Shown: positions 1 through 40,320 of the stretch, one piece after another | Position numbering within the stretch: position 1 is the stretch's first letter | Layout of the letters: each line of letters starts with the position of its first letter | Virus record (IMG/VR): IMGVR_UViG_2698536428_000017 | DNA from: a virus | Taxonomy: Duplodnaviria; Heunggongvirae; Uroviricota; Caudoviricetes | Direction: 5' to 3' (one strand) | Length of the DNA stretch: 40,320 nt | The notes under the pieces: generated by a model | What the model saw: only the letters and a program-made list of their open reading frames with translations | Databases searched by the model: none | Told to the model about the DNA's origin: nothing | Program-made: the position numbers and the translations under genes

Positions 1-351
1 TTCTCCCAAACCAAGGTTTTCGAGAGCCGTTTTCACCGTGCCATCCGATTTGATATCACCAAACGGATTCTTGCGGCTCAGGTATTCAACAGCAAACCCC
101 GATCCCAGCAATTCAACAAAACCGGGCAGATCACCATTATCAAGCACATCCCGTTGCGTTTTGTCACTTACAAACTGGGCCAGAGCTGCAGCAATAAAGC
201 TGGCCTGCCGAATAACCTTATTGACTTGCGCACTGGATGCTTTCCCTGCTGTAAATCCGGATAAAAGCGCAGGCAACGCTTCCCATTCCTCCTGCGACAT
301 AACATTGGCATTTTTACCCGTTGCGAATGCTTTAAAGTCATTTTTTGCCAT
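1..351 (-). CDS. Tail fibre protein, N-terminal part (partial; continues beyond window start)
   Basis: ATG at 351..349 overlaps stop of upstream gene (ATGA); frame open to position 1 by manual translation ([33 protein letters not shown]...); lies after the baseplate wedge genes. Not in ORF track because no stop in window. Confidence 0.5.
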
Positions 352-1031
352 CAGAGTAATACTCCCCATGCCCCTACATCAAAACCACTGATGAATTCGT
401 TATCCATATCAAAACCAAAAAATTTTGAACCTTCCGATGGGGTTTCCACCGAAGGTGTTTCAATGCCACCCGCCCACACCCCGGCGGCTTTTACTGTGAG
501 ATATCCCTGTTTAATTGCAGCAATTAACTCACGCGATACATCTGAAATATCAGTATCAGGAAAGACCCAGACCGATATCGTCATGTCCTGGTTATCGACA
601 ATCTGCATTCGCAGCCCGGATCCTGCTGTTGCCGCGTCAAGAATTGCCGGAAGCGAATCATTCCGTCCGTCCCAGTTATTAATCGCAATCTTCGCTTTAA
701 GAATGACACGATAAGTTTCATCGCTGAGATACATGTATCCAGAATCAGGATCATATGGCCCCTGCCATACCCCCTGATCATATCCAAGCCCGTCGGTATC
801 CCAGCTGAAATAGACACCTGAGATAGGCTGGCTGACAACACGGCTACGTCCGATCCACAATCCCAGAATGTCAAGTTGCACACCAACCGCAGAGTCAATA
901 TCAAATGCAGTAATCAGCCCTCTGGTGGCAGCCGCAACATCAATAAGCGGCCGGGTCATCAGATCAACATGCGCAAGAAATTTAGGTTTGGTGGCGTGGT
1001 AGTTCGTGATTAGTTCGGTGTATTTGCTCAT
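351..1031 (-). CDS. Baseplate wedge protein (Mu gp48 / P2 gpI-like by position)
   Basis: 226 aa ORF, ATG at 1031..1029 overlapping stop of upstream J-like gene; position between J-like gene and tail fibre. Confidence 0.5.
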
Positions 1032-2227
1032 GACTCCACCGTTATAACGATATTTTCCGGGGTACAGGACGCAGATTCGTTGTATCTGATATCAATGTTT
1101 GATGACGACAAAGCCCCCGGGGATTTCCCAATCGTCAGTTCCTGAATATCGTAATAGCGTGCATTCCCGCCACTCACCACGCCAAGATTGGCCGGTGAGT
1201 AAATGCGACTTAAAAGGACTGAATCACCAATCGTCAGACTATTGATATAGTCGGAAATAGCCTGCTGGATCTGCTGCCCTATCTGTGAGGTATAACCCGT
1301 AAAAACTTTTAATTTAATCCGGGCATAAACAGGTACATCACTGGAACGCGAGAATTTGATTACATGGGGATTGCCGTATTTATCCGGAACCGTAACGGAT
1401 GTTGTACCGTGAGTGGCTGTCCCCTGACCTTTATTCCCTCTGATAGCCTGAGCAATATCCGTCACATCACCGCCATCCACAATTACAGCAACAGAGTGTG
1501 GTGGTAACCCGTTACCGTCCTCCGAACCAGTATCGTTTTCATAGAGTTTGTGGCGGGTTACACCGGTAACATTAGAAACAGCACCATCCAGTGCTTCAAA
1601 TGGGGTTATTGATGGCAATGCAACACTTTGCGACTGGCGGATACGTAACTCCGCGTCAGTTTCTGCCGGAGTGCCCACAGTAGCTGCAGCAGGATTGGTT
1701 ACCGAAACCCAGCCACGGGTTGGCGTATTAATTTCAGTGATAGTTCCAGCCAGCGCCGCCACTGCACCACTGACGGAACATGTTGCGGTCACCATCACTG
1801 TACCATCCACGCCGACCACCACTGAAGCAGGCAAACGCCATATCACATTATTACTGTCTTTCACGCTGCCATTAATGATGGTTGTTCCGGCAGTTCCTGT
1901 AAGAAGCAAATCAACCGTAGAATTCGTCGCGCCTTTACGTGAAATACCATTTATTTTCACGTTACTGGTCAGTGCGGCCCCATAGCCGGTTGCTGGTGAA
2001 AAACAGTTGTAGACAGTTATCGCCATATTATTGGCATCATGAATCGCCAGCGCCATCAGAGCCACCATCTGACCGTCTTTACTGTCCGGTTCGAGGTAGG
2101 CATCACTACCATAAATCTGCTGAAAATAGCTAATCAGGGTGCTGAGTATCGTCTGATAATCAGGCGCACTGATCCCCTCCGCGGTTACCTTTGCAGATAA
2201 ACCGAGAGAATCAAGGTTCAGAGCCAT
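1028..2227 (-). CDS. Baseplate J-like protein
   Basis: 399 aa ORF, translationally coupled to neighbours; size and position typical of baseplate J (Mu gp47-like). Confidence 0.5.
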   Translation of the reverse strand: MALNLDSLGLSAKVTAEGISAPDYQTILSTLISYFQQIYGSDAYLEPDSKDGQMVALMALAIHDANNMAITVYNCFSPATGYGAALTSNVKINGISRKGATNSTVDLLLTGTAGTTIINGSVKDSNNVIWRLPASVVVGVDGTVMVTATCSVSGAVAALAGTITEINTPTRGWVSVTNPAAATVGTPAETDAELRIRQSQSVALPSITPFEALDGAVSNVTGVTRHKLYENDTGSEDGNGLPPHSVAVIVDGGDVTDIAQAIRGNKGQGTATHGTTSVTVPDKYGNPHVIKFSRSSDVPVYARIKLKVFTGYTSQIGQQIQQAISDYINSLTIGDSVLLSRIYSPANLGVVSGGNARYYDIQELTIGKSPGALSSSNIDIRYNESASCTPENIVITVES

Positions 2228-2580
2228 TACGCCTCCGATGTAACAGTCGTTATTCCATAGAGAGTGTCGATTTCAGCGGAAAACATGACACGTCGGGTCG
2301 TGGTATCCACCGTCGTATTGAAAGAGAGGATTGATTTAACGCCCTGCGTTTCGAGGATGCGCTTACGGATCGCCAGGTTGTAAGTTTCTGGTTTTTGCCT
2401 GCCCAGCACGGACTGGATCCACGGTGTTCCCTCTGTGGTATCAAGAAACCATTGCCCATACCACAATTCGAATCGCGTTTTCACAGCCTGCGCTACGGCC
2501 TCAGGCGAGTTAATCAGCCAGGTGTCATCACCGCTGCCAAAGGTGTAATCGCCATCGGCGTCTTCACGTCTGTATCGCAT
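2227..2580 (-). CDS. Small baseplate protein (gp25/W-like by position)
   Basis: 117 aa ORF between spike-like and J-like genes; start and stop overlap neighbours. Confidence 0.4.
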   Translation of the reverse strand: MRYRREDADGDYTFGSGDDTWLINSPEAVAQAVKTRFELWYGQWFLDTTEGTPWIQSVLGRQKPETYNLAIRKRILETQGVKSILSFNTTVDTTTRRVMFSAEIDTLYGITTVTSEA

Positions 2581-3332
2581 CAGTTTACCCCGTCGGTACT
2601 GCTTCCACCACGCTGAACACCACCATGAGTGTGTGTATCATCGATTGGCTTGCCATTAGCCTTCACGCTCCCCAAAAACTCAACAGCACCAGTGATTTTT
2701 GAAGCCACACCAGAAACCACAGACCCCACCATGCCCCCCATCCAGGTTAACAGGCCATGAATGGTTACTTTCTCAGAAAAATCAGCCAGAGGGGCAACCA
2801 CATCAAGACCACCTGGAGCGACAATTTTAATTTTCCTGGTATCAGGATTAAGCTCAAAATAGGTGCTGCCGTCATCACTACGCAACTGTGTGGCACTGGT
2901 ATTAATACCGCTAATCTTCCTTGCCTGCGACTGGGGACCGACAATACAAAACGCATCCGATAAATCATGCATTCTGTCATCGACCGACTCCTGTATCCCG
3001 CCACTCTGCCACCAGAAATCAATACAACGATCGGCAAAAATCACCAAACATTCATCACCGGCTTTAACTGGGAACGTTAGCGTACATCCTCCGCCGCGCG
3101 GGAATACCACTGGCACATCCACCAGCAATGGGTAATTTTTGGTAATGCGGTTGCCGTCATTATCCTTTTCAACCGAACGGATAGCAGGCTGCACAACTGC
3201 CGTCACCGCATCAGGATCGAATGACTGAATAATGCCAGGCAAGGCGACACGGATCTGGTTCTTTGTTGTTTCCCGTTCAGATTTGAATGTTTCGGCAAGG
3301 TCGCCGCTGCGGGTCTGGTCAGATACTGCCAT
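2580..3332 (-). CDS. Baseplate central spike / assembly protein V-like
   Basis: 250 aa; segment GDECLVIFADRCIDFWW resembles the OB-fold region of gpV/gp45-type spikes; Gly-rich C-terminus; GGAG RBS upstream of ATG at 3332. Confidence 0.5.
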   Translation of the reverse strand: MAVSDQTRSGDLAETFKSERETTKNQIRVALPGIIQSFDPDAVTAVVQPAIRSVEKDNDGNRITKNYPLLVDVPVVFPRGGGCTLTFPVKAGDECLVIFADRCIDFWWQSGGIQESVDDRMHDLSDAFCIVGPQSQARKISGINTSATQLRSDDGSTYFELNPDTRKIKIVAPGGLDVVAPLADFSEKVTIHGLLTWMGGMVGSVVSGVASKITGAVEFLGSVKANGKPIDDTHTHGGVQRGGSSTDGVN

Positions 3333-3350
3333 TTAGTAGGCTCCAGAAAG

Positions 3351-3374
3351 CAAAAAACCCGCCGAAGCGGGTTT
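3351..3374 (-). terminator. Rho-independent terminator after the two-gene moron
   Basis: Minus-strand RNA reads CCCGC-UUCG-GCGGG followed by U6; the plus strand has no U-tract after the hairpin, so it is unidirectional. Confidence 0.6.
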
Positions 3375-3391
3375 GATAACGTTAATTTTAT

Positions 3392-3787
3392 TCATGAAAC
3401 TCTAGCAGACTTTAGCTGTTCCCAGCGCTCAAAATAGAGTTCAGCAGCCTCGATTGCATCCTGTCCCATCTCTTTCGAAACAGTCACATTCGTCAGATCA
3501 TAGTCAGCTTCATTTCTAGCATCCCGCCACTGGCGAAGTACGAAAGCTAGGGATTTCAGTGTATTTGTCGGGTATGGCTCTGATTTGCACTCTGAGGGCG
3601 TTGACATATAACCCACAGTATTTTTGTGATGCTCATGGGTAAAATGCGGTATGGCAGTAAGTGAGCTAATAGACTCATGTAACATACTGTAATACGCCCT
3701 TGAGATAGCGCTTCGAAATCCACTCTCAATATTTTCAGACAGACATAATCGAGCGGTATCGAGAATCTGATTGCTAGTTACCGACAT
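3392..3787 (-). CDS. Hypothetical protein (moron gene 2), 131 aa
   Basis: ATG start, overlaps upstream ORF by 14 nt; about 40% GC against about 52% in flanking tail genes; no family recognised. Confidence 0.6.
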   Translation of the reverse strand: MSVTSNQILDTARLCLSENIESGFRSAISRAYYSMLHESISSLTAIPHFTHEHHKNTVGYMSTPSECKSEPYPTNTLKSLAFVLRQWRDARNEADYDLTNVTVSKEMGQDAIEAAELYFERWEQLKSARVS

Positions 3788-4547
3788 GGTAGCTCACCCC
3801 CGTATGCAACTGACGCGGAGAGGTAAATCTAGCTAACAGGGAACAATCATCCAGTTTAGATTCAGCGCAGACTCTATCAGCCAAGTCGAAGTTCATTTTG
3901 GCAATAGTTTTAGGCTCAAGATTTTTAATATCAACAACATAGCAACCGCTTCCACTAAGCTGAACGAAACCTGTCGTAGCCTTGTATTCACTTAGCAAGC
4001 CCCAGATTATGGATGCTAAGGTCTGGAACTGTTCCTTCGAGCACTGTGTGGCGCTATAGAAATTATCCATTTCTGCAAGGAGTTCTTCTTTGTGCTTCAT
4101 AGCATTACTCCTGCCTTCTGATTCAGAAAGAAGCTTAATGTGCTCTTCCATATAAAATTTTAACTGTTCACGCTCGCCGCAACGGTACGCCCAACTGTAT
4201 GCGTTGTGACTAAAGAGTTTTGTCCGATACTTCTTTGCCAGCGGGACATAGACATCCTTGAGTTCATTATAGCTAAATGTATTAATTAAAATGTGATGAT
4301 AGTGCATTGCCAACGTTACATCGTTTACTTCTAGGCTTATCCTGAGATAACGTAACGCGCTTTCAATCTTTCCGGTTATTGCATCCAGATAAGATAGTGC
4401 AATGTTGGTAGCAGGCGTTGGAGAGACAGAAAGTTCCTCTCGAATTTTCTTTTCAGTGAAGGGATCTAAACTTTCCCTATCCAATAGAAGCGCATTGAAT
4501 TGTTCAATATATTTTTGCGCTTTTTCTAATGGGATGCCTGCCGCCAT
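3774..4547 (-). CDS. Hypothetical protein (moron gene 1), 257 aa
   Basis: ATG at 4547..4545; low GC; no recognisable catalytic motif; inserted between baseplate hub and spike genes. Confidence 0.6.
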   Translation of the reverse strand: MAAGIPLEKAQKYIEQFNALLLDRESLDPFTEKKIREELSVSPTPATNIALSYLDAITGKIESALRYLRISLEVNDVTLAMHYHHILINTFSYNELKDVYVPLAKKYRTKLFSHNAYSWAYRCGEREQLKFYMEEHIKLLSESEGRSNAMKHKEELLAEMDNFYSATQCSKEQFQTLASIIWGLLSEYKATTGFVQLSGSGCYVVDIKNLEPKTIAKMNFDLADRVCAESKLDDCSLLARFTSPRQLHTGVSYHVGN

Positions 4548-4576
4548 GGATTATTTCTCTTACTAAAGGGATTGTG

Positions 4577-4605
4577 ATTGTGAACTTTGAACAATATCTC
4601 GTCAA
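4577..4605 (-). promoter_or_regulatory. Candidate sigma70 promoter for the moron pair
   Basis: Minus strand TTGACG (4605..4600), 17 nt spacer, CACAAT (4582..4577), about 30 nt upstream of the 257-aa start; -10 match is weak. Confidence 0.3.
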
Positions 4606-4642
4606 CCTTAAAGCGCTCATCTCGGAAGATTGACATCAAACT

Positions 4643-4990
4643 TTAGCGTAACGCCTTTTTACAAGGGAATGATCCGATGATTTTAGGCGCATCCATGCTG
4701 TTCTGCAGAAGCTGGACGTTCAGGAAAGCTTTTCCGTTACGCTTCACAAACTCAAAGCCGTAATTGTTGCCATCGCGAGAAGGCATCAGGCCCATGTTAG
4801 TTTTAACGTTGTCCCAGTCATCTTTCTTACCAAGAAACGTAATCTTCTGTGATGTTACCTGTTCACCGTTGATTTTTGTCCAACCGTTATCAGCTGCATG
4901 AAGTAGATATCCGCCGCATTGCAAATCAGCAAAAGCTGCTGAACAAGAAAATAATAACGAAATTGTCAAAACTAACTTCATACGCTTCAT
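4643..4990 (-). CDS. Small secreted or lipoprotein, 115 aa
   Basis: N-terminal signal peptide (MKRMKLVLTISLLFSCSAAFA, AFA-D cleavage or lipobox-like LFSC); two Cys in mature part; about 42% GC; start overlaps stop of hub-like gene. Confidence 0.6.
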   Translation of the reverse strand: MKRMKLVLTISLLFSCSAAFADLQCGGYLLHAADNGWTKINGEQVTSQKITFLGKKDDWDNVKTNMGLMPSRDGNNYGFEFVKRNGKAFLNVQLLQNSMDAPKIIGSFPCKKALR

Positions 4991-6054
4991 GAATAAATCC
5001 TTTGCTGCGCTGAGGACGAAAGTAGATCAGCCGCGCCACGTGCTTCACACATCATATCCATGTACCACGCCTGCCCCCTTGTGTCGCCAGTGTACATAAT
5101 CCCACGCACAATATAAACGCCATCCGTTGCGATGCTGGCAGGCTGCGATGTGGTGCCGCTTAGCGTGATATTTCCATCCGTGTTCTGGTCGGTGATCTGA
5201 CCACCAGTCATCGCAATATCGTTGTTCGACAAGGCGGTACGATACACGGAAGCCTGATCCAGCTGAATGAGTCCGTTAACCCGGATGTTAGGATTAATAA
5301 GCGCGCGGACGTTTACGCCGTTACCGATAGTCTGCTGTGGCATGCCAATAAGCCCGGTAGCGCTGTTGAGCACAATCGCTTCATGAACATATTCGTTATT
5401 CGCCACCATCTGGCGTTGACCGTCCACAAATTGCCATGTTGCGCCACATTGACCAGCTACGTTATCCATAAGATGCCGCGTCATGCCAAAGAGTACCCGC
5501 CCCCGGGGGAATACAGTAGCAGGCATTTCAGGCGTCAGGCCTTCGGTCGCGCCTTTGGCTTCGAAGTCTTTCATCAGCGCACGGTTCACATCAGCGACCG
5601 TGTAACCGGCAGCCAGCGTCTGTGAGGTTATACTGGTGGCAAAAGCCAGATCAGTATCTGCTGCCTGAATCAGGACGTAGGTATCAACCGGACTGTCTTT
5701 TCCTGTGACCGAGTAGCGAATTTCACCGCTGAAAATCAGTCCGTAGTTGCGGCCATCTCTCTGGCCCACGTCCGCCGCGTCAACTTCCCGCACGGTCCCT
5801 ACGTCGCTTGCTGACGCCTCCGGCGCGATACCGTCGTAACCGGCAATCAGACGCACTTTCGAAAATTCCTGCCCGGTGATTCGGTTCACAGTATCTGCCG
5901 AGAGGTTATAAATTTTGATAGTCCCTACCCGGGACGCGCTGCTGATGTTGAACCAGTCGATCGTAAAGGTGACTTTGAAATCACTTAGCTCAATTCCCTG
6001 ACCGTTCCCGTCCACAAGCTGCAGCTCGAAATGTCTCATCCAGTTCTGTGACAT
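4987..6054 (-). CDS. Baseplate hub-like protein
   Basis: 355 aa ORF after tape measure and small tail genes; size and position only. Confidence 0.45.
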   Translation of the reverse strand: MSQNWMRHFELQLVDGNGQGIELSDFKVTFTIDWFNISSASRVGTIKIYNLSADTVNRITGQEFSKVRLIAGYDGIAPEASASDVGTVREVDAADVGQRDGRNYGLIFSGEIRYSVTGKDSPVDTYVLIQAADTDLAFATSITSQTLAAGYTVADVNRALMKDFEAKGATEGLTPEMPATVFPRGRVLFGMTRHLMDNVAGQCGATWQFVDGQRQMVANNEYVHEAIVLNSATGLIGMPQQTIGNGVNVRALINPNIRVNGLIQLDQASVYRTALSNNDIAMTGGQITDQNTDGNITLSGTTSQPASIATDGVYIVRGIMYTGDTRGQAWYMDMMCEARGAADLLSSSAQQRIYS

Positions 6055-6056
6055 GC

Positions 6057-6359
6057 TTACTCCGTTGATACCAGTAAATGACTGCGGCCGCCCAGATCAG
6101 TTTTCGTGGGATAATCCTGTGTGTTGTCATCGCAGACCACCACCAGCTTAAAACCAAGCCCCATACAGGCGTACTGCGCCAGCAGATCAGCGCCAGTGAC
6201 GAGAGGAATACCGGAGATTACCGGCTCCCCTCTGTCGTTCTGCAAGTCCATAATCCAGTAAGGATCGCGCCATATGATGCTAATCCGCCAGGTGACACCA
6301 CCCAGGACGATGCTGAACTGCTGGTTGTCCGCTGTCAGCGGAATTTCCTGAATTGTCAT
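6057..6359 (-). CDS. Small tail or baseplate protein
   Basis: 100 aa ORF, ATG at 6359..6357, tightly packed in tail operon. Confidence 0.45.
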   Translation of the reverse strand: MTIQEIPLTADNQQFSIVLGGVTWRISIIWRDPYWIMDLQNDRGEPVISGIPLVTGADLLAQYACMGLGFKLVVVCDDNTQDYPTKTDLGGRSHLLVSTE

Positions 6360-6946
6360 TAGCCGCCTCCCAGTAATGACGCCACGTTACCAGTGATGCT
6401 TTTCAGCAGTGAAGTATCTGGAGGCTTTGTGGTTTTGTTGCCGCTGTTCTGTACCGCCGACGTGCTGGCCCCTTCCTTCATGTTGGTTTTATCCGCGACG
6501 GTAATCTGCTGTGTCCGGGAGATAAGGACCTCCCTCAGGGTAAGGACGGCGGACAGGACATTTTCGGTTGTCTTGTCCGTCGTCACTTCCAGCGCCCGGA
6601 TCAACATGTTGCTGTACAGCCGTTTACCGGTTACCACATCGAAGGGGATACGGCTTTCCTGCAGATCCAGTAGCTCCTGATACGTCTGCTGAGGACTCAG
6701 GCCGAGCAGGCTGGTAGCCGTCAGGTTACTGGCAAAATCCAGCAATGTGCCGCCACCGGCGAAACCAACCTCCATCACCACTTCTGACGGTTTTTTATAG
6801 GCATGATCAGCGACAGCAGCCCCGACCTCTACCGGATGCTCGGTTATTTCAAGCATATCTGTATGCTTCTCTGAAATAACAACACTGGGAACAATCATTC
6901 CTATTTTTCTGCTCTGCTGATGGAAAAGTGTAGAGAGAATATCCAC
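6359..6946 (-). CDS. Tail protein following the tape measure
   Basis: 195 aa; GTG start overlapping tape measure stop with strong upstream Shine-Dalgarno; alternative ATG at 6898. Confidence 0.45.
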   Translation of the reverse strand: MDILSTLFHQQSRKIGMIVPSVVISEKHTDMLEITEHPVEVGAAVADHAYKKPSEVVMEVGFAGGGTLLDFASNLTATSLLGLSPQQTYQELLDLQESRIPFDVVTGKRLYSNMLIRALEVTTDKTTENVLSAVLTLREVLISRTQQITVADKTNMKEGASTSAVQNSGNKTTKPPDTSLLKSITGNVASLLGGG

Positions 6947-8934
6947 TAACCCACCCTCACCTGATTACTTCGCATGACCTGAGCATTTGCAGACTGTTGC
7001 CGACGTGCAACCTCATTACCGACAGCGTGCGGATCTCCGCCACCGTAAATGTGGTAGGTATTTTGCTGGTTAACCTCTGTCATTTTGCCACTAATTCCCG
7101 CCACGGCAGCCTTATTAATCAGCTCTCGAGAATAGATATTTCTTCCATTTTCATGCTGGATAATGCTGCTCATCAATGCTGACATGGTTTTCGGATCGCT
7201 CATATTCAGGGCAGCCCGGGGATCCACTCCCAGTCGTTGCGATACAGCCCTGATATACGCAGTTGTGTTGTTATTATCAGAGGCAGGTGCCCAGGTAGAG
7301 ATAATTTTTTCCACACTGTTTATTCCTCGCCCGGCGTACAACATTAACTGACGAGCAAGAGCCCGTAATCCATCAAAGGCAGTTTCAAATCTGGCAAATC
7401 GCCCGCCCGGGTGTTCAAGAGAAGCCCCCGCCTGACCAGCAAAATTAAGGTTTCCCGGATTGTTATTCCGTTCTCCTCGTTTCGTAGCCTGTGCATGTTG
7501 TTCCGGCTCATCATCACCAAACCAGCCGCGTACCGTCCGGCCCACACTGCGGGGATCGAATCCCCAGTGCTCTTTAATCCAGTCGGCTGTACTGTTAGCG
7601 CTGTCTGTAACCATCGGCATCGCTGACGGATTTTCGCTGCCCTGATTAAGTATCTGTTTGCCGATGCTGACGGCATCAGCCCAGCGTCCATCTTTGATAG
7701 CGTTAAGCAGGTCGGCAATCATGTTCAGCATTTTGCTGAATTCGCCCATCTGGTCGATGAAGTTGCTGAAATCCCACTTCAGGGACCATGATTTGGGGTC
7801 AATATTGAGTAGTTTCGCCAGCGCTTTCGCCAGATCGTTAACGGTCGTTTTAAGGTCACGAACCATCTTCAGCGCGGCATCGACCTCCGGTTTCCACTTG
7901 CCCCAGTCAATCAGGCTGTCGCCGCCTTCCTTCCAGGTCTGATAGTCCTCCCACAGGAGGGCAATCCCCGCCGCCAGCGCGGTAATGAGGCCAACCGGCG
8001 ACATCCAGAACGTACTGTTCAGAATGCGCAGCGCAATCGTCAGTGCGCCAAACAGCGAGATCAACTCCCGCGTTTGCTTATCCAGCGATTGCCACCAGGT
8101 GATAAGGCCTGATGTCCCCTCAATCAGTCTGAAGAACAGCCGCCCGATAATATCCCCGAGCGCCAGAATGCCTTTTATGGCTTTCGTCAAGGTCTGCTCG
8201 ATACGAGGGAAGTTGTCCAGGATATGGCGGCGCAGGGTGTCCAGCGAACCTGCAAGCCCACCCGCAAGATTAGAGCCGATTTTGTCACGGGCCATGCCTG
8301 CCATCGCGCTAAACTCACGCAAGGAGGTCATAAATTTGTTGGAGTTTCTGGCCGCCTCGTCAGCATTGAAGCCGATAGCTTTCGCCATTGCGCTGTACTG
8401 CCCGGAGAAGCCACCCACACCCCGGCGCATCGCCATAAGGGTATTTTCGTCAATGCCCAGCATCTGCGCATACTGGTTAGCCCGGTAATACGGCATGCTG
8501 CTGAGTTTCTGTCCAATACCCGTAAAGATAGCGGCCATGTCACGCATGTTACCGCTGGCATCACGGGTCTGTACGCCCAGGCGATTCAGAAATCCCTCCG
8601 CCCCGGGATTATTACGAATAAACCGGGAGAGGTTTTCCAGAGAAGATCGCGCAGCGTCCACGCTGCCGCCAACCTGCGAAACCGCATAGCCAATAGACTG
8701 AATTCCCTGGACTGTCGCGCCGGTGCGCTGTGACGCCCAGTAAAGATTATCCAGACCAGAGGCGATCTTAGCCGTGAAGGCCACCACGGACAGCGCAGCT
8801 CCTTCGACGGCCAGCCCCATTTTGATGACATTTGCAGTTGTACCGGCGAGGACAGAACCGAATTTTTTCGCTCCTGCATCATCCACACTGAAGCCAAGCG
8901 AGACGAGGAAATCTTTAATAGTCTCGGCGTTCAT
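6946..8934 (-). CDS. Tail tape measure protein
   Basis: 662 aa from ATG at 8934..8932 with GGAGAG RBS (track ORF begins at an upstream TTG); helical Ala/Gly/Ser-rich composition; follows chaperone gene. Confidence 0.7.
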   Translation of the reverse strand: MNAETIKDFLVSLGFSVDDAGAKKFGSVLAGTTANVIKMGLAVEGAALSVVAFTAKIASGLDNLYWASQRTGATVQGIQSIGYAVSQVGGSVDAARSSLENLSRFIRNNPGAEGFLNRLGVQTRDASGNMRDMAAIFTGIGQKLSSMPYYRANQYAQMLGIDENTLMAMRRGVGGFSGQYSAMAKAIGFNADEAARNSNKFMTSLREFSAMAGMARDKIGSNLAGGLAGSLDTLRRHILDNFPRIEQTLTKAIKGILALGDIIGRLFFRLIEGTSGLITWWQSLDKQTRELISLFGALTIALRILNSTFWMSPVGLITALAAGIALLWEDYQTWKEGGDSLIDWGKWKPEVDAALKMVRDLKTTVNDLAKALAKLLNIDPKSWSLKWDFSNFIDQMGEFSKMLNMIADLLNAIKDGRWADAVSIGKQILNQGSENPSAMPMVTDSANSTADWIKEHWGFDPRSVGRTVRGWFGDDEPEQHAQATKRGERNNNPGNLNFAGQAGASLEHPGGRFARFETAFDGLRALARQLMLYAGRGINSVEKIISTWAPASDNNNTTAYIRAVSQRLGVDPRAALNMSDPKTMSALMSSIIQHENGRNIYSRELINKAAVAGISGKMTEVNQQNTYHIYGGGDPHAVGNEVARRQQSANAQVMRSNQVRVG

Positions 8935-9111
8935 TATCCTCTCTCCATTTCTCAATGCGCCGCTGGTTATCCGCTTTTACCGCCAGATGGTCATTCAAGA
9001 GAGCAATGTCGTACAAATCGACAGAGCCATCTTTAAGTGCTGTATAAGGAATTAACCCGGCGTCAACCGGATTGAGAAGGTAGGACAGCCCGTCCGGCAG
9101 GCTGTTAAACG

Positions 9112-9564
9112 TCAGCCCTGTTGCAGGCTCTGCGTCGTGCTGGTAAGGGGTGTAGGCAAAAAATTTCCCAGCGAATCGGCGACCACCCGCGCCACCAGCT
9201 GCAGCATGACCAGCAGGTCAATATCATCAAACATCAGTTCGCCCTGGGTAAATACCGGCACCCATCCGTCCATATGACGCCGCGATACCACCGCAAGACA
9301 GGGATGAATAATCGCATCGGTGTCATCTTCGGTCAGGGAAGACAGTTCCTCAGCGATACGCGGGAGCATGGTTTCAAACACCGGTTTTAACTGCTCGAAT
9401 TTCACGGTGTCGATTTTGCCATCAGCAGGCAAACTGGAGCGAATGCTCCCGAAATCTGACATCATTCCCGCCAGCACCGGAAGAAGTTTACGGGTCACTT
9501 TCAGCTGGTCAAAAACGCTGAGTTTTGCCGCGCGATATTTCACGCCTTTAATTTCGAATTCCAT
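9112..9564 (-). CDS. Tail assembly chaperone (zero-frame product)
   Basis: 150 aa ORF between tube and tape measure genes, the conserved chaperone position. Confidence 0.6.
   Translation of the reverse strand: MEFEIKGVKYRAAKLSVFDQLKVTRKLLPVLAGMMSDFGSIRSSLPADGKIDTVKFEQLKPVFETMLPRIAEELSSLTEDDTDAIIHPCLAVVSRRHMDGWVPVFTQGELMFDDIDLLVMLQLVARVVADSLGNFLPTPLTSTTQSLQQG
9157..9163 (-). other. Predicted -1 programmed frameshift slippery site (T TTT TTG)
   Basis: Heptamer in zero frame (codons AAT TTT TTG) 14 codons before chaperone stop; manual translation shows the -1 frame open for about 80 codons to a TAA at 8917..8915. Confidence 0.45.
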
Positions 9565-9567
9565 ATA

Positions 9568-10008
9568 TTAAAACTCCCCGAGAACCTGGTCAATCTTGCC
9601 GCAGTCAAACACCCACGGCATCGTATTACCGGTTTTAGCGTTGGCGTTATCCGGTTGTTTCTGGAACGCAACACTGCGTGCCGTGATGATGTCGCCGCTG
9701 ACCTTGTTGCGGATCACGATAACGTTATTCCCCCATGTGGCAGAAGACTGGCTCTGTGCGTTATACGCCAGCGACAATTTTTTATTTGTCGGTGATGTCT
9801 TCAGAAGGTTAACGGTAATCGTCCCGCTTTTATCTGCATGGAGGCTGTGCATCACTTCGCCATCAGCACCGATGGTCATGGTGTTTTTAGGACCGCCCAT
9901 CGCAACCACAATCCCCTCCTCAGAACTTGCCGAACCGTACCCGAGGTCAATCGAACCGGTCGGCCCGGTCAGCGTCGCAGTGACATCCATAAAAGAATAG
10001 GTAGACAT
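9568..10008 (-). CDS. Tail tube protein
   Basis: 146 aa ORF immediately after sheath-like gene and before chaperone. Confidence 0.6.
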   Translation of the reverse strand: MSTYSFMDVTATLTGPTGSIDLGYGSASSEEGIVVAMGGPKNTMTIGADGEVMHSLHADKSGTITVNLLKTSPTNKKLSLAYNAQSQSSATWGNNVIVIRNKVSGDIITARSVAFQKQPDNANAKTGNTMPWVFDCGKIDQVLGEF

Positions 10009-10018
10009 TCACTTCCCC

Positions 10019-11164
10019 TTAGCGAACAACGTTAATCTGTACGTCAGCGTAATGAACCGCGCCTGCAAGTTTTATTGCAGCCTGAATCACCGGAGCCTTA
10101 CGGGCTTCACGTTCTGATTGTGCCTGTTCATCCAGCGGCTGGGCGTATACGTAATAACCTTTGGGCAGCGTGTCACCTGATGACAACTGCCCAAGGTCGC
10201 CACCGTTCCATACGCCCGGAGCAATCAGTCCATTCTGAACGGCCTGATCCAGTGATTTTTCTACATTTGATAACAGTCGGGTAATACCGGCTTCAGTCTG
10301 GGGAACTTTCGTGGTGCTGGTATAAAGCAGGTTATAGAGGTTGGTCTGCACATAATTCTGTAACCAGTCCAGGCCGTGGCGTTCATCAAAGAAATCGCCG
10401 TTAGCCATCACTCCCTGCTGGAGGATAGCCGTATCATTCTGGTAGTACACGAACACATTGCAGTTTTTTGCATCAAGTGCCGATGCCTGGCTGACTGTCA
10501 GTGTTTCATACCCGACACCCGGCTCCTGCTTAAACTTGAGCGTAATCGCGGTATTACTGCCATTGAAATTAACCGTGAATGCCCGGCCAAATGCAGATAA
10601 CGCAGCGTATTTATTACCCGATGAATACTGAATAAAACTGCGTGAATATCCGGCGGTTTTCAGTTTTGATGCCAAATCATCTCTGGATGCAGTCTGCAGG
10701 CATTTCTCATCGCTTGTCGTAATCGCCAGAATACGGCTTACAGAAGAGGATTCGATCGCCGCAGCCACTTTCAGCCAGTCTGCATCCGGAATATCTGCAT
10801 CGTCTGCAATCCCCAGCCCATACCATGAAGTATAATCAAGCATGGCATTCACAGCCTGCTCCAGCGTCTCAGGCGTGGCCTGTTCGCTGTCTCCCTTCGT
10901 TTTCACCCAACGACCAACAAAAACCTCCTGAGGTTTCGGTGATTGTGAGAAAAACACCTGCGCAGCTTTATATTCTGGTGATTCCACGCCAAAATCTTTT
11001 CCAATATCTTCCGCGGCAGAATAACGACGAATGCGCTCACTTACCGGAATGATTGTGGACGGGCCGAGAATGAGTAATGCACCAAAATTTCGCCCTGATG
11101 CTGCACGCGGCGACATGATCACATCAACATTAACAACGTTTGATACAGGCAAGCCCTGTGCCAT
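10019..11164 (-). CDS. Tail sheath protein
   Basis: 381 aa ORF, first gene of tail block, followed by tube and chaperone; size and position consistent with a contractile sheath. Confidence 0.6.
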
Positions 11165-11167
11165 AGC

Positions 11168-11731
11168 TTAATCTCCGAAAAAGATGACTGGTGCTTCCAC
11201 CAGCGATTTAATACCGTACTCGCGCACAACCTTCCGGCGCAGGCGTACCGTCATATCGTAGCGGCGGACCCATTGCTGATTAATAAGTTCAGGGAAGGGA
11301 GTCAGACCTGTGTAATCGCCAAGAGACAGCCCCAGCGCATTCAGTGCTGCATTGTTCTGCGGCACAGATATACCGTCACGAAACCGGGACGCATACACCA
11401 TCCCCGCCGGTCCATAAAACGAAGCCATACACTCAATCGTTTCATGCCGCCAGAGCTGAGAGCCATCATCGGTCTGTCTGGTGAATGCCGGACTGTCATC
11501 ACCTGACCATCCGATAACCCCAAACGCACACCAGTTCGTTTCAACCGGTAGCAGTGGCGGCTGCTCTTTCTGCCAGCGCGGGCGAACCATCCCGGCAGAC
11601 AGACCGGAAACGTTACGCATCCACTGGCTTAACAGCCTGTCGAGCGCTTCGTCATAATCCGGATCGCCACTGGTTGGTATTAACCATCCGCGCTCTGTAC
11701 TGGTGTTATTGCTCAACCGGAGTTCCCCCAT
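11168..11731 (-). CDS. Head-tail or tail completion protein
   Basis: ATG at 11731 (track ORF starts one codon earlier at TTG); position between head-tail genes and sheath. Confidence 0.4.
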   Translation of the reverse strand: MGELRLSNNTSTERGWLIPTSGDPDYDEALDRLLSQWMRNVSGLSAGMVRPRWQKEQPPLLPVETNWCAFGVIGWSGDDSPAFTRQTDDGSQLWRHETIECMASFYGPAGMVYASRFRDGISVPQNNAALNALGLSLGDYTGLTPFPELINQQWVRRYDMTVRLRRKVVREYGIKSLVEAPVIFFGD

Positions 11732-12095
11732 CAAACGGCATCAACTCACAATGCGCCTGAACGAATCCGGCCCCATAAGCTGTATACGGGTCGACGAAGG
11801 TCACACGATAATCACGGCCCTGATACGTCACGATATCGGCATCACGGCCAGTCTGTCCCTGCGTCAGTCGCTCAGTCGTCACAATCAGAATTGCACCGCT
11901 GATTACCTGCCCTGCCTGCATACGGCGGTTTTCCAGAGAGCGATCAACAGTTACGACTCCGGCAAACTGCTTTTTAACTTCACTGTCGCTGCCGATCCCG
12001 TCCTCATCCACCGTTTGCACTCGGCGTGTTACCCACAAATTGAAGTCGCAAAAATCGGGGTCAAAAAGCACATCTGTTACATCAAGAGTCGGCAT
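11706..12095 (-). CDS. Head-tail joining protein
   Basis: 129 aa ORF, overlapping neighbours, in head-tail connector block. Confidence 0.4.
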   Translation of the reverse strand: MPTLDVTDVLFDPDFCDFNLWVTRRVQTVDEDGIGSDSEVKKQFAGVVTVDRSLENRRMQAGQVISGAILIVTTERLTQGQTGRDADIVTYQGRDYRVTFVDPYTAYGAGFVQAHCELMPFDGGTPVEQ

Positions 12096-12636
12096 CTTTA
12101 TCCCTCACTACATGGGTAATAGCTCTGCGATATTGCCCGGTGTCAATTAATGGTTTCGCCAGATCGGTTCCGGGAGATTCGCCAGCAACACGCCGGGCAA
12201 GTTCCAGTGTTGCCCCCTTGCGCCCCCGACGAGCCCGGGCTTCAACAGTGCTGTCAGCAAGCGGCGTAAAGTCGGTAATAGTCATGTAACGCCTGACGCC
12301 ATTAGCGGCCAGCGTTCCGGCACGGTTGAGTGCGCGTTCTGCTCCCGCAGCATTACCATCAAGAGCAGCCTGCGCCGCGGTTTTGAGCTGCGGCACCGTC
12401 TGCTCTTCTGCCGATTTAACGCCGGGGACCAGGTGAGGTCGTGGCGGGATGTTCTGCTCTGGTGAGCCGTATTCGTTGAGGTAACCGATGCCCGCATTAC
12501 CAAACGGAACATCATCCCGCTCGCTGTCTTCCGAAGGGATGCCGACCAACACATCTTTTTTGGTTAACGACCTGAGCGCATCCAGAATGGCCTTAGCGTT
12601 ATCCACCCTCGTTGTTACACCGCTTTTGAAACTCAT
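12082..12636 (-). CDS. Head-tail connector or completion protein
   Basis: 184 aa ORF, ATG at 12636..12634, in head-tail block. Confidence 0.4.
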
Positions 12637-13040
12637 AGCTGGCGACCGCCTGCACCGAACATCGTGATCAACTGATAAAATTCAGCGCCATATCGGGTGT
12701 TATTCCAGAAACCTGCATCAGGATTCAGCGTCGCGCTGGTGTCATAGCTGACGCTTACCTTGTCAACGGACTTTGAGGACTGAACACCATTGGTTGAACC
12801 GCCCGGACCACCAGCCAGCATCGCTCTGCTGTCTGCCGCCCAGAGCGTCATGTAGTGCGCAACGAACAATCCGGCAAAGTACGGAAACAACTTTTTGCCG
12901 GTGACGTTTTCACTCAGCAGTTCATCGGCCAGATTCAGACGAAACTGGATTTGCGCTTCGGGATATTTGGCAGGGTCAGCAAACTGCGGGAAGTCGCGGC
13001 GAAAATCACTTACCGCTGGCAGACTTTGATTCTTTGACAT
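12633..13040 (-). CDS. Head-tail adaptor-like protein
   Basis: Start placed at ATG 13040..13038 ([10 protein letters not shown]...); upstream part of track ORF is out-of-frame overlap with the neighbouring gene and begins at TTG. Confidence 0.4.
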
Positions 13041-13374
13041 CTTTAGCCCCATTACCGCCAGTCCGGGCGGCAGTAATCTGCGCCTGCAGGCTGTCGTTCT
13101 GCTCCTGCAGTTTGAGCAATGCATCTTTAAGATCGGCAATCAGCTTATCTTTGTCGGCAATCTGCGCTTGCAGGCCGTCGATAATGGGTTGCAGATCATC
13201 GGTGTCGCTAATCACGCTTTCGGAAAGCTCAGAGTGCGCCTGGGTGAACCAGTGCGACGCGACCTCTTCCGGTACGTTATGCCGTCCCCGGCCAAACTCC
13301 TGTTTTGACTGATCGCCGAGCGTCAGCGTAAACGGGGTGTGAACATGGATGGTAACCAGCTTTTCTTTCGCCAT
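13006..13374 (-). CDS. Coiled-coil head protein (decoration or scaffold-like)
   Basis: Start placed at ATG 13374..13372 ([12 protein letters not shown]...) with AGGAAA RBS; track ORF start at 13605 would overlap the capsid gene; C-terminal heptad-rich segment. Confidence 0.45.
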
Positions 13375-13414
13375 TTCAGTTTCCTTCAGGCCCCTTTCGG
13401 GGCCATTCTGGTTA

Positions 13415-14356
13415 TCAGATACCGTCCACATAGGACAGAGTTTCTTTATACACTGGCTCGACTGCACCCAGCTTGCCGTAGTAAGTGACGATCTGATACA
13501 GGCCGCGATACTGCACCGGCACGCTCTGAAGCGGAACCAGCGGGTAGCGGACGTATTTTTTATCGTTGGTGTACGCAACCATGCGATCCTTATTCCCCAC
13601 ACCACGGCCTTTCAGCCATTTAACCGCGCGGATATTCAGCGGAACACCGTTCTGGTGATAGCTGATGGTGTTGGTCTGAAGGTACGTCAACAGGGACTGG
13701 TTACCCGCAGATGAAACGATGATGCTGGACAACAGAGCAAACTGTTCAGGCGGGATCAGCAAATCACGCGGGACCACAGAGTAACCAGAAGCGGCCCACG
13801 CATCAGACAGCACCTGGTTAATGCTTGCGCGGATTTCGTCCGGTGTTGAGGTTGCCCACGTTTTGGCAGCGTTGTTGACAGGCACGCCGTCCAGGGTAAC
13901 AAGGCCTTTCAGGTTTAATGCGGAATCGCCAACATATACCTGTTCATCGTTATCCATCTGCCATTTCAGTTGCATCCCGTCATACTTCTGCGTATCAATC
14001 GGGCGGCCGACCTGCTGAGCAGCCTGCAATTCTATGACCGTCCAGCCAAGTTCCATCCCCCACAGGTTCAGCGGGTTACCGGATTTGCCGGTATCCACGT
14101 TCACGCCAGCAATAGCGGTTGAGTCTTTGCCTACCCAGTTTTTGCCATTCGGATTTGCACCAGTACCCGCAGCGGCGAAGCTGGTATTCGTCCAGCTGGA
14201 AATGTCATCTGCGATGGAGACATCTTCACGCAGTTGGATATCGCGGGTCCAGGTGTACCCCACCAGTGGCAGGTTCAGCGTCTGGTCGAGTCGCTCCAGC
14301 TCCCCGATGAGAAAGGCACCAGAGCTGTCAACGGTTGCCTGATCAAAAGTAATCAT
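13415..14356 (-). CDS. Major capsid protein
   Basis: 313 aa ORF after scaffold-like and small head protein genes; size and position typical. Confidence 0.55.
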   Translation of the reverse strand: MITFDQATVDSSGAFLIGELERLDQTLNLPLVGYTWTRDIQLREDVSIADDISSWTNTSFAAAGTGANPNGKNWVGKDSTAIAGVNVDTGKSGNPLNLWGMELGWTVIELQAAQQVGRPIDTQKYDGMQLKWQMDNDEQVYVGDSALNLKGLVTLDGVPVNNAAKTWATSTPDEIRASINQVLSDAWAASGYSVVPRDLLIPPEQFALLSSIIVSSAGNQSLLTYLQTNTISYHQNGVPLNIRAVKWLKGRGVGNKDRMVAYTNDKKYVRYPLVPLQSVPVQYRGLYQIVTYYGKLGAVEPVYKETLSYVDGI

Positions 14357-14367
14357 TCGTCTGTTCC

Positions 14368-14874
14368 TTAAATCTTCCAGGAAATTTCTGCATTGCCGTC
14401 AGCATCACCGGCACCTGTGAATTCAGCGTTGGTCAGCACCACGTTTTTGCCACTGACTGACGTGGCCATGAATCCACCCAGCGGCACTTTGATGGATTCA
14501 TCAGTGGAGACGACAACGTATACCGGGTCGCCTTTTTTGATGGTGCTGGCATCAAAATCAGAACCGAGATTAACGGTCACGTAGCCACGCTTCATGGCGT
14601 CGCCCGGGAAGTTCTTGCCACTCCCCACCTGGCGAACCATGTCCGGCTGCGAAGTGGTCGGATAAGGGCGCACGTAGATCCCCTTCACCTTGTCTGCGGT
14701 ATCACCATCTGCCAGCGGCACGAAAAAACCGTCATCATCGTATTTACCAGCCAGCCCATAGGCAGCGAAGGCGTTATCGGATTTAAGGACCACCGGTTCG
14801 ACGGTTAAGTCCTGCGGGCGAGAGACAGCCCCGGCAATGCCAACAGGCATCCGGTACAGAAATACATTATTCAT
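14368..14874 (-). CDS. Head structural or decoration protein
   Basis: 168 aa ORF between scaffold-like and capsid genes. Confidence 0.4.
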   Translation of the reverse strand: MNNVFLYRMPVGIAGAVSRPQDLTVEPVVLKSDNAFAAYGLAGKYDDDGFFVPLADGDTADKVKGIYVRPYPTTSQPDMVRQVGSGKNFPGDAMKRGYVTVNLGSDFDASTIKKGDPVYVVVSTDESIKVPLGGFMATSVSGKNVVLTNAEFTGAGDADGNAEISWKI

Positions 14875-14877
14875 TTT

Positions 14878-16098
14878 TTACCCTTTACGGTTTGCCCAGA
14901 ATTCAGCGTTTTGTTTGTTCAGGGAAGCGATACTGGTCATGCCCATGTTTGGGCGCTGTGCATCGCCGGTGGTGGCGCGGGTGTTTCGCCCTTTGGCAAT
15001 CTCAGACACGGCATTAAACGCCATGTCGACCGATTGTTTCGGCAATTTGCGGATATCCGCATCACCGACTATCTGGCGAACCAACGTTTTGTCAGCAGAA
15101 GACAGAACCTCGCGTTTGAACGCGGTCGGTTTCATCTTACGGCTCAGATCGATACCCGGAACGATAACTTCAGCACGCCAGGCTGAGTCACCAGTAATCG
15201 TGGTTTCCTCTTCATCGTCCTCGCCGTCACCGGTCGGATTATCGTCAGGCTTATTGTCGTTATCGCCCGTGGCATTTCCGTCCAGCTTAGCCAGCAAGGC
15301 TTTCAGTAATGTTTTGAGGTCATCATCACTGTCGCCGGTTGGACCTCCACCCATCTCTGGTGCTTTGTCCGGTAGTGGTTGCTGCGGGGACAGGTTGATG
15401 TTGAGATTAACGCCCTGCGGCAAATCCCCCTCATCTCCTGTAACCGATGCGGGAGCCGACTCCACCAGTTCGTTCATGGTGTCGGCATCTCCTGTCTTGA
15501 TGGCTGCACGCATGCGGTTCCACCAGCTTTTCTTTTGATTTGCCATTGTGTCTCTGTCTCCAATTGCACAACGATTTCCGGCTCTGCCTTTAGGGACAAG
15601 AGCCACATGGTTTCCAGTAATATCGACCTGCTCGGCTTTACCTGGCTCGGTCTGCTCATACTCCGCGTCATAGCCGCACGACACTTCGCGCAGGCCATCT
15701 TCGATAAGCTGAATGGCGCTTTCGTCTTTGACGATAAGGTCAGCCAGCATCAAATCAGACTGCTCACCCGTCCCGCGCCGGACATTCTGGAGGTGCCCGA
15801 CAGCAAGCTCTTTCCAGTTCTCGGGATTTACCAGCCGCACATTCCCGTTTTCATCTTCAGGATGCAGGATCGTGATGCTCATCCCTTCGAATGAGGCAAG
15901 CGTGGCCGGATGGAATACCTGCTCAGGAGAACGTGTGACGACTATTTCACCGAACTTATCGGGTTTCAGTTTTGGCAGGTCATCAGCACCATAGAGCTGC
16001 TTACCTGTTCGTCCTATCGGCACGTCTTTGCACAGCAACGAGCCGTCAGCCAGCTGATAGCGGGTTTCCCCCAGCCGGGTATTGAAAAAATATTTCAT
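14878..16098 (-). CDS. Scaffold or prohead protease-like protein
   Basis: 406 aa; acidic low-complexity linker (TGDSDDDL...GDGEDDEEETT) typical of scaffolds; follows MuF-like gene. Confidence 0.5.
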   Translation of the reverse strand: MKYFFNTRLGETRYQLADGSLLCKDVPIGRTGKQLYGADDLPKLKPDKFGEIVVTRSPEQVFHPATLASFEGMSITILHPEDENGNVRLVNPENWKELAVGHLQNVRRGTGEQSDLMLADLIVKDESAIQLIEDGLREVSCGYDAEYEQTEPGKAEQVDITGNHVALVPKGRAGNRCAIGDRDTMANQKKSWWNRMRAAIKTGDADTMNELVESAPASVTGDEGDLPQGVNLNINLSPQQPLPDKAPEMGGGPTGDSDDDLKTLLKALLAKLDGNATGDNDNKPDDNPTGDGEDDEEETTITGDSAWRAEVIVPGIDLSRKMKPTAFKREVLSSADKTLVRQIVGDADIRKLPKQSVDMAFNAVSEIAKGRNTRATTGDAQRPNMGMTSIASLNKQNAEFWANRKG

Positions 16099-16112
16099 GT
16101 GTTACCTGCGAT

Positions 16113-16886
16113 TCAGGCGGGATAAGAATGGGAGGAGGGAAAAACGATTTCTTTATAACAGCGACAATTCGGGAGCTCGCCAGCGTGACCGGTCATGCCA
16201 TCAAGCGTTGGAGGTTTGCCCCATTCGACAAATTTACCTTCCATTTCCCGATGAGAATGCCTGACATCACCATCTTCGGCTGTACGCCAGATATAACCAT
16301 TCGAACCAATTGACAGCGCACGTGCCTGATCCAGCGCGCCGGTTGCACGTCCAAGTTCAGTACGGGCAATCAGGTCAGCTCTGGACTTTGCTATATCACC
16401 CGATGCGGCTATTTCTTTAGCAAAATGTTCTGCTCTCCCACCGGTCACAACAGCTTCTATCGCCCGATTCTGGATGTCGTACACCCTGTCAGCCGCCTCG
16501 AGGGGGAGCGATTTGATGTACTTGACCTGTTCGGCGATGATGGATTGCATCACCTGGCCCACAGGAGCGCTTTCCACAAGATTGCGGAGCTCGCGACTGA
16601 TGTTCTTGCTGTGTTGCCGCCAAACTTTCTCGTTCTGCCGGGTTAGGTCCGCAGTAAAGTTTTCCGCGACCTTTGTCGCCCAGGGGGTGATGATTTCACT
16701 GTAGCGTTCCAGCGCCTCAATAATTTCCGTGATACTGTCATTTGAACCATCGTAGCGACCATTTACGATGTCTCCGACCGCCCGCGCTATCCTGCGTAGG
16801 CTGGTTCGATAGCGGATTTCCGCCTGACGGTTCCTGCGGTTCGTCATCAGGTTCGCCGATGCCGGGCGGCGCTTCATCTTCGGCAT
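16113..16886 (-). CDS. Head morphogenesis protein (MuF / SPP1 gp7 family)
   Basis: 257 aa; C-terminal GELPNCRCYKEIVFP resembles the conserved MuF-family motif; ATG at 16886 with GAGGA RBS; overlaps portal 3' end by about 149 nt. Confidence 0.6.
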   Translation of the reverse strand: MPKMKRRPASANLMTNRRNRQAEIRYRTSLRRIARAVGDIVNGRYDGSNDSITEIIEALERYSEIITPWATKVAENFTADLTRQNEKVWRQHSKNISRELRNLVESAPVGQVMQSIIAEQVKYIKSLPLEAADRVYDIQNRAIEAVVTGGRAEHFAKEIAASGDIAKSRADLIARTELGRATGALDQARALSIGSNGYIWRTAEDGDVRHSHREMEGKFVEWGKPPTLDGMTGHAGELPNCRCYKEIVFPSSHSYPA

Positions 16887-18204
16887 TCTCGATGTCCTCG
16901 TCGGTAATGGATGCCCCGATGCCGGTTACGTCAGAATTTTCGCGCAAATCAGTCATAGCGGCTTTCAGTGTCATCAGACCATCACCCAGCGCTGTACTGA
17001 TTGCGTTGGTGGTATTTAACGCCACCGTTGAACGATCGACATCAGACATTTGCCAGAGCGGGTTAAACTCAAACGTGAAATCATCCGGGAGCGGCTTGCC
17101 AAGTTCCGAACGATGCATGATGTCCAGTATCCGCCGCACCGGAAGACGTAAACGTCTCTCCTGCAACGAACTGATGCGGTCGTAATAGTTGGCAAGGTCT
17201 GCATCACCGGTAGAAAATCCTTTCGGGGACTGTCCAAACAGCCGCACCAGTGGGATACCAACAGCGCCACTAATCTGTTCTGCAAACTGTGAAAGGATGT
17301 CATCCAGACCACTGAAGCTGTACTGATGAGTTTCAAACTTATCCCGCGAGTCCATGAGCGTCATGCCTTCATTGCTCTGGAACTGTCGAATCAGGTCAAT
17401 ATTCTTCAGCAACGCTTCATACGCAGGACCACCAAGTGCGATAAGCTCGCGTAGCTTCTCCACGCTGTAGGTGCGCAAATGCGCTTTGTAGACCAGCTGC
17501 GCCGCGCCGACAGTAGCGCTGTCGAACGCGGTAAGACGATCCCAGATACGCTCTACAACCGACATTCCCCATTCGTTCTCGGTCATCTTCTGCTGAAATG
17601 GCAGCGTGACGCCATCAAAGCGAATCAGTCGACTGTGATGAATGCGCCAGGCAGGAATTCCCGTTGCTGTGGTCACCACATCGTAAAACTCAGGTTTACC
17701 CAGGTCCGGCCCCATATCTTTAATGCGGCGGGTCAGTACCGGGTCAATCATCCAGCGGTCGAGCGGGAGAATCCCCTTAAACTTGCCCTTACCGATGGTT
17801 TCGGGTCGCAGCGGGGTCATTGGTGCCTGCCCCTCAATCATGATGAAACCCACCGCGCCGCCGTAGAGGCGCGACCATTTCAGCACGTCATTCAGCGCAT
17901 CCCAGATTTGCAACTCATCCAGTTGTGATTCGAGAATGCCACGATCTTTTGCATCAATTTCCGACGTGATGCGAATGCCTTTGCGGGTCATATCATCCGG
18001 GATAGCATCGACCGCTTCGCCGATGATCCAGGACGAACGATAGGACCATTCCACCAGCATGCGGTTACGACTGGTGAAATTAGCCCGGTAGGTGGATGCT
18101 GAGTGCTGGTTAGGTGTCTGCATCCCTACGCGGGCAATAAAATTCTCATAACCATCAGCTGTGGCCTGCGCAGTTCGCCGCAGGGCTTGTTTGTTTCGTG
18201 CCAT
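16738..18204 (-). CDS. Portal protein
   Basis: 488 aa ORF between terminase large subunit and MuF-like gene; acidic disordered C-terminal tail. Confidence 0.65.
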   Translation of the reverse strand: MARNKQALRRTAQATADGYENFIARVGMQTPNQHSASTYRANFTSRNRMLVEWSYRSSWIIGEAVDAIPDDMTRKGIRITSEIDAKDRGILESQLDELQIWDALNDVLKWSRLYGGAVGFIMIEGQAPMTPLRPETIGKGKFKGILPLDRWMIDPVLTRRIKDMGPDLGKPEFYDVVTTATGIPAWRIHHSRLIRFDGVTLPFQQKMTENEWGMSVVERIWDRLTAFDSATVGAAQLVYKAHLRTYSVEKLRELIALGGPAYEALLKNIDLIRQFQSNEGMTLMDSRDKFETHQYSFSGLDDILSQFAEQISGAVGIPLVRLFGQSPKGFSTGDADLANYYDRISSLQERRLRLPVRRILDIMHRSELGKPLPDDFTFEFNPLWQMSDVDRSTVALNTTNAISTALGDGLMTLKAAMTDLRENSDVTGIGASITDEDIENAEDEAPPGIGEPDDEPQEPSGGNPLSNQPTQDSAGGRRHRKWSLRWFK

Positions 18205-19826
18205 CAGGCCTGTCTCCCTAGCAGCTCCCAGATGTTCAGGGCTGAATTCATTGGGGCATAGTTGATCATCACCGAGTCGGCAAGGTTTGGCGACCGGGTT
18301 CCATCAGGCTGTTTATCAATAACGATTTTTCCCACACCATTAATGGAATAGGTCGGCTGCGAAAGCTCGATGATGAGTTTATCTTTGAGTGCCATGCTAC
18401 TGCTGATTGAGATGATTTCGTCCGGGTTGTAAGCCATACCTTCAACCACGGCGCGCCAGGTATTCTGAAAAAGTTTACGTAACCGCCACCAGCTCTGGGC
18501 TTTGGCGTTAGCGAAGAAGTCCTTGTTAAGACGTGCGGCTTGCCCGTTGTCCCCGCGAACAGCTTCATCATCCGGATCAAATACCGCGCCACTACCTCGA
18601 AACGGTGTGGCGAGTATTGACGGTCGGCGCGCAGCGTTACGCAGTTCGTTGATAGCGCGTGCATCGCCGCGAACGCCAGCGCCCAGCCCGTCCTCGTCAA
18701 AGCGAAACTCTTCGAGGTTGTCCTGTTCGCAAAAACCGAAGACCTTCTCGACGGACTGATAAATGTCGCTGCCCACACCAGACCATTCCCGCACATTTTC
18801 CAGGAGGAAGCCATGACGGGTGGAAAAGGCATTTTTGTCCCTGCCTTCATCAGCGACATCCATCGCGCCAAGTCGTTTGCCTGTTGGCTGGATACCCAGT
18901 TTGATATGTGCATCAACGGCAGCCTGTACCCATTCGGATGGAATCAGGACGCCTTCCGCTGATGCGCTGTAGTTCAGATCAAGTTCCTGTGCCACCACCA
19001 CCGGATTATCGATTTTCTCGCATTCCCTGCGATACCACTCTTCATCCTTGCGAGGATCATCCCGCCAGTGGAATGTGAATACCGGTATCTTCCCGCCATG
19101 ACGCTTCTGAGCGAACGGGTTAGCCATGCCGTTAACTGAACTCAGGTCGATACGGCAACGCGTCGTTTGTGACAACGCCGCATCAATCAGCAGAGGACGC
19201 TGAAGGAATGCAGCCTCATCAACCAGATAAAGCGTGGTACGGTCACCACGACCAATATTATCGCCAGCCTCGCCTTTGATAACGGCACCAGTTTCAGGAA
19301 ACTCAACACGCATATATGGCGCGTGCTTCTTCTCGCTCCACGAACCGCGAAACTCTACAGGTAGCGTTTCCACGAACTTGCGTGCCTTCCAGAACAATGC
19401 TTTCGGGTCACCAGTGCTGTCGACGTATTCCTCTTTACGGGAGCCGAAACCGATAACCATTTCTTTGTTGAAGAGACAAAGCGAGCAGGCCAGTCCGATC
19501 GCGGTCCAACTGAGCCCCATTTCACGGGATTTTTCGGTAATACCATTCTCCCGATTGCTCCAGCGTTCCATAATCCAGTGGATCCACTCCTCCTGCTTAG
19601 GGAAGAGTAAAAACGGAATGGTCACCGGCAGGCCATAATCAATATTACGCGGGTCCGTTGTCATGCCCCAGTCGATGATGAACTGAGCCGGATTGGTTCG
19701 GTAAAACTGTTTTAGTGCTGGCAATATTTCAGGGTTCTGGCGAATGCGCTGTAAGCGTTCCATCCGCCATTCAAAAACCATCTGGTAATCAGGATGTTTA
19801 AAATCGAAGTGAAATGGTAACGGCAT
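18204..19826 (-). CDS. Terminase large subunit
   Basis: 540 aa ORF directly after small subunit and coupled to portal gene; size and position. Confidence 0.7.
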
Positions 19827-19828
19827 AC

Positions 19829-20401
19829 TTAGCCCATCATTTTTTTATACGCTTCTGCAGCCTGCTCCGGCGTTAAGTTGGTAATTTCTGTTCTGACTGG
19901 TCCTCCGTCAGCACCAGTCACTTCATTTTTGACGTTGTCTTTAAACGCCTGAACAGAAACATGACGCCCAAGCAACTCCAGGTTTTTAACCTTATCAGGC
20001 CACTTAATCTTTTTAAGGATCCCGACCATTTCTCTGTCATCTCCTCGCCCCTCAAACATTTCAGCGAGGTTAAATCCACTCAGGTACCGACGCCACGATT
20101 CCGGCCACGCAGACAGAGGCTTAATACTTAAATCGTCCTCCAGGATGTCAGCCACATCGAGCCTGTCGATCTCAACCAGTCGCATCAGCACATAATTCGC
20201 ATCAATGCCCAGTTGATCAATACGCTCCTGCTTTAGCTCGTTAATACGGGCGCGTATCTCAGGTTTACCGTATAGTTCAGCCCCCGTAACATGTGCTCGC
20301 CTGGAGACGTAGCCTGCGCGAATAGCTGCTTGTGTAGCATTCAGATCGACAAGAAACTCGCGACAAAACACCTCGTGTTTTGCTTTCAGCTTCTTAGTCA
20401 T
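19829..20401 (-). CDS. Terminase small subunit
   Basis: 190 aa; N-terminal HTH-like segment ([23 protein letters not shown]) typical of small terminase subunits; precedes large subunit. Confidence 0.6.
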
Positions 20402-20462
20402 TTTATTTTCCAGTTATCAGGTCATTATCGAAGCCCCTCCTGGAAGAGCTTCTGTAATGCTA

Positions 20463-20987
20463 TTACCGGGACTGTTCTATTTGTCGGACACCAGCCAACT
20501 GGTTATTCGCCTTCTCGATGGCCGCCAACAGTGGGTTAATCCACAGAACAGCCTGGCAATATGTCAACGTTCTGGTGGTAGTGGCACGATCACCGGCTGA
20601 GTCAATGTCCCCGGAATCGGCGTGCAATGCGCTGGCGCGTAAACGGTTCGCGTAGTTGAGCAACCCGACAGCAATATCAACAGGAACAGGGAAATCACAG
20701 TTCTTTTCACGGAGCAGAACCTCACGGTATTTGATGACTGTCTTCTCGTGACCGATGTCGACCAGAGAATTTAATCGGCTTGCGTTTTCTGCTATCTGGT
20801 TAAAACGATTGAAGTTTAATGCCTGATTAGCTATCACTTTCCCTTGATATTCAGCTTCACCTTCCGCTTTATCAGCCCGCAACTTTTCTGCCTGATACTT
20901 GCTGTGGTAATGGTTTGCAGACCAGACGAGCGCCCCAAAGGCAGAGAAGAAAAATGCCGCGATGACAATCTTATAAGTCAGCTTCAT
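20463..20987 (-). CDS. Rz-like i-spanin
   Basis: 174 aa; N-terminal TM helix ending WSANHY, matching lambda Rz (WAVNHY); coiled-coil periplasmic part; follows endolysin. Confidence 0.6.
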   Translation of the reverse strand: MKLTYKIVIAAFFFSAFGALVWSANHYHSKYQAEKLRADKAEGEAEYQGKVIANQALNFNRFNQIAENASRLNSLVDIGHEKTVIKYREVLLREKNCDFPVPVDIAVGLLNYANRLRASALHADSGDIDSAGDRATTTRTLTYCQAVLWINPLLAAIEKANNQLAGVRQIEQSR

Positions 20988-21447
20988 TTACCACCCCACC
21001 AGCATCTTTAAACCTGGAAATCAGGTCACCGATTTTATGTTCATACTGACCGTAACCTGCACCAGGTAACGACGCCCAGATATTGCTGCAACGGTCGATT
21101 GCCTGACGAATATCGCCACGGTCAATCATCGGTAAAGCGCCACGCTCTTTAATCTGCTGCAGCGCCACAGCGTCCTGACTTTCTGGCGAAAAATCTTTCA
21201 GGCCAAGCTGCTTACGGTAGGCATCCCACCAGCGTGAAAGAAGCTGATACCGTCCTGCGGCTGTTGATTTAAGCTTCGGGTTTAGCGTGACAAGTTTGCG
21301 AGGGTGATCGGAGTAATCAGTGAACAACTCACCTCCGACGATAACGTCATAACCGTGATTACGTGTCGGTTGTCGCCCGTTATCCGTTCCTTCTGACCAT
21401 GCCACCATATCCAGGAAAGCTTTACGTTGGGAATTTAGTGTCTGCAT
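20971..21447 (-). CDS. Endolysin, lambda R-like lytic transglycosylase
   Basis: 158 aa; near-identical over most of its length to lambda R as recalled (NSQRKAFLDMVAWSEGTDNGRQPTRNHGYDVIVGGELFTDYSDHPRKL...). Confidence 0.8.
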   Translation of the reverse strand: MQTLNSQRKAFLDMVAWSEGTDNGRQPTRNHGYDVIVGGELFTDYSDHPRKLVTLNPKLKSTAAGRYQLLSRWWDAYRKQLGLKDFSPESQDAVALQQIKERGALPMIDRGDIRQAIDRCSNIWASLPGAGYGQYEHKIGDLISRFKDAGGVVNEADL

Positions 21448-21450
21448 GAA

Positions 21451-21792
21451 TTACTCCTTAGAGCCACCAAACTTGTTACCGATTACTCGCATTGCAGCCC
21501 CACGAATAGCATCCACACCGATCAGCCCAACACCACCACCAATGGCAACAGAAAGCGATTTAGGCCATCCAACATACTCAAGAGCGGATGCAAAGGTCAG
21601 CGTCAGAGCACCACAGAGCAAAATCTCAAGCGTTTTTCGTTTCCAGCCGCCGCCACCGCCAAAATAGGCAATGCGCAAGCCAGCCATAACAATTGACATA
21701 ACCACTGCGCCCAACGGCGTATCTCCACGCCACCAACTTTGTAAGAGTTCCAGTAAGTCAGGCCAGGAATGAGGAGCATTGTGCATTTTCAT
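21451..21792 (-). CDS. Holin, lambda S-like with dual-start MKM motif
   Basis: Start placed at ATG 21792 (MKMHNAP...) preceded by GGAGGTG; track ORF start at 21810 lies inside the RBS; hydrophobic helices. Confidence 0.6.
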   Translation of the reverse strand: MKMHNAPHSWPDLLELLQSWWRGDTPLGAVVMSIVMAGLRIAYFGGGGGWKRKTLEILLCGALTLTFASALEYVGWPKSLSVAIGGGVGLIGVDAIRGAAMRVIGNKFGGSKE

Positions 21793-21893
21793 ACTTCCCA
21801 CCTCCGCCATTACGGGGTGTTGTTGAAAGGCGGGCCCTGCGTATACGCCCGTAGGATTGGGTTATGAGCCGTCCTTCGGTGGGCCCTGAATAC

Positions 21894-21916
21894 AAAAAAA
21901 GTTCGCCATAGCGAAC
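21894..21916 (-). terminator. tR'-like intrinsic terminator between Q and the lysis genes
   Basis: Hairpin GTTCGC-CATA-GCGAAC (21901..21916) followed on the minus strand by U7 (21900..21894). Confidence 0.65.
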
Positions 21917-22195
21917 CTTGTTAAATTTGTTAAAAAAGGAAGTTATTTAACATAATGTATGTTATAGGAACCACACGATCACCGCTCGCAATAGATTTGC
22001 GATGAAAGGCCTATTTAATCAACTTAAGTGGTCCAGAATGACGAAATTCGAGTGAATAAGAGGTGCATAAAAAAGGGCAAAAACTGCATAGCGTTTTTTC
22101 GCGACGAAAACCCTGTTTTATTAACTTTTACTGAGAATAGAGCATTAAAAAAGCCCCAATGATTTGGAGCTCTTCGTTGAGGTCAGAAATTCAAC
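21917..22195 (-). promoter_or_regulatory. Expected late promoter and Q-utilisation region (not resolved)
   Basis: Inferred from lambdoid architecture: about 280 bp non-coding between Q stop and the terminator; no convincing -35/-10 pair found by eye. Confidence 0.3.
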
Positions 22196-22630
22196 TCATA
22201 CCAGCGTAGCGCAGTTTTTGCGTAGCGCACTAATACTTTTTTCATCCCTTTGAATTTCGACCTCAGGATCCATCTGAAGGCTCACACCCAGCATGCAGAG
22301 ACACCCCTCAATGAATCCCTCTGCTACCTGCAACTGCTGGCGGATAAATCCTTCAGAACAGCGACGCCGCCGCCCTATCTCACGTTTGCTTAACCCGTAG
22401 ACGTAGTACAGCATAATGACGTCCAGTTCCTCAGGCTTACGGACCTGCTGCAGCCGACAGACGCAAGCATCGATAATCAGGCCATCGTCGTCACAGCAAC
22501 TCAGCCTGCCAGGCGAGCTGCTGACTACCAGCCCTTTAAATCCCGTCGCTATTGGAGCCCAGCTCACTGTGGTGTTGCTATCGGCAGCCCATCCACCCCA
22601 GCGCTCTAAAACCTGTTGAATATTACGCAT
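22196..22630 (-). CDS. Late antiterminator Q (QuuD-like)
   Basis: 144 aa; N-terminus MRNIQQVLERWGGWAA...GFKGL...CCDDD matches recalled QuuD-type Q proteins of E. coli lambdoid prophages. Confidence 0.75.
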   Translation of the reverse strand: MRNIQQVLERWGGWAADSNTTVSWAPIATGFKGLVVSSSPGRLSCCDDDGLIIDACVCRLQQVRKPEELDVIMLYYVYGLSKREIGRRRRCSEGFIRQQLQVAEGFIEGCLCMLGVSLQMDPEVEIQRDEKSISALRKNCATLV

Positions 22631-22694
22631 AGCTCTGACCTCTACGTTTTGCTACGAAAAATTTTTCTGAGAACTACGTCTGTTTATCCGTGGG

Positions 22695-22703
22695 TGTGGA
22701 TAA
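22695..22703 (-). promoter_or_regulatory. DnaA box (TTATCCACA)
   Basis: Plus strand TGTGGATAA is the reverse complement of the DnaA consensus; sits inside inverted repeat TTATCC-N8-GGATAA next to the iterons. Confidence 0.5.
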
Positions 22704-22755
22704 CGCAGTTCCGATCCGCATATTGCATGTATCAACATGCAAAAAGTTGCTAATT

Positions 22756-22948
22756 CGGAGTGGAACCACCTGCCCCCACCTGGAACCACCTTTTCCTAAC
22801 CTTTCCCTCAATCGACTTATATATATATGGGGTTTCTAGTAGAAAGGCGGTTCCAGTGGTTCCAGTAGTTCCGCCCCGCTTGCCACAAGGTCTGCAAGGT
22901 GGAACCACCTTCTCTTCTAGGTGGTTCCGCGTGGTTCCAGCGGTTCCC
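22756..22948. repeat. Iteron array of replication origin (core GGAACC / GGTTCC)
   Basis: TGGAACCACC at 22761 and 22781; GGTGGAACCACC at 22898; reverse copies at 22849, 22858, 22867 (9 bp period) and 22920, 22931, 22941 (10 bp period); AT-rich TTATATATATAT at 22818..22829. Confidence 0.6.
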
Positions 22949-25103
22949 AAACCTTGCATTTTTTCCCCCCAATTCGCCTTTGGGCACGCTTATACCCGCA
23001 ATTTTGCAAAACATTACTAATTCGCATTTCTTCGCGTTTTCCGATGCGGTCAGGATTTAGCCCAATCGCATCACGCAAAACATCACTTGCGCGTAAAAAT
23101 TCGCAATTTCGCGGAAGTTCATTAGTCATCAGGTCGGGCGTGTCGAGCCATTTCTCTACCGTTTCAAGCCAAGCATCCTTGATGGTGTACTGTTCATGGA
23201 CACTCGCTGCCAGTTGTTCAGCCTCACGGAACTGGATACCCCCCAGACGCTGAAACACCTCACGAGCCTCAGCCCAAAGTAAAAGGAGATCTCTTTTTAT
23301 CGCTTTCACGTCGACTTTCGACACTTCCACGGGGAGCCAGCGACGGTTACCAGTCTTGTCCGCAAGGAATTCGTCCTCATTAGTGGTACCAACGAACACC
23401 AGGCGACGAGGAAACTGGGTGGCGAACTCCCGGTATTTCGGGATCCAGTTTTCGTGAGTACGCGTCACAAACGCTTTGATTGACTCCAGCTCTTTGGTAT
23501 TAAGTCCGCGCAGTTCACCAATCTCTGCCACCAGCCGACCACGCATTTTTCGAGCGAGATCATCGTCTTTTTCGGCAAAAGAGATTTCAGTAAAAAACGC
23601 AGGATCAGGGCTCAGTGCCTCCACTCCGGAAGACTTACCGCAGCCCTGCGGACCAACGAGGATCGGCACCATATCCGCTTTGATGCCTGGCTCCAGTACT
23701 CGCCCCGCCAACGCGGTCCACATGTACATAGACACCGCACGGGTATAAGGCGTGTCGGCGGTACCGAAGTGCGTATGGTAGAAACATTCGATGCGCGGCA
23801 CGCCATCCCACTCCAGTCCGTTCAGCCAGGTGATCGCTGAATCGAATGGTTGTTCATCGGCTGCAAGTAACACCACATCGCGAATAAGTTCACGGCCAAC
23901 AGGTTTAAATCCCCGCTTTTCCATCGTGATGCGCAGGCGCGCATAATCCGCATCGGTGAATGCCCGCCATTGTCCGGATCCTGCCGGGGCAAACATGATT
24001 TCGTCGCGGAACTGGTCAAAGCGAATATCGATGTCCACAAAATCAGAGCGTACTACTGCTTTGGCTGCATTGCTGATGGTTGCCTCGATACGCCCCCATT
24101 TATCACGCTCGAAAGCAGGCAGCGGTAAAGGTTCCGCCACTTCGATGCTGGTCAGATCTTCGAAATCGTCGTTGCGGATCCCGATGGCATTCAGGAAATC
24201 TCCGTCATCACGATGCGCGCAACTGGCATGCAGGCATTTAAAATGCCCCTGCTCAAAGCCTGCGGTTCCCGCAGGAAAATAAACTGTGCTTGTTGGATCG
24301 CCTCCGCTACTGTGGCCGTCTTCAAACGGACAGCGGATATATCGTTCACCGTTTGCGCCATCCAGCAGCGTCCAGCCATTGGCATCAAGATATTCAGCTG
24401 TATCATCCGTCGCGCCGGGCGTGAATGCTGAACGGTCGCGCATCTTCGTGTTGCCCGCTTCGGTGGTTACCGACACAGGGAGTTGTTCAGCCAGGCGCTG
24501 CCACAGCGTTTCAAGCTGCTCACCTGTAATAGCCGGAGGTTCATCCGGCAAACCACCGTCCCATTCAATACGCGCGCCGCTGCTGTGCGTACCACAGGCA
24601 ACGAACTGCTGCCCGTTCGCCAGCAACTCGATAATGCCCATATCCCCCGCCAGGCGATGGATACGCTTACGGAAATCACCATCAACGGCCAGCAGATACA
24701 GACACTTATTACTGTTTGCTCGCCAGCGTCGCGGCGGCGACTCACCCAGAAGTTGCACAAGTGTTTTGCGAATATCTGCCTGAATGTCTTCATCTTCGCT
24801 ATCGCAGTCCAGCGCCAGCCAGCCATGGCCTGTACGCACGCAGATGCCATAATCCGGTTCATTCGACCAGCGGGCAAAATCATGCTCAGTAACAACATGC
24901 CCGGTCCATTGAGCAATACCTGTGACCTGGCGGTCCCGGTTATAGCGACTCGGCGTCTTACCCAACGCTTTCAATTTACTATCAGGGGATATGGTCGCAC
25001 TGGGGTTACATACAACTGGGAGAAGATGAGCAGTCCGCCCCAATACCAGGTCGAAATGAAACCACTCATCAGGCGTAGCTCCCCATGGTTTGCTATCGGA
25101 CAT
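22917..25103 (-). CDS. Primase-helicase (N-terminal primase-polymerase-like domain, C-terminal P-loop NTPase)
   Basis: 728 aa; Walker A in ILVGPQGCGKSSG; domain order resembles P4 alpha / VirE-type replication proteins; last 10 codons overlap the iterons. Confidence 0.75.
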   Translation of the reverse strand: MSDSKPWGATPDEWFHFDLVLGRTAHLLPVVCNPSATISPDSKLKALGKTPSRYNRDRQVTGIAQWTGHVVTEHDFARWSNEPDYGICVRTGHGWLALDCDSEDEDIQADIRKTLVQLLGESPPRRWRANSNKCLYLLAVDGDFRKRIHRLAGDMGIIELLANGQQFVACGTHSSGARIEWDGGLPDEPPAITGEQLETLWQRLAEQLPVSVTTEAGNTKMRDRSAFTPGATDDTAEYLDANGWTLLDGANGERYIRCPFEDGHSSGGDPTSTVYFPAGTAGFEQGHFKCLHASCAHRDDGDFLNAIGIRNDDFEDLTSIEVAEPLPLPAFERDKWGRIEATISNAAKAVVRSDFVDIDIRFDQFRDEIMFAPAGSGQWRAFTDADYARLRITMEKRGFKPVGRELIRDVVLLAADEQPFDSAITWLNGLEWDGVPRIECFYHTHFGTADTPYTRAVSMYMWTALAGRVLEPGIKADMVPILVGPQGCGKSSGVEALSPDPAFFTEISFAEKDDDLARKMRGRLVAEIGELRGLNTKELESIKAFVTRTHENWIPKYREFATQFPRRLVFVGTTNEDEFLADKTGNRRWLPVEVSKVDVKAIKRDLLLLWAEAREVFQRLGGIQFREAEQLAASVHEQYTIKDAWLETVEKWLDTPDLMTNELPRNCEFLRASDVLRDAIGLNPDRIGKREEMRISNVLQNCGYKRAQRRIGGKKCKVWEPLEPRGTT

Positions 25104-25106
25104 GGG

Positions 25107-25307
25107 TTACACCTTTTGTCTAGCTGTCACTTCCTGAAAAAGTTTTTCTATCGCACGTACTGTAGAAAAGCGAGGGTCAGAATGAACCCCGGTAAGAAGC
25201 CGACTAATAGAAGACTGCTTCACGCCTGCAATTTCGGCAATTTGGTTTTGGGTATACCCTGAATCAATCAAGCTTTTGACCATCTCTTGTGGTGTTAGTC
25301 CGGACAT
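25107..25307 (-). CDS. Cro-like HTH regulator
   Basis: 66 aa; HTH (YTQNQIAEIAGVKQSSISRLLTG); GGAGA RBS; divergent from repressor and first gene of the leftward operon. Confidence 0.6.
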   Translation of the reverse strand: MSGLTPQEMVKSLIDSGYTQNQIAEIAGVKQSSISRLLTGVHSDPRFSTVRAIEKLFQEVTARQKV

Positions 25308-25448
25308 ATTTAAGTCTCCACTTTCGTCTATAGCGCAAATTTATACGAAAACGGATTACTCAGCAATACAGCAATTCTATGTCATCCTAGATTAAAATAT
25401 CCGATAACGCATAATCACCGTCCCTGTATACAACATGGATGAATCCAA
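25308..25448. promoter_or_regulatory. Immunity switch region with divergent promoters and operators
   Basis: 141 bp between divergent Cro-like and CI-like genes; candidate leftward -10 TATAAA (25345..25340); motifs ATAGCGCAAAT and ATAACGCATAAT; operators not resolved. Confidence 0.45.
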
Positions 25449-26123
25449 ATGATTGATACTACCGATATCCTTTCTCAAAACATCAAGTACCTGATGGACA
25501 AAGCCAAGATAAGCTCGATAACTGAGCTGGCACGTCGGTTACAGCTGAACCAACCAACGCTACACAGGCTGGTATCAGGAGAGGTGAAAGATCCGAAATA
25601 CGCAACGTTAAAGCAGATCGCCGACTACTTCCACGTGTCACCAATAGACTTGGCAGAAAGGAGCCTTCAAGAAATGGAGAAAGAGGACGCGACAGGTATA
25701 AAAACGTATATTTCTCTTAGGTTTAATAAAGTACCTGTTTTGGGAAACACTCAGCTAGGCGTTGGAGGACTTTGGAGCGACACCCAATATTCAGTAGGTA
25801 GCAGTGATGGTTTCATATACTGGCCGACAAAGGATGAAGATGCATACGCCCTGAAATGTGTTGGTGATTCAATGATGCCTAGAATCAAAGAGGGGGAGTT
25901 CGTAATCGTCGAACCCAACCACGACTACACTCCTGGTGATGAAGTACTTGTGGTTACCCGGGAAGGTGAGGTCATGGTTAAAACCTTCTTGTTCGAACGC
26001 GATGGCCTGTTCCATCTAATGTCTGTAAATGAAGATCATCCACCAGTCAGAGTACCACGCGAAAACATTGAAAAAATCCATTACGTGGCGGGGATCGCCA
26101 AATCCGCGCTACGTATGTACTAA
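25449..26123 (+). CDS. CI-like repressor (N-terminal HTH, C-terminal S24 LexA-like peptidase)
   Basis: 224 aa; HTH region (SITELARRLQLNQPTLHRLVSG); S24 catalytic motifs GDSM and downstream Lys (VMVKTF). Confidence 0.8.
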   Translation: MIDTTDILSQNIKYLMDKAKISSITELARRLQLNQPTLHRLVSGEVKDPKYATLKQIADYFHVSPIDLAERSLQEMEKEDATGIKTYISLRFNKVPVLGNTQLGVGGLWSDTQYSVGSSDGFIYWPTKDEDAYALKCVGDSMMPRIKEGEFVIVEPNHDYTPGDEVLVVTREGEVMVKTFLFERDGLFHLMSVNEDHPPVRVPRENIEKIHYVAGIAKSALRMY

Positions 26124-26153
26124 CCTTTACAGTCTGATAACTTACTTCTGATC

Positions 26154-26185
26154 AAACCGCTCTCCACAAGGGCGGTTTTCTTATT
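26154..26185 (+). terminator. Candidate terminator after the repressor gene
   Basis: AAACCGC...GCGGTTT 7-bp stem followed by TTCTTATTT; the loop is long (11 nt), so weak. Confidence 0.35.
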
Positions 26186-26206
26186 TGCAAAATAATTCAT
26201 TTTCGT

Positions 26207-26235
26207 ATTGACACAAAATCCCATAACGCATATAA
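26207..26235 (+). promoter_or_regulatory. Near-consensus sigma70 promoter (TTGACA-17-TATAAA)
   Basis: TTGACA at 26207..26212, 17 nt spacer, TATAAA at 26230..26235; followed by palindrome CGCATAATTAATGCG at 26244..26258. Confidence 0.4.
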
Positions 26236-26429
26236 ATACGATATCGCATAATTAATGCGTTTTTTAATACTGGCTCTTTAACAAACTGAACCGCGTGACA
26301 GGTAAGCCGCAGTACTCCTGGCAAAACGAAATAGCACCCGATGGGATCGAGGTAAGCGCCGAGTCCGTATGCGTACGGTAAGCGTAGAGGACAACACCGC
26401 GACAAACTGATAAGTCACGCAAGTTGAAA

Positions 26430-26460
26430 CGCCCCGACGATGGGGCGCTTAGTTCCTTTT
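26430..26460. terminator. Hairpin CGCCCC-GACGAT-GGGGCG with U-rich flanks
   Basis: 6-bp GC stem; U-rich sequence on both strands; probably the ancestral terminator of the 174-aa gene, now separated from it by IS2. Confidence 0.4.
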
Positions 26461-26613
26461 GGGGTGGGGTGAAGATCAGTCCATTGAGTCAATCCGAAGT
26501 TCAGCATCTACCACTACACCACTAGACTGGCCCCCTGAATCTCCAGACAACCAGTATCACTTATTTAAGTGATAGTCTTAATACTAGTTTTTAGACTAGT
26601 CATTGGAGAACAG

Positions 26614-26979
26614 ATGATTGATGTCTTAGGGCCGGAGAAACGCAGACGGCGTACCACACAGGAAAAGATCGCAATTGTTCAGCAGAGCTTTGAACCGGGG
26701 ATGACGGTCTCCCTCGTTGCCCGGCAACATGGTGTAGCAGCCAGCCAGTTATTTCTCTGGCGTAAGCAATACCAGGAAGGAAGTCTTACTGCTGTCGCCG
26801 CCGGAGAACAGGTTGTTCCTGCCTCTGAACTTGCTGCCGCCATGAAGCAGATTAAAGAACTCCAGCGCCTGCTCGGCAAGAAAACGATGGAAAATGAACT
26901 CCTCAAAGAAGCCGTTGAATATGGACGGGCAAAAAAGTGGATAGCGCACGCGCCCTTATTGCCCGGGGATGGGGAGTAA
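26614..26979 (+). CDS. insC: IS2 transposase OrfA (InsC)
   Basis: Translation [41 protein letters not shown]... matches IS2 InsC; true ATG at 26614 (track ORF begins upstream). Confidence 0.9.
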
Positions 26980-27842
26980 GCTTAGTCAGCCGTTGTCTCC
27001 GGGTGTCGCGTGCGCAGTTGCACGTCATTCTCAGACGAACCGATGACTGGATGGATGGCCGCCGCAGTCGTCACACTGATGATACGGATGTGCTTCTCCG
27101 TATACACCATGTTATCGGAGAGCTGCCCACGTATGGTTATCGTCGGGTATGGGCGCTGCTTCGCAGACAGGCAGAACTTGATGGTATGCCTGCGATCAAT
27201 GCCAAACGTGTTTACCGGATCATGCGCCAGAATGCGCTGTTGCTTGAGCGAAAACCTGCTGTACCGCCATCGAAACGGGCACATACAGGCAGAGTGGCCG
27301 TGAAAGAAAGCAATCAGCGATGGTGCTCTGACGGGTTCGAGTTCTGCTGTGATAACGGAGAGAGACTGCGTGTCACGTTCGCGCTGGACTGCTGTGATCG
27401 TGAGGCACTGCACTGGGCGGTCACTACCGGCGGCTTCAACAGTGAAACAGTACAGGACGTCATGCTGGGAGCGGTGGAACGCCGCTTCGGCAACGATCTT
27501 CCGTCGTCTCCAGTGGAGTGGCTGACGGATAATGGTTCATGCTACCGGGCTAATGAAACACGCCAGTTCGCCCGGATGTTGGGACTTGAACCGAAGAACA
27601 CGGCGGTGCGGAGTCCGGAGAGTAACGGAATAGCAGAGAGCTTCGTGAAAACGATAAAGCGTGACTACATCAGTATCATGCCCAAACCAGACGGGTTAAC
27701 GGCAGCAAAGAACTTTGCAGAGGCGTTCGAGCATTATAACGAATGGCATCCGCATAGTGCGCTGGGTTATCGCTCGCCACGGGAATATCTGCGGCAGCGG
27801 GCTTGTAATGGGTTAAGTGATAACAGATGTCTGGAAATATAG
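26937..27842 (+). CDS. insD: IS2 transposase OrfB (InsD), DDE catalytic domain
   Basis: 301 aa matching IS2 InsD as recalled; overlaps insC in -1 frame, A6G slippery run present. Confidence 0.9.
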
Positions 27843-27877
27843 GGGCAAATCCAACCACCACCAAAGAGAACTGCTAA

Positions 27878-28402
27878 TCATCTGGCAGGTTGTAACGGTG
27901 CAGGAGTTTTGCCACTGACTTCTATATTTCGGGGAAATTTATATTCAGCGGAGCATTTATGACACTTGAGAATTTTATAAGCGGCATTAGAAGTATGGTA
28001 TTGAAGTATAGACTTCATACCCGACTCATAGCATGTAGTACAAAGATAATGAGGCTTGAACTCAGGATCGTCAGTAGGCTTCAGTACATAGACCACCGTA
28101 TTGGTAATCGGGTGGTACATTTCATAGTTCATTTTCTCACTATCCCAATCCTGTTTCTTTTCCAGAAGGGATTCGAGTTCAACAATGCGCTGTTTAGCTT
28201 CGTTCAAAAGCTCCGTTAGTGCGAATTGTCCAGTACGCGCATCAATTAGTTTATCAAGTAGATCGATAGTTTTACTTTTAACATTGTAATCCACCTGCAA
28301 CGCATTAACTTCTTTTGCTAAATCAACAGCACCTTTCAAAGCACCACCAGCACTAGTGGCCGCCTCAGTTATACGCCGTACAAGTCCTTTTTCTTCAGAC
28401 AT
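27878..28402 (-). CDS. Hypothetical coiled-coil plus zinc-ribbon protein, 174 aa
   Basis: ATG at 28402; C-terminal CxxC (CTTC) and CxxC (CHKC) pairs about 20 residues apart; about 42% GC; convergent with repressor gene. Confidence 0.6.
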   Translation of the reverse strand: MSEEKGLVRRITEAATSAGGALKGAVDLAKEVNALQVDYNVKSKTIDLLDKLIDARTGQFALTELLNEAKQRIVELESLLEKKQDWDSEKMNYEMYHPITNTVVYVLKPTDDPEFKPHYLCTTCYESGMKSILQYHTSNAAYKILKCHKCSAEYKFPRNIEVSGKTPAPLQPAR

Positions 28403-28419
28403 CTTAATTCTCTCTAAAA

Positions 28420-28470
28420 CTATAGGGGTAAAGAGATATTAGCCGAATTCTCGCTGTAGGGGTACAGAGA
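28420..28470. repeat. Two 17-bp direct repeats (CTATAGGGGTAAAGAGA / CTGTAGGGGTACAGAGA)
   Basis: 15 of 17 identical, 34 bp apart (28420..28436 and 28454..28470), in the divergent control region between the 174-aa gene and the rightward operon. Confidence 0.4.
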
Positions 28471-28541
28471 GAGCCATCTCGTCTGACGTGGTTAAAAGCA
28501 GGCATTCGCTGACATCCAAGTAATTGCTGTGTGTAGCCTTT

Positions 28542-28567
28542 GCCCGCCTCAAGTGACGGGCTTTTTT
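28542..28567 (+). terminator. Intrinsic terminator or attenuator upstream of the replication operon
   Basis: GCCCG...CGGGC stem (28542..28546 / 28557..28561) followed by T6 (28562..28567) on plus strand. Confidence 0.45.
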
Positions 28568-28626
28568 ATGTCTGAAAGCGCACTCGCAACAGCGTGCTCC
28601 CCGATATGAAAAAAGGAATACAACCG

Positions 28627-28776
28627 ATGAAACCTGAATACCTCCATCGACTGACGGGGCGCGATGTTCTCCGTTATCGCCGTAAAAACTTCGATTTGAT
28701 GACCGGTCTGGCCGTTGCCACTGCGCTCGGTCTGATCATCACTTTCATTCTCCTTGTAGCGAGGACCACAGTATGA
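28627..28776 (+). CDS. Small membrane protein, about 49 aa
   Basis: ATG at 28627 with AAAGGAA RBS (track ORF begins at an upstream GTG); C-terminal TM helix; stop overlaps next start (ATGA). Confidence 0.35.
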   Translation: MKPEYLHRLTGRDVLRYRRKNFDLMTGLAVATALGLIITFILLVARTTV

Positions 28777-29675
28777 GTTTAGAAACCAGTCTCGAACTTA
28801 ATAATCAACTTCTGGCACAACATAATGCGCTGCTTGAACGTCTTATCCGCACAATGGCATCAGGCATTGTTATGCATCCTGACACGATTTCACGAGTGCA
28901 GGAATGTCGGGATACAGCAACTGAAACTGAAAATATGTCAGCGGCAATGACACTGGATGATCTGGAGTTCAGCGACGTTATCGCACTGGCTGGTTTCTAC
29001 CCGGTAGCCACCCCTATCACAGAAGACATGCTGCAACGTGCTGTTGCCTACCGTGATGCTGAAGGCGATAAACGAGTAGTTCAGATTGATGCTCTCGACA
29101 GCGCATTGCAGGGCGTCAAACGAGCCAGGGCGCTGCTTAAACCTGCTCTCCTGGACCTGTCCCGTAACATCCTTAAGTTCTGGGACGACCTGCCAACCAT
29201 CGGCGAGCGACGTGTTTTTGCCGAGCAGCTACTTGATGCACCTGCGGATGGGCGTGATGAAGTTAAGCCGAAAAAGGCCAGTAACAAAGATGGAGAACGC
29301 ACGGGGCCGTTTTACGTCAAAAATGTATCCGGCACAGCAGCCAGTGAACTCCACACCTTACGCAAGTTGAACGAGATGCTGAAAAAAGGCCATATCGAGA
29401 TCAACCGTGTTGAGTACCTTCAGCTGCAAGAAGAATTTGCACGCAGAGACGCAGCAAATTCCAGCCAGAATCATGACGCCAAAGATGACCATACAATTGA
29501 TTTCGCGGCACTACGCAAACAAGCTGAAGGGTTGATCCTCCAGTTAGCAAAAGGGGGTTACCGGGCAGAAGCTATTGCAATTCTGGAAAAACAGGGAGCC
29601 AGGAAACTTGGTGAAGTAACGGATGAAAATCTCGCTGAAGTAATCACCCTGGCTGAAAAAGCACTGGAGGGTTAA
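28773..29675 (+). CDS. Hypothetical protein, 300 aa
   Basis: ATG with GAGGA RBS; normal GC; no family recognised. Confidence 0.55.
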
Positions 29676-29677
29676 TC

Positions 29678-30979
29678 ATGCCAGACGTTCATGCACAACT
29701 TTCTCCATCATCAGCGCATCGATGGATGCGCTGCCCAGGAAGTCTGGCGCTGGAGGCCACACAACCGGATAAAGAAACAACTTTTGCAATCGAGGGCACT
29801 GCAGCGCACGCGCTTGCTGAAAAAGTTCTACGAAACAGGCAAAGCTACCCGGAACACTACGCCGGATGCAATGTTTCTATGTTTCTCGGCTCATACCCCC
29901 TTCGCGAAAATCCTGATGATACATCTGGCCCACAGGTGGATGATGAAATGGTCGAAGCCGTTGGCCGGTATGTTGATACGGTCTGGACTCTTGCACAGAA
30001 TAATGAACTATTGGTTGAACAACGTGTTGATTTCTCACATATAACGGGTGTGGAAGAATCTTTCGGAACTGCCGACGGCATAATCATTGCTGGTAGCGAA
30101 TTACAAATCCACGACCTGAAATATGGCAAAGGCGTCCGCATTGATGCAGAACAAAATGAGCAACTACAACTGTATGCTCTGGGTGCGCTCGAACAATTCA
30201 GCATGCTGTATGACTTTGAGACTGTAAGATTATTTATTCACCAGCCAAGGCTCAACCACGTTTCAGAATGGTCGTTAACCGTACAGGAACTTCAGTCTTT
30301 CGGTGAACGGGCACTGGAGGCCGCAACCAGTGCGATCCTTGTTCTCAATATTGCTGAATGCGAAGGCATTGAGACACTACCGCTGGAAAACTTCATACCT
30401 GGAGAAAAACAGTGCCGCTTCTGTAAAGCAAAAGCTATTTGCACTGCCCAGAAAATGCAGCATTTACAAACAGCGGCCAGCGATTTTGAAGATCTGACAA
30501 AGCCTGTCAGCGAAATAATCTCCAATGCCAGCGCACGTGTACCTCTGTTAACCATTGAGCAGCTTGCGGAGATCTATAGCCAGGCCGACTTTATTGAATC
30601 CTGGCTAAAGGCAGTACGAGACCGGGTTCACAATGAACTCAATGCCGGACATCCGGTACCGGGGTTTAAACTGGTAACAGGAAAACAAGGTAACCGGGCC
30701 TGGAGTGATGAAGAGGCAGCTCGCGCACTTCTGAAGGACCAGTTCAGGTACAAAACTGAAGAAGTATTCGACTTTAAACTTATTAGCCCCACAAAAGCCG
30801 AAAAACTTATCAAAAAGGCCAGTCCGCGCCGTTGGTCAAAAGTCGAGGCACTGATAACACGAGCTGATGGTAAACCCACCATCGTTCCCGAGTCAGACCC
30901 ACGCCCCGCACTCAATATCAACCCTGTAAATGATTTCGACGACGTATCCGACGATACGCTAACCGCAGACCTCATCTGA
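29678..30979 (+). CDS. PD-(D/E)XK nuclease, Cas4/RecB-like with Fe-S cysteines
   Basis: 433 aa; N-terminal [15 protein letters not shown]; C-terminal C-x2-C-x5-C ([10 protein letters not shown]) with the N-terminal Cys gives the four-Cys pattern of Cas4-like nucleases. Confidence 0.65.
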
Positions 30980-30994
30980 TTTAAGGAAATACCC

Positions 30995-31543
30995 ATGAAA
31001 CTGAAGCTGAACAATGTTCGTCTGGCCTTCCCGTCTCTGTTTGAAGCTAAAACTGTAAACGGCGAAGGCGATCCACGTTTCTCCGCAGTATTTTTAATGT
31101 CACCCAAACACCCACAACTGGAAGAAATCCGTAAAGCTATGAAGCAGGTAGCGAAGGAAAAATGGGGAGAGAAGTGGGAGCCCATTTATAACCAACTGGA
31201 GAAAAAACTCAATCTGTGCCTGCATGATGGTGATGAAAAAGCAGAGTATGAAGGCTTCCCCGGCAATTTCTTCCTGAATGCTGCTAACAAAGCGCGCCCA
31301 GCTGTTCTTGATCGCGATCGTTCGCCACTTATTCAGGCTGATGGACGTCCCTATGCAGGGTGCTATGTAAACGCCGTTATCGATATCTGGGCACAGGACA
31401 ATAATTTCGGTAAACGCATTAATGCCTCACTCGGCGGAGTCCAGTTCCTGCGAGACGGCGATGCATTCGCTGGCGGCGGAGTGGCAAGCGCTGACGATTT
31501 CGACGATATCAGCGAAGGTGCTGATGCTGAAGCACTGATTTAA
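30995..31543 (+). CDS. ssDNA-binding-like protein (DUF2815-like by recollection)
   Basis: 182 aa; N-terminus MKLKLNNVRLAFPSLFEAK; acidic C-terminal tail (DDFDDISEGADAEALI) as in SSB proteins. Confidence 0.5.
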   Translation: MKLKLNNVRLAFPSLFEAKTVNGEGDPRFSAVFLMSPKHPQLEEIRKAMKQVAKEKWGEKWEPIYNQLEKKLNLCLHDGDEKAEYEGFPGNFFLNAANKARPAVLDRDRSPLIQADGRPYAGCYVNAVIDIWAQDNNFGKRINASLGGVQFLRDGDAFAGGGVASADDFDDISEGADAEALI

Positions 31544-31559
31544 CCCTACTTCATAGACG

Positions 31560-31577
31560 CCCGGTTAAATACCGGGC
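31560..31577. other. Stable hairpin between convergent genes
   Basis: GCCCGG-N7-CCGGGC; no clean U-tract on either strand, so not a canonical terminator. Confidence 0.3.
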
Positions 31578-31595
31578 TGCTGATTAGGCGTATAA

Positions 31596-32225
31596 TCACT
31601 CAGGAATCTTAATCTTCCTCAATTCTTTATTTAGTTCACAGATCTTCTTCTTAGACGGGAAAGTATCATACATCCAAAAACCAACAGTCTCTAAAACTAT
31701 TGTCATAACCATATACACAAGATAATTTAAAAGGCCTTCATTTTGCCCTATGGAAATAATGCAGATAATAGAAAAAAGGATAAACAGCACAAAACACAGA
31801 AAGGAAAACAGACGACTAATAATAAATAAAAAACCTGAAAAATTAACATTGATGAAAAACACTCCGTTATCTTTCTCTATATAATTCTGAAGCTTAATCA
31901 CCTGATTTATATACTGTCTTTTTTCTAATCTATTGCAAATGTAAATAACATCACTTCGGTTATAAGAAGATTGCAATTTCAGCGCATCACGAATAATTTT
32001 ATCATTTATTCTTTTTTCTATGGCACTCTTATCCTCCTTATCCAGATAACGTTCATACTTAACTAAATATAAAATTAACTTCTTGACATATTTAGGCTCT
32101 TTATACTTATAATTAAAAATGATCTTTCTTATCCAGACTCCCATAACAATCAAACATGAAAAAATATATCCAGCTATTTTCTCCAGATGCTCTGTATGGT
32201 CAATCAAGTATTGGATCATATGCAT
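31596..32225 (-). CDS. Hypothetical multi-pass membrane protein, 209 aa, strongly AT-rich
   Basis: About 23-35% GC in sampled 60-nt lines against about 52% flanking; predicted TM near residues 18-38 and two C-terminal TM helices; antisense to the replication operon. Confidence 0.6.
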   Translation of the reverse strand: MHMIQYLIDHTEHLEKIAGYIFSCLIVMGVWIRKIIFNYKYKEPKYVKKLILYLVKYERYLDKEDKSAIEKRINDKIIRDALKLQSSYNRSDVIYICNRLEKRQYINQVIKLQNYIEKDNGVFFINVNFSGFLFIISRLFSFLCFVLFILFSIICIISIGQNEGLLNYLVYMVMTIVLETVGFWMYDTFPSKKKICELNKELRKIKIPE

Positions 32226-32271
32226 AATTAATCTTTTAATCAGTTAATAGAATAAAAACCAAGGTAAACAC

Positions 32272-34335
32272 ATGTCCAATATACTATGGGGCGACCTGGA
32301 AACCTATTGCGAAATCCCTATTACGAACGGTACCCATGCGTATGCCGAAGGCGTTGAAGTGATGCTGTTCGCATGGGCTATCAACGACGGGCCAGTAAAC
32401 GTATGGGATATCACTGCCGGTGGTGGTATTCCACACGGCTTATACGAAGCAATCGCAGCCCCTGAAACCCTGCTTTATTTTCATAACTCTCACTTCGACC
32501 GCACCGTCCTGCGTTATGCAATGCCGCGACTGGCACCGCCAGTCGAACGTTGGCGCGACACGATGGTGCAGGCGCTGGCGCACGGTCTCCCGGGGTCTCT
32601 GGGGGAACTCTGCGAAGTACTAGGCGTCCCGCAAGACAAAGCGAAGGACAAAGAAGGTAAAGCGCTGATCCAGCTGTTCTGTAAGCCACGCCCGAAAAAC
32701 AGCAAACTGCGCCGGGCCACCAGCAAAACCCACCCGGAAGAATGGCGGCGCTTTGTTGCTTACGCCGGACTGGATATCGAGGCAATGCGCGAAGTCTATA
32801 AACGTCTGCCGAAGTGGAATTATCAGGGGACAGAACTGGCGCTCTGGCATCGTGATCAGCAGATCAATGACCGGGGCGTCTGCATGGACGTGGAACTCGC
32901 ACGCGCTGCGATCGACGCGGTAGACCAGGAACAAAAGCGCCTGGCAAAGCGTACACAGGAAATGACTGATGGCGAAGTGCAGGCAGCCACACAACGAGAC
33001 GCGTTGATTAAGCACATTGTTGAATCCTACGGTGTGGAGCTACCAGACATGCAACGCAGTACTCTGGAACGTCGTATTGCCGACCCCGATTTACCATCTG
33101 CCGTGAAAGAACTGCTGGCTATCCGCCTGCAGGCCAGTACTACCAGCACCAGTAAATACAAGGCACTGATGAAAGGCGTAAGCCACGACGGGCGCTTACG
33201 CGGTACGCTACAGTTCTGCGGGGCGTCACGTACCGGTCGTTGGGCCGGACGGCTATTCCAGCCCCAGAACCTTCCCCGCCCTTCACTAAAACAGGAACAA
33301 ATAGACGAAGGCATCGAAGCACTGAAAGCCGGATGTGCAGACCTGCTGTTTGACAATATCATGGAACTAACCAGTTCAGCGTTACGTGGCTGCATTATCG
33401 CGCCAACAGGCAAAAAGCTGGTGGTAAGTGACTTGTCGAACATTGAAGGCCGTATGCTGGCATGGCTGGCGGGAGAAGAATGGAAACTGAATGCATTCAG
33501 AGAGTACGACGCCGGAACGGGTCCGGACTTATATAAACTGGCGTATGCAAAAGCTTTCGATATTGCACCAGATGATGTTGATAAACACATGCGTCAGATC
33601 GGTAAAGTCATGGAACTCGGTCTGGGTTATGGAGGAGGTGTATCGGCTTTCATCACTTTTGCTCTGGTTTACGGTCTCGATCTCGACGGGCTGGCGAACG
33701 CCGCACTGCCAAACATTCCCCGCGATGTTATCCGCGAGGCGAAAAGCTGGTACGACGAATCGGTTAAACGTAAATCGACCTACGGGCTTTCTGAACGGGT
33801 ATTTATCGCCTGCGACTCACTTAAACGTCTCTGGCGCCGGGCGCATCCCGCGACCTGTGATTTCTGGTACGAACTGGAGTGCACCGTCCGCACAGCAATC
33901 GCCACACCGCAAAAAACATTGTATTGCGGTTATCTTAAAATCCGCCGCGATGGCGCGTGGCTGCGCATACAGCTACCATCCGGACGCGCTGTATGCTACC
34001 CGTCTCCGGTTATCGAACAAGGGAATATCACCTACATGGGTGTTAACTCTTATTCGCGTAAATGGCAACGACTCAAAACCTACGGCGGAAAGCTGGTGGA
34101 GAACGTCACCCAGGCGGCCGCCCGCGACGTTCTGGCCGGAAACATGCCGCTTATCGAAGATGCCGGTTACAGCATTGTGCTGACGGTACACGACGAGGTG
34201 ATCACCGAATCACCTGACACAGAAGATTTCAACGATAAAGCGCTTTCCGCGCTTCTCTCCACTAACCCCGAATGGGCGCCAGATATCCCACTGAACGCTG
34301 GCGGTTTTGAGGCGTACCACTACCGTAAGGATTAA
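32272..34335 (+). CDS. DNA polymerase, family A with 3'-5' exonuclease domain
   Basis: 687 aa; exo motif DLETY near N-terminus; Pol motif A (DLSNIEGR), motif B ([16 protein letters not shown]), motif C (VHDEV). Confidence 0.85.
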
Positions 34336-34340
34336 CTCCT

Positions 34341-34556
34341 ATGTCATTTAAATACCGGGACAATCCACTTTATTACAGGGCTGCAAGGGAGGCTTTGCGA
34401 CTTGAACAATCCGGCGAATATGACCGGGCAGCGAAGGTCTGGGCAAAAGCCAACCGCGAATCACATCACGAACTGAATCAGGAATGGAGTGAACGCAGAT
34501 CTGATTTTTGCCTGATGCAGAATATGCGTGAAAAGCGTAAGGCGGTCGAAGAATGA
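34341..34556 (+). CDS. Small PerC/ANR-like regulator (tentative)
   Basis: 71 aa; pattern A..LE..G.Y..AA..W...N..W..R..FC resembles small PerC/ANR-type regulators as recalled; AAGGA RBS. Confidence 0.35.
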   Translation: MSFKYRDNPLYYRAAREALRLEQSGEYDRAAKVWAKANRESHHELNQEWSERRSDFCLMQNMREKRKAVEE

Positions 34557-34852
34557 TCGTTTACGTTGCCGGGCCGATGAGCGGTTACGAGCAATTTAAC
34601 CGCCCGGCTTTTCATTCCGCAGCAAAGAGGCTAACGGACAAGGGATATGTTGTGCTTAACCCCGCAACTTTACCCAATGGTTTGACACAGGCTCAGTATA
34701 TGGACATCTGCCTCGCAATGCTTCGCTGTGCCGATACGATTTATATGCTCAAAGAGTGGGAGTACTCTGCTGGCGCACGTGCAGAAAACGCGTTGGCAGA
34801 GAAACTGGAATTGAATGTGCTTTTTGAAGAGTGGGATTCAGATGGCCTATGA
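34553..34852 (+). CDS. Nucleoside 2-deoxyribosyltransferase-like protein (DUF4406-like)
   Basis: 99 aa; N-terminal IVYVAGPMSG and downstream EWEYSAGA fit the NDT-like signature as recalled. Confidence 0.55.
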   Translation: MIVYVAGPMSGYEQFNRPAFHSAAKRLTDKGYVVLNPATLPNGLTQAQYMDICLAMLRCADTIYMLKEWEYSAGARAENALAEKLELNVLFEEWDSDGL

Positions 34853-35111
34853 ACGTGAAAGCCTTATCGAAAAGCACCTCGTCGCTGAAGTGAAAAAAGC
34901 TGGCGGAGTGGCCTTTAAGTTTGTATCTCCCGGTCACCGCTCGGTACCGGATCGCATTGTCCTGCTACCAGGTGGTCGTATCGTTTTCGTTGAATGTAAA
35001 TCTCCCGGCAAGCCACCACGGCCTGACCAATTGCGCGAACATGAACGTCTGCGAAAACTGGGCTTTACCGTAGTGGTGCTGGATAGCAAGAACCTAGAGA
35101 GGATATTATAA
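34815..35111 (+). CDS. VRR-NUC domain nuclease
   Basis: Motif PDRIVLLPGGRIVFVECK is a PD-(D/E)xK signature typical of VRR-NUC; true start may be the ATG at 34842. Confidence 0.55.
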   Translation: MCFLKSGIQMAYERESLIEKHLVAEVKKAGGVAFKFVSPGHRSVPDRIVLLPGGRIVFVECKSPGKPPRPDQLREHERLRKLGFTVVVLDSKNLERIL

Positions 35112-35115
35112 AAAT

Positions 35116-35685
35116 TTAGTCAATGCCTTTTTGATTGAACTTCTGATTCTCCAGTATGCTTTGCAGCTCAATATTATCATTTGCAGCGGTTTGTTTATGC
35201 TCATGATATTTTTCTTGCGTATAATTTCTTTCTCTTAGTTTCTGTGCGTAATTATTAGAAATAATATCATGACGATCTTGTAATACTTGTTCAAGTTGAC
35301 TTTTAAAGTCCTCTATCTTTTCATTAGAAATAACATTTTTGTACTTTTCAATATCACGGCGAAGTTCTTTTTCTTTCTTCTTATTAATGCTTAATAACTG
35401 TCGATTAACGCTACCTAAGGACCATTTAAACCCAATCGACTTTATCCAATGCGCCAGAAACATAGCGCAACTGGGAAGCATTAATAAAAGAAATGGCTTT
35501 ATTGTATTTAAATCAGAACCAATATACGGAAAACGACCGTCCCACGAGGACACCAGTAATGTTAAAAAACCAGTGATGCCACCAGCAGCAACATTAGAAA
35601 TCAGAGGGACTTTTTCGTAGCTATCAGGTTTAGAAGCGCTACTCAAACGTCCCTCCTTTGACTGATCTTCCAGCACGAATGGCAT
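35116..35685 (-). CDS. Cassette gene 3: membrane protein with two TM helices and a charged coiled-coil C-terminus, 189 aa
   Basis: ATG at 35685 with weak RBS, overlapping the previous ORF by 47 nt; low GC; convergent with VRR-NUC, 4 bp between stops. Confidence 0.5.
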   Translation of the reverse strand: MPFVLEDQSKEGRLSSASKPDSYEKVPLISNVAAGGITGFLTLLVSSWDGRFPYIGSDLNTIKPFLLLMLPSCAMFLAHWIKSIGFKWSLGSVNRQLLSINKKKEKELRRDIEKYKNVISNEKIEDFKSQLEQVLQDRHDIISNNYAQKLRERNYTQEKYHEHKQTAANDNIELQSILENQKFNQKGID

Positions 35686-35887
35686 TCATTGCAATTTTGT
35701 AAAATTCATCATCAGAAGAGACATCAACGACATCGCGACGGACAACTCCTTCTGAGTCAACACATTCAAGAACAAGATGATGTTTAGGCATAAGCGCAAA
35801 GCGTAACCGGTCAAACCCCATCTTAAGAACCCAATATAGTACGGGAAGCAGGCTAAAAAAAGCCAGCCAAAAAGCAAAAGCAATCAT
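35639..35887 (-). CDS. Cassette gene 2: small membrane protein, 82 aa
   Basis: ATG at 35887 with GGGGAGGGGG RBS; N-terminal TM helix (IAFAFWLAFFSLLPVLYWVL); competing 65-aa ORF in another frame starts with TTG and was not preferred. Confidence 0.5.
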   Translation of the reverse strand: MIAFAFWLAFFSLLPVLYWVLKMGFDRLRFALMPKHHLVLECVDSEGVVRRDVVDVSSDDEFYKIAMNAIRAGRSVKGGTFE

Positions 35888-35910
35888 AGCCCCCTCCCCA
35901 TGTGAATCTA

Positions 35911-36789
35911 CTATAAGATGCCGTGTACTTTAACAACTATGTACGTTTTGTCCAGCGAATTCAAGTTCTCACGGACGAGCAAATCAACGCAGTAAGCATC
36001 ACTAAAAACACCAGGTTCTCTTCCCGTACTAACACGTTGTAAGAACTCAGTATCTTCTATAGACACGCTGATTGTGTCATCGCCATAGTTGACTCGCCAG
36101 CCTGTGTTTTTATCCTTATGAATAGTCAAAAATGTGATTAGAGCCTCTTCAATCACCCTTTCAGACAAGGACTGCACTACAGGAACGCGCCTATATCTGA
36201 ACGGTTCAATATTATCTTCGTGCACCTTAATCAGCTCAACCCCCTGTTGAGTTGAAATTTTAAGCGATTCGTATCCTTCCTTTTGCAAAGGATTATGAAT
36301 TAACTTCGATAAGGATTTGCGTATGCTTGGTGAGGCAAGTAAAGGCCGGAAATATGACGGGGCTATAATTTCCTCACCATCATCCATAACTATTTTACAG
36401 TCTCCTTCCGCTGTTAAAGTCAACCGTTTTATTTGCCTACCATTGATCTGACGAATTAAGTCAATGAGAGTATTTCCTGCTGCGAGTGCAGTTGTACCTC
36501 CAAGCCCAATAATGCTTAATATATTCAAATGGTCAAGTGGATTTTGAATAACATCAATCAAATACTCAAATGAGCCTTCCTTAAAAGGCTCAACCTCAAC
36601 ATTAATACACTCACTAGTGCCATTGACAACCAAATTAACTTCTTTAAGCAAGTTGTTTAGTCCATTCAATGACTCAGTTAAAACATCCAAATCTATTTTA
36701 TGATCTGCTAGTGCGGGACCATCATATTTAACAACTAATTTATCAGTAATATTTTCTTCTTGCTGGACATCTGTATAAGCTGAGGTCAT
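35911..36789 (-). CDS. Cassette gene 1: hypothetical soluble protein, 292 aa
   Basis: ATG at 36789 with AAGGA RBS; about 33-38% GC; no recognisable motif; divergent from SNF2 gene with 67 bp between starts. Confidence 0.6.
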   Translation of the reverse strand: MTSAYTDVQQEENITDKLVVKYDGPALADHKIDLDVLTESLNGLNNLLKEVNLVVNGTSECINVEVEPFKEGSFEYLIDVIQNPLDHLNILSIIGLGGTTALAAGNTLIDLIRQINGRQIKRLTLTAEGDCKIVMDDGEEIIAPSYFRPLLASPSIRKSLSKLIHNPLQKEGYESLKISTQQGVELIKVHEDNIEPFRYRRVPVVQSLSERVIEEALITFLTIHKDKNTGWRVNYGDDTISVSIEDTEFLQRVSTGREPGVFSDAYCVDLLVRENLNSLDKTYIVVKVHGIL

Positions 36790-36856
36790 AACTGTTCCTT
36801 TCGAAATAAATAATTAAGCTATTACTACATAAGTTCATTCATGGAGATACAATACC

Positions 36857-38254
36857 ATGGACTATGCTATATTTTCACCTCACCCCTACCAAGATCTCAT
36901 CATCAATCATCAAATCGACATTATGCGCTGCAACATCTGGGCAGGTATGGGAATGGGTAAAACCGTGGCAACGCTCACTGCGCTGGAAGATCTTTTTATG
37001 GCAGGGGCAGAAACACGCCCCGCACTGGTCCTCGCGCCGCTACGTGTTGCAGCAAACACCTGGCCGGATGAAGCAGTGAAGTGGGGGCATTTGCGCAATA
37101 TCGAGGTGCAGCCGATTGTTGGTAATGCCAAAGCGCGCTCTACGGCGCTGGCGAACAGCAACGCAAGCGTGTTCACCATCAACTACGATAACCTTGTCTG
37201 GCTGGTTGAAGAATTGGGAGAACGATGGCCGTTCGGTATTGTCATTCCAGATGAAAGCACCCGGCTAAAATCCTTCCGGCTGCGAGGTGGTGGTAAGCGC
37301 GCGGCGGCACTGGGCAAAGTGGCGCATAAGTATGTCCGGCGCTGGATAAATCTCACCGGTACGCCAGCACCGAACGGCCTGGTAGATTTGTGGGGACAAT
37401 CGTGGTTTGTGGACCAAGGGCAACGTCTCGGGCGCACTTACGGTGCGTTTACCTCACGCTGGTTCAACTCGATACAGTTTCCGGGACAGAGCTGGACTAA
37501 ACTGGAGCCTTTTGCTCACTCACAGGGTGAAATACAGCGAGCATTAGCCGATGTGACCCTCTCGCTAGATGCGGCCGACTGGTTCGATATCAAAGACCCC
37601 ATCCATAACGTAATCCGCGTGGATATGCCGCCGAAGGCCCGTCAGCAGTATCGTGAAATGGAAAAGGAAATGTTCCTCGAGCTGAATGGCGAAGGCATCG
37701 AAGCACCGAACGCCGCGGCAAAGACACTGAAGTGTCTTCAAATCGCCAGTGGCGCAGTATACACAGACGACACCGGAAGTTGGTCAGAACTGCATGACAC
37801 CAAACTACAGGCGCTGGACAGCATACTGACCGAAGCAGCTGGCGCACCTGTGCTGGTTGCTTATCACTGGAAACACGATCTTGAACGCTTGCTTAAAGCA
37901 TTCCCTCGCGGTCGTCACCTCGACCAGGATCCACAGACACTGCGCGACTGGAATTCCGGAAAGATTCCTGTTCTCTTTGCACACCCAGCCAGCGCGGGCC
38001 ACGGCCTGAACATGCAGGACGGCGGAAATATACTGGTATTTTTCTCACACTGGTGGGACCTGGAGCAATATCAGCAAATTATTGAACGTATCGGCCCCAC
38101 CAGGCAGATACAGGCCGGACACAATCGTCCGGTATTTATTCACCACATTATTGCTGCCGACACTATGGACGAAATGGTGATGGAGCGGCGCAACTCAAAA
38201 CGAACAGTGCAGGACATCCTGCTCGATGCCATGAAAAAGAGAGGTATAGCATGA
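36857..38254 (+). CDS. SNF2-family helicase
   Basis: 465 aa; Walker A AGMGMGKT; motif II DEST (IPDESTRLK); C-terminal helicase lobe. Confidence 0.8.
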   Translation: MDYAIFSPHPYQDLIINHQIDIMRCNIWAGMGMGKTVATLTALEDLFMAGAETRPALVLAPLRVAANTWPDEAVKWGHLRNIEVQPIVGNAKARSTALANSNASVFTINYDNLVWLVEELGERWPFGIVIPDESTRLKSFRLRGGGKRAAALGKVAHKYVRRWINLTGTPAPNGLVDLWGQSWFVDQGQRLGRTYGAFTSRWFNSIQFPGQSWTKLEPFAHSQGEIQRALADVTLSLDAADWFDIKDPIHNVIRVDMPPKARQQYREMEKEMFLELNGEGIEAPNAAAKTLKCLQIASGAVYTDDTGSWSELHDTKLQALDSILTEAAGAPVLVAYHWKHDLERLLKAFPRGRHLDQDPQTLRDWNSGKIPVLFAHPASAGHGLNMQDGGNILVFFSHWWDLEQYQQIIERIGPTRQIQAGHNRPVFIHHIIAADTMDEMVMERRNSKRTVQDILLDAMKKRGIA

Positions 38255-38451
38255 GCGAGAAACCCGACGATTTACTCACCCCGGATGAAGTATGCCAAAA
38301 GTTAGGTATTACACAGAAAACGCTATGTGAGTGGAATATTAAGCATCGTCATCGGGCTATCCTGGCACCAATTCGTTTCAGTGCAAAAGTAGTTCGTTAT
38401 GAGCGCCGCAATGTCGACGCTTTTATTCAAAAGTGTCGCAGCCGGTATTAA
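38251..38451 (+). CDS. AlpA-like small HTH protein (candidate excisionase or regulator)
   Basis: 66 aa; LLTPDEVCQKLGITQKTLCEW then ...VVRYERRNVDAFI fits the AlpA/Xis-type winged HTH pattern; coupled (ATGA) to the helicase stop. Confidence 0.5.
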   Translation: MSEKPDDLLTPDEVCQKLGITQKTLCEWNIKHRHRAILAPIRFSAKVVRYERRNVDAFIQKCRSRY

Positions 38452-39845
38452 CCTCGCCGCCGTAGCAATGCCACCTGCGCAAGTATGCTCCGCTCGTGAG
38501 CCTCGAAAGCTTCGCGCTTTAACGCAATCTCTTCCTGCAAAATCTCATCAGAAAAGTCGTAATGTTCTGCCATCGGGTCATCTGACTTGCTGGAGTGGTG
38601 AAGGCAAAGGAGGCTGATTTCCCTTCGGTCTGATCGGGAATAGCCTCTTTCCTTCATCAAGGCAATAACATTGCTCTTAAGGAATTTACGGCACATCGTA
38701 TTAAATGCACCGTCTTTCCCTTTAACAGTCCCATCATGTTTTATTCCTTTTACAGCCCCATCCGGGCTGTATGTTTTCACTAGCTTATCCAGTGATCGTT
38801 TTGAAAATGGCTGCATTGGATCACGCGGCTGCAAAAATACATAATCCCTGTTGCACTCAGGAACTGAATCACGCCATGCTTTCTGCTCGTCGATAATCCG
38901 CCGGATCTCCGGCGTTATTGGCAGGCGGAAAGCCTTTTGTGTTTTCATAGCCCCTCGCATGCCGATAACCCCTTCAGGATAAACAATTTCGCCAGTCTCC
39001 TCGTGAACGTAGTCCCAGCGCAGGTTATGGACATTAATCGGACGAACGCCGGTGATGATCATGAAGCGAACAGCATTCTTCTGGTGTACAGAGGTGCAGG
39101 CGGCAACATTGAGCCAGAGCCGGGCGATTGACTCAATATCGGTAAAAAGCCGTGTGGGGGTGGGTTTCTGTACGCGGGAGGAAACATAATCATCTGGCAG
39201 ACTGGCAGCAACATTGCGACCGTTACAAAGAGTAGGTGCGCAGAACTTCCAGAACCGACGGAGCTCGGCAAACAACTCCAGGGCGTTATTGTTCGAGCGA
39301 GTGGCGATCCACTCGTCCAGCACTTCCACCAGCCGATTGTATGTTACGTCGCTGAACACCTCACGCTCGCCGAACGTTGCTTTAATCCGGTCGATACGCA
39401 CCCCGTAGGTTGTGAAACTGTCCGGGCTCAGCTTCTGCCGGGCGACTTTGGCTTTGAGGTCATCCCGGTACATTTCCAGCGCTGCATGTACGGACTCTGC
39501 CCGCAAGCCACCGTCAGCCATACCTAGCGCTTTTTCGCGCGCCAGCTGGATAGCGAGCTCCGGCCACTCGCCGAGCTTTTTACCCTTGAGGCCCATCTTT
39601 TTTGGAAACTCGGCGTAAAATGTAACCTTACCGGCTTTGCTGAAATCGATACGGAGATAGTTCTCTTTTTCGTATTTGGAACGGCGAGCCACGCCGGAAG
39701 CAGCGAGGATGATTTTGGCGGCAGCAACACAGATTTTCATGTGTGCGCTGGTATAGGGGGGTTTACAGGCGTCCCATTTTTCAGATGCGGCTAAAACATC
39801 GTCATTATTGGGGCTATCCGGATTATGTGTTACAGTGCGCGGCAT
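38448..39845 (-). CDS. Tyrosine integrase
   Basis: C-terminal half carries recombinase-like residues (TGVRPINV, LHH, EHY); adjacent to host gene; first ATG at 39845 (track ORF begins at TTG 39851), true start may be further in. Confidence 0.7.
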   Translation of the reverse strand: MPRTVTHNPDSPNNDDVLAASEKWDACKPPYTSAHMKICVAAAKIILAASGVARRSKYEKENYLRIDFSKAGKVTFYAEFPKKMGLKGKKLGEWPELAIQLAREKALGMADGGLRAESVHAALEMYRDDLKAKVARQKLSPDSFTTYGVRIDRIKATFGEREVFSDVTYNRLVEVLDEWIATRSNNNALELFAELRRFWKFCAPTLCNGRNVAASLPDDYVSSRVQKPTPTRLFTDIESIARLWLNVAACTSVHQKNAVRFMIITGVRPINVHNLRWDYVHEETGEIVYPEGVIGMRGAMKTQKAFRLPITPEIRRIIDEQKAWRDSVPECNRDYVFLQPRDPMQPFSKRSLDKLVKTYSPDGAVKGIKHDGTVKGKDGAFNTMCRKFLKSNVIALMKERGYSRSDRREISLLCLHHSSKSDDPMAEHYDFSDEILQEEIALKREAFEAHERSILAQVALLRRRG

Positions 39846-40050
39846 TCTCAATCCTTATCTGCGTAGGCGCAGAAAACAAGCTCACACATACAAGTCTTTT
39901 CTACGGGACAAAATGCAATGTGTTGCGGTTTTGTGTTGCTGGACTGAGTTTATCAAGGTTAAATACACTGGATCAACATACAGTAAGTTAATGACAGTAA
40001 AGCATACAAACTCGATACAACTTACTGATTTTAAAATGATTTAACGGTAA

Positions 40051-40320
<270 letters not shown>

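What the first reader, a model, noticed from the sequence alone, without database searches (positions are those of the whole stretch)
3351..4605. Autonomous two-gene moron with its own promoter and terminator inside the baseplate operon
Between the hub-like gene and the spike-like gene, where Mu/P2-like baseplate clusters are normally contiguous, lie two overlapping genes (257 aa then 131 aa) of about 40% GC. A candidate promoter precedes them and a strong unidirectional terminator (3351..3374) follows. This is the signature of an independently expressed moron, likely active in the lysogen. Neither protein shows a motif I can assign; I looked for a HEPN Rx4-6H motif in the 131-aa protein and did not find one. 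An overlapping two-gene unit suggests a sensor-effector or toxin-antitoxin style module.
Basis: partly seen in the sequence, partly recalled or inferred. Interest (0 to 1): 0.7.

Follow-up and report, generated by a model that had tools for sequence, protein, structure and literature searches.

The report
Prophage moron: HEPN protein plus TPR partner
A self-contained two-gene cassette (promoter, TPR-like protein, HEPN-type putative RNase, terminator) sits as optional cargo inside the tail-gene operon of an E. coli prophage, and most likely is an undescribed toxin-antitoxin-like module that protects the lysogen from other phages.

Summary
On the minus strand lie a sigma-70-like promoter (4605-4577), a 257-aa gene (4547-3774), a 131-aa gene that overlaps it by 14 nt (3787-3392), and a strong one-way terminator (3374-3355 plus a T-run).

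Related SEN34-like prophages with 93-98% identical hub and spike genes carry other cargo in this slot. The cassette also occurs in lambda-like tail operons, next to a terminase gene, and in the gpA-gpQ defence hotspot of a P2-like Vibrio prophage. It keeps its promoter and terminator in most of these alleles.

The 131-aa protein is a HEPN-fold protein of the UPF0332 / HEPN-T class, with an invariant R-x3-D-Y in place of Rx4-6H.

The 257-aa partner sits where the MNT antitoxin normally sits, but it is a TPR-like protein with no conserved enzyme motif.

The two genes are always found together and are under strong purifying selection (dN/dS about 0.05-0.07). Neither matches a Pfam, NCBIfam or PADLOC model.

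The best reading is a prophage-expressed HEPN effector held in check by a TPR partner. This would be a new variant of HEPN toxin-antitoxin and defence modules. The function is inferred, not shown.

The parts
4577..4605 (-). Candidate sigma-70 promoter of the cassette: -35 TTGACG (4605-4600), 17-nt spacer, -10 CACAAT (4582-4577). The -35 hexamer starts 58 nt upstream of the 257-aa start codon.
   Evidence: Found by the consensus scan and not significant alone. In at least 13 independent alleles (under 60% aa identity to each other), a TTGAC-17/18-TAnAAT-type site starts 58-62 nt upstream of the ATG. These are the only conserved columns in otherwise unalignable upstream DNA.
3774..4547 (-). Gene for the 257-aa partner protein (P257). 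It has an N-terminal TPR-like helical repeat (about residues 1-140), two long helices, a small beta-beta-alpha-beta domain and a C-terminal tail.
3793..3801 (-). Shine-Dalgarno sequence (GGGGGTGAG) for the 131-aa gene. It lies inside the 3' end of the 257-aa gene. The two ORFs overlap at 3774-3787, which implies translational coupling.
   Evidence: Read directly from the sequence. The overlap or abutment is kept (-14, -20, -11, -4 or 0 nt) in most of the 48 distinct allele pairs.
3392..3787 (-). Gene for the 131-aa HEPN-fold protein (UPF0332 / HEPN-T class). Invariant residues are E21, R25, S29, R30, Y32, Y33, P47, H54, L84, R91, A94, D95 and Y96.
   Evidence: ORF. phrog_5176, E 9e-40. Profile hits to PDB 9xbd 'HEPN domain-containing protein' (E 8.6e-11) and 2hsb, UPF0332 protein AF0298 (E 5.8e-6). 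AF2 pLDDT 89.7, and Foldseek top hit 2hsb with probability 1.00 and TM 0.68-0.71. A divergent allele hits Pfam HEPN PF05168, E 0.001. dN/dS 0.05.
3348..3374 (-). Intrinsic terminator of the cassette: an 8-bp GC-rich stem, a TTCG loop and a T-run. It acts on the minus strand only and lies 17 nt after the HEPN stop codon.
   Evidence: An equivalent AAACCCGC..GCGGGTTT+T-run hairpin follows the HEPN gene in 27 of 28 representative alleles, in every phage backbone examined.
4643..4990 (-). Context: 115-aa signal-peptide protein gene that overlaps the hub stop codon. It is a conserved backbone gene marking the upstream edge of the variable slot.
   Evidence: Homologues at 53-70% identity occupy the same position in vB_EcoM-689R2, YP3 and SEN34. 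phrog_3443, unknown function.
4987..6054 (-). Context: baseplate hub gene (upstream flank).
   Evidence: phrog_196 baseplate hub, E 1.3e-88; PF22759, E 3.5e-5.
2580..3332 (-). Context: membrane-puncturing spike gene (downstream flank). It must be transcribed through the cassette terminator.
   Evidence: PF18352, E 4e-44, plus a GpV Apex motif. RefSeq annotates it as a spike protein.
22196..22630 (-). Context: Q antiterminator gene at the head of the late operon. It is the likely reason late transcripts read through the cassette terminator.
   Evidence: PF06530 Phage_antitermQ, E 5.8e-50. The holin gene lies at 21451-21810 and a CI-like repressor gene at 25449-26123.

Best explanation
**What it is**
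- This is a mobile moron cassette carried by temperate phages. It consists of a promoter, two translationally coupled genes and a terminator.
- Here it is lodged in the variable slot between the hub-associated 115-aa gene and the spike gene of a SEN34-like E. coli prophage.

**Transcription (inferred)**
- In the lysogen, the cassette's own sigma-70 promoter makes a bicistronic mRNA of about 1.2 kb that stops at the cassette terminator.
- During lytic growth, Q-modified RNA polymerase reads through that terminator to reach the spike and baseplate genes.

**Proteins**
- The downstream protein is a HEPN-T / UPF0332-type four-helix protein. It is the effector and is presumably a dimeric RNase.
- Its active site would use R91, D95 and Y96 together with H54 and E21, R25 and R30.
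- The upstream 257-aa protein occupies the position normally held by the MNT antitoxin. It is instead a non-enzymatic TPR-like protein.

**Proposed mechanism (inferred)**
- The partner binds the HEPN protein and holds it silent.
- Its repeat surface may sense a component of an infecting phage, releasing the effector to cut RNA and abort the infection.

**Shown versus inferred**
- Shown: the anatomy, the HEPN fold and family, the absence of an MNT, the strict pairing, the mobility, the conserved expression signals and purifying selection.
- Inferred: expression in the lysogen, RNase activity, neutralisation by the partner and the anti-phage role.
For: **Cargo status**
- Near-identical backbones carry different cargo in this slot.
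- Some backbones with 97-98% identical hub and spike carry alleles of the same pair that are only 29-43% identical.

**Mobility**
- The pair also lies after a lambda-type tape measure gene, before gpM (L015).
- It lies after a tail tube gene (L042), after a gpK-like gene (L106) and upstream of TerL and portal genes (L115).
- In a P2-like Vibrio prophage it lies between portal and gpA (L132).
- The gpA-gpQ interval is a validated defence hotspot of P2-like phages (PMC9122126).

**Autonomy**
- The promoter position and the terminator are conserved across alleles.
- GC is 42% against 51.5% for the surroundings.
- This meets the published definition of a moron (PMC3594210).
- A Q antiterminator is present.

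**HEPN identity**
- Supported.
- The HEPN-T class is described as having D in place of H, with a conserved H elsewhere (PMC3710099).

**TA-like layout**
- The partner is 5', the HEPN gene is 3', and they overlap, as in MNT-HEPN pairs.
- The two genes were together in all 102 complete loci.
- No HEPN gene was seen without an upstream partner ORF, but a partner-only gene exists in phage YP3.

**Neighbouring cargo and distribution**
- Alternative cargo in the same slot includes a YafO-toxin pair and another HEPN-like protein.
- Only 2 of 50,697 deposited phage genomes carry the pair. One is named as a prophage of its host strain; the other is a P2-like element.

**Functional constraint and precedent**
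- Both genes are under purifying selection.
- There is a functional precedent: the prophage-encoded HEPN RNase Tha with its cognate inhibitor Ith, and a phage that carries only the inhibitor (PMC11087260).
Against: - No experiment bears on expression, toxicity or defence.
- Neither protein matches any PADLOC 2.0 model. Neither was found among DefensePredictor systems, by accession or by sequence string.
- The canonical catalytic His of Rx4-6H is absent. RNase activity of the D/Y-type HEPN-T subclass is itself only predicted.
- The window's own -10 hexamer (CACAAT) is weak, and the promoter scan alone is at chance level.
- Binding between the two proteins could not be modelled.
- Some Yersinia alleles have a frameshifted or N-terminally shortened partner next to an intact HEPN gene. 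That is awkward if the HEPN protein is strongly toxic.
- Divergence between allele classes looks ancient and purifying rather than fast positive selection.
Confidence: 0.5

Rival explanations
1. It is a plain toxin-antitoxin addiction or stress module. The HEPN toxin and its labile TPR-like antitoxin stabilise the prophage, or cause growth arrest under stress, with no role in sensing other phages.
For: The layout is TA-like: the partner is 5', the genes are translationally coupled, the pairing is strict, and a partner-only gene exists. A YafO toxin pair occupies the same slot in other prophages. The HEPN-T family is classically a TA toxin.
Against: The 257-aa partner, with a TPR array of about 140 residues, is unusually large for a simple antitoxin. 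The cassette lies in phage cargo hotspots, including the P2 gpA-gpQ defence hotspot. Very divergent alleles sit on identical backbones. These points fit inter-phage conflict better than plain maintenance. The two roles are not mutually exclusive.
Confidence: 0.2
2. The HEPN-like protein is non-catalytic, a ligand- or RNA-binding adaptor. The pair then performs some other lysogenic-conversion or regulatory function for the host.
For: The catalytic His of Rx4-6H is replaced by Tyr in every allele. Anantharaman et al. note that some HEPN domains lacking the motif act as binding or regulatory modules. There is no match to a known defence model.
Against: Thirteen residues are invariant down to 28% identity, eight of them charged or His/Tyr side chains: E21, R25, R30, H54, R91, D95, Y96 and others. 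That pattern is typical of an active site. The same R..DY and H pattern is shared with UPF0332 proteins, a class predicted to be active through an alternative His.
Confidence: 0.13
3. The pair works for the phage during lytic growth. It could degrade host or competitor RNA, or counter a host defence, and is expressed mainly by read-through of the late operon.
For: In several phage lineages the cassette is embedded in late tail or packaging operons, in the same orientation as the late genes. It would therefore be co-transcribed late under Q antitermination. Phage YP3 keeps the partner alone.
Against: A conserved private promoter and terminator would be unnecessary for a purely late function. 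The pair is nearly absent from the deposited phage genomes: 2 of 50,697, neither of them recorded as virulent. In the P2-like prophage it lies outside the late operons, in the old/tin-type hotspot.
Confidence: 0.12
4. The two proteins are baseplate structural or assembly components of this phage group.
For: Only their position between hub and spike, and the fact that even alleles at 53-69% identity sit in the same slot.
Against: The pair is absent from close relatives that make virions, including the isolated phages vB_EcoM-689R2, SEN34 and YP3. It is present in siphovirus and P2-like backbones at unrelated positions. The HEPN fold and the private terminator do not fit a structural role.
Confidence: 0.03

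Closest known systems
HEPN-MNT toxin-antitoxin modules (type II/VII; HEPN-T PF05168 / UPF0332 / COG2250 branch)
   Same: The 131-aa protein belongs to this HEPN branch by profile and by fold (PDB 9xbd, 2hsb). It shares the SRAYYAM..H, H-x-x-x-I-G and R-x3-D-Y signature. The gene is the 3' member of an overlapping two-gene operon, as HEPN toxins are.
   Different: The 5' partner is not a minimal nucleotidyltransferase. It has no NTase Pfam hit, no G-S...D-x-D motif, no conserved acidic residues and a TPR-like fold. Neutralisation by AMPylation is therefore unlikely. The module is phage-borne and has its own promoter and terminator.
Tha/Ith of Staphylococcus aureus prophages (PMC11087260)
   Same: It is a prophage-encoded HEPN RNase defence with a cognate protein inhibitor that prevents self-harm. 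One phage carries only the inhibitor as an evasion factor. This parallels YP3, which carries only the partner gene.
   Different: There is no sequence relationship. Tha is a 301-aa single protein with a canonical RX4H motif and lies in the lysogeny region. Ith is a small antisense-encoded protein. Here the partner is large and TPR-like, is co-transcribed upstream, and the cassette mostly lies in late operons.
Classical morons of lambdoid phages, such as HK97 gene 15 in the tail operon (PMC3594210)
   Same: It is an extra gene unit inside a tail operon, with deviating GC and a private promoter and terminator. It is present in some relatives only.
   Different: HK97 gp15 is a single small membrane protein that blocks DNA entry. 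This cassette encodes two cytoplasmic proteins of TA-like design.
Defence hotspots of P2-like phages and P4 satellites (PMC9122126)
   Same: It is a fixed slot in a conserved phage backbone that holds interchangeable defence and TA cargo. A distant allele of this pair sits in the P2-type gpA-gpQ hotspot of a Vibrio prophage.
   Different: The slot here is a different one (hub-spike junction of SEN34-like myoviruses). I found no description of it as a hotspot. The pair is not among the systems named in that paper's passages that I read.

Membership tests
HEPN superfamily | Four-helix up-down bundle with an insert between helices 2 and 3 | tested here: met
   The AF2 model has pLDDT 89.7, with helices 5-17/21-42, an insert at 43-73, and helices 74-95 and 105-130. 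The Foldseek top hit is the HEPN protein 2hsb (probability 1.00, TM 0.68-0.71). Sacsin HEPN, 1wol, 4nqf and 2q00 are also listed.
HEPN superfamily | Rx4-6H motif at the end of helix 3 | tested here: not met
   R91 is invariant, but position +5 is an invariant Tyr (R91-N-E-A-D95-Y96). No His lies within 4-6 residues in any of 26 divergent alleles. This is a known variation of the HEPN-T class, where D replaces H and a conserved H lies elsewhere. H54 is invariant here.
HEPN superfamily | Conserved acidic or polar residue in the N-terminal helix | tested here: met
   E21, R25 and R30 are invariant.
HEPN-T / UPF0332 (PF05168, COG2250) | Significant profile similarity to family members | tested here: met
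   The family profile hits 9xbd (E 8.6e-11) and UPF0332 protein AF0298, 2hsb (E 5.8e-6). Allele L127 hits PF05168 at E 0.001, 19.6 bits, just under the 22-bit cut-off. The window protein alone gives no Pfam hit. Some database sources name homologues HEPN or UPF0332.
HEPN-MNT toxin-antitoxin system | Upstream partner is a minimal nucleotidyltransferase (pol-beta fold, G-S...D-x-D) | tested here: not met
HEPN-MNT toxin-antitoxin system | HEPN is toxic and is neutralised by the partner | not testable with these tools
   This needs expression and rescue experiments. The only indirect support is that HEPN was never seen without a partner, while a partner-only gene exists.
Moron (Juhala/Hendrix definition, as in PMC3594210) | Extra DNA that is absent from related phages at the same position | tested here: met
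Moron | Own terminator | tested here: met
   It is conserved in 27 of 28 alleles.
Moron | Own promoter | tested here: inconclusive
   The single-sequence match (9 of 12) is at chance level. The positionally conserved -35 and -10 elements in at least 13 independent alleles argue that it is real. No transcript data are available.
Moron | [quoted passage not shown] | tested here: met
   42.2% against 51.5%. GC3 is 0.40-0.43, against 0.58-0.59 for the hub and tape measure genes.
Moron | Expressed from the repressed prophage | not testable with these tools
   This needs RNA-seq or 5' RACE on a lysogen such as E. coli F11 or BH100.
Known anti-phage defence systems (PADLOC-DB 2.0) | Match to a system protein model | tested here: not met
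   No families at E<=1 for either protein.
TPR proteins (for the 257-aa partner) | Tandem helix-turn-helix repeats that match TPR structures or profiles | tested here: inconclusive

The most novel reading that the evidence does not exclude
The pair could be the founding member of an undescribed family of phage-borne immune modules. In it, a HEPN-T RNase has swapped its MNT antitoxin for a TPR-type sensor-inhibitor. The module would travel as a complete promoter-to-terminator cassette between cargo slots of unrelated temperate phages, including a hub-spike hotspot I found no description of. Phages such as YP3, which keep only the partner gene, would use it as an orphan antidote.
Probability: 0.35. 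Interest if true: 0.7.

Novelty: new variant of a known kind. Interest (0 to 1): 0.6.

Why it matters
**If confirmed, it would add three things**
- A new HEPN-based system in which the regulator is a repeat protein rather than a nucleotidyltransferase.
- A new defence and cargo hotspot, at the hub-spike junction of SEN34-like myoviruses. This junction is matched in 353 of 5,426 complete E. coli genomes.
- A clean natural example of a moron moving as one promoter-genes-terminator unit between myovirus, siphovirus and P2-like backbones.

**Biochemistry and ecology**
- It offers a test bed for whether D/Y-type HEPN-T (UPF0332) proteins are real RNases. That has only been predicted so far.
- The cassette sits in uropathogenic and other clinical E. 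coli lineages, so it may shape which phages can infect them.

**Annotation**
- The 131-aa gene is missing from at least one RefSeq annotation.

Tried and rejected
**Searches that found nothing**
- Pfam, NCBIfam and PADLOC gave nothing for the window proteins. PHROGs gave only 'unknown function' families.
- The Rfam scan of 3000-5200 found only sub-threshold hits caused by the terminator hairpin.
- No paper mentions WP_000718774 or PDB entry 9xbd. A search for UPF0332 together with HEPN also found nothing.

**Ideas tested and dropped**
- I considered that the 257-aa protein might be a degenerate MNT, because of G-S-G...D206. I rejected this. The spacing is wrong, there is no helix between the strands, the residues are not conserved in the broad family, and there are no NTase hits.
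- I checked whether DefensePredictor's validated HEPN two-gene system DS-28 (163-aa HEPN plus 252 aa) is the same thing. It is not: the sequences are unrelated and the gene order is reversed. Accession and sequence-string searches of its supplements were negative.
- The conserved, low-confidence C-terminal tail of the partner (..HTGVSY) looked like a toxin-binding peptide. Its conservation is at least partly explained by the embedded Shine-Dalgarno sequence and start codon of the HEPN gene.
- The IcmE/DotG hits to the HEPN profile are repeat-driven noise.

- The genome-contig scan returned only 4 loci.
- The afdb50 fold library was unavailable. The BFVD search found only two unannotated phage proteins with the same full-length fold.
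Full report
**1. What is in the sequence**

All genes in this part of the window run on the minus strand. In the direction of transcription the order is as follows:

| Feature | Coordinates |
|---|---|
| Tape measure | 8955-6946 |
| Dit-like protein | 6946-6359 |
| Plug | 6359-6057 |
| Baseplate hub (phrog_196, E 1.3e-88) | 6054-4987 |
| 115-aa signal-peptide protein (overlaps the hub stop codon) | 4990-4643 |
| Intergenic gap, 95 nt | 4642-4548 |
| 257-aa ORF | 4547-3774 |
| 131-aa ORF | 3787-3392 |
| Hairpin terminator | 3374-3355 |
| Spike (PF18352, E 4e-44, plus Apex motif) | 3332-2580 |
| Sheath-initiator-like gene | 2580-2227 |
| Baseplate J | 2227-1028 |
| Wedge | 1031-351 |

- The two ORFs overlap by 14 nt. 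A GGGGGTGAG Shine-Dalgarno sequence for the second ORF lies inside the end of the first.
- The terminator is AAACCCGC-TTCG-GCGGGTTT followed by a T-run. It is detected on the minus strand only.
- The promoter candidate is TTGACG-17-CACAAT at 4605-4577. By itself it is no better than chance: 4 sites were found against 5.2 expected in 4 kb.
- GC of the cassette is 42.2%, against 51.5% for the neighbouring tail genes. GC3 is 0.40-0.43, against 0.58-0.59 in the hub and tape measure genes.
Three genes, not two, lie between hub and spike, and the 115-aa gene is a conserved backbone gene.

**2. The element it sits in**

- The window is a SEN34-like (Brunovirus-type) myovirus prophage of E. coli.
- The cassette is 100% identical to chromosomal prophage copies in strains such as BH100 and F11. 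The wider window is about 97% identical to the BH100N prophage copy.
- The prophage has a lambdoid control region: a CI-like repressor (25449-26123), a Q antiterminator (22196-22630; PF06530, E 5.8e-50), a holin (21451-21810) and then the whole morphogenesis operon on one strand.
- A terminator in the middle of the baseplate genes would cut off the spike, J and wedge genes unless late transcription is antiterminated.
- The presence of Q makes read-through plausible. This rests on established lambda biology and is inferred here, not shown.

**3. Is it optional cargo?**

Yes. Several lines of evidence agree.

- The closest deposited phages are vB_EcoM-689R2, 606R2, 611R5 and 683R1. They match hub and spike at 92-93% DNA identity but carry a single 170-aa gene in the slot.
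- Yersinia phage YP3 carries a 266-aa gene there. SEN34 carries a 138-aa membrane or secreted protein. All of them keep the roughly 112-aa secreted-protein gene next to the hub.
- Among 5,426 complete E. coli genomes, 353 match the junction and only 27 carry this cassette.
- Other occupants of the slot:
  - a 190-aa protein plus a YafO-family toxin;
  - a 79-aa DUF4282 protein;
  - very divergent alleles of the same pair: 258+123 aa (the latter named 'HEPN domain-containing' by RefSeq) and 243+140 aa.
- The hub-spike junction is therefore a cargo hotspot.

**4. The cassette is a mobile unit**

- Profile-guided scans of IMG/VR returned 40 and 69 loci.
- In all 102 loci that hold both complete genes, the genes are adjacent. 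They fall into 48 distinct allele pairs, and most overlap by 4-20 nt or abut. A few longest-ORF calls suggest larger overlaps, probably through over-extended start codons.
- Identity to the window pair falls to about 23-27% for the partner and 33-35% for the HEPN protein.
- Backbones that are 97-98% identical in hub and spike carry alleles only 29-43% identical. Conversely, an 89%/96% allele sits on a backbone with 55% spike identity.
- The pair also occurs outside this phage type:

| Locus | Position of the pair |
|---|---|
| L015 | Downstream of a lambda-type tape measure gene (two small ORFs intervene), directly upstream of gpM |
| L056 | Downstream of a lambda-type tape measure gene |
| L116 | Between a 945-aa ORF with no Pfam match and minor tail / J-like genes |
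| L042, L131 | After a tail tube gene |
| L106 | Directly after a gpK-like gene |
| L115 | Upstream of TerL and portal genes |
| L122 | After a DUF968 gene |
| L132 | Between portal and replication gene A in a P2-like Vibrio prophage |

- The gpA-gpQ interval is the published defence hotspot of P2-like phages (PMC9122126).
- In 27 of 28 representative alleles, a GC-rich hairpin of the AAACCCGC..GCGGGTTT type plus a T-run follows the HEPN stop codon.
- In at least 13 mutually divergent alleles, a TTGAC-17/18-TAnAAT-type site starts 58-62 nt upstream of the partner's ATG. These are the only conserved columns in otherwise unalignable upstream DNA.
- This conservation, not the single-sequence match, is the evidence for a real promoter.
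- The unit therefore meets the published definition of a moron: extra DNA, deviant GC, and its own promoter and terminator (PMC3594210).
- Its prototype, HK97 gene 15, also lies in a tail operon.

**5. The 131-aa protein**

- Alone it hits no Pfam family. A profile of its family matches two solved structures:
  - PDB 9xbd/9xbc, 'HEPN domain-containing protein', E 2.6e-6, improving to 8.6e-11 with a broader profile;
  - 2hsb, the UPF0332 protein AF0298, E 5.8e-6.
- The AF2 model (pLDDT 89.7) is a helical bundle with an insert between helices 2 and 3. Its best PDB match is 2hsb (probability 1.00, TM 0.68-0.71), followed by other HEPN domains.
- A divergent allele reaches PF05168 at E 0.001.
- Across 26 alleles, down to 28% identity, the invariant residues are E21, R25, S29, R30, Y32, Y33, P47, H54, L84, R91, A94, D95 and Y96.
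The motif is R-x3-D-Y, and 9xbd (RNRSDY) and AF0298 (REESDY) share it.
- Anantharaman et al. describe exactly this for the NT-associated HEPN-T class. In it, D replaces the His in several cases, and a conserved His elsewhere may contribute to activity (PMC3710099).
- Membership in the HEPN-T / UPF0332 branch is therefore well supported. RNase activity is a prediction.
- The ORF is real. It has phrog_5176 at E 9e-40 and dN/dS about 0.05. RefSeq nevertheless leaves it unannotated in NZ_CP025703.

**6. The 257-aa protein**

- It matches no Pfam, NCBIfam or PADLOC family. It matches phrog_17809, of unknown function.
- The AF2 model (pLDDT 91.8) shows eight helices in a TPR-like array (residues 7-139), two long helices, a beta-beta-alpha-beta unit and a low-confidence tail.
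- A full HMMER scan of 1.84 billion representatives found 540 hits. About a hundred are full-length proteins of 245-273 aa. The rest are long TPR proteins that match the N-terminal part only. No fusions of the C-terminal part to other domains were seen.
- Two unannotated phage proteins in BFVD share the whole fold.
- In the broad alignment only N219 and L222 are invariant. The protein is very unlikely to be an enzyme, and it is not an MNT.
- dN/dS is about 0.07.

**7. How it most likely works**

- The layout matches MNT-HEPN modules: a non-toxic partner at the 5' end, a HEPN gene at the 3' end, and translational coupling. In those modules the 5' gene is the antitoxin.
- I never saw the HEPN gene without an upstream partner ORF. 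Even the most remote allele, L122, has one.
- A partner-only gene does exist in phage YP3, where about 120 nt with no HEPN gene follow it. That asymmetry is what a toxin and its antidote would show.
- Four further points fit an effector-inhibitor pair expressed from the prophage to interfere with other phages:
  - the hotspot context;
  - the TA and HEPN-like cargo in alternative occupants of the slot;
  - the allele found in the P2 defence hotspot;
  - the near-absence of the pair from the 50,697 deposited phage genomes (2 records: a phage named as a prophage of its Klebsiella host strain and a P2-like Vibrio element).
- The TPR array is a candidate sensor.
- The best functional precedent is Tha/Ith of S. 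aureus prophages. Tha is a HEPN RNase triggered by tail proteins, it has a cognate inhibitor, and one phage carries only the inhibitor (PMC11087260). There is no sequence relationship to that system.
- I put this reading at about 0.5.
- The rivals are a plain addiction or stress TA module (0.2), a non-catalytic HEPN adaptor with some other lysogenic-conversion role (0.13), a lytic-cycle function for the phage (0.12) and a structural role (0.03).

**8. Caveats**

- Nothing here shows transcription, toxicity, binding or defence.
- The window's -10 hexamer is weaker than in other alleles.
- The catalytic His is missing.
- Some Yersinia alleles have a frameshifted or shortened partner next to an intact HEPN gene.
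- The deep divergence between allele classes coexists with strong purifying selection within a class. This looks like old lineages being shuffled by recombination, not rapid positive selection.

**9. Novelty**

- The components are of known kinds: a moron, a HEPN-T protein and a TPR protein.
- I found no description of this combination, its family-wide pairing, its cassette mobility or the hub-spike hotspot. The sources checked were PADLOC 2.0, PHROGs annotations, the DefensePredictor supplements and full-text searches.
- I rate it a new variant of a known kind, with interest about 0.6.

Noticed in passing
window 4643-4990 (minus strand): A 115-aa protein with an N-terminal signal peptide (MKRMKLVLTISLLFSCSAAFA) is encoded right after the hub gene and overlaps its stop codon. 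It is kept at this position in all relatives but evolves fast (36-100% identity). Its GC is low (42%) and it falls in phrog_3443, unknown function. It could be a periplasmic accessory or exclusion protein rather than a virion part.
   Followed up: partly
L005 19982-20424 (NZ_CP025703.1, the RefSeq copy of this prophage): RefSeq/PGAP annotates the 257-aa gene as hypothetical but leaves the 131-aa HEPN ORF unannotated. The ORF is nevertheless under strong purifying selection and has a PHROG family.
   Followed up: yes
L001 2394-2906 (Escherichia phage vB_EcoM-689R2); also L002: The alternative cargo in this slot is a 170-aa protein with an RNNLFH motif (a canonical HEPN-like Rx4H) near its C-terminus. 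It has no Pfam hit. Its gene overlaps the upstream secreted-protein gene, so it lacks a private promoter.
   Followed up: partly
L128 808-1798 (E. coli 2018-05-5CC): The same hub-spike slot holds a 190-aa hypothetical protein followed by a YafO-family toxin. This is another TA-like two-gene cargo with an unrecognised upstream partner.
   Followed up: no
L003 2461-3261 (Yersinia phage YP3): A 266-aa member of the partner family (E 8e-60 to the family profile, which included this sequence; its 272-aa relative L124, not in the profile, scores 1.3e-49) occurs without any HEPN gene. Only about 120 nt separate it from the spike gene. It may be an orphan antidote. Its closest relatives (272 aa, Enterobacter asburiae, L124) still have a 127-aa HEPN gene.
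   Followed up: partly
L046, L047, L078, L079 (IMG/VR, Yersinia-type alleles); protein P0065: The partner gene is split by a frameshift into 47-aa and 223-aa ORFs while the HEPN gene stays intact. NCBI lists the 223-aa form in Yersinia enterocolitica. Either the N-terminal 40 residues are dispensable or the HEPN protein is not strongly toxic.
   Followed up: partly
L129 1117-2270 (E. coli OkiPb01683) and L127 1116-2244 (E. coli TL20): E. coli prophages with almost the same backbone carry alleles of the pair so divergent that BLAST barely links them (243+140 aa and 258+123 aa). At least three deep allele classes therefore circulate in one species at one locus.
   Followed up: yes
L007 13376-14628: In one Enterobacter-type prophage carrying a 53%-identical allele, the region past the tail fibre genes holds a PIN-domain protein (weak hit) next to a 238-aa ORF. 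Other copies carry O-antigen glucosylation (gtrA/gtrB-like) or acyltransferase genes there. This looks like a second cargo region at the prophage end.
   Followed up: no

What the first reader, a model, noticed from the sequence alone, without database searches (positions are those of the whole stretch)
4643..4990. Secreted or lipoprotein gene translationally coupled to the baseplate hub gene
The 115-aa protein has a clear signal peptide and two Cys in the mature part, lower GC (about 42%) than the tail genes, and a start overlapping the hub-like gene stop. A periplasmic or outer-membrane protein in a tail operon is unlikely to be a virion part. It could be a superinfection-exclusion factor, a receptor modifier, or a lysogenic-conversion factor. 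It sits directly upstream of the two-gene moron, so the three may form one accessory island.
Basis: partly seen in the sequence, partly recalled or inferred. Interest (0 to 1): 0.45.

Follow-up and report, generated by a model that had tools for sequence, protein, structure and literature searches.

The report
Exported barrel protein beside baseplate hub
A small gene inside a prophage's tail-building operon encodes a protein that is probably sent to the bacterial periplasm instead of being built into the virus particle; a whole group of enterobacterial phages keeps it, but its job, most likely blocking infection at the cell envelope, has never been tested.

Summary
On the minus strand, 4643..4990 encodes a 115-aa protein. 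Its ATG overlaps the hub stop codon (ATGA), its GC is 42.2% against 53.4% for the hub, and it has a Sec-type signal peptide (AFA|DL). Two Cys in the mature part (C25, C110) are invariant.

It is a real gene. It belongs to PHROG 3443 (function unknown), has 404 homologue clusters, and shows pN/pS of 0.10-0.31 in the mature part. AlphaFold (pLDDT 88.9) gives a small 8-stranded beta-barrel with no specific structural relative. The MliC/PliC lysozyme-inhibitor membership tests failed.

In about 80 related viral contigs the gene always follows the hub directly, and in 76 of 80 its start overlaps the hub stop by 4 or 1 nt. Downstream of it lies a hypervariable cargo slot with more than 30 unrelated gene sets. 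The 257+131-aa pair is only one of these and has its own promoter-like and terminator-like signals. So the gene is not one island with that pair.

More distant phages with the same baseplate lack the gene, and Hafnia phage yong1 keeps only a 21-codon relic. It therefore looks like a fixed accessory gene, not a virion part.

My best guess, untested, is a periplasmic exclusion factor made with the late genes. I found no covariation with any tail protein and no signal for lysogenic expression.

The parts
4643..4990 (-). CDS of the 115-aa exported protein (PHROG 3443), stop codon included
   Evidence: ORF listed. PHROG 3443 match at E=1.1e-53. 404 homologue clusters. pN/pS 0.10-0.31 in the mature part.
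4928..4990 (-). Signal peptide, codons 1-21 (MKRMKLVLTISLLFSCSAAFA), with the predicted signal peptidase I site AFA|DL. Cys16 (4943-4945) makes a lipobox-like LFSC.
   Evidence: Sequence and hydropathy. The signal peptide is variable in sequence but always present in 66 of 66 homologues; lipobox-like in only 19 of 66. pN/pS 0.66, as expected for a signal peptide.
4646..4927 (-). Mature domain, codons 22-115: an 8-stranded beta-barrel. Invariant Cys25 (4916-4918) and Cys110 (4661-4663) lie at its two ends. Most conserved stretch: MPxRDGNxYGF, residues 69-79 (4754-4786).
   Evidence: AlphaFold2 model with pLDDT 88.9, above 92 over the mature part, 8 strands. Invariant columns.
4987..4990 (-). 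ATGA overlap of the hub stop codon with the start codon (translational coupling)
   Evidence: The overlap is 4 nt in 46 and 1 nt in 30 of 80 related loci.
4998..5003 (-). Shine-Dalgarno sequence AAAGGA inside the 3' end of the hub gene, 7 nt before the ATG
   Evidence: Read directly from the sequence.
4987..6054 (-). Baseplate hub gene (355 aa), the upstream partner in the coupling
   Evidence: PHROG 196 'baseplate hub' at 1.3e-88. Pfam E217_GP41 at 3.5e-5, below the curated cut-off.
4550..4605 (-). Two overlapping sigma-70 promoter-like sites in the 95-nt spacer after the 115-aa gene, upstream of the 257-aa gene
   Evidence: Consensus scan, 9 of 12 matches each. The count is not above the shuffled expectation, so this is only suggestive.
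3392..4547 (-). Two-gene cargo cassette: 257-aa gene (3774-4547) overlapping a 131-aa HEPN-like gene (3392-3787). It is one of many alternative cargos at this slot and is not part of the 115-aa gene unit.
   Evidence: PHROGs 17809 and 5176. Weak match to HEPN structures at E=0.002. Cargo diversity.
3355..3374 (-). Intrinsic-terminator-like hairpin plus T-run after the cargo cassette, before the spike gene
2580..3332 (-). Baseplate spike gene, the downstream boundary of the variable slot
   Evidence: Pfam PF18352 at 4.2e-44 and Apex motif.
7087..7482 (-). Lysozyme-fold peptidoglycan hydrolase domain (Enc34 endolysin / PHA02564 type) inside the tape measure protein (TMP), residues about 492-623. 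Considered as a possible target.
   Evidence: phmmer against PDB: 7q47 'Endolysin' at 2.5e-13 and 9vvp_L at 3.1e-20. Identity of 7Q47 from PMC8943055.
22196..22630 (-). Antiterminator Q gene. It shows that the lysis, head and tail genes on the minus strand form a Q-dependent late transcript that includes the 115-aa gene.
   Evidence: Pfam Phage_antitermQ at 5.8e-50, with an S-type holin at 21451-21810. Gene order in a near-identical E. coli prophage.

Best explanation
SHOWN. 4643..4990(-) is a real, selected gene for a small protein with a Sec-type signal peptide. Its mature part of about 94 aa is predicted to fold as an 8-stranded beta-barrel with one invariant Cys near each end of the mature chain. 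The gene has no promoter-like or terminator-like signal of its own. Its start overlaps the stop of the baseplate hub gene. It lies inside the Q-antiterminated late transcript.

It is fixed at this place in SEN34-like (Brunovirus and relatives) temperate myoviruses of Enterobacterales. It is missing from more distant phages with the same baseplate and has been replaced in at least one sequenced phage.

INFERRED.
- The protein is made together with the tail proteins late in lytic growth.
- It is exported by Sec, cleaved after AFA21 and oxidised to a C25-C110 disulfide in the periplasm.
- It stays in the envelope of the phage-producing cell and does not join the virion.

MOST LIKELY FUNCTION (inference, not shown). 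It is an envelope-acting exclusion factor that interferes with the periplasmic stage of infection by incoming related phages. That means the tail tip (hub and tape-measure exit complex) or its peptidoglycan-cutting domain. This is the logic of T4 Spackle, with an unrelated fold. After induction the repressor-based immunity is gone. Such a factor would protect the producing cell from superinfection and from premature lysis caused by many adsorbing progeny.
For: Export and fold:
- Signal peptide with an A-x-A site and exactly two mature Cys in 66 of 66 homologues.
- Confident beta-barrel model.
- The strands are only 3-9 residues long and the mature chain is 94 aa, too small for an outer-membrane barrel.

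Selection: pN/pS 0.10-0.31 with pS about 0.6.

Late co-expression:
- ATGA overlap plus Shine-Dalgarno sequence, conserved in 76 of 80 loci.
- No promoter-like site upstream within the hub 3' end.
- Q antiterminator and late-operon layout.

Accessory, not structural:
- Absent from Bordetella IFTN9, Ralstonia PY059YO380, Edwardsiella ZHS and Acinetobacter Ab105-1phi, where the hub gene runs directly into the spike gene.
- A 21-codon relic in Hafnia phage yong1.

Link with the tail tip or envelope:
- The gene is always next to the hub. A marine relative has the order plug-X-hub.
- Variants fused behind a lipoprotein domain sit at the same place.
- Unrelated secreted two-Cys proteins sit at the same junctions in EKP1, PSTCR3 and Magia.

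A possible target exists: the TMP carries a lysozyme-fold domain that must act in the periplasm.

Arms-race-like behaviour: two allele classes about 68% identical occur in otherwise 95%-identical phages, and variation is concentrated in the N-terminal half.

Precedents: periplasmic T4 Spackle inhibits the tail lysozyme (PMC7677548), and T5 Llp acts from the periplasmic side (PMC9586334).
Against: - There is no experimental datum on localisation, expression or phenotype.
- No sequence or specific fold similarity to any known exclusion protein or lysozyme inhibitor.
- The TMP hydrolase domain is a swapped cassette. 38 of 74 loci have the Enc34 type and 36 do not. That second group was not typed locus by locus, though SLT-type TMPs occur in relatives. 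Neither the presence nor the allele of the gene tracks this.
- Within the E. coli clade the allele is uncorrelated (r about 0) with TMP, Dit, plug, spike, gpW, gpJ and gpI. It correlates only with the physically adjoining hub 3' end. No partner is revealed in cis.
- Some phages have a lysozyme-domain TMP and no such gene (Ab105-1phi). In Magia a different secreted protein is encoded on the opposite strand.
- Known exclusion proteins are usually made early or from the prophage, and this gene shows no signal for that.
- Chromosomal, non-phage homologues exist, so the fold may have a general periplasmic role.
Confidence: 0.35

Rival explanations
1. Receptor masking from the periplasmic side (T5 Llp / phi80 Cor logic). 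The protein, lipid-anchored in some alleles, binds the periplasmic face of the outer-membrane receptor. This shuts the receptor, so progeny are not wasted on infected cells or debris.
For: - Lipobox-like LFSC in this allele group (19 of 66).
- Fusion variants with a clear lipoprotein N-terminal domain at the same locus.
- Late expression fits protection of progeny at lysis.
- Allelic dimorphism independent of tail-core proteins would fit a host-side target.
- Precedent in PMC9586334.
Against: - Most family members have no lipobox. A soluble protein would be lost at lysis unless tightly bound.
- The allele does not follow the baseplate wedge proteins (gpJ, gpI) that lie next to the fibre genes. 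The fibre itself could not be tested because it runs off the window.
- No similarity to Llp or Cor.
Confidence: 0.15
2. Host-benefit factor unrelated to phage entry. It would be a PliC/MliC-like or T6SS-immunity-like periplasmic inhibitor that protects the cell wall of the carrier from lysozymes or injected peptidoglycan hydrolases (lysogenic conversion).
For: - Same general architecture as MliC/PliC: a signal peptide, an 8-strand barrel, and one Cys near each end of the mature chain (E. coli MliC sequence shown in the alignment).
- One UniRef record is labelled 'C-type lysozyme inhibitor domain-containing protein'.
- One chromosomal homologue lies near an Hcp gene.
Against: - Pfam MliC does not match any member, including the labelled one, while E. 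coli MliC scores 6.7e-18 as a positive control.
- hhalign probability is 7.6%.
- There is no promoter for expression in the lysogen.
- The strict coupling to a late tail gene is odd for a host-benefit gene.
Confidence: 0.12
3. Another late periplasmic function, for example a ligand-binding barrel. It might bind a muropeptide, lipid or other small molecule and so tune lysis timing or envelope stress signalling during virion production.
For: - The best structural neighbours are ligand-binding barrels: avidins, Cap15 and lipocalin-like proteins.
- Late co-expression.
- Chromosomal orphan homologues in housekeeping neighbourhoods.
Against: - The lysis cassette (S holin, R-like transglycosylase, Rz-like protein) is complete and lies elsewhere.
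- No ligand-binding motif was identified.
Confidence: 0.13
4. A virion or assembly component of the baseplate whose hydrophobic N-terminus is not a cleaved signal peptide.
For: - It always lies inside the baseplate gene block and is translationally coupled to the hub.
- In a marine relative it lies between plug and hub.
Against: - The N-terminus has canonical n, h and c regions with an A-x-A site. It is variable in sequence, as signal peptides are.
- Invariant Cys pair.
- More distant phages with homologous plug, hub, spike, gpW and gpJ lack it.
- It is replaced in yong1.
- GC content is foreign to the tail genes.
Confidence: 0.04

Closest known systems
T4 Spackle (gp61.3), periplasmic inhibitor of the tail lysozyme gp5 (PMC7677548, PMC7650644)
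   Same: It is a small phage-encoded protein of about 100 aa with a cleavable signal peptide. It acts in the periplasm of the infected cell during lytic growth. The phage's own tail carries a lysozyme-fold domain that could be the target.
   Different: - Spackle is helical; this protein is an all-beta barrel, and there is no sequence similarity.
- Spackle is an early gene product (PMC7677548 abstract). This gene is coupled to a late baseplate gene.
- Inhibition is not shown here, and the gene does not co-vary with the TMP hydrolase type.
MliC/PliC family (Pfam PF09864) and Brucella PhiA, periplasmic or lipoprotein lysozyme inhibitors
   Different: - No Pfam match, while the positive control matched.
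- hhalign probability 7.6%.
- The family's conserved inhibitory motifs, as I recall them, do not appear in the alignment.
T5 Llp and phi80/N15/HK022 Cor: small lipoproteins that block the phage's own receptor (PMC9586334)
   Same: They are small exported phage proteins that protect an infected cell or its debris from further phage attack. This allele has a lipobox-like motif, and fused lipoprotein variants exist.
   Different: - The lipobox is not a family feature (19 of 66).
- There is no homology.
- The target is unknown.
- Llp and Cor are independent transcription units; this gene is not.
Classical morons of lambdoid phages such as HK97 gp15, lambda bor and lom (PMC3594210)
   Same: The gene is AT-richer than its neighbours. 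It is an accessory gene inserted between tail genes of a lambdoid-regulated phage, and its product acts in the envelope.
   Different: A moron is defined as an independent transcription unit. This gene has no promoter-like or terminator-like signal and overlaps the hub stop codon. The neighbouring 257+131-aa cassette fits the moron definition better.
PHROG 3443 (function unknown)
   Same: Full-length match at E=1.1e-53. This is the family the gene belongs to.
   Different: The family carries no annotation. Everything about fold, export, synteny and selection reported here is new description, not a known function.

Membership tests
PHROG 3443 | Significant full-length match to the family profile | tested here: met
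   E=1.1e-53, residues 1-112 on profile positions 1-112 of 115. The fusion variants P0134 and P0153 also match.
MliC/PliC (PF09864) | Match to the Pfam MliC profile | tested here: not met
   No hit for the window protein at E<=0.1, nor for the 48 family members scanned at E<=10. E. coli MliC, the positive control, scores 6.7e-18. hhalign of the family profile against MliC gives probability 7.6%.
MliC/PliC (PF09864) | 8-stranded beta-barrel with a Cys pair at the ends of the chain, exported | tested here: inconclusive
MliC/PliC (PF09864) | Inhibition of c-type lysozyme | not testable with these tools
   This needs a purified protein and an enzyme assay.
T4 Spackle-like tail-lysozyme inhibitors | Homology or shared fold with Spackle | tested here: not met
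   No PDB sequence hit. The model is all-beta, whereas Spackle is helical (PMC7677548).
T4 Spackle-like tail-lysozyme inhibitors | Binds and inhibits the phage's own tail-borne peptidoglycan hydrolase | not testable with these tools
   Indirect test only: there is no covariation between the gene or its alleles and the TMP hydrolase cassette.
Llp/Cor-type exclusion lipoproteins | Conserved lipobox (lipoprotein) | tested here: not met
   A lipobox-like motif occurs in 19 of 66 distinct homologues only. The rest have A-x-A signal peptidase I sites. It is present, as LFSC, in the window copy itself.
Moron (independent transcription unit; PMC3594210) | Own promoter and terminator | tested here: not met
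   There are no promoter-like or terminator-like sites around the gene, and it overlaps the hub stop as ATGA. The sites found flank the downstream two-gene cassette instead. This is a consensus scan only, so weak promoters could be missed.
Moron (independent transcription unit; PMC3594210) | Base composition that deviates from the neighbours | tested here: met
   42.2% against 53.4% for the hub. The difference is general, 44.7% against 53.4% across 79 loci.
Virion structural protein of the baseplate | Conserved wherever the homologous baseplate occurs; cytoplasmic | tested here: not met
   Absent from IFTN9, PY059YO380, ZHS and Ab105-1phi, which have homologous hub and spike genes. Reduced to a relic in yong1. 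It has a signal peptide.
Outer-membrane 8-stranded barrel (OmpX/Ail/Lom type) | Strands long enough to span the membrane; aromatic C-terminal residue | tested here: not met

The most novel reading that the evidence does not exclude
PHROG 3443 proteins are a new class of late-expressed periplasmic 'tail-tip immunity' proteins of contractile-tailed temperate phages. They would work like a T6SS immunity protein encoded next to the hub/spike (VgrG-like) genes. The barrel would neutralise the periplasmic stage of genome delivery, either the tape-measure exit or its wall-cutting domain. This would protect the induced cell from its own kind once repressor immunity has collapsed. Unrelated secreted two-Cys proteins recur at the same junctions in other phage lineages (EKP1, PSTCR3, Magia), which would make this a general, convergent strategy.
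Probability: 0.2. Interest if true: 0.65.

Novelty: new variant of a known kind. Interest (0 to 1): 0.4.

Why it matters
About 6% of complete E. coli genomes (319 of 5426), including EPEC E2348/69, carry this gene, as do many Klebsiella, Salmonella, Yersinia and Serratia prophages. No function is assigned to it anywhere.

If it is an exclusion factor, three things follow:
- It would define a new fold and a new timing (late, coupled to the baseplate) for phage-phage exclusion.
- It would help explain resistance of lysogens or induced cells to related therapeutic phages.
- It would give a handle on the poorly understood periplasmic step of genome delivery by contractile tails.

Independently of function, the locus marks a well-defined cargo hotspot between this gene and the spike gene. 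That hotspot carries dozens of candidate defence cassettes.

Tried and rejected
1. **Family libraries.** Pfam, NCBIfam and PADLOC gave no match for the 115-aa protein. Scans of the whole family at permissive E-values returned only noise.
2. **PDB by sequence profile.** Only chance hits to MurD at E 0.46.
3. **Fold searches.**
   - Foldseek against PDB and BFVD found nothing at E<=0.001.
   - The afdb50 library was unavailable.
4. **MliC/PliC lead.** It came from one UniRef name. It was not reproduced by Pfam, with a working positive control, or by hhalign. Rejected as membership, kept as an architectural resemblance.
5. **Inhibitor paired with the TMP lysozyme domain.** Tested by co-occurrence across 74 loci. 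There is no association, because the domain is a swapped cassette.
6. **Co-evolving partner among tail proteins.** Distance-matrix correlations follow only physical proximity. Within the E. coli clade r is about 0 for everything except the adjoining hub 3' end.
7. **Internal promoter in the hub 3' end.**
   - The consensus scan found none.
   - There is a small dip in synonymous divergence at hub codons 311-340 (pS 0.37-0.41 against about 0.55).
   - There is slightly higher third-position conservation at hub codons 316-345, about as high as at the hub 5' end.
   - I regard this as inconclusive.
8. **Lipoprotein reading.** Not a family feature.
9. **Outer-membrane barrel reading.** Rejected on size and strand length.
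10. **Homology of the secreted proteins at the same junction in PSTCR3 and EKP1.** hhalign probabilities were 0.2-3%, and the PSTCR3 protein has only one database relative. Homology therefore cannot be shown.
11. **The search for related loci with the diverse alignment A2.** It failed because no stretch was conserved enough. A1 was used instead.
12. **SEN34 paper (PMC5261728).** It contains no proteomics and no mention of this gene.
13. **Fused-chain AlphaFold test of a complex.** Not attempted.
Full report
**Observation**

The ORF exists at 4643..4990 on the minus strand. It is 115 aa and starts with ATG. On the coding strand the junction reads ...ATT TAT TCA TGA AGC GTA TG.... The start codon therefore overlaps the stop codon of the 355-aa hub gene (4987..6054) as ATGA. 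An AGGA Shine-Dalgarno sequence lies 7 nt upstream.

GC is 42.2%. The hub and the tape measure protein (TMP) are at 53.4%, and the spike and the whole window at 49.9%.

The N-terminus MKRMK/LVLTISLLF/SCSAAFA|DLQ has the three regions of a Sec signal peptide and an A-x-A cleavage site. The mature part contains Cys25 and Cys110. A third Cys (Cys16) lies in the signal peptide and makes a lipobox-like LFSC.

**Is it a real gene?**

Many ORFs of this length in the window are spurious, but this one is not.
- It matches PHROG 3443 (function unknown) over its full length at E=1.1e-53.
- It has 404 homologue clusters at 90% identity, in Escherichia, Klebsiella, Salmonella, Enterobacter, Citrobacter, Yersinia, Serratia, Photorhabdus, Edwardsiella and others.
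- Only 64 representatives at 50% identity turned up among 1.84 billion proteins, so the family is narrow.
- Across 66 distinct coding sequences, synonymous divergence is near saturation (pS about 0.6). pN/pS is 0.66 in the signal peptide, 0.31 in residues 22-65 and 0.10 in residues 66-112.
- This is the signature of a protein-coding gene with a loosely constrained signal peptide and a constrained mature domain. The conservation is at the protein level, not the DNA level.

**The protein**

- All 66 distinct homologues have a basic N-terminus, a hydrophobic core, a small-x-small site and exactly two Cys in the mature part. C25 and C110 are invariant even in members only 24-40% identical.
- The lipobox-like motif occurs in 19 of 66, essentially this allele group. 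The family default is therefore a soluble periplasmic protein. A lipoprotein form of this particular copy cannot be excluded.
- AlphaFold2 on a 48-sequence alignment gives pLDDT 88.9, above 92 throughout the mature part, with eight strands.
- Foldseek against PDB and BFVD finds nothing significant.
- Strands of 3-9 residues in a 94-aa chain ending in ...CKKALR rule out an outer-membrane barrel.

**Evolutionary behaviour**

I fetched 80 IMG/VR loci that encode a relative.
- In every locus that includes the upstream region, the gene directly follows the hub gene (hub identity 57-99%). In every locus that extends far enough downstream, it lies upstream of the spike gene.
- The hub-stop to start distance is -4 nt in 46 loci, -1 nt in 30 and different in 4.
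- The same order is seen in sequenced phages: SEN34, Mulock and Klebsiella phage ST405-OXA48phi1.2. It also holds in E. coli prophages, including EPEC E2348/69.
- 319 of 5426 complete E. coli genomes have a DNA-level match, all chromosomal.
- The distance from the gene to the spike gene, by contrast, varies from 35 to about 1400 nt, and reaches about 2100 nt in one locus.
- The ORFs in that slot fall into more than 30 unrelated clusters, and five loci have none.
- The 257+131-aa pair of this window is one such cargo. It occurs with both major allele classes of the 115-aa gene.
- Only the pair is flanked by sigma-70-like sites (4605..4550) and a terminator-like hairpin (3374..3355).
- The 115-aa gene is therefore a fixed gene at the edge of a cargo hotspot. 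It is not part of one island with the pair.
- Its composition (mean 44.7% GC) lies between the tail genes (53-54%) and the cargo (40.8%).

**Accessory, not structural**

- Phages with a homologous plug-hub-spike block but more distant hubs (25-35% identity) have the hub gene running straight into the spike gene. These are Bordetella IFTN9, Ralstonia PY059YO380, Edwardsiella ZHS and Acinetobacter Ab105-1phi.
- Hafnia phage yong1 (hub 77% identical) has an unrelated cytoplasmic gene after the hub. This is followed by an in-frame relic of the last 21 codons, RLLISSMDAPKLIGSFPCKKVPG*.
- Short 3'-end matches with no annotated gene also occur in E. coli genomes. They were not examined.
- So the gene was acquired within the enterobacterial lineage and can be lost. 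That yong1 is a viable phage is an inference from its deposition as a complete phage genome.

**Association with the hub region**

- A marine-metagenome family member lies between plug and hub.
- Two variants carry the domain behind a lipoprotein module of about 190 aa. For the one looked up (P0134), the gene again sits directly after the hub.
- Unrelated secreted two-Cys proteins occupy the same junctions in EKP1, Providencia PSTCR3 and, on the opposite strand, Burkholderia Magia.
- A few family members are chromosomal orphans with no phage context.

**Regulatory context**

The window carries a Q antiterminator (22196..22630, Pfam 5.8e-50) and an S-type holin. It also has a lambda-R-like endolysin and an Rz-like gene, followed by terminase, head and tail genes, nearly all on the minus strand.

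The 115-aa gene therefore sits in a Q-dependent late transcript, and nothing suggests a promoter of its own. A slight dip in synonymous divergence in hub codons 311-340 is inconclusive. The lysis cassette is complete and distant, and the endolysin has no signal sequence. A role as part of the lysis cassette is unlikely.

**Tests of specific ideas**

1. *MliC/PliC lysozyme inhibitor.* One UniRef record carries that name. No family member matches Pfam MliC, while E. coli MliC does at 6.7e-18. hhalign gives 7.6% probability. Membership is not met. Only the general architecture is alike: export, an 8-strand barrel and a terminal Cys pair.
2. *Inhibitor of the phage's own tail hydrolase.*
   - The TMP has a lysozyme-fold domain of the Enc34 endolysin family at residues about 492-623 (PMC8943055).
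   - Only 38 of 74 loci with the gene have this domain; the rest lack it. SLT-type TMPs are seen or annotated in relatives.
   - Alleles of the gene do not follow the split.
   - Ab105-1phi has a lysozyme-domain TMP and no such gene.
   - The idea is not excluded, since an inhibitor could be broad, but comparative data do not support it.
3. *Co-evolving partner.*
   - Distance-matrix correlations with eleven tail-protein segments decline with physical distance.
   - Within the E. coli clade, the two allele classes (21 loci at 85% identity or more, 32 at about 68%) are uncorrelated with everything except the hub C-terminal half (r 0.37).
   - The last 12 residues of the hub switch with the allele.
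   - So the recombination breakpoint lies in the hub 3' end, and no partner is revealed.

**Mechanism**

Shown:
- The protein has a Sec-type signal peptide and a predicted barrel fold with an invariant Cys pair.
- It is under purifying selection.
- It is translationally coupled to the hub within the late operon.
- It is fixed in one phage lineage but dispensable.

Inferred:
- It is periplasmic (or anchored in some alleles) and made late.
- It is not in the virion.

The most likely function, at about 0.35, is an envelope-acting exclusion factor. It would interfere with the periplasmic step of infection by related phages, following the logic of T4 Spackle (PMC7677548). This would be useful after induction, when repressor immunity has collapsed.

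Rivals:
- Receptor masking from the periplasmic side, as with T5 Llp (PMC9586334): 0.15.
- A host-benefit inhibitor or immunity protein: 0.12.
- Another late periplasmic role such as ligand binding: 0.13.
- A structural or assembly role: 0.04.

The remaining probability is 'something not yet imagined'.

**Novelty and value**

The family is catalogued but undescribed. As a phage-encoded exported accessory protein it belongs to a known kind. Its fold, its strict coupling to a late baseplate gene and its lineage-wide fixation make it a new variant.

It is moderately interesting. It is common in clinically relevant Enterobacterales and easy to test, and it sits next to a rich cargo hotspot. There is as yet no evidence of an unusual mechanism.

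Noticed in passing
window 3333-4642 (between the 115-aa gene and the spike gene); loci L001-L082: This slot is a hypervariable cargo hotspot. About 75 related loci hold more than 30 unrelated ORF clusters, and 5 loci hold none. Most products look cytoplasmic, and several are two-gene cassettes.
   Followed up: partly
window 3392-3787 (-) and 3774-4547 (-): The 131-aa protein is HEPN-like, with PDB HEPN-domain hits at E=0.002 over nearly its full length. Its family is the commonest cargo (25 loci) and is paired with at least three different upstream partners of about 250-276 aa. This looks like a toxin-antitoxin or defence-type cassette. PADLOC has no match.
   Followed up: partly
window 7087-7482 (-), inside the TMP gene 6946-8955: The tape measure protein carries an Enc34-endolysin-type (PHA02564, PDB 7Q47) lysozyme-fold domain. 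In about half of the related loci this internal segment has no detectable match, while the TMP N- and C-terminal parts stay conserved, so it behaves as a swapped domain cassette. SLT-type TMPs are seen in other relatives.
   Followed up: partly
L083 (Hafnia phage yong1) 5023-5091; E. coli hits H123 and H124: In yong1, an in-frame 21-codon relic of the 3' end of the 115-aa gene survives after the rest was replaced by an unrelated gene. Short 3'-end matches with no annotated gene also occur in some E. coli genomes, but these were not examined.
   Followed up: partly
hub 3' end, window about 4990-5025 (-); loci of the E. coli clade: There are two allele classes of the 115-aa gene, about 68% identical, in otherwise 95%-identical phages. 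The last 12 hub residues switch with the allele (...LLSSSAQQRIYS against ...AADLVSSSARER), which places a recombination breakpoint in the hub 3' end.
   Followed up: yes
L084 4799-5122 (EKP1); L093 2463-2936 (PSTCR3); L101 5457-5828 minus strand (Magia gp21); L001 5364-5780 (SEN34_21): Unrelated small proteins with signal peptides or membrane anchors, and two Cys in those inspected, are encoded at the hub/spike or plug/hub junctions in other phage lineages. SEN34_21 and the EKP1 protein share an ...LL(K/Q)N(E/D)VIFTC... motif by eye.
   Followed up: partly
P0134, P0153; loci L085-L087: Variants exist in which the barrel domain is fused behind a lipoprotein module of about 190 aa (lipobox LSGC). 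For P0134 the gene is still placed directly after the hub gene. The N-terminal module has no family match.
   Followed up: partly
L098 (P0143), L088 (P0169), L089 (P0147): Chromosomal, non-prophage homologues exist (24-32% identical). One lies in the clsA-yciY-[X]-yciI-tonB neighbourhood and one lies a few genes from an Hcp (T6SS) gene. They form a subfamily with a ...VRTSQSQIRIxGxYDC ending.
   Followed up: partly
L092 (E. coli S1-IND-01-A) 17945-20033: In this otherwise identical prophage the spike gene is split by an IS2 insertion, so that copy is probably defective.
   Followed up: no
window about 5035-5124 (-), hub codons 311-340: There is a modest dip in synonymous divergence (pS 0.37-0.41 against about 0.55 elsewhere) 45-130 nt upstream of the 115-aa gene start. 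It might reflect an embedded signal or just constraints at the gene end, since the hub 5' end shows similar third-position conservation.
   Followed up: partly
P0118 (UniRef100_A0A090UZ02): The UniRef name 'C-type lysozyme inhibitor domain-containing protein' for one family member cannot be reproduced with current Pfam. It should not be propagated.
   Followed up: yes

What the first reader, a model, noticed from the sequence alone, without database searches (positions are those of the whole stretch)
8915..9564. Predicted -1 programmed ribosomal frameshift in the tail assembly chaperone
The slippery heptamer T TTT TTG lies in the zero frame 14 codons before the chaperone stop. By manual translation the -1 frame then stays open for about 80 codons and stops (TAA 8917..8915) just inside the start of the tape measure gene. 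This is the conserved G/GT-type frameshift of tailed phages. I found it by reading the frame myself; the ORF track does not show it.
Basis: partly seen in the sequence, partly recalled or inferred. Interest (0 to 1): 0.5.

Follow-up and report, generated by a model that had tools for sequence, protein, structure and literature searches.

The report
Tail chaperone -1 frameshift, E. coli prophage
This is a well-supported but ordinary case of the ribosomal frameshift that tailed phages use to make a short and a long tail-assembly chaperone from one gene; its main use is to correct how this common E. coli prophage is annotated.

Summary
On the minus strand, the 150-codon chaperone gene (9564..9112) carries T_TTT_TTG in the zero frame at 9163..9157, 14 codons before its stop. 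From there the -1 frame is open for 81 codons. It ends at TAA 8917..8915, 20 nt inside the tape measure gene (ATG 8934).

- The -1 extension encodes a real domain (Pfam DUF6889, E 1e-20).
- It has no canonical start codon that would cover that domain.
- GGA AAT TTT TTG is identical in 57 of 72 loci examined across Enterobacterales, while neighbouring codons vary freely.
- All 63 extensions scanned match DUF6889.
- Distant relatives encode the same two-domain protein as a single ORF that aligns across the predicted junction.

Refinements: the site is a 13-nt tract holding three overlapping in-frame heptamers (G_GGA_AAT, A_AAT_TTT, T_TTT_TTG), and which one is used cannot be decided here. There is no conserved downstream RNA structure. 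An anti-Shine-Dalgarno-complementary GGGTGGTC lies 11-17 nt upstream and may stimulate the shift.

The same frameshift is already annotated in the related phages Mulock and Magia, so this is a new member of a known kind. No protein-level evidence exists.

The parts
9112..9564 (-). Tail assembly chaperone gene, zero-frame short product (150 aa, TAC-N)
9157..9169 (-). Slippery tract GGGAAATTTTTTG. It holds three overlapping in-frame heptamers: G_GGA_AAT (9169..9163), A_AAT_TTT (9166..9160) and T_TTT_TTG (9163..9157).
   Evidence: Sequence. GGA AAT TTT TTG is identical in 57 of 72 loci examined. An in-frame T6 run is present in 69 of 72 loci. Synonymous identity is 0.78, 1.0, 1.0 and 0.97 at these four codons, against a gene-wide value of 0.51.
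9181..9188 (-). GGGTGGTC, complementary to the 3' end of 16S rRNA; a possible upstream stimulator. It lies 11, 14 and 17 nt upstream of the three heptamers.
   Evidence: Duplex energy with GAUCACCUCCUUA is -12.2 kcal/mol. This is the strongest position in the whole gene when averaged over 68 loci, and 94% of loci are at or below -6 kcal/mol. It is stronger than synonymous re-coding predicts (window p 0.03; mean z -1.6 over loci). A stimulatory role is inferred, not shown.
8915..9160 (-). -1 frame extension: 81 codons plus TAA. Joined to codons 1-135, it gives a predicted 216-aa long product (TAC-NC).
   Evidence: Translation. Entropy by codon position across 68 loci is 0.72, 0.57 and 1.34, the pattern of a translated frame. 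Seven distant single-ORF proteins align across the junction.
8933..9049 (-). DUF6889 domain within the -1 extension (extension residues 38-76)
   Evidence: Pfam PF21829 1.2e-20. All 63 -1 extensions of relatives also match. phrog_4364 2.2e-23. The model shows a confident helical C domain (block-mean pLDDT above 90 from about residue 161) after a low-confidence linker at residues 137-160.
9112..9156 (-). Dual-coding overlap: the zero-frame tail of the short product (14 codons plus stop) and the start of the -1 linker
   Evidence: Synonymous identity rises to 0.87-0.96 immediately after the heptamer.
8915..9088 (-). Stretch that RefSeq annotates as a separate 57-aa 'DUF6889 family protein' with a CTG start. 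Here it is reinterpreted as the 3' part of the frameshift product.
   Evidence: with coordinates mapped to the window. The codon at 9088..9086 is CTG.
6946..8934 (-). Tape measure protein gene (662 aa), immediately downstream. The -1 stop falls 20 nt inside it.
   Evidence: phrog_2276 'tail length tape measure protein' 3.9e-282. RefSeq start.
9568..10008 (-). Tail tube gene, immediately upstream
   Evidence: Pfam KPP10_Orf10 8.8e-61. Listed as Phage_Tube_PhiTE. The sheath gene (DUF3383, phrog_205) lies at 10019..11164.

Best explanation
Proposed mechanism. A minority of ribosomes translating the chaperone mRNA slip back one nucleotide on the tract G_GGA_AAU_UUU_UUG (9169..9157, minus strand). 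This happens at the end of the last helix of the chaperone's N domain. Most ribosomes stay in frame, add 14 more residues and stop, giving the 150-aa short chaperone. Shifted ribosomes read 81 codons in the -1 frame. They add a flexible linker of about 25 residues and a helical DUF6889 domain of about 50 residues, giving a 216-aa long form that ends just inside the tape measure gene.

By analogy with lambda gpG/gpGT, the shared N domain would coat the tape measure protein. The extra C domain of the rare long form would recruit the tube protein, so that the tail polymerises around the tape measure.

The tRNA-Phe on UUU (codon 135) is the likely slipping tRNA. It could act as the A-site tRNA of A_AAU_UUU or as the P-site tRNA of U_UUU_UUG.

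No downstream RNA structure is involved. The upstream GGGUGGUC may stimulate the shift by pairing with 16S rRNA.

Shown here: the sequence anatomy, the coding status and conservation of both frames, and the fold. Inferred: the slip itself, its efficiency, which heptamer is used, the role of the SD-like element, and the functions of the two products.
For: - Frame geometry is confirmed, and the site is a unique outlier among the 29 in-frame heptamers in the window's genes.
- The gene is a tail assembly chaperone lying between the tube and tape measure genes. Its modelled fold matches the HK97 chaperone.
- The -1 extension is a bona fide conserved domain. All 63 relatives scanned also match it, and the codon-position entropy shows the third-position excess of a translated frame.
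- No canonical start covers the domain, and RefSeq needed a CTG start.
- In 72 loci examined, at 38-100% chaperone identity, an in-frame T6 run is present in 69. In 66 of the 68 distinct T6-bearing loci the -1 frame runs a further 76-83 codons from the slip site.
- Synonymous conservation jumps from about 0.5 to 1.0 exactly at the tract.
- Seven distant proteins (28-34% identity, about 190-210 aa) are single ORFs that align through the junction, including F-[AST]-Y-x-P. The one examined at DNA level has no slippery run there.
- In another lineage a short TAC_15 gene and a separate long gene carrying DUF6889 lie side by side. This fits a need for both forms.
- Curators annotated the homologous frameshift in phages Mulock and Magia.
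- Phage P2 E/E+E' uses TTTTTTG with no downstream structure (PMC3091744). The lambda G/GT mechanism is reviewed in PMC5009743.
Against: - There is no protein, ribosome-profiling or reporter evidence for this prophage or, as far as found, for any member of the Phage_TAC_15/DUF6889 family.
- No downstream stimulatory structure was found: RNAalifold -0.3 kcal/mol, no covariation in the one candidate helix, and window fold z-scores of -0.17 and -0.57. Efficiency may therefore be low.
- In E. coli, UUG is a poorer A-site shifter than UUU or UUC (PMC4066793).
- A few relatives lack an intact site or have a truncated extension (L109, L118, L140, L093).
- The SD-like element overlaps conserved Arg-Val-Val codons, and the loci are phylogenetically related. 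Its statistical support is therefore only suggestive.
Confidence: 0.88

Rival explanations
1. Transcriptional slippage. RNA polymerase adds one extra U on the T6 run, and ordinary translation of that minority mRNA gives the same fusion protein.
For: - The tract contains a homopolymer (T6 preceded by A3).
- Assemblies with T7 instead of T6 exist, and they encode exactly the predicted fusion. Examples are P0001 from Logan SRR23924998 and E. coli ISC7 CDL28562.1. This shows the run is indel-prone at some level, whether in the DNA, in sequencing or in the RNA.
Against: - Documented bacterial transcriptional slippage involves runs of about 9 A or T (PMC5009743). This run has only six.
- Burkholderia phage Magia has only T4 at the homologous site, but it keeps a canonical in-frame heptamer, C_CCT_TTT.
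- Locus L109 has the T6 run broken but keeps G_GGA_AAT.
- The conserved codon choices GGA and AAT upstream of the run are explained by ribosomal heptamers, not by polymerase slippage.
Confidence: 0.06
2. Independent gene. The DUF6889 ORF is translated on its own from a non-canonical start, as RefSeq annotates it (CTG at 9088), and is not fused to the chaperone.
For: PGAP annotates a separate 57-aa 'DUF6889 family protein' in hundreds of E. coli genomes. PHROGs also holds the extension as a stand-alone 54-residue family.
Against: - No ATG, GTG or TTG start covers the domain; the only canonical-start ORF in that frame is 33 aa.
- No GGAGG-type ribosome-binding motif is apparent by eye in the sequence just upstream of the CTG.
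- The -1 frame is conserved as protein from the slippery tract onward, about 24 codons upstream of the CTG. That segment aligns with in-frame sequence in the single-ORF relatives.
- Selection on synonymous sites begins at the heptamer, not at the CTG.
Confidence: 0.04
3. Decay relic. An ancestral single long ORF was broken by a 1-nt deletion, and the downstream part is a non-functional remnant.
For: Single-ORF versions exist in distant relatives. T7 variants that restore one frame occur in E. coli assemblies.
Against: - The split arrangement, with an intact -1 frame, is kept in about 65 loci from different species.
- The -1 frame shows a purifying-selection signature, and the slippery tract is invariant.
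- A neutral relic would accumulate stops.
Confidence: 0.02

Closest known systems
Phage lambda gpG/gpGT and the conserved tail assembly chaperone frameshift of long-tailed phages (Levin 1993; Xu, Hendrix, Duda 2004; reviewed in PMC5009743)
   Same: - The gene lies between the major tail (tube) gene and the tape measure gene.
[quoted passage not shown]
- The 5'-most heptamer here, G_GGA_AAT, resembles lambda's G_GGA_AAG.
   Different: - No detectable sequence similarity to gpG or gpT. The Pfam families are Phage_TAC_15 and DUF6889.
- This is a contractile-tail (sheath plus tube) phage.
- The site is a 13-nt tract with three overlapping heptamers, and its A-site codons are less shift-prone in E. 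coli than AAG.
- The product ratio and the binding partners are untested.
Phage P2 E / E+E' frameshift
   Same: - A myovirus tail chaperone with a -1 slip on the identical heptamer TTTTTTG.
- No downstream RNA structure (PMC3091744).
   Different: The proteins belong to a different family: the Pfam scan found only Phage_TAC_15. P2 E is 91 aa and E+E' is 142 aa, against 150 and 216 aa here.
Annotated 'tape measure chaperone frameshift product' of Klebsiella phage Mulock (MN098327) and Burkholderia phage Magia (MT701587)
   Same: - True homologues: the same Phage_TAC_15 plus DUF6889 pair and the same gene order.
- Mulock has the identical GGA AAT TTT TTG.
- Magia slips at the homologous Phe codon.
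   Different: - Magia uses C_CCT_TTT and has no T6 run.
- Both are curator predictions without experiments. The Mulock genome announcement does not mention the frameshift.
- The E. coli prophage itself is annotated differently, with a separate CTG-start ORF.
Proposed -1 frameshift in the chaperone gene of Pakpunavirus and other Vandenendeviridae (PMC12846349)
   Same: - A poly-T slippery motif near the 3' end of TAC-N.
- The downstream 'hypothetical protein' is reinterpreted as the C domain of TAC-NC.
- The argument rests on conservation of the -1 frame.
- The tail module is related: the tube protein here matches Pfam KPP10_Orf10, a family named after a Pseudomonas phage.
   Different: Those are lytic Pseudomonas phages. 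Their motif is GTTTTT, and homology of their chaperones to this one was not tested here.
E. coli dnaX gamma/tau frameshift cassette
   Same: A possible upstream Shine-Dalgarno-like stimulator within the reported 9-14 nt range (PMC5009743): 11 nt to G_GGA_AAT and 14 nt to A_AAT_TTT.
   Different: dnaX also needs a strong downstream hairpin and shifts about 50% of ribosomes on A_AAA_AAG. Here there is no hairpin, and the SD-like element is 17 nt from T_TTT_TTG. Its role is unproven.

Membership tests
G/GT-type tail assembly chaperone -1 frameshift | The gene pair lies between the major tail (tube) gene and the tape measure gene | tested here: met
   Tube gene 10008..9568, chaperone 9564..9112, tape measure 8934..6946, all on the minus strand.
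G/GT-type tail assembly chaperone -1 frameshift | The downstream ORF overlaps the 3' end of the chaperone ORF in the -1 frame and has no start codon of its own | tested here: met
   The -1 frame is open from 9217 to 8915. The only canonical-start ORF in that frame is 33 aa, and RefSeq uses a CTG start.
G/GT-type tail assembly chaperone -1 frameshift | An X_XXY_YYZ slippery heptamer lies in the zero frame within the overlap | tested here: met
   Three overlapping heptamers occupy 9169..9157. They are the only heptamers in the window whose -1 frame runs past the gene's stop.
G/GT-type tail assembly chaperone -1 frameshift | The arrangement is conserved in relatives despite sequence divergence | tested here: met
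   An in-frame T6 run is present in 69 of 72 loci, and the extension is 76-83 aa in 66 of 68 distinct loci. Synonymous identity is 1.0 at the site. All 63 extensions scanned match DUF6889.
G/GT-type tail assembly chaperone -1 frameshift | The upstream product is a tail assembly chaperone by sequence or fold | tested here: met
G/GT-type tail assembly chaperone -1 frameshift | Two proteins share an N terminus, are made at a fixed low ratio, are both needed for tail assembly and are absent from virions | not testable with these tools
   This needs Western blots or mass spectrometry and genetics. The indirect support is that distant lineages encode the long form as a single ORF, or encode the short and long forms as two genes.
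G/GT-type tail assembly chaperone -1 frameshift | The C-terminal (T-like) domain binds the tube protein and the N domain binds the tape measure | not tested
   No complex prediction or binding assay was run. The model shows two domains joined by a low-confidence linker.
P2 E/E+E' protein family | Sequence homology to P2 gpE | tested here: not met
   The Pfam scan at E 0.01 returned only Phage_TAC_15 and DUF6889. The resemblance is limited to the heptamer and the lack of structure.
dnaX-like SD-stimulated -1 frameshift | A functional Shine-Dalgarno-like element 9-14 nt 5' of the shift site | tested here: inconclusive
   GGGTGGTC binds the anti-SD at -12.2 kcal/mol and is the strongest position in the gene across 68 loci. 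It is enriched over synonymous re-coding (mean z -1.6). However, it overlaps conserved Arg-Val-Val codons, and the spacing is 11, 14 or 17 nt depending on the heptamer.
dnaX-like / IS-type -1 frameshift | A downstream stimulatory hairpin or pseudoknot 5-9 nt after the heptamer | tested here: not met
   RNAalifold consensus -0.3 kcal/mol. The candidate helix is no better than shuffled controls. Window fold z-scores are -0.17 and -0.57. No Rfam match.
Transcriptional slippage sites | A homopolymer run long enough for polymerase slippage (about 9 A or T in bacteria) | tested here: not met
   The run is T6. Magia has only T4 at the homologous site. The threshold is from PMC5009743.

The most novel reading that the evidence does not exclude
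The signal may be a compact cassette that needs no RNA structure. It would consist of a 13-nt tract with three overlapping in-frame heptamers (G_GGA_AAU_UUU_UUG), giving the ribosome three successive chances to slip. An upstream anti-SD-complementary GGGUGGUC, 11-14 nt from the first two heptamers, would stimulate the slip. Both elements are held at synonymous sites across Enterobacterales. This chaperone family would then be a natural example of an SD-stimulated, hairpin-free -1 frameshift in a phage structural operon.
Probability: 0.3. Interest if true: 0.4.

Novelty: new member of a known kind. Interest (0 to 1): 0.25.

Why it matters
The main value is in annotation.

- This prophage region is present in 368 of 5,426 complete E. 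coli genomes.
- RefSeq splits the long chaperone into a 150-aa gene plus an artificial 57-aa CTG-start 'DUF6889 family protein'. Some phage records even label the stretch 'NTP pyrophosphohydrolase'.
- Recognising the frameshift gives DUF6889 a function: it is the T-like C-terminal domain of the long tail assembly chaperone of SEN34-, Mulock- and Magia-type myoviruses.
- The comparative set of about 65 loci defines the signal to the nucleotide.

Mechanistically it adds one more well-conserved example of a hairpin-free phage chaperone frameshift, with a testable upstream SD-like element. It does not change any concept.

Tried and rejected
- **Downstream stimulatory structure.** RNAalifold on 65 sequences from the heptamer to +95 nt gave essentially nothing (-0.3 kcal/mol). 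A recurring CUCCCCG...CGGGGA helix seen in single-sequence folds was tested and showed no covariation: 61.4% of cells paired against 62.0% in shuffles. It is also broken in the window. The window's own downstream folds are no better than shuffled sequence. Rfam has no match.
- **+1 frameshift.** The +1 frame closes within 2 codons of the chaperone stop in the window.
- **Independent start for the -1 ORF.** Rejected.
- **Wrong frame on my first attempt.** translated the wrong frame and should be ignored; it was corrected.
- **A wide protein alignment for locus finding.** A narrower one worked.
- **Sequence search of the fused protein against the PDB.** It found nothing. The link to known chaperones came only from the fold.
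- **NCBIfam.** It has no model for either part.
- **Mulock genome announcement.** It does not discuss the frameshift.
- **Literature search for DUF6889, PF21829 and PF21822.** It found no paper.
- **Short and long chaperone genes in locus L160.** They are too diverged for BLASTP to link them. That support rests on Pfam and profile hits only.
Full report
**1. What is in the sequence**

The feature is on the minus strand. The 150-codon ORF 9564..9112 reads in its zero frame ...GAT TCG CTG GGA AAT TTT TTG CCT ACA..., with TTT at 9162..9160 and TTG at 9159..9157.

- T_TTT_TTG therefore occupies 9163..9157 in the X_XXY_YYZ phase. TTG is codon 136, and 14 sense codons follow before TGA at 9114..9112.
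- Translating from 9160 in the -1 frame gives 81 codons without a stop (FAYTPYQHDAEPATGLTFNSLPDGLSYLLNPVDAGLIPYTALKDGSVDLYDIALLNDHLAVKADNQRRIEKWREDNERRDY). It ends at TAA 8917..8915.
- The tape measure gene starts at ATG 8934, so the -1 stop lies 20 nt inside it.

**2. Is it more than chance?**

- The -1 frame carries 15 stops in the 160 codons upstream of 9220, then none for 100 codons.
- The 49 annotated genes of the window (12,035 codons) contain 29 in-frame slippery heptamers. Only the three in this gene have a -1 frame that runs past the gene's stop.
- These three have 81-83 open codons. The next best has 27 and the median is 10.

**3. Context**

- The window matches E. coli JNEC-KY208 (NZ_AP045181.1, 1338934-1379253, reverse complement) with 5 mismatches in 40,320 bases.
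- It is a prophage lying next to yfhL. It is related to Escherichia phage vB_EcoM-606R2 (97.7% identity over the queried 1-kb stretch) and to Salmonella phage SEN34 (genus Brunovirus, 78%).
- The gene order is sheath (DUF3383, phrog_205), tube (KPP10_Orf10), this gene (Pfam Phage_TAC_15 3e-31; phrog_1688 'tail assembly chaperone' 4e-65), tape measure (phrog_2276, 4e-282), then a Dit-like protein, baseplate plug and hub.
- The 1-kb query spanning this locus (window 8700-9700) matches 368 of 5,426 complete E. coli genomes.

**4. The -1 frame is a real coding sequence without its own start**

- The 81-residue extension matches Pfam DUF6889 (1e-20) and phrog_4364 (2e-23).
- In that frame the only ORF with an ATG, GTG or TTG start is 33 aa and covers only part of the domain.
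- RefSeq annotates a separate 57-aa 'DUF6889 family protein' whose first codon (9088..9086) is CTG. This shows that no normal start is available.
- The zero-frame stop and the tape measure start are 177 nt apart.

**5. Comparative evidence**

A scan of one genome per species returned 70 loci from Enterobacterales, at 38-86% chaperone identity. Together with the window, Mulock and SEN34, 72 loci were examined.

- An in-frame T6 run is present in 69 of the 72.
- The 12-nt string GGA AAT TTT TTG is identical in 57 of the 72, while the flanking Leu, Ser and Asp codons vary freely.
- Among the 68 distinct T6-bearing loci, the -1 frame runs 76-83 codons from the slip site in 66.
- Synonymous-site identity is about 0.5 across the gene. 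It is 0.78, 1.0, 1.0 and 0.97 at Gly133, Asn134, Phe135 and Leu136, and stays at 0.87-0.96 at the next three codons, at the start of the dual-coding overlap.
- Downstream of the zero-frame stop, nucleotide entropy by -1-frame codon position is 0.72, 0.57 and 1.34. This is the signature of a translated frame.
- All 63 extensions scanned match DUF6889.
- The exceptions look like decaying copies or variants. L093 has a broken chaperone gene. L118 and L140 have premature stops in the extension. L109 has the T6 run interrupted (GGA AAT ATT TTG) but retains G_GGA_AAT.

**6. Independent support for the fusion protein**

- A search of 1.84 billion representative proteins found seven distant proteins (28-34% identity, about 190-210 aa) that are single ORFs. 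They align with the predicted product across the junction, for example ...GYF-SYTP and ...RFF-TYAP against ...NFF-AYTP.
- The one examined at DNA level has no slippery run at that point (GGC TAC TTC TCG TAC).
- In another lineage (L160, L161), a 167-aa Phage_TAC_15 gene is directly followed by a separate 209-aa gene that carries DUF6889 and a chaperone-like N part. Short and long forms are thus encoded by two genes there. BLASTP cannot link the two, so this rests on profile hits only.
- About ten E. coli assemblies, including strain ISC7 (CDL28562.1), carry T7 instead of T6 and so encode exactly the predicted fusion as one ORF. Whether these are mutations or homopolymer sequencing errors cannot be told.

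**7. Structure**

- An AlphaFold model of the fused form has mean pLDDT 88.
- It shows a confident N domain whose last helix (residues 117-136) ends exactly at the slip site. A low-confidence linker follows (residues 137-160), then a confident three-helix C domain (161-212).
- This gives a fold-level link to the gpG family, which sequence searches do not show.

**8. How the shift probably works**

Three heptamers overlap in phase: G_GGA_AAT (9169..9163), A_AAT_TTT (9166..9160) and T_TTT_TTG (9163..9157). The evidence on which is used is mixed.

- *Published E. coli measurements (PMC4066793).* All-pyrimidine A-site codons (UUU, UUC) shift better than UUG, and R_RR.U_UU.Y motifs are singled out as shift-prone.
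- *Relatives point both ways.* Burkholderia phage Magia, with an annotated frameshift, has C_CCT_TTT at the position of A_AAT_TTT and no T6 run. A group of five loci (L131, L144-L146, L151; four from Erwinia, one from Kalamiella) has only T_TTT_TTG.
- *Common denominator.* In all of these, tRNA-Phe on the UUU codon can re-pair with UUU in the -1 frame.
- *Products differ by one residue.* The junction is ...NFF-AYTP if the slip precedes decoding of the Leu codon, and ...NFL-AYTP for a tandem slip on T_TTT_TTG. Mass spectrometry could decide.
- *No downstream stimulator exists*. The same was reported for P2 E/E+E', which uses the identical TTTTTTG (PMC3091744).

Upstream, GGGTGGTC (9188..9181) can form an 8-bp duplex with the 3' end of 16S rRNA (-12.2 kcal/mol).

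- Averaged over 68 loci, this is the strongest anti-SD site in the scanned region (-330 to +60 nt around the heptamer), and 94% of loci are at or below -6 kcal/mol.
- It is stronger than expected from the amino-acid sequence under synonymous re-coding (window p 0.03; mean z -1.6).
- Its distance is 11, 14 and 17 nt from the three heptamers. The reported window for -1 stimulation is 9-14 nt (PMC5009743).
- I regard this as a plausible but unproven stimulator. The loci are related, and the motif overlaps conserved Arg-Val-Val codons.

**9. Rival explanations**

- *Transcriptional slippage* is unlikely for a T6 run. It does not explain Magia (T4 with a canonical heptamer) or the fixed GGA and AAT codons.
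- *Independent initiation* is contradicted by the absence of a start codon, and by protein-level and synonymous conservation that begins at the tract, 24 codons upstream of the CTG.
- *A decaying relic* is contradicted by purifying selection across about 65 species.

**10. Comparison with what is known, and verdict**

- This is the conserved tail assembly chaperone frameshift first shown for lambda G/GT and found in most long-tailed phages (PMC5009743).
- Its heptamer and its lack of structure match P2 E/E+E'.
- GenBank curators have already annotated the homologous frameshift in Klebsiella phage Mulock and Burkholderia phage Magia.
- A 2025 paper argues the same for the chaperone of Pakpunavirus and related phages, using a poly-T motif (PMC12846349).
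- What is new is modest. The frameshift is assigned to this widespread E. coli prophage. DUF6889 is identified as the T-like domain. The signal is defined to the nucleotide, with a possible SD-like stimulator.
- No experiment supports the frameshift for any member of this protein family. I rate the interpretation as supported (confidence 0.88), the novelty as a new member of a known kind, and the interest as low to moderate.

Noticed in passing
window 26614..27842 (+ strand); A_AAA_AAG at 26931: An IS2 (IS3-family) element is inserted in the prophage. RefSeq annotates its transposase as a two-piece CDS with a programmed frameshift. This is a second, already known -1 frameshift site in the same window. 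It corresponds to the overlapping ORFs 26569..26979 and 26937..27842.
   Followed up: partly
window 8915..9088 (minus strand); phage records: Public annotation of this stretch is inconsistent. RefSeq calls a 57-aa CTG-start 'DUF6889 family protein'. Several Klebsiella prophage records and one E. coli genome label a feature here 'NTP pyrophosphohydrolase'. SEN34 leaves it unannotated. Only Mulock and Magia join it to the chaperone.
   Followed up: yes
L084 (Logan SRR23924998) columns 72-78 of alignment A1; protein P0270 = CDL28562.1 (E. coli ISC7): About ten assemblies have T7 instead of T6 at the slippery run, fusing the two frames into one 212-213-aa ORF. The junction is identical to the predicted frameshift product. 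Whether these are real mutations, homopolymer sequencing errors or RNA-derived reads is unknown.
   Followed up: partly
L160 1989..3130 and L161 577..1718; L085 1038..1664; L159 2501..3133: Distant relatives do without a frameshift. Some have a single in-frame chaperone+DUF6889 ORF. In L085 this is followed directly by a Dit-like gene rather than a tape measure gene; in L159 it is preceded by a 674-aa gene. Others have a short TAC_15 gene next to a separate long gene carrying DUF6889. The gene orders differ from the window's.
   Followed up: partly
L144, L151, L146, L145, L131 (four Erwinia loci and one Kalamiella locus), starting 7-8 nt after T_TTT_TTG: In this group, which lacks the two 5' heptamers, single-sequence folds give a long helix, CUCCCCGUCAG...CUGACGGGGA (-23 to -34 kcal/mol over 70 nt). 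It starts at the classical spacer distance. Family-wide it shows no covariation, and it is broken in the window. A lineage-specific stimulator is not excluded.
   Followed up: partly
L109 (Salmonella enterica s1), L118, L140, L093: A few relatives have damaged signals. L109 has the T6 run interrupted (GGA AAT ATT TTG) with the extension intact. L118 and L140 have premature stops in the -1 extension. L093 has a disrupted chaperone ORF. These are probably decaying prophages.
   Followed up: no
window 6946..8934 (minus strand), tape measure residues about 440-650: The C-terminal third of the tape measure protein matches PHROG families annotated as endolysin or tail injection transglycosylase (phrog_873 5e-49, phrog_7182 6e-27). 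RefSeq names it a lytic transglycosylase in some genomes. This suggests a tape measure with a built-in cell-wall-degrading domain.
   Followed up: no
window 8940..8948 (minus strand): The last codons of the -1 extension (AAA TGG AGA GAG GAT AAT GAA) also contain the tape measure ribosome-binding site (GGAGAGAGG) and its ATG. They are invariant across window, Mulock and SEN34, so this stretch serves three purposes.
   Followed up: no

Follow-up and report, generated by a model that had tools for sequence, protein, structure and literature searches.

A putative SaPI/PICI-type replication origin adjoining the primase-helicase gene of a complete temperate E. coli myovirus prophage

What is the array of short repeats that runs across the 3' end of a phage primase-helicase gene, and which protein would read it? 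The window, i.e. the whole stretch of DNA analysed here (40,320 nt), carries a complete ~40-kb temperate E. coli myovirus prophage. It encodes terminase, portal, sheath, baseplate and lysis genes and thus does not qualify as a PICI satellite; its structural half (positions 1-22655) is 97% identical to the isolated phages vB_EcoM-611R5 and 606R2, with a mosaic joint at 22655. A sequence-only reading of this DNA had proposed an iteron-type replication origin that is read by the adjacent primase-helicase, includes a DnaA box and recalls the arrangement of P4 alpha. We find that the core of this proposal gains comparative backing from a layout shared by about 100 loci, from switching of the repeat word, from its covariation with a predicted protein wing and from homology to SaPI Rep, whereas the DnaA box and the P4 likeness are not supported as proposed. 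On these comparisons of sequences, we put at roughly 80% the probability that positions 22760-22947 are the vegetative replication origin of the prophage and follow the SaPI/PICI design. Our literature searches on the origin of this prophage family found no description of it.

Over the whole window, the hexamer GGTTCC/GGAACC is found at chance level, with 17 exact matches in 40,320 bases. Eight of the 17 are clustered at 22762-22947, as GGAACC at 22762, 22782 and 22901 and as GGTTCC at 22849, 22858, 22923, 22933 and 22942 (all read on the + strand), together with a ninth, degenerate copy, AGTTCC, at 22867-22872. This clustering is far beyond chance: 2000 block shuffles gave at most four hexamers per 190-nt span versus eight in the array, and the Poisson probability of eight or more is 4e-14 per 190-nt span. 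Similarly, the 8-mer GGAACCAC has seven sites in the window versus 1.2 expected, six of them forming a single 180-nt cluster within the array and the seventh standing alone at 21967. No second iteron cluster was found in the 40,320-nt window. Relative to the stop codon of the primase-helicase gene (22917-22919, minus strand) the array extends from -31 to +155. The repeats are therefore real, and every coordinate that the sequence-only reading gave for them is correct, including the overlap with the last 10 codons of the gene (Table 1); the 8-bp inverted repeat further out is also present as claimed.

Table 1. Features of the primase-helicase locus, in window coordinates
Feature	Position	Strand	Remarks
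Antiterminator Q gene	22196..22630	-	PF06530, E 5.8e-50; next gene downstream of the primase-helicase
DnaA box TTATCCACA	22695..22703	-	Perfect match, the only one in the window; in the Q gene leader
Palindrome TTGCATGT-TGAT-ACATGCAA	22723..22742	.	Arms 22723-30 and 22735-42; distal edge of the module
Iteron cluster C	22762..22790	+	GGAACCACC at 22762 and 22782; degenerate middle copy GCCCCCACC at 22772
Conserved core	22796..22845	.	Gene strand CTTTCTACTAGAAACCCC-(AT)n-AAGTCGATTGAGGGAAAGGTTAGGAAAAGG; includes the alternating AT block
Iteron cluster B	22846..22872	-	Three tandem copies, 9-nt period, directed at the AT core
Inverted iteron AGGTGGAACCACCT	22897..22910	+	Directly past the primase-helicase stop codon
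Iteron cluster A	22920..22947	-	Three direct copies in the last 10 codons; gene strand GGAACCGCT, GGAACCACG, GGAACCACC
Primase-helicase gene (putative replication initiator)	22917..25103	-	728 aa; from the ORF list
C-terminal domain (residues ~640-721)	22941..23186	-	Predicted to be winged-helix-like

The copies are spaced by 9 and 9 nt in cluster B (22849/58/67) and by 10 and 9 nt in cluster A (22923/33/42), while the two exact copies of cluster C lie 20 nt apart with the degenerate copy, which is degenerate in most lineages, midway. Cluster C thus has a 10-nt period and is inverted with respect to cluster B, so that two oppositely oriented sets of three short iterons flank the alternating AT block (22817-22829, with TTATATATATAT at 22817-22828), presumed to be the unwinding element. 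At the gene end, the inverted iteron can pair with the last in-gene copy as a hairpin, and this pairing is kept in relatives through two-sided changes; the equivalent site scored as terminator-like in one relative (L051), and none scored so in the window. An Rfam scan of 22100-23200 with E up to 1 gave no match, and GC skew over 21500-26500 showed no informative switch.

This layout recurs in about 100 related loci that range from Enterobacterales to Burkholderiales and include those of the isolated phages YeP4 and APSE-1. It starts at the gene end with two to three direct repeats and continues with one inverted repeat, three tandem repeats, the AT core and three inverted repeats, and in the 98 loci analysed as well as in YeP4 and APSE-1 these nine to ten sites and the conserved AT core adjoin the homologous gene. 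The position of cluster A is identical in all full-length relatives, and in the alignment the core is conserved as DNA across loci with differing iteron words. What varies by lineage is the 9-nt repeat word itself, of which there are at least 12: GGAACCACC, GTAACCACC, GTATCCACC, GTTACCACC, GTAGCCACC, TAGACCACC, GTCCCCACC, GTCCCAACC, GTACCAACC, TAGACAACC, GTAACAACC, GTCACCAC and others. The gene downstream varies too, being Q in only 33 of the 98 loci, and the array is present in all of them, which indicates that it travels with the helicase gene. Two further candidates were rejected. One was a packaging site, given that the array accompanies the helicase gene irrespective of what follows it and that terS is 2.5 kb off; the other was coding by small ORFs across the spacer, given that the word changes at a fixed position and the reading frame is not conserved.

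If the array is read by the neighbouring protein, changes of the word should be mirrored in that protein. The primase-helicase, which matches PHROG 256 and 1156, comprises a Prim-Pol domain at residues 48-188 (PF09250, E 5.8e-10 with the N-terminal 330 aa as query) and a VapE-like SF3 helicase at residues 427-639 (Pfam PF05272, E 2.4e-60). Its C-terminal domain is modelled with winged-helix topology, the predicted wing beta-hairpin being residues 704-721 (22941-22994), with the specificity-linked pentapeptide K715-C-K-V-W719 in its second strand. The repeat word tracks these five predicted-wing residues and neither the rest of the protein nor CI/Cro: in pair counts that are inflated by loci related by descent, an identical pentapeptide goes with the same word in 206 of 213 locus pairs, down to 74% backbone identity, whereas among pairs with a backbone identity of at least 95% just 16% share a word. 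Moreover, three predictions made from the wing, blind to the DNA, were all correct (P0097, P0092 and P0042). Rep and ori thus behave as a matched, element-specific pair, with one known exception, APSE-1. This phage pairs VCRVW with GTAACAACC, against the rule that W goes with CCACC, so the word cannot be set by the wing pentapeptide alone. For a one-residue code (W719 with CCACC, F/Y with CAACC), which is true in 98 of 98 loci and fails in APSE-1, only a tendency is left. CI or Cro as the repeat binder was dismissed, as the loci L026 and L027 differ in their words although Cro is the same in both and CI is 99.6% identical.

Could the array act through its shape rather than its sequence? The origin of pRN1 is a roughly 100-nt stem-loop 3' of the gene, variable in sequence and conserved in structure, and phage BIP-1 was noted to have a similar stem-loop 3' of its replication gene (PMC4234260). 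On that model, the inverted arms would fold out around the AT core into a stem-loop or cruciform, and the protein would assemble on this structure instead of recognising the iterons as duplex DNA. pRN1 ORF904 has the same order of Prim-Pol, SF3 helicase and winged helix (the last predicted here) in one protein, the cis element stands just 3' of the gene with a small terminator hairpin before it, and the arms are variable yet complementary (PMC4234260); in addition, RNAalifold predicts 24 pairs, of which 12 show two-sided changes, and the single-strand DNA fold has a z of -4.2. However, each arm consists of three tandem copies, needless for a stem, and the periods of 9 versus 10 nt put the arms out of register, with only 10 + 4 inter-arm pairs predicted. 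The covariation of the word with protein residues implies sequence readout instead, and a switch of iterons is itself expected to produce compensatory changes. Unlike the long stem-loop of pRN1, which is reported without iterons, the complementary arms found here are themselves tandem iterons with periods of 9 and 10 nt and a word that tracks the protein; the two hosts belong to different domains of life, and the two proteins are compared here by domain order. We therefore regard a structure-specific origin as very improbable.

The nearest solved homolog of the primase-helicase comes from a phage satellite: it is SaPI1 Rep (PDB 7PDS_A), matched over residues 393-657 with E 7.5e-34, and its origin is built in the same way. 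[quoted passage not shown] The Rep-ori design is thus already known from satellites, and a SaPI/PICI-type Rep-ori module within a complete temperate phage is the most likely account of the locus. Like SaPI1 Rep, SaPI5 PriRep5 and E. coli EcCICFT073, the prophage has a homologous SF3 VapE-like helicase-initiator with a C-terminal winged-helix-like domain (predicted here), an origin (putative here) directly 3' of the rep gene, opposed sets of short iterons around an AT-rich centre, and cognate Rep-ori specificities that vary between elements; as in PriRep5, the primase is fused to the helicase. In contrast to these replicons, the host element is a whole myovirus, its primase belongs to the Prim-Pol type, the last codons of the gene hold an additional iteron group that is followed by an inverted copy, and the centre is a sequence-conserved core of ~50 nt, not merely AT-rich DNA.

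In such a module, the Prim-Pol/SF3-helicase protein would bind the 9-nt iterons (GGAACCACC) via its C-terminal winged-helix domain, with the wing beta-hairpin supplying much of the sequence specificity. Protomers on the convergent arrays, three copies per side, would form hexamers around the conserved AT core; the core would then melt, the helicase would load itself and the fused primase would lay the first primers, presumably making DnaA, DnaB and DnaC dispensable. The three direct copies and the inverted one that lie beyond these arrays, where the gene ends, may serve as auxiliary binding sites, and in some relatives also as a terminator-like hairpin.

The resemblance to P4 alpha is one of analogy only. 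Homology was rejected (BLASTP E = 0.68; differing Pfam domain sets), the only Pfam overlap being a match to DUF5906, below threshold, in the helicase part of the window protein. Both systems combine a primase, an SF3 helicase and a C-terminal winged helix for origin binding (putative here) in a single protein chain, and P4 has 8-nt repeats in both orientations directly 3' of alpha (crr, 4291-4590 of NC_001609). However, the P4 protein has zinc ribbon, Toprim, D5_N and Pox_D5 domains, its repeats are outside coding sequence, and P4 needs both ori and the alpha-adjacent crr, 4.5 kb apart, whereas the window has a single cluster. The lambda origin likewise has initiator repeats beside an AT-rich block that overlap the initiator's own coding sequence, within the early rightward operon of a temperate phage. 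Yet lambda O is neither helicase nor primase and requires P and host DnaB, the lambda iterons are 19-bp palindromes in mid-gene, and an O or P homolog is absent here.

A different dependence on the host would follow if the DnaA box belonged to the origin, as had been proposed. In an iteron origin that depends on host DnaA, as in plasmids, the box would recruit DnaA and DnaB-DnaC. It is indeed a perfect match inside a short inverted repeat (TTATCC-N8-GGATAA) some 60 nt past the last iteron, and such a box is expected only about 0.002 times per 286-nt spacer with the four bases equally frequent. Nevertheless, a perfect box occurs in just 20 of the 98 loci, 19 of these being near-identical Q-leader alleles; a sister allele of the same leader reads TTACCCACG or TTATTCACG at this site, and the box is missing in 64 of the 65 loci without Q. 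Because it is confined to one near-identical allele group, the box is not part of the conserved module, and we dropped it as a component; it lies outside the module beside the mosaic joint and is probably incidental. Furthermore, helicase and primase are both supplied by the encoded protein, whose homologs are said to load themselves (PMC9371898). A DnaA-dependent origin is thus very improbable.

Alternatively, the array may be a regulatory element with the origin elsewhere, the initiator or another factor binding at the gene end to stop early transcription into Q, by termination or by blocking, or for autoregulation. The array does stand between the early operon and Q; a scan of the spacer (22631-22916) for consensus promoters and terminators gave none, nor was a consensus promoter found for Q; in relatives the gene-end inverted pair is followed by a T run and is terminator-like; and in P4 the repeats directly after alpha belong to crr and not to ori. 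However, the array is always there even though Q often is not, the window copy has neither a T run nor a terminator call, no other cluster is available in the window, and an AT core between convergent arrays is an origin design that works in SaPI and PICI elements. This makes a purely regulatory role very improbable. A simple promoter or intrinsic terminator was set aside on the empty consensus scan. A regulatory function could also be combined with the origin: early transcripts reach Q only through ten initiator sites and the gene-end hairpin, so that initiator occupancy, and clearance at origin firing, could gate Q and couple late transcription to replication. Such gating, although unlikely, would accord with the lack of a consensus Q promoter and with the terminator-like iteron hairpin of some relatives; Q being downstream in only a third of related loci speaks against it.

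The putative SaPI/PICI-type module would locate the unannotated origin of a common prophage family. Among 5426 complete E. coli genomes about 100 carry this family, which also occurs in many other Enterobacterales and includes the aphid-symbiont phage APSE-1. The presence of the module in a complete phage bears on the ancestry of satellite replicons and would allow for replication cross-talk between phage and satellite. With its nearly identical protein backbones bearing 12 or more matched pairs of initiator and iteron specificity, and with five wing residues from which the DNA word can be predicted in all but one known case, the family offers a natural experimental panel suited to the study of DNA reading by winged-helix wings and to the building of orthogonal replicons. 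The origin is unannotated in phage YeP4 and in RefSeq E. coli IAI1, where it would lie at ~2749.46-2749.78 kb of NC_011741, and in APSE-1 the region matching its core carries the annotation of a hypothetical protein gene ('P4'). At the distal edge, TTGCR-N10-YGCAA recurs at the relative place of the palindrome in 58 of the 98 loci, the background rate being 0.009 per 160 nt.

The hexamer GGTTCC/GGAACC matches the window 17 times, which is not above chance overall. Eight of these matches fall within the array, where a ninth, degenerate copy is also found, and in 2000 shuffles of the sequence no 190-nt span held more than four. The true repeat unit is longer than the hexamer, about GGAACCACC, and six of the window's seven exact GGAACCAC sites lie inside the array; the single site outside it is within chance expectation. 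The sequence-only reading had described these repeats, the AT-rich block, an inverted repeat, a perfect DnaA box (the only one in the window) and an iteron overlap with the last ten codons of the primase-helicase, and all are present where it placed them, the overlap comprising three copies. The C-terminal tail of the protein is in effect the iterons in translation (GAACC giving E-P, ACCACC giving T-T) and is predicted to be disordered. Short-tail relatives carry a TAA stop inside iteron 1 (G-TAA-CCACC), which accounts for the length classes of 718-760 aa.

Features of the replication region and of two related loci (window coordinates unless another locus is named)
Feature	Coordinates	Strand	Remark
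Holin, endolysin, Rz, terS genes		minus	beyond Q in gene order
Low-GC gap between Q and holin genes	21811-22195		AT-rich; presumably late promoter region
Lone exact GGAACCAC	21967-21974		inside the gap
Antiterminator Q gene	22196-22630	minus
Three ACGTAG motifs	22631-22680		in Q leader
Imperfect inverted repeat, 18 nt	22644-22679		in Q leader
Spacer, 286 nt			between 728-aa gene and Q
DnaA box	22695-22703		perfect; in Q leader, outside conserved module
Palindrome TTGCATGT-TGAT-ACATGCAA	22723-22742
Iteron array	22762-22947		degenerate copy at 22867
728-aa primase-helicase gene	22917-25103	minus
In-gene iterons (cluster A)	22920-22947		within last ten codons
Codons of tail EPLEPRGTT	22920-22949
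Cys/His-rich stretch	~24215-24335		residues ~257-296
Cro-like HTH gene	25107-25307	minus	divergent from CI-like gene
S24 CI-like repressor gene	25449-26123	plus
Terminator-like iteron hairpin, L051	3675-3704		similar in L002, L023, L027, L055
Origin plan, APSE-1 (L112, NC_000935)	3300-3620		GTAACAACC repeats, further copies downstream
Hypothetical gene 'P4', APSE-1	3445-3666		overlies origin core; probably a spurious gene call

The window represents a temperate prophage of E. coli. Its segment 22100-25200 is 100% identical to NZ_AP045181, and at least 80% of that segment is present in 101 of 5426 complete genomes, in every case on the chromosome. The isolated myoviruses vB_EcoM-611R5 and 606R2 share 97% identity with window 1-22655, where the similarity ends, ~25 nt upstream of Q. 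The replication module is therefore a separate mosaic unit, with 22655 as the joint between it and the late module. With Q next downstream in just 33 of the 98 loci, the array goes with the helicase gene.

We compared homologous loci from one-genome-per-species contigs (22), exact protein look-up (6) and viral contigs (80), and added phage YeP4 and the aphid-symbiont phage APSE-1. Every full-length locus, read along the gene strand, follows one plan: two to three direct repeats in or across the stop codon; a single inverted copy 8-25 nt past them; a spacer; a tandem triplet with a 9-nt period; a sequence-conserved core, CTTTYTACTARAAACCCC-(AT)6-8-AAGTCG...GGGAAAGGTTAGAAA; and an inverted triplet with a 10-nt period, the middle copy of which is mostly degenerate. 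The 9-nt word filling this plan is GGAACCACC in the window, Trabulsiella, Photorhabdus and others, and GTAACCACC, GTATCCACC, GTTACCACC, GTAGCCACC, TAGACCACC, GTCCCCACC, GTCCCAACC, GTACCAACC, TAGACAACC or GTAACAACC in other Enterobacterales, with additional words in Orbaceae and Burkholderiales. Fixed geometry with a switching word is what one expects of sites bound by a protein whose specificity varies. Origin DNA (22745-22916) is present in 103 complete E. coli genomes, all chromosomal and annotated in none; only 55 of these carry the full GGAACCACC version and the remainder match the core alone, indicating that iterons are swapped on a similar gene backbone.

Many different C-terminal tails occur among proteins sharing 92-94% identity overall. 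Across 98 loci, the five residues after the conserved G713-K714, forming strand 2 of a predicted wing, sort with the word. Part of this result is the pairing of K[CSR]K[VLI]W with GGAACCACC, LMKVW with GTTACCACC, QIRVW with TAGACCACC, QQR[VI]F with TAGACAACC, [MV][TV]RIF with GTACCAACC, KMRIF with GTCCCAACC and KQRIW with GTCCCCACC. Among non-redundant pairs, which as related loci are not independent, the same pentapeptide meant the same word in 206 of 213, down to 74% backbone identity; at backbone identities of 95% or more just 16% of pairs agreed in their word, equal to the figure at 70-80%. Words predicted from the wing alone, before the DNA was read, were correct in three cases of three (P0097, P0092, P0042). 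The pentapeptide is a strong predictor of the word. Coding overlap does not account for this link, since the wing codons of short-tail variants precede the first iteron. APSE-1, however, pairs the wing VCRVW with GTAACAACC, breaking the tendency of W to go with CCACC, and so the pentapeptide is not the whole determinant. CI and Cro were excluded as binders of the repeats, as L026 and L027 have identical Cro, 99.6% identical CI and different words. Two genomes hold two family members each, Xenorhabdus yunnanensis XENO-10 (L010/L011) and IMG taxon 2837389702 (L081/L082), with wings and words both different, a pattern to be expected of co-resident elements that avoid cross-talk in replication.

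The 728-aa protein matches Prim-Pol at residues 48-188 (PF09250, E 5.8e-10) and a VapE-like SF3 helicase domain at residues 427-639 (E 2.4e-60), and its only solved homolog by sequence is SaPI1 Rep (7PDS_A, E 7.5e-34). No Pfam family matched the last ~90 residues. An AlphaFold2 model of this domain, built with 39 homologs, has three helices followed by a beta-hairpin (pLDDT 80-90); Foldseek returned no significant match to it (best E 0.034), and the match list consists almost entirely of winged-helix domains. We treat the domain as a likely winged helix. Between the Prim-Pol and helicase domains, the stretch RCPFEDGHS...GHFKCLHASCAHR, which does not vary across the family alignment, resembles a zinc-binding motif. 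In L010-L012, L019 and L112 homology is confined to residues ~312-720 and the N-terminal ~310 residues differ, so the primase part has been exchanged while helicase, C-terminal domain and origin plan were kept; the N-terminal parts scanned (L010 and APSE-1) gave a weak PriCT_2 match in place of Prim-Pol.

SaPI Reps are described as helicases that load themselves and double as initiators: their C-terminal winged-helix domain recognises 6-12 short iterons directly downstream of rep; the origin has a central AT-rich region with at least two iterons per side in opposite directions, and in SaPI5 primase and Rep are fused (PMC9371898). The window has every sequence-level feature of such a replicon, but here it sits in a complete phage. 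We put at about 0.8 the probability that the array is the origin of the phage and is recognised by the initiator that the phage itself encodes. The initiator's likely winged helix would bind the convergent triplets, hexamers would form around the AT core and melt it, the helicase would load itself and the fused Prim-Pol would prime synthesis, with the gene-end cluster offering additional binding sites. The kind of replicon is already known, but the literature that could be searched gives no description of its occurrence in true phages or of the panel of natural specificities, at least 12 in number; both are useful.

The main point of the sequence-only reading has strong comparative support, while its comparison with P4 alpha is loose: the likeness is one of analogy, since P4 alpha has no sequence similarity to the window protein, has different domains and serves a bipartite ori/crr arrangement. 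In pRN1, ORF904 has the same domain order, and the cis element on its 3' side is reported to be a stem-loop that lacks iterons (PMC4234260). The arms of the window array could also pair. Yet each arm consists of repeats, the two periods are unequal and the arms track residues of the protein, which favours sequence readout, possibly with a contribution from hairpin extrusion. Many relatives have a terminator-like hairpin directly past the stop codon, made of the final in-gene iteron, the inverted copy and TTTT; P4, with its talpha terminator, and pRN1, with a terminator after orf904, offer parallels. Unlike these relatives, the window copy has no T run, and cluster A shows no terminator-like signal there.

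The DnaA box had been counted as part of the origin, and this is not borne out by conservation. A perfect box occurs in 20 of 98 loci, 19 of them near-identical alleles of the window's Q leader, and in only one of 65 loci without Q; a sister allele keeps the flanks and reads TTACCCACG or TTATTCACG. As initiators of this family are described as loading themselves, we regard the box as incidental or, at the most, as an accessory of one lineage. Counterparts of the nearby palindrome (TTGCR-N10-YGCAA) occupy the corresponding position, about +150 to +260 past the stop codon, in 58 of 98 loci. They fall into three main versions, the arms being 4 to 8 bp long, and usually follow a T run; the element may serve as a regulator site, form a hairpin or act as a signal for priming.

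Follow-up and report, generated by a model that had tools for sequence, protein, structure and literature searches.

Organization of the locus

The window that we analyzed comprises 40,320 nucleotides of a Caudoviricetes genome (IMG/VR record IMGVR_UViG_2698536428_000017), and the segment of interest lies between a gene for a cI-like repressor and an early replication operon (Table 1). The repressor gene product matches the PHROG family phrog_4 ("transcriptional repressor", E 1e-34) in a PHROG scan, and the gene carries a repressor annotation in phages 606R2 and YeP4. Past the terminator of this gene is a sigma-70 promoter that matches lambda PL in position and direction, being located 3′ of cI and read in the same sense. 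The original prediction had given its hexamers and 17-nt spacer correctly but had placed it at 26207..26235, which is off by one. Transcription is predicted to start at approximately 26243. A consensus scanner omitted the promoter solely because it demands that the −10 hexamer end in T, and the lack of this usual T counts against the function that we propose below. The other features listed originally are also present, namely a hairpin followed by T6, three copies of GGTAAGC, a second palindrome and a GC hairpin. As had been stated, the promoter is not followed by any credible ORF as far as 26522.

In the window, two insertions separate the resulting leader from the operon: IS2 and a minus-strand gene for a 174-aa protein. 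IS2 is missing from the corresponding locus of E. coli IAI1, and a related locus (L001) shows the IS2-free layout. The earlier suggestion that IS2 had cut off an early promoter therefore holds for the promoter but not for IS2 as the sole separator, because the 174-aa gene also intervenes and is found in IS2-free relatives, including IAI1. The slot occupied by this gene contains in other relatives the same gene, a 45%-identical gene, small plus-strand ORFs or nothing. The leader-terminator interval is a hot spot for the insertion of accessory genes and IS elements. Beyond it, the operon encodes, in order, a small membrane protein (49-56 aa; 28606 or 28627 to 28776, 3′ of the terminator), a 300-aa protein, a DUF2800 exonuclease, a DUF2815 Gp2.5-like SSB and a DNA polymerase.

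Table 1. Features of the leader and its surroundings, in window coordinates
Feature	Position	Strand	Description and basis
cI-like repressor gene (HTH + S24 peptidase)	25449..26123	+	predicted ORF directly 5′ of the leader region
Intrinsic terminator of the repressor gene	26154..26185	+	10-bp stem AAACCGCTCT/AGGGCGGTTT and T-rich tail; terminator scan
Three operator-like 14-bp sites	26195-26208, 26218-26231, 26236-26249	.	overlap −35, spacer and −10/+1
Sigma-70 promoter TTGACA-17 nt-TATAAA	26208..26236	+	−35 at 26208-26213, −10 at 26231-26236; direct sequence reading, activity predicted
5′ hairpin and T6	26245..26265	+	CGCAT-AATTA-ATGCG at 26245-26259, T6 at 26260-26265; terminator-like in scan
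boxA GCTCTTTAACAA	26273..26284	+	unpaired in consensus structure; predicted NusB/NusE loading site on nascent RNA
Structured RNA domain, ~150 nt	26293..26420	+	comparative structure
P1, long interrupted stem	26293-99/26414-20	+	consensus structure
P1b, same stem	26301-03/26406-08	+	consensus structure
P1c, same stem	26306-10/26399-403	+	consensus structure
P1d, same stem	26312-14/26395-97	+	consensus structure
P1e, same stem	26316-19/26388-91	+	consensus structure
Invariant single strand GGCAAAACGAAAUAGC, 16 nt	26320-26335	+	unpaired, inside junction closed by P1-P1e stem
Hairpin P3	26336-26353	+	within junction; bulged A at 26350
Hairpin P4	26356-26385	+	within junction; inner stem 26365-26378
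Hairpin P5	26430..26447	+	CGCCCC-GACGAT-GGGGCG; end of conserved cassette
IS2, 1331 bp	26523..27853	+	InsA/InsB ORFs; 5-bp target duplication ACCAC at 26518-26522 and 27854-27858
174-aa accessory gene, phrog_1244	27878..28402	-	inserted between leader and operon, opposite orientation
GU-rich block ATTGCTGTGTGTAGCCTTT	28523-28541	+	conserved
Intrinsic terminator	28542-28567	+	GCCCG 28542-46/CGGGC 28557-61, T6 28562-67; directly 5′ of first operon ORF
Early replication operon	28606..34335	+	ORFs, PHROG matches and RefSeq names
209-aa gene	31596-32225	-	within the operon span

Promoter and operator-like sites

The 14-bp motif that recurs across the promoter (repeat families D1 and I1) has two further copies between cI and cro, at 25343-25356 and 25399-25412. 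An 18-mer search returned four matches where 0.07 were expected, and five of the six sites that fit the pattern ATNCGAWAWCGNAT with at most one mismatch fall in the leader promoter region and the cI-cro region. The operator originally suggested at the start site fits this shared motif. Based on these sequence matches, we consider that the repressor probably occupies the three sites at 26195..26249. In YeP4, the positions of the operator-like sites are retained while their bases have changed, and in a locus of another immunity type (L027), repeats are likewise common to the region 5′ of boxA and the corresponding cI-cro intergenic region. The promoter is kept together with the repressor module in relatives; the promoter/operator part varies with the type of repressor and the leader remains constant.

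The hairpin at the 5′ end of the transcript belongs to this variable part. Its predicted fold is weak (-4.5 kcal/mol), and its left arm is part of the third operator-like site. Two related loci (L016 and L013) feature it with changes in loop or tail, YeP4 contains another hairpin instead, and it is missing from other immunity types, which makes it specific to this immunity module.

Distribution and synteny of the leader

Of 5426 complete E. coli genomes, 92 (~1.7%) contain the region, with no annotation; it also occurs in four E. coli phages, three Yersinia phages and more than 100 viral or metagenome contigs, and its conservation is far above chance. In all of the ~130 related loci, which come from phages, prophages and metagenomes, the leader is located between the repressor gene and the early replication operon, always oriented in the sense direction directly 5′ of that same operon, and more than 60 loci share the gene order relative to the cassette. 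The leader adjoins the operon with no intervening gene in many contigs and in Yersinia phage YeP4, and so the promoter is not the orphan that it had been taken for. Many loci offer no other promoter from which the operon could be transcribed. The entire leader of L026-type loci is 283 nt long, which leaves no space for a second promoter.

We did not count the loci L030/L055 and L051 as relatives, as they share boxA and CTGGCAAAA with the leader and nothing else. In L030, which is a lambdoid prophage, a minus-strand ORF contains CTGGCAAAA, and the covariance model returns E = 0.11; the coincidence of boxA with CTGGCAAAA also occurs in many unrelated metagenome sequences. A scan of viral contigs with CTGGCAAAACGAAA alone, which would detect cassettes lacking boxA, gave only chance matches among those listed.

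The leader begins with an rrn-type boxA

The boxA sequence emerges ~30 nt into the predicted RNA. BoxA RNA is bound by NusB-NusE and nucleates the assembly of a Nus-factor complex on RNA polymerase, and RNAs with a boxA at the 5′ end are typically cis-acting leaders. In the window, GCTCTTTAACAA matches the core of the rrn boxA, ugcucuuuaacaa, at 12 of 12 positions (PMC2724277, Table 1), and is thus of the rrn type, which is defined by identity or near-identity to UGCUCUUUAACAA. The rrn leader that we used as a query matched E. coli genomes with 171/171. Furthermore, the boxA consensus GYTCTTTAANA (PMC5725501) is matched perfectly just once in the whole window, by GCTCTTTAACA at 26273-26283, and the placement of this match in an early leader is that of the boxA of nut sites (CGCTCTTA / GYTCTTTAANA). 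BoxA is invariant across all relatives, and conservation between loci of differing immunity types starts precisely at boxA.

A conserved RNA fold adjoins boxA

The structure of the leader was derived by comparing relatives through subfamily alignments and a covariance model, which replaced an RNAalifold analysis in which MAFFT had misaligned the Yersinia type. In a structure-blind MAFFT alignment (A3), 94.4% of the cells are paired and 12 pairs have changed on both sides; shuffles gave 5.1 +/- 1.7 such pairs, and sliding the partners gave no more than 5. In a covariance-model alignment of 59 distinct sequences (A5), 95.8% of the cells are paired, and compensatory changes on both sides are found in 30 of 44 pairs, whereas the shuffled controls reached 12.2 +/- 2.4 and the slid controls no more than 6. 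These changes come mostly from approximately five lineages and therefore represent few independent events. A further lineage (L244) contains compensatory changes in P1 and P1d. In A5, all seven pairs of P3 covary, and P5 (helix 7) is 98.3% paired with five of six pairs covarying. The second palindrome of the original prediction, CCGTATGCGTACGG at 26365-26378, is a hairpin with a compensatory change to CCGUG/CACGG in L039. The loops of P3 and P4 differ among subfamilies (GGG, AGGA, CGGA or a 10-nt loop). The thermodynamic stability of the leader RNA in the window is ordinary (z = +0.76 for the whole-transcript fold).

The three copies of GGTAAGC (26301, 26351 and 26377) had been noted as repeats, and they do not withstand comparison as a repeat family: they are not retained in Yersinia-type relatives, and the 7-mer is not above chance across the window (6 seen, 3.55 expected, with 19 of 100 shuffles reaching 6). 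In the consensus structure, each copy bridges two successive helices, covering the last part of the first, two or three unpaired A/U and the first part of the second.

Two further pairings were considered and set aside. An early hairpin, ACUG/CAGU (26285-88 / 26310-13), has a middle pair that shows a U-A/A-U swap but also 14 mismatches out of 50; this hairpin was left outside the model and may be a transient fold. Pairing of GGCAAA in the invariant strand with UUUGCC in the 5′ flank of the terminator, as a local anti-terminator, would span no more than 6 nt, is not backed by covariation and is missing in the Yersinia type.

The fold has no counterpart in Rfam. A covariance-model search against Rfam, as originally proposed, gave no match at gathering scores for any of the 4227 families across the whole window, and a search of 25000-28000 at E up to 10 returned only chance-level matches, none of them inside 26243-26460. 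A tRNA/tmRNA search was empty, and we therefore no longer consider 26460-26522 a candidate tRNA fragment or attachment site. The folded RNA joined to boxA is conserved and has apparently not been described before; our literature search for an earlier description of this leader RNA found none, which is not proof of absence.

We asked whether these features could instead reflect chance or a decayed protein-coding gene, the latter having been named originally as an outcome that would contradict a regulatory RNA. A minus-strand frame is open over the cassette in E. coli-type sequences, and phage 606R2 is annotated with a 47-aa "hypothetical protein" there. However, stops occur in every frame of the D- and Yersinia-type sequences, no frame is open throughout all subfamilies, and the length differences are not multiples of three, which together indicate that the leader is not coding. 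In addition, substitutions preserve base pairs, and the annotated ORF crosses both the promoter and the module boundary. We regard a coding or chance origin as scarcely credible.

The conserved cassette ends at P5, and the terminator follows at variable distance

Homology with the phage 606R2 group ends at 26459 (query position 336), shortly after P5. The original prediction had described this GC hairpin as carrying a U-rich tail, and we find that the tail, CUUAGUUCCUUUU, is no canonical U-tract, and P5 therefore does not qualify as a textbook plus-strand intrinsic terminator. In some variants, P5 scores as a terminator on the minus strand.

A conserved intrinsic terminator is found further 3′, 80-780 nt beyond P5 in relatives. 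It is present in nearly all E. coli-type loci, including L026, where the scanner also calls it, and its stems covary (GCCCG/CGGGC, GCCCCUC/GAGGGGC and GCCUGUC/GACAGGC). In Yersinia-type leaders, the domain is kept and the downstream hairpin has no U-run, which indicates that the terminator is not universal. The distance between boxA and the terminator ranges from 257 to 957 nt among E. coli-type loci and is ~2.3 kb in the window, because accessory genes have been inserted on either strand. Therefore, any signal that promotes read-through must act processively rather than via a local alternative hairpin.

The arrangement of promoter, fold and terminator also bears on whether the leader is a stand-alone, trans-acting sRNA, of ~205 nt if it ends at P5 or ~290 nt if it ends at the terminator of insertion-free relatives. 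Such an sRNA could act on host or phage targets or sequester a protein, with boxA serving only as protection from Rho. Consistent with this explanation, the RNA is conserved in its fold, lacks an ORF and would be made from a strong promoter of its own, and the promoter-to-terminator interval of L026-type loci defines an RNA of ~290 nt. The invariant 16-nt strand could serve as a seed or protein-binding site, and in our own reading of the sequence, the GGA-containing loops of P3 may recall CsrA sites. Against it stand the lack of a plus-strand U-tract at P5, a boxA in the 5′ position typical of cis-acting leaders, and the constant sense placement directly 5′ of one operon that in many loci has no alternative promoter. 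We consider an sRNA of this kind unlikely. The original prediction of an unannotated regulatory RNA is thus borne out in that the RNA is conserved, structured and non-coding, but a free sRNA of ~200 nt with its 3′ end at the GC hairpin is not the reading that we favor, because the hairpin has no U-tract, a perfect boxA lies at the start and a conserved terminator lies further 3′.

The placement of the leader directly 5′ of replication genes raises another alternative, in which a structured RNA from a strong early promoter primes or activates the phage origin in the manner of ColE1 RNA II or the T7 primary origin. A cluster of iterons, with at least seven copies of GGTGGTTCC in 22762-22938, adjoins the primase/helicase gene and is a likelier origin, and no AT-rich unwinding region follows the domain. 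We know of no priming role for boxA. This alternative appears very improbable.

Comparison with known antitermination systems

To our knowledge, processive antitermination of early phage transcripts takes two forms, with N acting on boxA-boxB RNA and the put RNA of HK022 acting without protein. In lambda, nutL is a boxA-boxB site 3′ of PL that is read by N together with NusA, NusB, NusE and NusG, and N is a protein with an arginine-rich motif, the gene for which is normally the first after nutL. The leader resembles nutL in that it lies tens of nt 3′ of an apparently repressor-controlled early promoter after cI, starts with boxA and precedes terminators that must be crossed for expression of early genes; this position, between promoter and terminators, is that of a nut site. 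Unlike nutL, the boxA of which is CGCUCUUA, the leader contains the full rrn-type sequence GCUCUUUAACAA, and in place of a 15-nt boxB hairpin with a conserved purine-rich loop, it features a covarying multi-helix domain of ~150 nt. No boxB-like hairpin with a conserved purine-rich pentaloop is found shortly 3′ of boxA, where the sequence enters helix P1. A PHROG scan of the early proteins (repressor, Cro-like, Q, primase, exonuclease and SSB) revealed no N protein, and no arginine-rich ORFs are found in the variable slot, though a very divergent N could have been missed. Having neither boxB nor N, the leader is no classical nut site.

Like putL and putR of HK022, the leader would be a folded nascent RNA just 3′ of an early promoter in a phage without N-type antitermination, and we propose that it acts processively on intrinsic terminators at varying distance. 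The put RNAs differ in being ~70 nt long, with two stem-loops and no boxA (PMC9378689), whereas the leader is ~180 nt long, with a boxA and a junction architecture. A search of HK022 20000-34500 with our covariance model, with filters off, returned nothing credible (best score, 11 bits), which indicates that the leader is not homologous to put.

The rrn leader (boxB-boxA-boxC), which functions with NusA, NusB, NusE, NusG, SuhB and S4, has an identical boxA core, and in our reading the GU-rich block before the terminator, CUGUGUGUAG, recalls boxC. The two differ in that the phage leader precedes a phage operon and an intrinsic terminator, and the rrn system is known for Rho-dependent termination. 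We tested for mimicry of the rrn leader beyond boxA (GCAAAACGAAA vs GCAAGACGAAA) and rejected it, as 406 of 2000 shuffles reached the score.

The BoxA elements of CRISPR arrays and the suhB 5′ UTR resemble the leader in that a long untranslated transcript carries a consensus boxA close to its 5′ end, but neither an adjoining conserved fold nor a downstream intrinsic terminator has been reported there. The suhB boxA is repressive, and elements of its type lie within ~50 nt of the regulated start codon (PMC5725501). The boxA of the leader does not have this spacing, being 218-1048 nt 5′ of the first operon ORF. This difference bears on whether the leader is a negative or timing element, in which boxA and Nus factors, perhaps with the fold, promote Rho termination or limit the replication operon, or Nus serves only as a folding chaperone. 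A precedent exists in the repression of suhB by BoxA/Nus through the promotion of Rho termination (PMC5725501); long untranslated leaders lend themselves to termination by Rho, and the terminator precedes the first ORF. However, apart from the spacing, the replication operon has no other promoter in insertion-free loci, and a purely negative element would block lytic growth. A negative role therefore seems quite improbable.

The mEpimmI phages are Nus-dependent and non-lambdoid, encode the N-like protein Gp17, and contain three nut sites, with nutL located 5′ of the repressor gene (PMC11893012). Compared with this published description, our phage shows no link to the group: our scan found no N-like protein in it, and its boxA is 3′ of the repressor gene.

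Proposed function of the leader

The function that we consider probable is that of a repressor-controlled early promoter followed by a nut/put-like leader for processive antitermination of the replication operon. From sequence and by analogy, we infer repressor binding, Nus loading and antitermination as follows. In the lysogen, the cI-like repressor would bind the three operator-like sites over the promoter, and upon induction, transcription would begin near 26243. The perfect rrn-type boxA would then emerge, bind NusB-NusE and nucleate a Nus complex. The folded domain and P5 may act with boxA to yield a termination-resistant polymerase, as lambda boxB and N or HK022 put do. The modified polymerase would pass several hundred untranslated or antisense nt and the terminator at 28542-28567, which would lead to expression of the genes for the membrane protein, exonuclease, SSB and DNA polymerase.

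Antitermination by boxA alone, as in rrn operons, is known to work mainly against Rho rather than against intrinsic terminators, and any additional activity of the folded domain is therefore hypothetical. BoxA/Nus complexes keep Rho from terminating rRNA and long untranslated CRISPR transcripts (PMC5725501, PMC7665894), and the put RNA just 3′ of PL in HK022 suppresses both intrinsic and Rho-dependent terminators with no protein factor (PMC9378689). More tentatively, and at less than even odds in our view, the leader could represent a third kind of early antitermination signal in phages besides N/nut and put, in which a ~150-nt fold and an rrn-type boxA confer resistance to Rho and intrinsic terminators with host Nus factors only, or none, and no phage antiterminator protein.

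The phage family encodes a primase/helicase, DUF2800 exonuclease, Gp2.5-like SSB and PolA, and neither N nor put was found in it. Despite this absence, its replication operon lies behind a conserved terminator and a leader that combines a perfect ribosomal-type boxA with a new covarying fold. If our interpretation is correct, the phage borrows the rRNA antitermination machinery of its host by means of RNA alone, and the leader would be a compact and well-defined system in which to study the extension of Nus complexes to intrinsic terminators. The leader also accounts for an unannotated gap of 400 bp in many genomes, and the 47-aa ORF annotated there in phage records is probably spurious.

A probable operator-controlled early promoter in the prophage immunity region

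The element lies in the prophage immunity region, and all features listed by the original prediction are present there (see table), including the strong promoter, which had been placed one base too far left. An 18-nt sequence of the promoter spacer, AAAATCCCATAACGCATA, is repeated directly downstream and in the cI-cro intergenic region (four matches in the window vs. 0.07 expected); its shortened form is a partly palindromic motif of 14 bp, ATnCGAWAWCGnAT. In L027, a locus of a second immunity type, the region upstream of the element likewise shares repeats with its own cI-cro region. The site layout suggests an operator-controlled early promoter, to which the repressor would bind, located after the repressor gene and co-directional with it, as is lambda PL. 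The earlier description of the promoter as an orphan does not hold, as its operator-like repeats are common to cI-cro and as Yersinia phage YeP4, whose repressor is 61% identical, has no intervening minus-strand gene, such that promoter and leader are followed directly by a plus-strand operon encoding a 45-aa protein, a 244-aa protein, DUF2800 and DUF2815.

Features of the immunity region, the leader and the approach to the operon
Feature	Window position	Strand	Source
Primase/helicase gene	22917-25103	-	ORF, PHROG
Cro-like HTH gene	25107-25307	-	
Best ATnCGAWAWCGnAT sites between cI and cro	25343-56, 25399-412		
cI-like repressor gene (HTH, S24 peptidase)	25449-26123	+	ORF, PHROG
Intrinsic terminator of repressor gene	26154-26178		terminator scan
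Three more ATnCGAWAWCGnAT sites, over -35, spacer and -10/+1	26195-208, 26218-231, 26236-249		
Promoter: TTGACA, 17-nt spacer, TATAAA	26208-13, 26231-36		read from sequence
Hairpin CGCAT/ATGCG, then T6	26245-59		
boxA 12-mer GCTCTTTAACAA	26273-26284		
Long interrupted stem, P1 to P1e	26293-26319 with 26388-26420		
GGTAAGC copies	26301, 26351, 26377		
Invariant single strand GGCAAAACGAAAUAGC, in junction closed by P1-P1e stem	26320-35		
Hairpin P3, bulged A	26336-53		
Hairpin P4 (inner stem is the second palindrome)	26356-85		
Second palindrome CCGTATGCGTACGG	26365-78		
Separate hairpin P5 (the GC hairpin)	26430-47		
Complete IS2, 1331 bp; 5-bp target duplication ACCAC (span 26518-27858)	26523-27853		
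Conserved block and terminator	28523-28567		

Position of the element in related phages

Mapping by tblastn placed the element between the repressor gene and the early operon in all fetched loci, with the operon ordered as small membrane protein, 300-aa protein, DUF2800 exonuclease, DUF2815 Gp2.5-like SSB and DNA polymerase. Repressors of these loci are 25%-100% identical to the window cI, which indicates that several unrelated immunity types are represented. The slot between element and operon is variable, being empty or occupied by small plus-strand ORFs or a minus-strand gene. In E. coli IAI1, the same 399 bp are flanked by the repressor gene and by a 174-aa gene convergent with it, and in four E. 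coli phages homology ends at 26459, beyond which the minus-strand gene is a different one. The leader-terminator stretch is an accessory-gene hot spot (27878-28402, minus strand; same slot in L002, L008 and L031), which contains the 174-aa gene (phrog_1244, C-terminal CxxC...CxxC), a 45%-identical alternative, plus-strand ORFs of 64-69 aa, or nothing.

IS2, absent from close relatives such as E. coli IAI1, lies 70 nt past the last hairpin of the leader and is co-oriented with the early promoter, so early transcripts would enter its transposase genes. The proposal that IS2 cut off the early promoter is essentially correct regarding the separation but not regarding IS2 as its sole cause, as in this prophage the accessory gene and IS2 together cut the leader off from the operon.

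Conservation begins at boxA and extends over a folded RNA

Alignment of 40 representative loci showed that upstream sequences are unrelated between immunity types and that cross-immunity conservation begins exactly at (C)GCTCTTTAACAA. This 12-mer makes up the core of boxA in E. coli rRNA, ugcucuuuaacaa (PMC2724277), and nowhere else in the window is GYTCTTTAANA, the gamma-proteobacterial consensus (PMC5725501), matched perfectly. All 5426 E. coli genomes gave a match to an rrn leader query, identical at 171/171 positions among the matches listed. NusB-NusE bind boxA RNA, which nucleates the Nus complex. This complex keeps Rho from terminating rRNA and long untranslated CRISPR transcripts (PMC5725501, PMC7665894). 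A 47-aa "hypothetical protein" annotated in phage vB_EcoM-606R2 (URC08718.1; L002 5058-5201, equivalent to window 26181-26324, minus strand) spans the promoter, operator-like sites and boxA; other lineages do not keep this ORF, which is probably spurious.

Spanning boxA through the GC hairpin, the element forms a cassette of approximately 180 nt, which a covariance-model search found once in the window and which occurs in at least five lineages (E. coli type, L027 type, L023 type, Yersinia type and the metagenome lineage L244). Its architecture was obtained by consensus folding and inspection. In a structure-blind MAFFT alignment of 50 distinct sequences, 94.4% of cells are paired and 12 of 44 pairs show both-side changes, compared with 5.1 +/- 1.7 for shuffled alignments (0/500 reach 12) and at most 5 for slid ones. 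A covariance-model alignment of 59 distinct sequences, whose counts are biased towards the model's own structure, yielded 95.8% of cells paired and both-side changes in 30/44 pairs (shuffled, 12.2 +/- 2.4; slid, at most 6), including covariation of all seven P3 pairs. L244 shows compensatory changes in P1 (GCACUG/CAGUGC to GCAUCG/CGAUGC) and P1d (UUGCAU/AUGCAA to UCGCAU/AUGCGA). As the structure was derived from the same sequences and independent lineages are few, the support that these comparisons provide is good but not phylogeny-corrected. No reading frame open in every lineage was found, which leads us to reject a decayed protein-coding gene. Each GGTAAGC copy covers a helix end, unpaired A/U and a helix start, and the copies are not kept in the Yersinia type.

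The original prediction favored a free sRNA of about 200 nt. Such an RNA may occur as the terminated product, but this idea is weakened by P5, which is without a U-tract, and by the fixed position of the cassette, in sense orientation upstream of the operon. On the minus strand, P5 (26430-26447) is followed by TTTCAA(T/C)TT and has a terminator score in some variants (L008 4000-3981; L026 7072-7053); it may stop leftward transcription from inserted genes ahead of the repressor gene.

A terminator precedes the operon

Nearly every E. coli-type locus has the conserved block AUUGCUGUGUGUAGUCUUU and then an intrinsic terminator ahead of the first ORF. The terminator stem covaries (GCCCG/CGGGC, GCCCCUC/GAGGGGC, GCCUGUC/GACAGGC), and 20-90 nt separate the U-run from the start codon that follows. 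How far the terminator lies from boxA depends on slot contents, ranging from 257 to 957 nt among relatives and reaching about 2.3 kb in the window due to IS2. The shortest leader (L026 type), at 283 nt, has no room for a second promoter, which indicates that the replication genes must be transcribed through the terminator. A GU-rich block directly upstream of the terminator, ATTGCTGTGTGTAGCCTTT (28523-28541), is kept in almost all E. coli-type loci and recalls boxC of nut and rrn leaders.

A candidate processive antitermination leader

The arrangement of early promoter, boxA and folded RNA, variable spacer, terminator and essential early genes follows the logic of processive antitermination, by analogy with lambda PL-nutL and HK022 PL-putL. 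Because spacer length is so variable, a local attenuator with alternative hairpins is unlikely, which leads us to propose antitermination by boxA and the fold. BoxA would load NusB/E and other Nus factors, the folded domain would stabilize or extend Nus modification of polymerase, and the modified polymerase would withstand Rho along the extended untranslated or antisense segment and cross the intrinsic terminator as well. A repressive boxA like that of suhB is unlikely, as boxA lies here 250-950 nt from the start codon. An origin or primer RNA is also unlikely, as an iteron cluster beside the primase gene makes a better origin. In this cluster (22762-22938), between the primase/helicase gene and a Q-like antiterminator gene, GGTGGTTCC / GGAACCACC occurs at least seven times with 0-1 mismatch, counting both orientations; these copies are probably iterons of the phage replication origin.

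Several observations count against boxA/fold antitermination. Antitermination of the rrn type is known to act mainly against Rho-dependent termination, and Yersinia-type leaders have no U-run after the corresponding hairpin. Although the element would come closest to a nut or put site in its working, it has no boxB, PHROG scans of the early proteins found no N-like protein, and a covariance-model search of the HK022 early region found no put homology. With the rrn leader it has only boxA in common, similarity beyond boxA being at chance level. Within the invariant strand, GCAAAACGAAA (26320-26330) was likened to GCAAGACGAAA, located ~60 nt past boxA in the E. coli rrn leader (L288), and the likeness was rejected as not above shuffles (406/2000). 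The mEpimmI phages (PMC11893012), which are Nus-dependent and have an N-like protein, appear to be a different group. The Rfam check by covariance model proposed earlier gave no match, and no prior description of the element was found in the literature searched. We conclude that the conserved fold is new, that its function is proposed from sequence, and that the kind of element it would belong to, a nut/put-like leader, is already known.

Another early leader has a full rrn-type boxA without the folded domain of the present element. It occurs in a lambdoid-type prophage (L030, IMG/VR contig 3300039346_000024, 7125-8040) and ~15 similar loci, has no obvious N gene nearby, and is arranged as a 224-aa CI-like repressor, a terminator, a TTGACA promoter, CGCTCTTTAACAA ~100 nt on, and a convergent lipoprotein-like gene.

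Follow-up and report, generated by a model that had tools for sequence, protein, structure and literature searches.

The stretch of viral DNA analysed here (40,320 nucleotides, in the following called the window) contains a complete and structurally intact copy of the insertion sequence IS2, and its position relative to the surrounding transcription signals is the main result of this analysis. The insertion site is non-coding but appears not to be a neutral spacer, as comparison with related loci places it in what is predicted to be the untranslated leader of the early replication operon of a prophage. According to this comparison, IS2 would lie within the early rightward transcription unit and in the same orientation, ahead of the replication operon. 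We consider it probable that the effect of IS2 on this early operon is mild or neutral. The insertion as such is an already known kind of event and is not novel, host IS elements in the intergenic DNA of prophages being commonplace. A new IS2 insertion site is hence routine and the element itself is of little consequence; of more general interest for the control of early transcription in this prophage family is a conserved, previously unannotated boxA leader.

The IS2 element, its junctions and its distribution

Direct reading of the window identifies positions 26523-27853 (+) as a complete IS2 of 1331 bp whose transposase is encoded on the + strand. The first bases of the element are TAGACTGGCCCCC at 26523 and its last bases are GGGGCAAATCCA at 27853. 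Over its full length it shows 99.9% nucleotide identity to copies that bear the RefSeq label 'IS3-like element IS2 family transposase'. The defining features of IS2 are imperfect left and right inverted repeats (IRL and IRR) of 42 and 41 bp, the overlapping reading frames orfA and orfB, and an A6G window for a -1 frameshift (PMC3299598). In the window copy both terminal inverted repeats are intact and imperfect. Alignment of the two ends, which extends over about 41-42 nt with one gap, delimits a 42-bp IRL (26523..26564, +) starting with TAGACTGG and a 41-bp IRR (27813..27853, +) ending in AAATCCA. The first reading frame, orfA (26614..26979, +), encodes the IS2 repressor TnpA of 121 aa, as identified by HTH_Tnp_1 (Pfam) and by NCBIfam, while orfB (26937..27842, +) encodes 301 aa with matches to HTH_21, rve and rve_3 (Pfam). 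The A6G slippery window of the programmed -1 frameshift is found at 26931..26937 (+), corresponding to IS position 409, and a -1 shift fuses orfA and orfB into a stop-free OrfAB of 409 aa. The RefSeq annotation of the IS2 copy in JNEC-KY208, a Japanese clinical isolate, likewise carries the label 'programmed frameshift'. The IS2-specific NCBIfam models pass their curated cut-offs (TnpB, 722 bits vs 597; TnpA, 239 bits vs 229), and the NCBIfam model of the IS3 family scores the transposase at 278 bits against a cut-off of 160. With every testable defining feature present, the element is a standard, structurally intact IS2 of the IS3 family.

Transposition of IS2 proceeds through a figure-of-eight and a minicircle and involves a junction promoter, Pjunc, that obeys a 17-bp spacer rule; the IRL of IS2 contains a weak promoter, PIRL, and an OrfA-binding region just inside (PMC3299598). 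The sequence prerequisites for the minicircle and the junction promoter are visible in the window, namely intact ends, a -35 element in the IRR and TAGACT in the IRL. The left end represents a minority variant that has G at IS position 32 and CACTTATTTAAGTG in place of CACTTAAATAAGTG. At window position 27714 the element has T, vs C both in JNEC-KY208 and in the IMG draft contig IMGVR_UViG_648276648_000012 (locus L017; genome 648276648). This substitution, which changes Leu to Phe in OrfB, is private to the source of the window. IS2 in general is widespread, with 4850 of the 5426 complete E. coli genomes containing it.

The element is flanked by two copies of ACCAC, both read directly from the window, at 26518..26522 on the left and at 27854..27858 on the right. 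This repeat is lost if the boundaries of IS2 are moved by one base in either direction. Two independent IS2 copies elsewhere (loci L004 and L005) have identical first and last bases and possess 5-bp repeats of their own, AACAC and ACCCG. When the two window flanks are aligned to the genome of O103:H2 12009, the alignments overlap by exactly 5 bp, i.e. by ACCAC. A left boundary placed further to the left, as suggested by some BLAST matches that ran 21 bp into the flank, was rejected, since the copies in question begin at the identical TAGACTGG and each have a duplication of their own, and since the 21 bp are phage DNA at empty sites. The insertion breaks no open reading frame.

As an alternative, IS2 might have been misplaced by the assembler, with the ACCAC flanks arising by coincidence in a stretch rich in CCA and CAC. 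The local sequence does contain many ACCAC-like units (ACCACTACACCACCACCA), and most E. coli genomes harbour several copies of IS2. Both junctions are, however, present independently in the complete genome of JNEC-KY208, and the right junction also in the independent draft contig. The chromosome of JNEC-KY208 carries IS2 only in this prophage and thus offers no other copy that could be confused with it; the flank alignments to IS-free relatives, which overlap by exactly 5 bp, and the loss of the repeat upon shifting the boundaries by one base argue in the same direction. An assembly artefact is hence barely conceivable and, as an explanation, already effectively refuted.

The empty site was reconstructed in silico by removing IS2 and one copy of ACCAC, and the resulting 1200-bp sequence was used as query. 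The site with a single ACCAC is present at 100% identity in 18 complete genomes and at ≥99.6% over 1200 bp in 26; genomes with the empty site include O103:H2 12009, ETEC H10407 and IAI1, and the flanks are 100% identical in O103:H2 12009, ETEC H10407 and 2011C-4251. Scanning for a 23-mer from the left flank retrieved eight viral contigs and two metagenome contigs, all with the empty site, and gave no match among the GTDB representative genomes. Altogether, a single ACCAC was thus seen at 36 or more empty sites. The filled left junction, by comparison, was found in a single one of the 5426 complete genomes, that of JNEC-KY208. The prophage of this isolate equals window positions 6523-40320 except for five transitions (5/33798 bases). 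The draft contig begins inside IS2, shares the right junction and shows one difference from the window in 7295 bases. IS2 is absent from the other 53 related viral loci. Taken together, at least three sequenced isolates, which are 1-5 substitutions apart, have the same insertion by descent. Judged by this distribution, the insertion is genuine, derived, rare and confined to one narrow E. coli lineage, and is recent on an evolutionary scale rather than a one-off of a single culture. With its frequency among the complete genomes, the junction constitutes a clean lineage marker.

These results agree with the original prediction, which had described a complete IS2 of 1331 bp with orfA and orfB and ACCAC on both sides; direct reading, the 99.9% identity and the profile scores all bear this out. 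It had further proposed a bona fide and probably recent transposition, which is corroborated by the empty sites with a single ACCAC, whereby 'recent' is to be understood as one lineage with three records. The flanking repeat, on which it had made the insertion depend, is present in independent assemblies, and the comparison with IS-free relatives that it had recommended yields many IS-free counterparts of the flanks.

The early promoter and the boxA leader

The prophage is a yfhL-integrated temperate phage of the myovirus type, which carries a VapE-type primase, a family A DNA polymerase, a DEAD-box helicase, a Q antiterminator, and DUF2800 and DUF2815 proteins. Its immunity module is shared by four isolated phages (vB_EcoM-606R2 and relatives). 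To the left of IS2 lie a Cro-like gene on the - strand and then the prophage repressor, a cI/LexA-type protein of 224 aa (25449..26123, +) with HTH and Peptidase_S24 domains. Downstream of the repressor gene, the terminator scan places the repressor's own terminator at 26154-26178. To the right of IS2, a 174-aa gene is encoded on the - strand (27878..28402), i.e. antisense to the early transcription unit. Its product shows a C-terminal CxxC...CxxC pattern and matches phrog_1244 (function unknown), this PHROG match being the only one, with no significant Pfam, PADLOC or NCBIfam family. The 3' untranslated tail of this gene holds the IS2 target; the distance from the right end of IS2 to the TGA (27878-27880) amounts to 24 nt, or to 19 nt when counted from the duplication. 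The first genes of the rightward operon, encoding 49 aa and 300 aa, are found at 28627..29675 (+) and are followed by DUF2800, DUF2815, the DNA polymerase and the helicase. A scan for tRNA and tmRNA genes returned none.

The early rightward promoter, TTGACA-17-TATAAA, is located at 26208..26236 (+) and agrees with the consensus in 11 of 12 positions. It is the only near-consensus promoter in the region, and directly upstream of the operon, in 28403-28626, no + strand promoter match of at least 8/12 was found. A 15-nt operator-like motif, ATCC[GC]ATAACGCATA, occurs as an exact copy both in the cI-cro intergenic region (25399-25413) and inside the promoter (26218). A third copy lies at 26236, and two of the copies overlap the promoter. 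As a motif common to the cI-cro region and the promoter is the pattern expected of operators, we infer that the early promoter is under repressor control.

Downstream of the promoter follows a conserved leader of 175 nt (26273..26447, +), with a boxA at its start and a hairpin at its end. The boxA is of the rrn type, reads GCTCTTTAACAA (26273-26284, +) and begins about 30 nt after the predicted transcription start. It is the only perfect boxA in the window, is invariant across 18 leader variants and is identical to 12 consecutive nt of the E. coli rrn boxA-spacer sequence ugcucuuuaacaauuua (PMC2724277, Table 1). boxA elements shield long untranslated transcripts from Rho (PMC7665894), and by analogy Nus-dependent antitermination would be expected at this site. 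Past boxA there is a stem, CAGG...CCTG. Neither a boxB nor a boxC was recognisable, and the leader is not assigned to the lambda nut sites because no N-like open reading frame lies between the leader and the operon. The lack of an N-like protein and of a clear boxB weighs against a mild effect of IS2.

With regard to RNA structure, the Rfam search of the whole window at gathering thresholds gave no match, a permissive Rfam scan of 26100-26560 produced chance-level matches only, and the single-sequence fold of 26244-26475 is no better than that of shuffled sequences (z = +0.85). RNAalifold and pair counting point to a long-range helix, GCGTGAC/GTCACGC, with 98.4% paired cells; compensatory pairs in the leader number only three, all from one lineage. 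Hence, while the boxA of the leader is solid, the fold of the leader RNA is to be taken as tentative, and this thin structural support likewise weighs against a mild effect. The leader was found in 104 of the 5426 complete E. coli genomes (approx. 2%) and, among phage records, only in the four vB_EcoM isolates.

The leader ends in the hairpin CGCCCC-GACGAT-GGGGCG at 26430-26447, with the tails CTTAGTTCCTTTT on the + strand and TTTCAACTT on the - strand. Many relatives lack a + strand T-run after this hairpin, and the terminator scan did not call it. A role as terminator is plausible for leftward transcripts only. In IS-free phages the hairpin is located 81 bp downstream of the stop of the 174-aa gene, and in the window 75 bp separate the leader from the left end of IS2. 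A second hairpin, GCCCG...CGGGC followed by T6, lies directly upstream of the 49-aa gene (28542-28567, +) and is kept in all relatives. It may be a terminator that has to be overcome, or else mark where the slot genes described below come to an end. rrn-type antitermination is documented mainly against Rho and is not known to defeat intrinsic terminators efficiently. The presence of a conserved hairpin with T6 ahead of the 49-aa gene counts against a mild effect of IS2, and another promoter or factor may be involved here.

For comparison, 54 loci were assembled, each surrounding a homologue of the 300-aa protein (63-100% identity). The stretch 26273-26447 is conserved in 28 of these 54 loci, among them some with a repressor of only about 26% identity, and it always opens with boxA and closes at the last base of the hairpin. 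Among the 49 loci with enough upstream sequence, 27 have boxA on the + strand and none has it on the - strand. As 22 of the 49 lack it, boxA was rejected as a universal feature of the prophage family; this absence likewise counts against the view that the insertion is mild in its effect. Truncated 300-aa genes in two loci (L065 and L069) were considered as IS insertions and rejected, as they are plain deletions or rearrangements.

Between the leader and the 49-aa gene the DNA forms a variable slot. Across the loci, the slot contains the antisense 174-aa gene (as in the window), a 189-aa allele of it with 45% identity, a + strand open reading frame of 69 aa or another, + strand open reading frame of 174 aa. 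In three loci (L022, L032 and L018) the slot frame is on the + strand and co-directional with the promoter. Homology with the phages bearing the 189-aa allele ends at 26459, just past the hairpin and its T-rich tail. In locus L064 the slot is empty, and promoter, boxA leader and the ATG of the 49-aa gene all fall within about 280 nt; loci L061 and L068 present 279-nt and 355-nt versions of the same compact layout. As the leader abuts the 49-aa gene in these three loci, promoter and leader appear to belong to the rightward replication operon.

This arrangement bears on several statements of the original prediction. That IS2 lies between the repressor gene and a convergent gene, about 20 bp from the stop of the latter, is correct, with the addition that the convergent 174-aa gene occupies a slot whose content varies between relatives. 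IS2 was also said to separate this gene from a hairpin terminator. Hereby the separation holds, and the label is plausible for leftward transcripts at most, the hairpin being the conserved 3' end of the boxA leader and negative in the terminator scan. Most relevant is the statement that IS2 separates the strong promoter at 26207 from everything to its right, which was confirmed and gains weight from the relatives, in which promoter and leader would drive the rightward replication operon.

Likely effect of the insertion on early transcription

The course of events that we favour can be outlined as follows. IS2, which moves by a copy-out/paste-in route via a minicircle, inserted once into the ACCAC of the yfhL-integrated prophage and thereby duplicated its target. 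In the lysogen the early promoter would be repressed and IS2 silent, so that the insertion should be almost or entirely free of cost. Upon induction, the early transcript would have to extend across an extra 1.3 kb. Polarity is expected to be partial rather than absolute, because RNA polymerase would probably be modified at boxA by host Nus factors, because orfA and orfB are co-directional and translatable, and because the terminator scan detected no + strand intrinsic terminator inside IS2. In the opposite direction, the mRNA of the 174-aa gene would enter the IRR and be cut off from the hairpin at 26430-26447, which could change its 3' end and stability.

An effect on the right flank by way of a new promoter was considered as well. 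The IRR of IS2 can donate an outward -35 to fusion promoters (PMC9330008), and a candidate, TGGAAA, is found at 27832-27837. In the right flank, no -10-like hexamer lies 16-18 bp from this -35, the hexamers at these distances being ACCACC, CCACCA and CACCAC. For this reason an IS2/flank fusion promoter at the right junction was rejected.

IS2 was historically recognised through polar mutations (in the 1970s, in gal and lambda) and can be strongly polar in one orientation. The insertion might accordingly be strongly polar here too: IS2 would block early rightward transcription, leaving a grounded prophage that neither replicates nor enters the lytic cycle and is retained by its host lineage. 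We regard this as possible, albeit on the unlikely side. It would fit the position of the element, which separates the operon from the one near-consensus rightward promoter of the region, a second convincing promoter on the + strand ahead of the 49-aa gene being absent, as well as the stable inheritance of the insertion in three records and the precedent of the gal and lambda insertions, which were found through their polarity. On the other hand, the prophage genes around IS2 show no sign of decay in the annotation of JNEC-KY208, with no pseudogene flags within 20 kb on either side. The orientation and translatability of the transposase frames, the lack of a detectable + strand terminator in the element and the perfect boxA ahead of it likewise do not favour a complete block. 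Moreover, the sole chromosomal IS2 of JNEC-KY208 would be more readily understood if the IS2-bearing phage was still infectious upon lysogenising this strain.

The promoter at 26208 could alternatively give rise to an independent non-coding RNA, about 200 nt long and with its end at the hairpin 26430-26447. The operon would then have its own, unrecognised promoter, and IS2 would touch only the 3' end of the 174-aa mRNA, which would lose its terminator and a stabilising hairpin, and be otherwise neutral. The end of homology at 26459, by which the unit behaves as a module, would be consistent with this, as would the TTT that follows the hairpin on the - strand and the conserved hairpin with T6 ahead of the 49-aa gene. 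We nevertheless consider such an RNA quite improbable. In the three compact loci the leader abuts the 49-aa gene and leaves no room for a separate unit, and the hairpin is devoid of a T-run in many relatives. In addition, boxA is a co-transcriptional antitermination signal and as such unexpected in a short, terminated RNA, and no Rfam family matches.

Returning to a mild or neutral effect as the preferred reading, it can be extended. The sole chromosomal IS2 of JNEC-KY208 sits in the prophage, which hints that the IS2-bearing phage was infectious on arrival. The prophage might then still be a functional temperate phage, in which antitermination at boxA carries early transcription through IS2. 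Induction would read into orfA and orfAB and thereby couple a burst of IS2 transposase to the SOS response, and the phage would have delivered the only chromosomal IS2 of JNEC-KY208. We consider this full scenario unlikely. In any case, the IS2-filled prophage and the many IS-free prophages that are 100% identical at the site constitute a natural pair for testing how well a 1.3-kb insertion in the leader is tolerated.

Comparison with known systems

Compared to IS2 of E. coli (insC/insD, OrfA/OrfAB), the element in the window has the same length, inverted repeats with TA and CA termini, the same frameshift, a DDE (rve) transposase and a 5-bp duplication; it differs by sequence polymorphisms only. 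With respect to its setting, the insertion resembles the cases of IS629/IS1203 in Stx and other lambdoid prophages of pathogenic E. coli, where a host IS likewise occupies intergenic DNA of an intact-looking prophage and marks one lineage. It differs from them in the IS involved, in the type of phage (yfhL-integrated and myovirus-like) and in being a single event in its family.

The early promoter is similar in position to lambda PL, as both lie downstream of cI and point away from it, with repressor control of the promoter described here being probable. The likeness extends to the classical polar IS2 insertions in gal and in the early region of lambda, in that IS2 is found in an operon leader after an early phage promoter with a boxA upstream. 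The polarity of these classical insertions is relieved by N-modified transcription. Unlike in lambda, no N protein or boxB was found here, and the boxA is of the rrn type and not of the lambda type.

Finally, the leader can be compared to the rrn leader, to the boxA sites of lambda nut and to the boxA elements upstream of CRISPR arrays. Common to all is a boxA on the sense strand, here about 30 nt after a strong promoter and before a long untranslated stretch. In contrast to these systems, the boxA described here, whose function is predicted, forms part of a conserved leader of 175 nt that is specific to the phage, may contain a long-range helix and closes with a GC hairpin.

Operator-like repeats and the boxA leader of the early transcription unit

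The early rightward promoter at 26208-26236 (TTGACA-17-TATAAA) shares with the cI-cro intergenic region a 15-nt motif, ATCC[GC]ATAACGCATA, which is found on the plus strand at 25399-25413, 26218-26232 and 26236-26250 and which at the promoter occupies the spacer and the -10 element. When up to 3 mismatches are allowed, the window holds 7 matches compared to 2.0 expected, and the copies are probably repressor operators. Where transcription from this promoter is predicted to begin, there is a palindrome, CGCATAATTAATGCG, followed by T6 (26245-26265, plus strand). This element was picked up by the terminator scan and may represent an operator or an attenuator.

Downstream of it, an unannotated, conserved leader of 175 nt (26273-26447, plus strand) opens with GCTCTTTAACAA, a perfect boxA of the rrn type, and closes with a GC hairpin. 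The leader was found in 28 of the 54 related viral loci, across at least three repressor types, and 104 of the 5426 complete genomes of E. coli also carry it. Rfam contains no family for it. It is a candidate for a leader that confers processive antitermination on the early replication operon.

The antisense slot and the hairpins preceding the 49-aa gene

The 174-aa protein gene (27878-28402, minus strand; phrog_1244) encodes a product with a coiled-coil-like N-terminus and a CxxC...CxxC arrangement at the C-terminus; Pfam, PADLOC and NCBIfam gave no significant family match for it. Other phages with the same repressor carry in its place either a 45%-identical allele of 189 aa or unrelated plus-strand ORFs. 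The position of the gene is a variable slot, which lies in antisense orientation inside the early transcription unit.

Further downstream, a hairpin with the stem GCCCG...CGGGC and a T6 tract (28542-28567, plus strand) is conserved in every relative, although its loop varies. A second, covarying stem (GCGCAC/GCGTGC versus AACGCA/TGCGTT; around 28575-28600, plus strand) is located just 5' of the ribosome-binding site of the 49-aa gene, the first gene of the replication operon. No recognisable promoter is present between the hairpin and the ATG of the 49-aa gene.

Possible arrival of IS2 with the phage, and decay of the prophage family

In the 5.02 Mb chromosome of E. coli JNEC-KY208 (L001), which harbours the same IS2 insertion, the prophage copy is the sole IS2 place, whereas genomes with IS2 have a median of 4 such places; hence, there is a possibility that the phage carried IS2 into this chromosome. 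Independent IS2 insertions with similar left flanks were observed at 26502-26522 of the window, in L004 (1601-1620) and in L005 (1605-1621), the flank reading CAGCATCTACCACTACACCAC in the window and CAGCATCCGCACTACAACAC in ydcF. This likeness could be due to an IS2 target preference or to BLAST selection among thousands of sites.

Deletions and rearrangements are present in other members of the prophage family: the related locus L069 shows a 460-bp deletion within the 300-aa gene (5297/5298), and in L065 a truncated 300-aa gene is joined to DNA of the tail-fibre region (2066-2378). The family usually decays by deletion rather than by IS insertion.

Sequence variants of the IS2 copy

Within IS2, a C-to-T change at 27714 turns a Leu of OrfB into Phe at a site C-terminal to the catalytic region. 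This T is private to the window, being found neither in the same insertion of JNEC-KY208 and the draft contig L017 nor in the best-matching IS2 copies elsewhere. The left end of the element is a minority variant (26554-26568, IS2 positions 32-46) with G at IS2 position 32 and CACTTATTTAAGTG instead of the CACTTAAATAAGTG of other copies, the central 4 nt being reverse-complemented. A 300-bp left-junction query, comprising 150 bp of phage flank and the first 150 bp of IS2, retrieved only 274 records at ≥99% compared to 6473 at 95-99%. The variant positions fall in the region which the literature assigns to OrfA binding.
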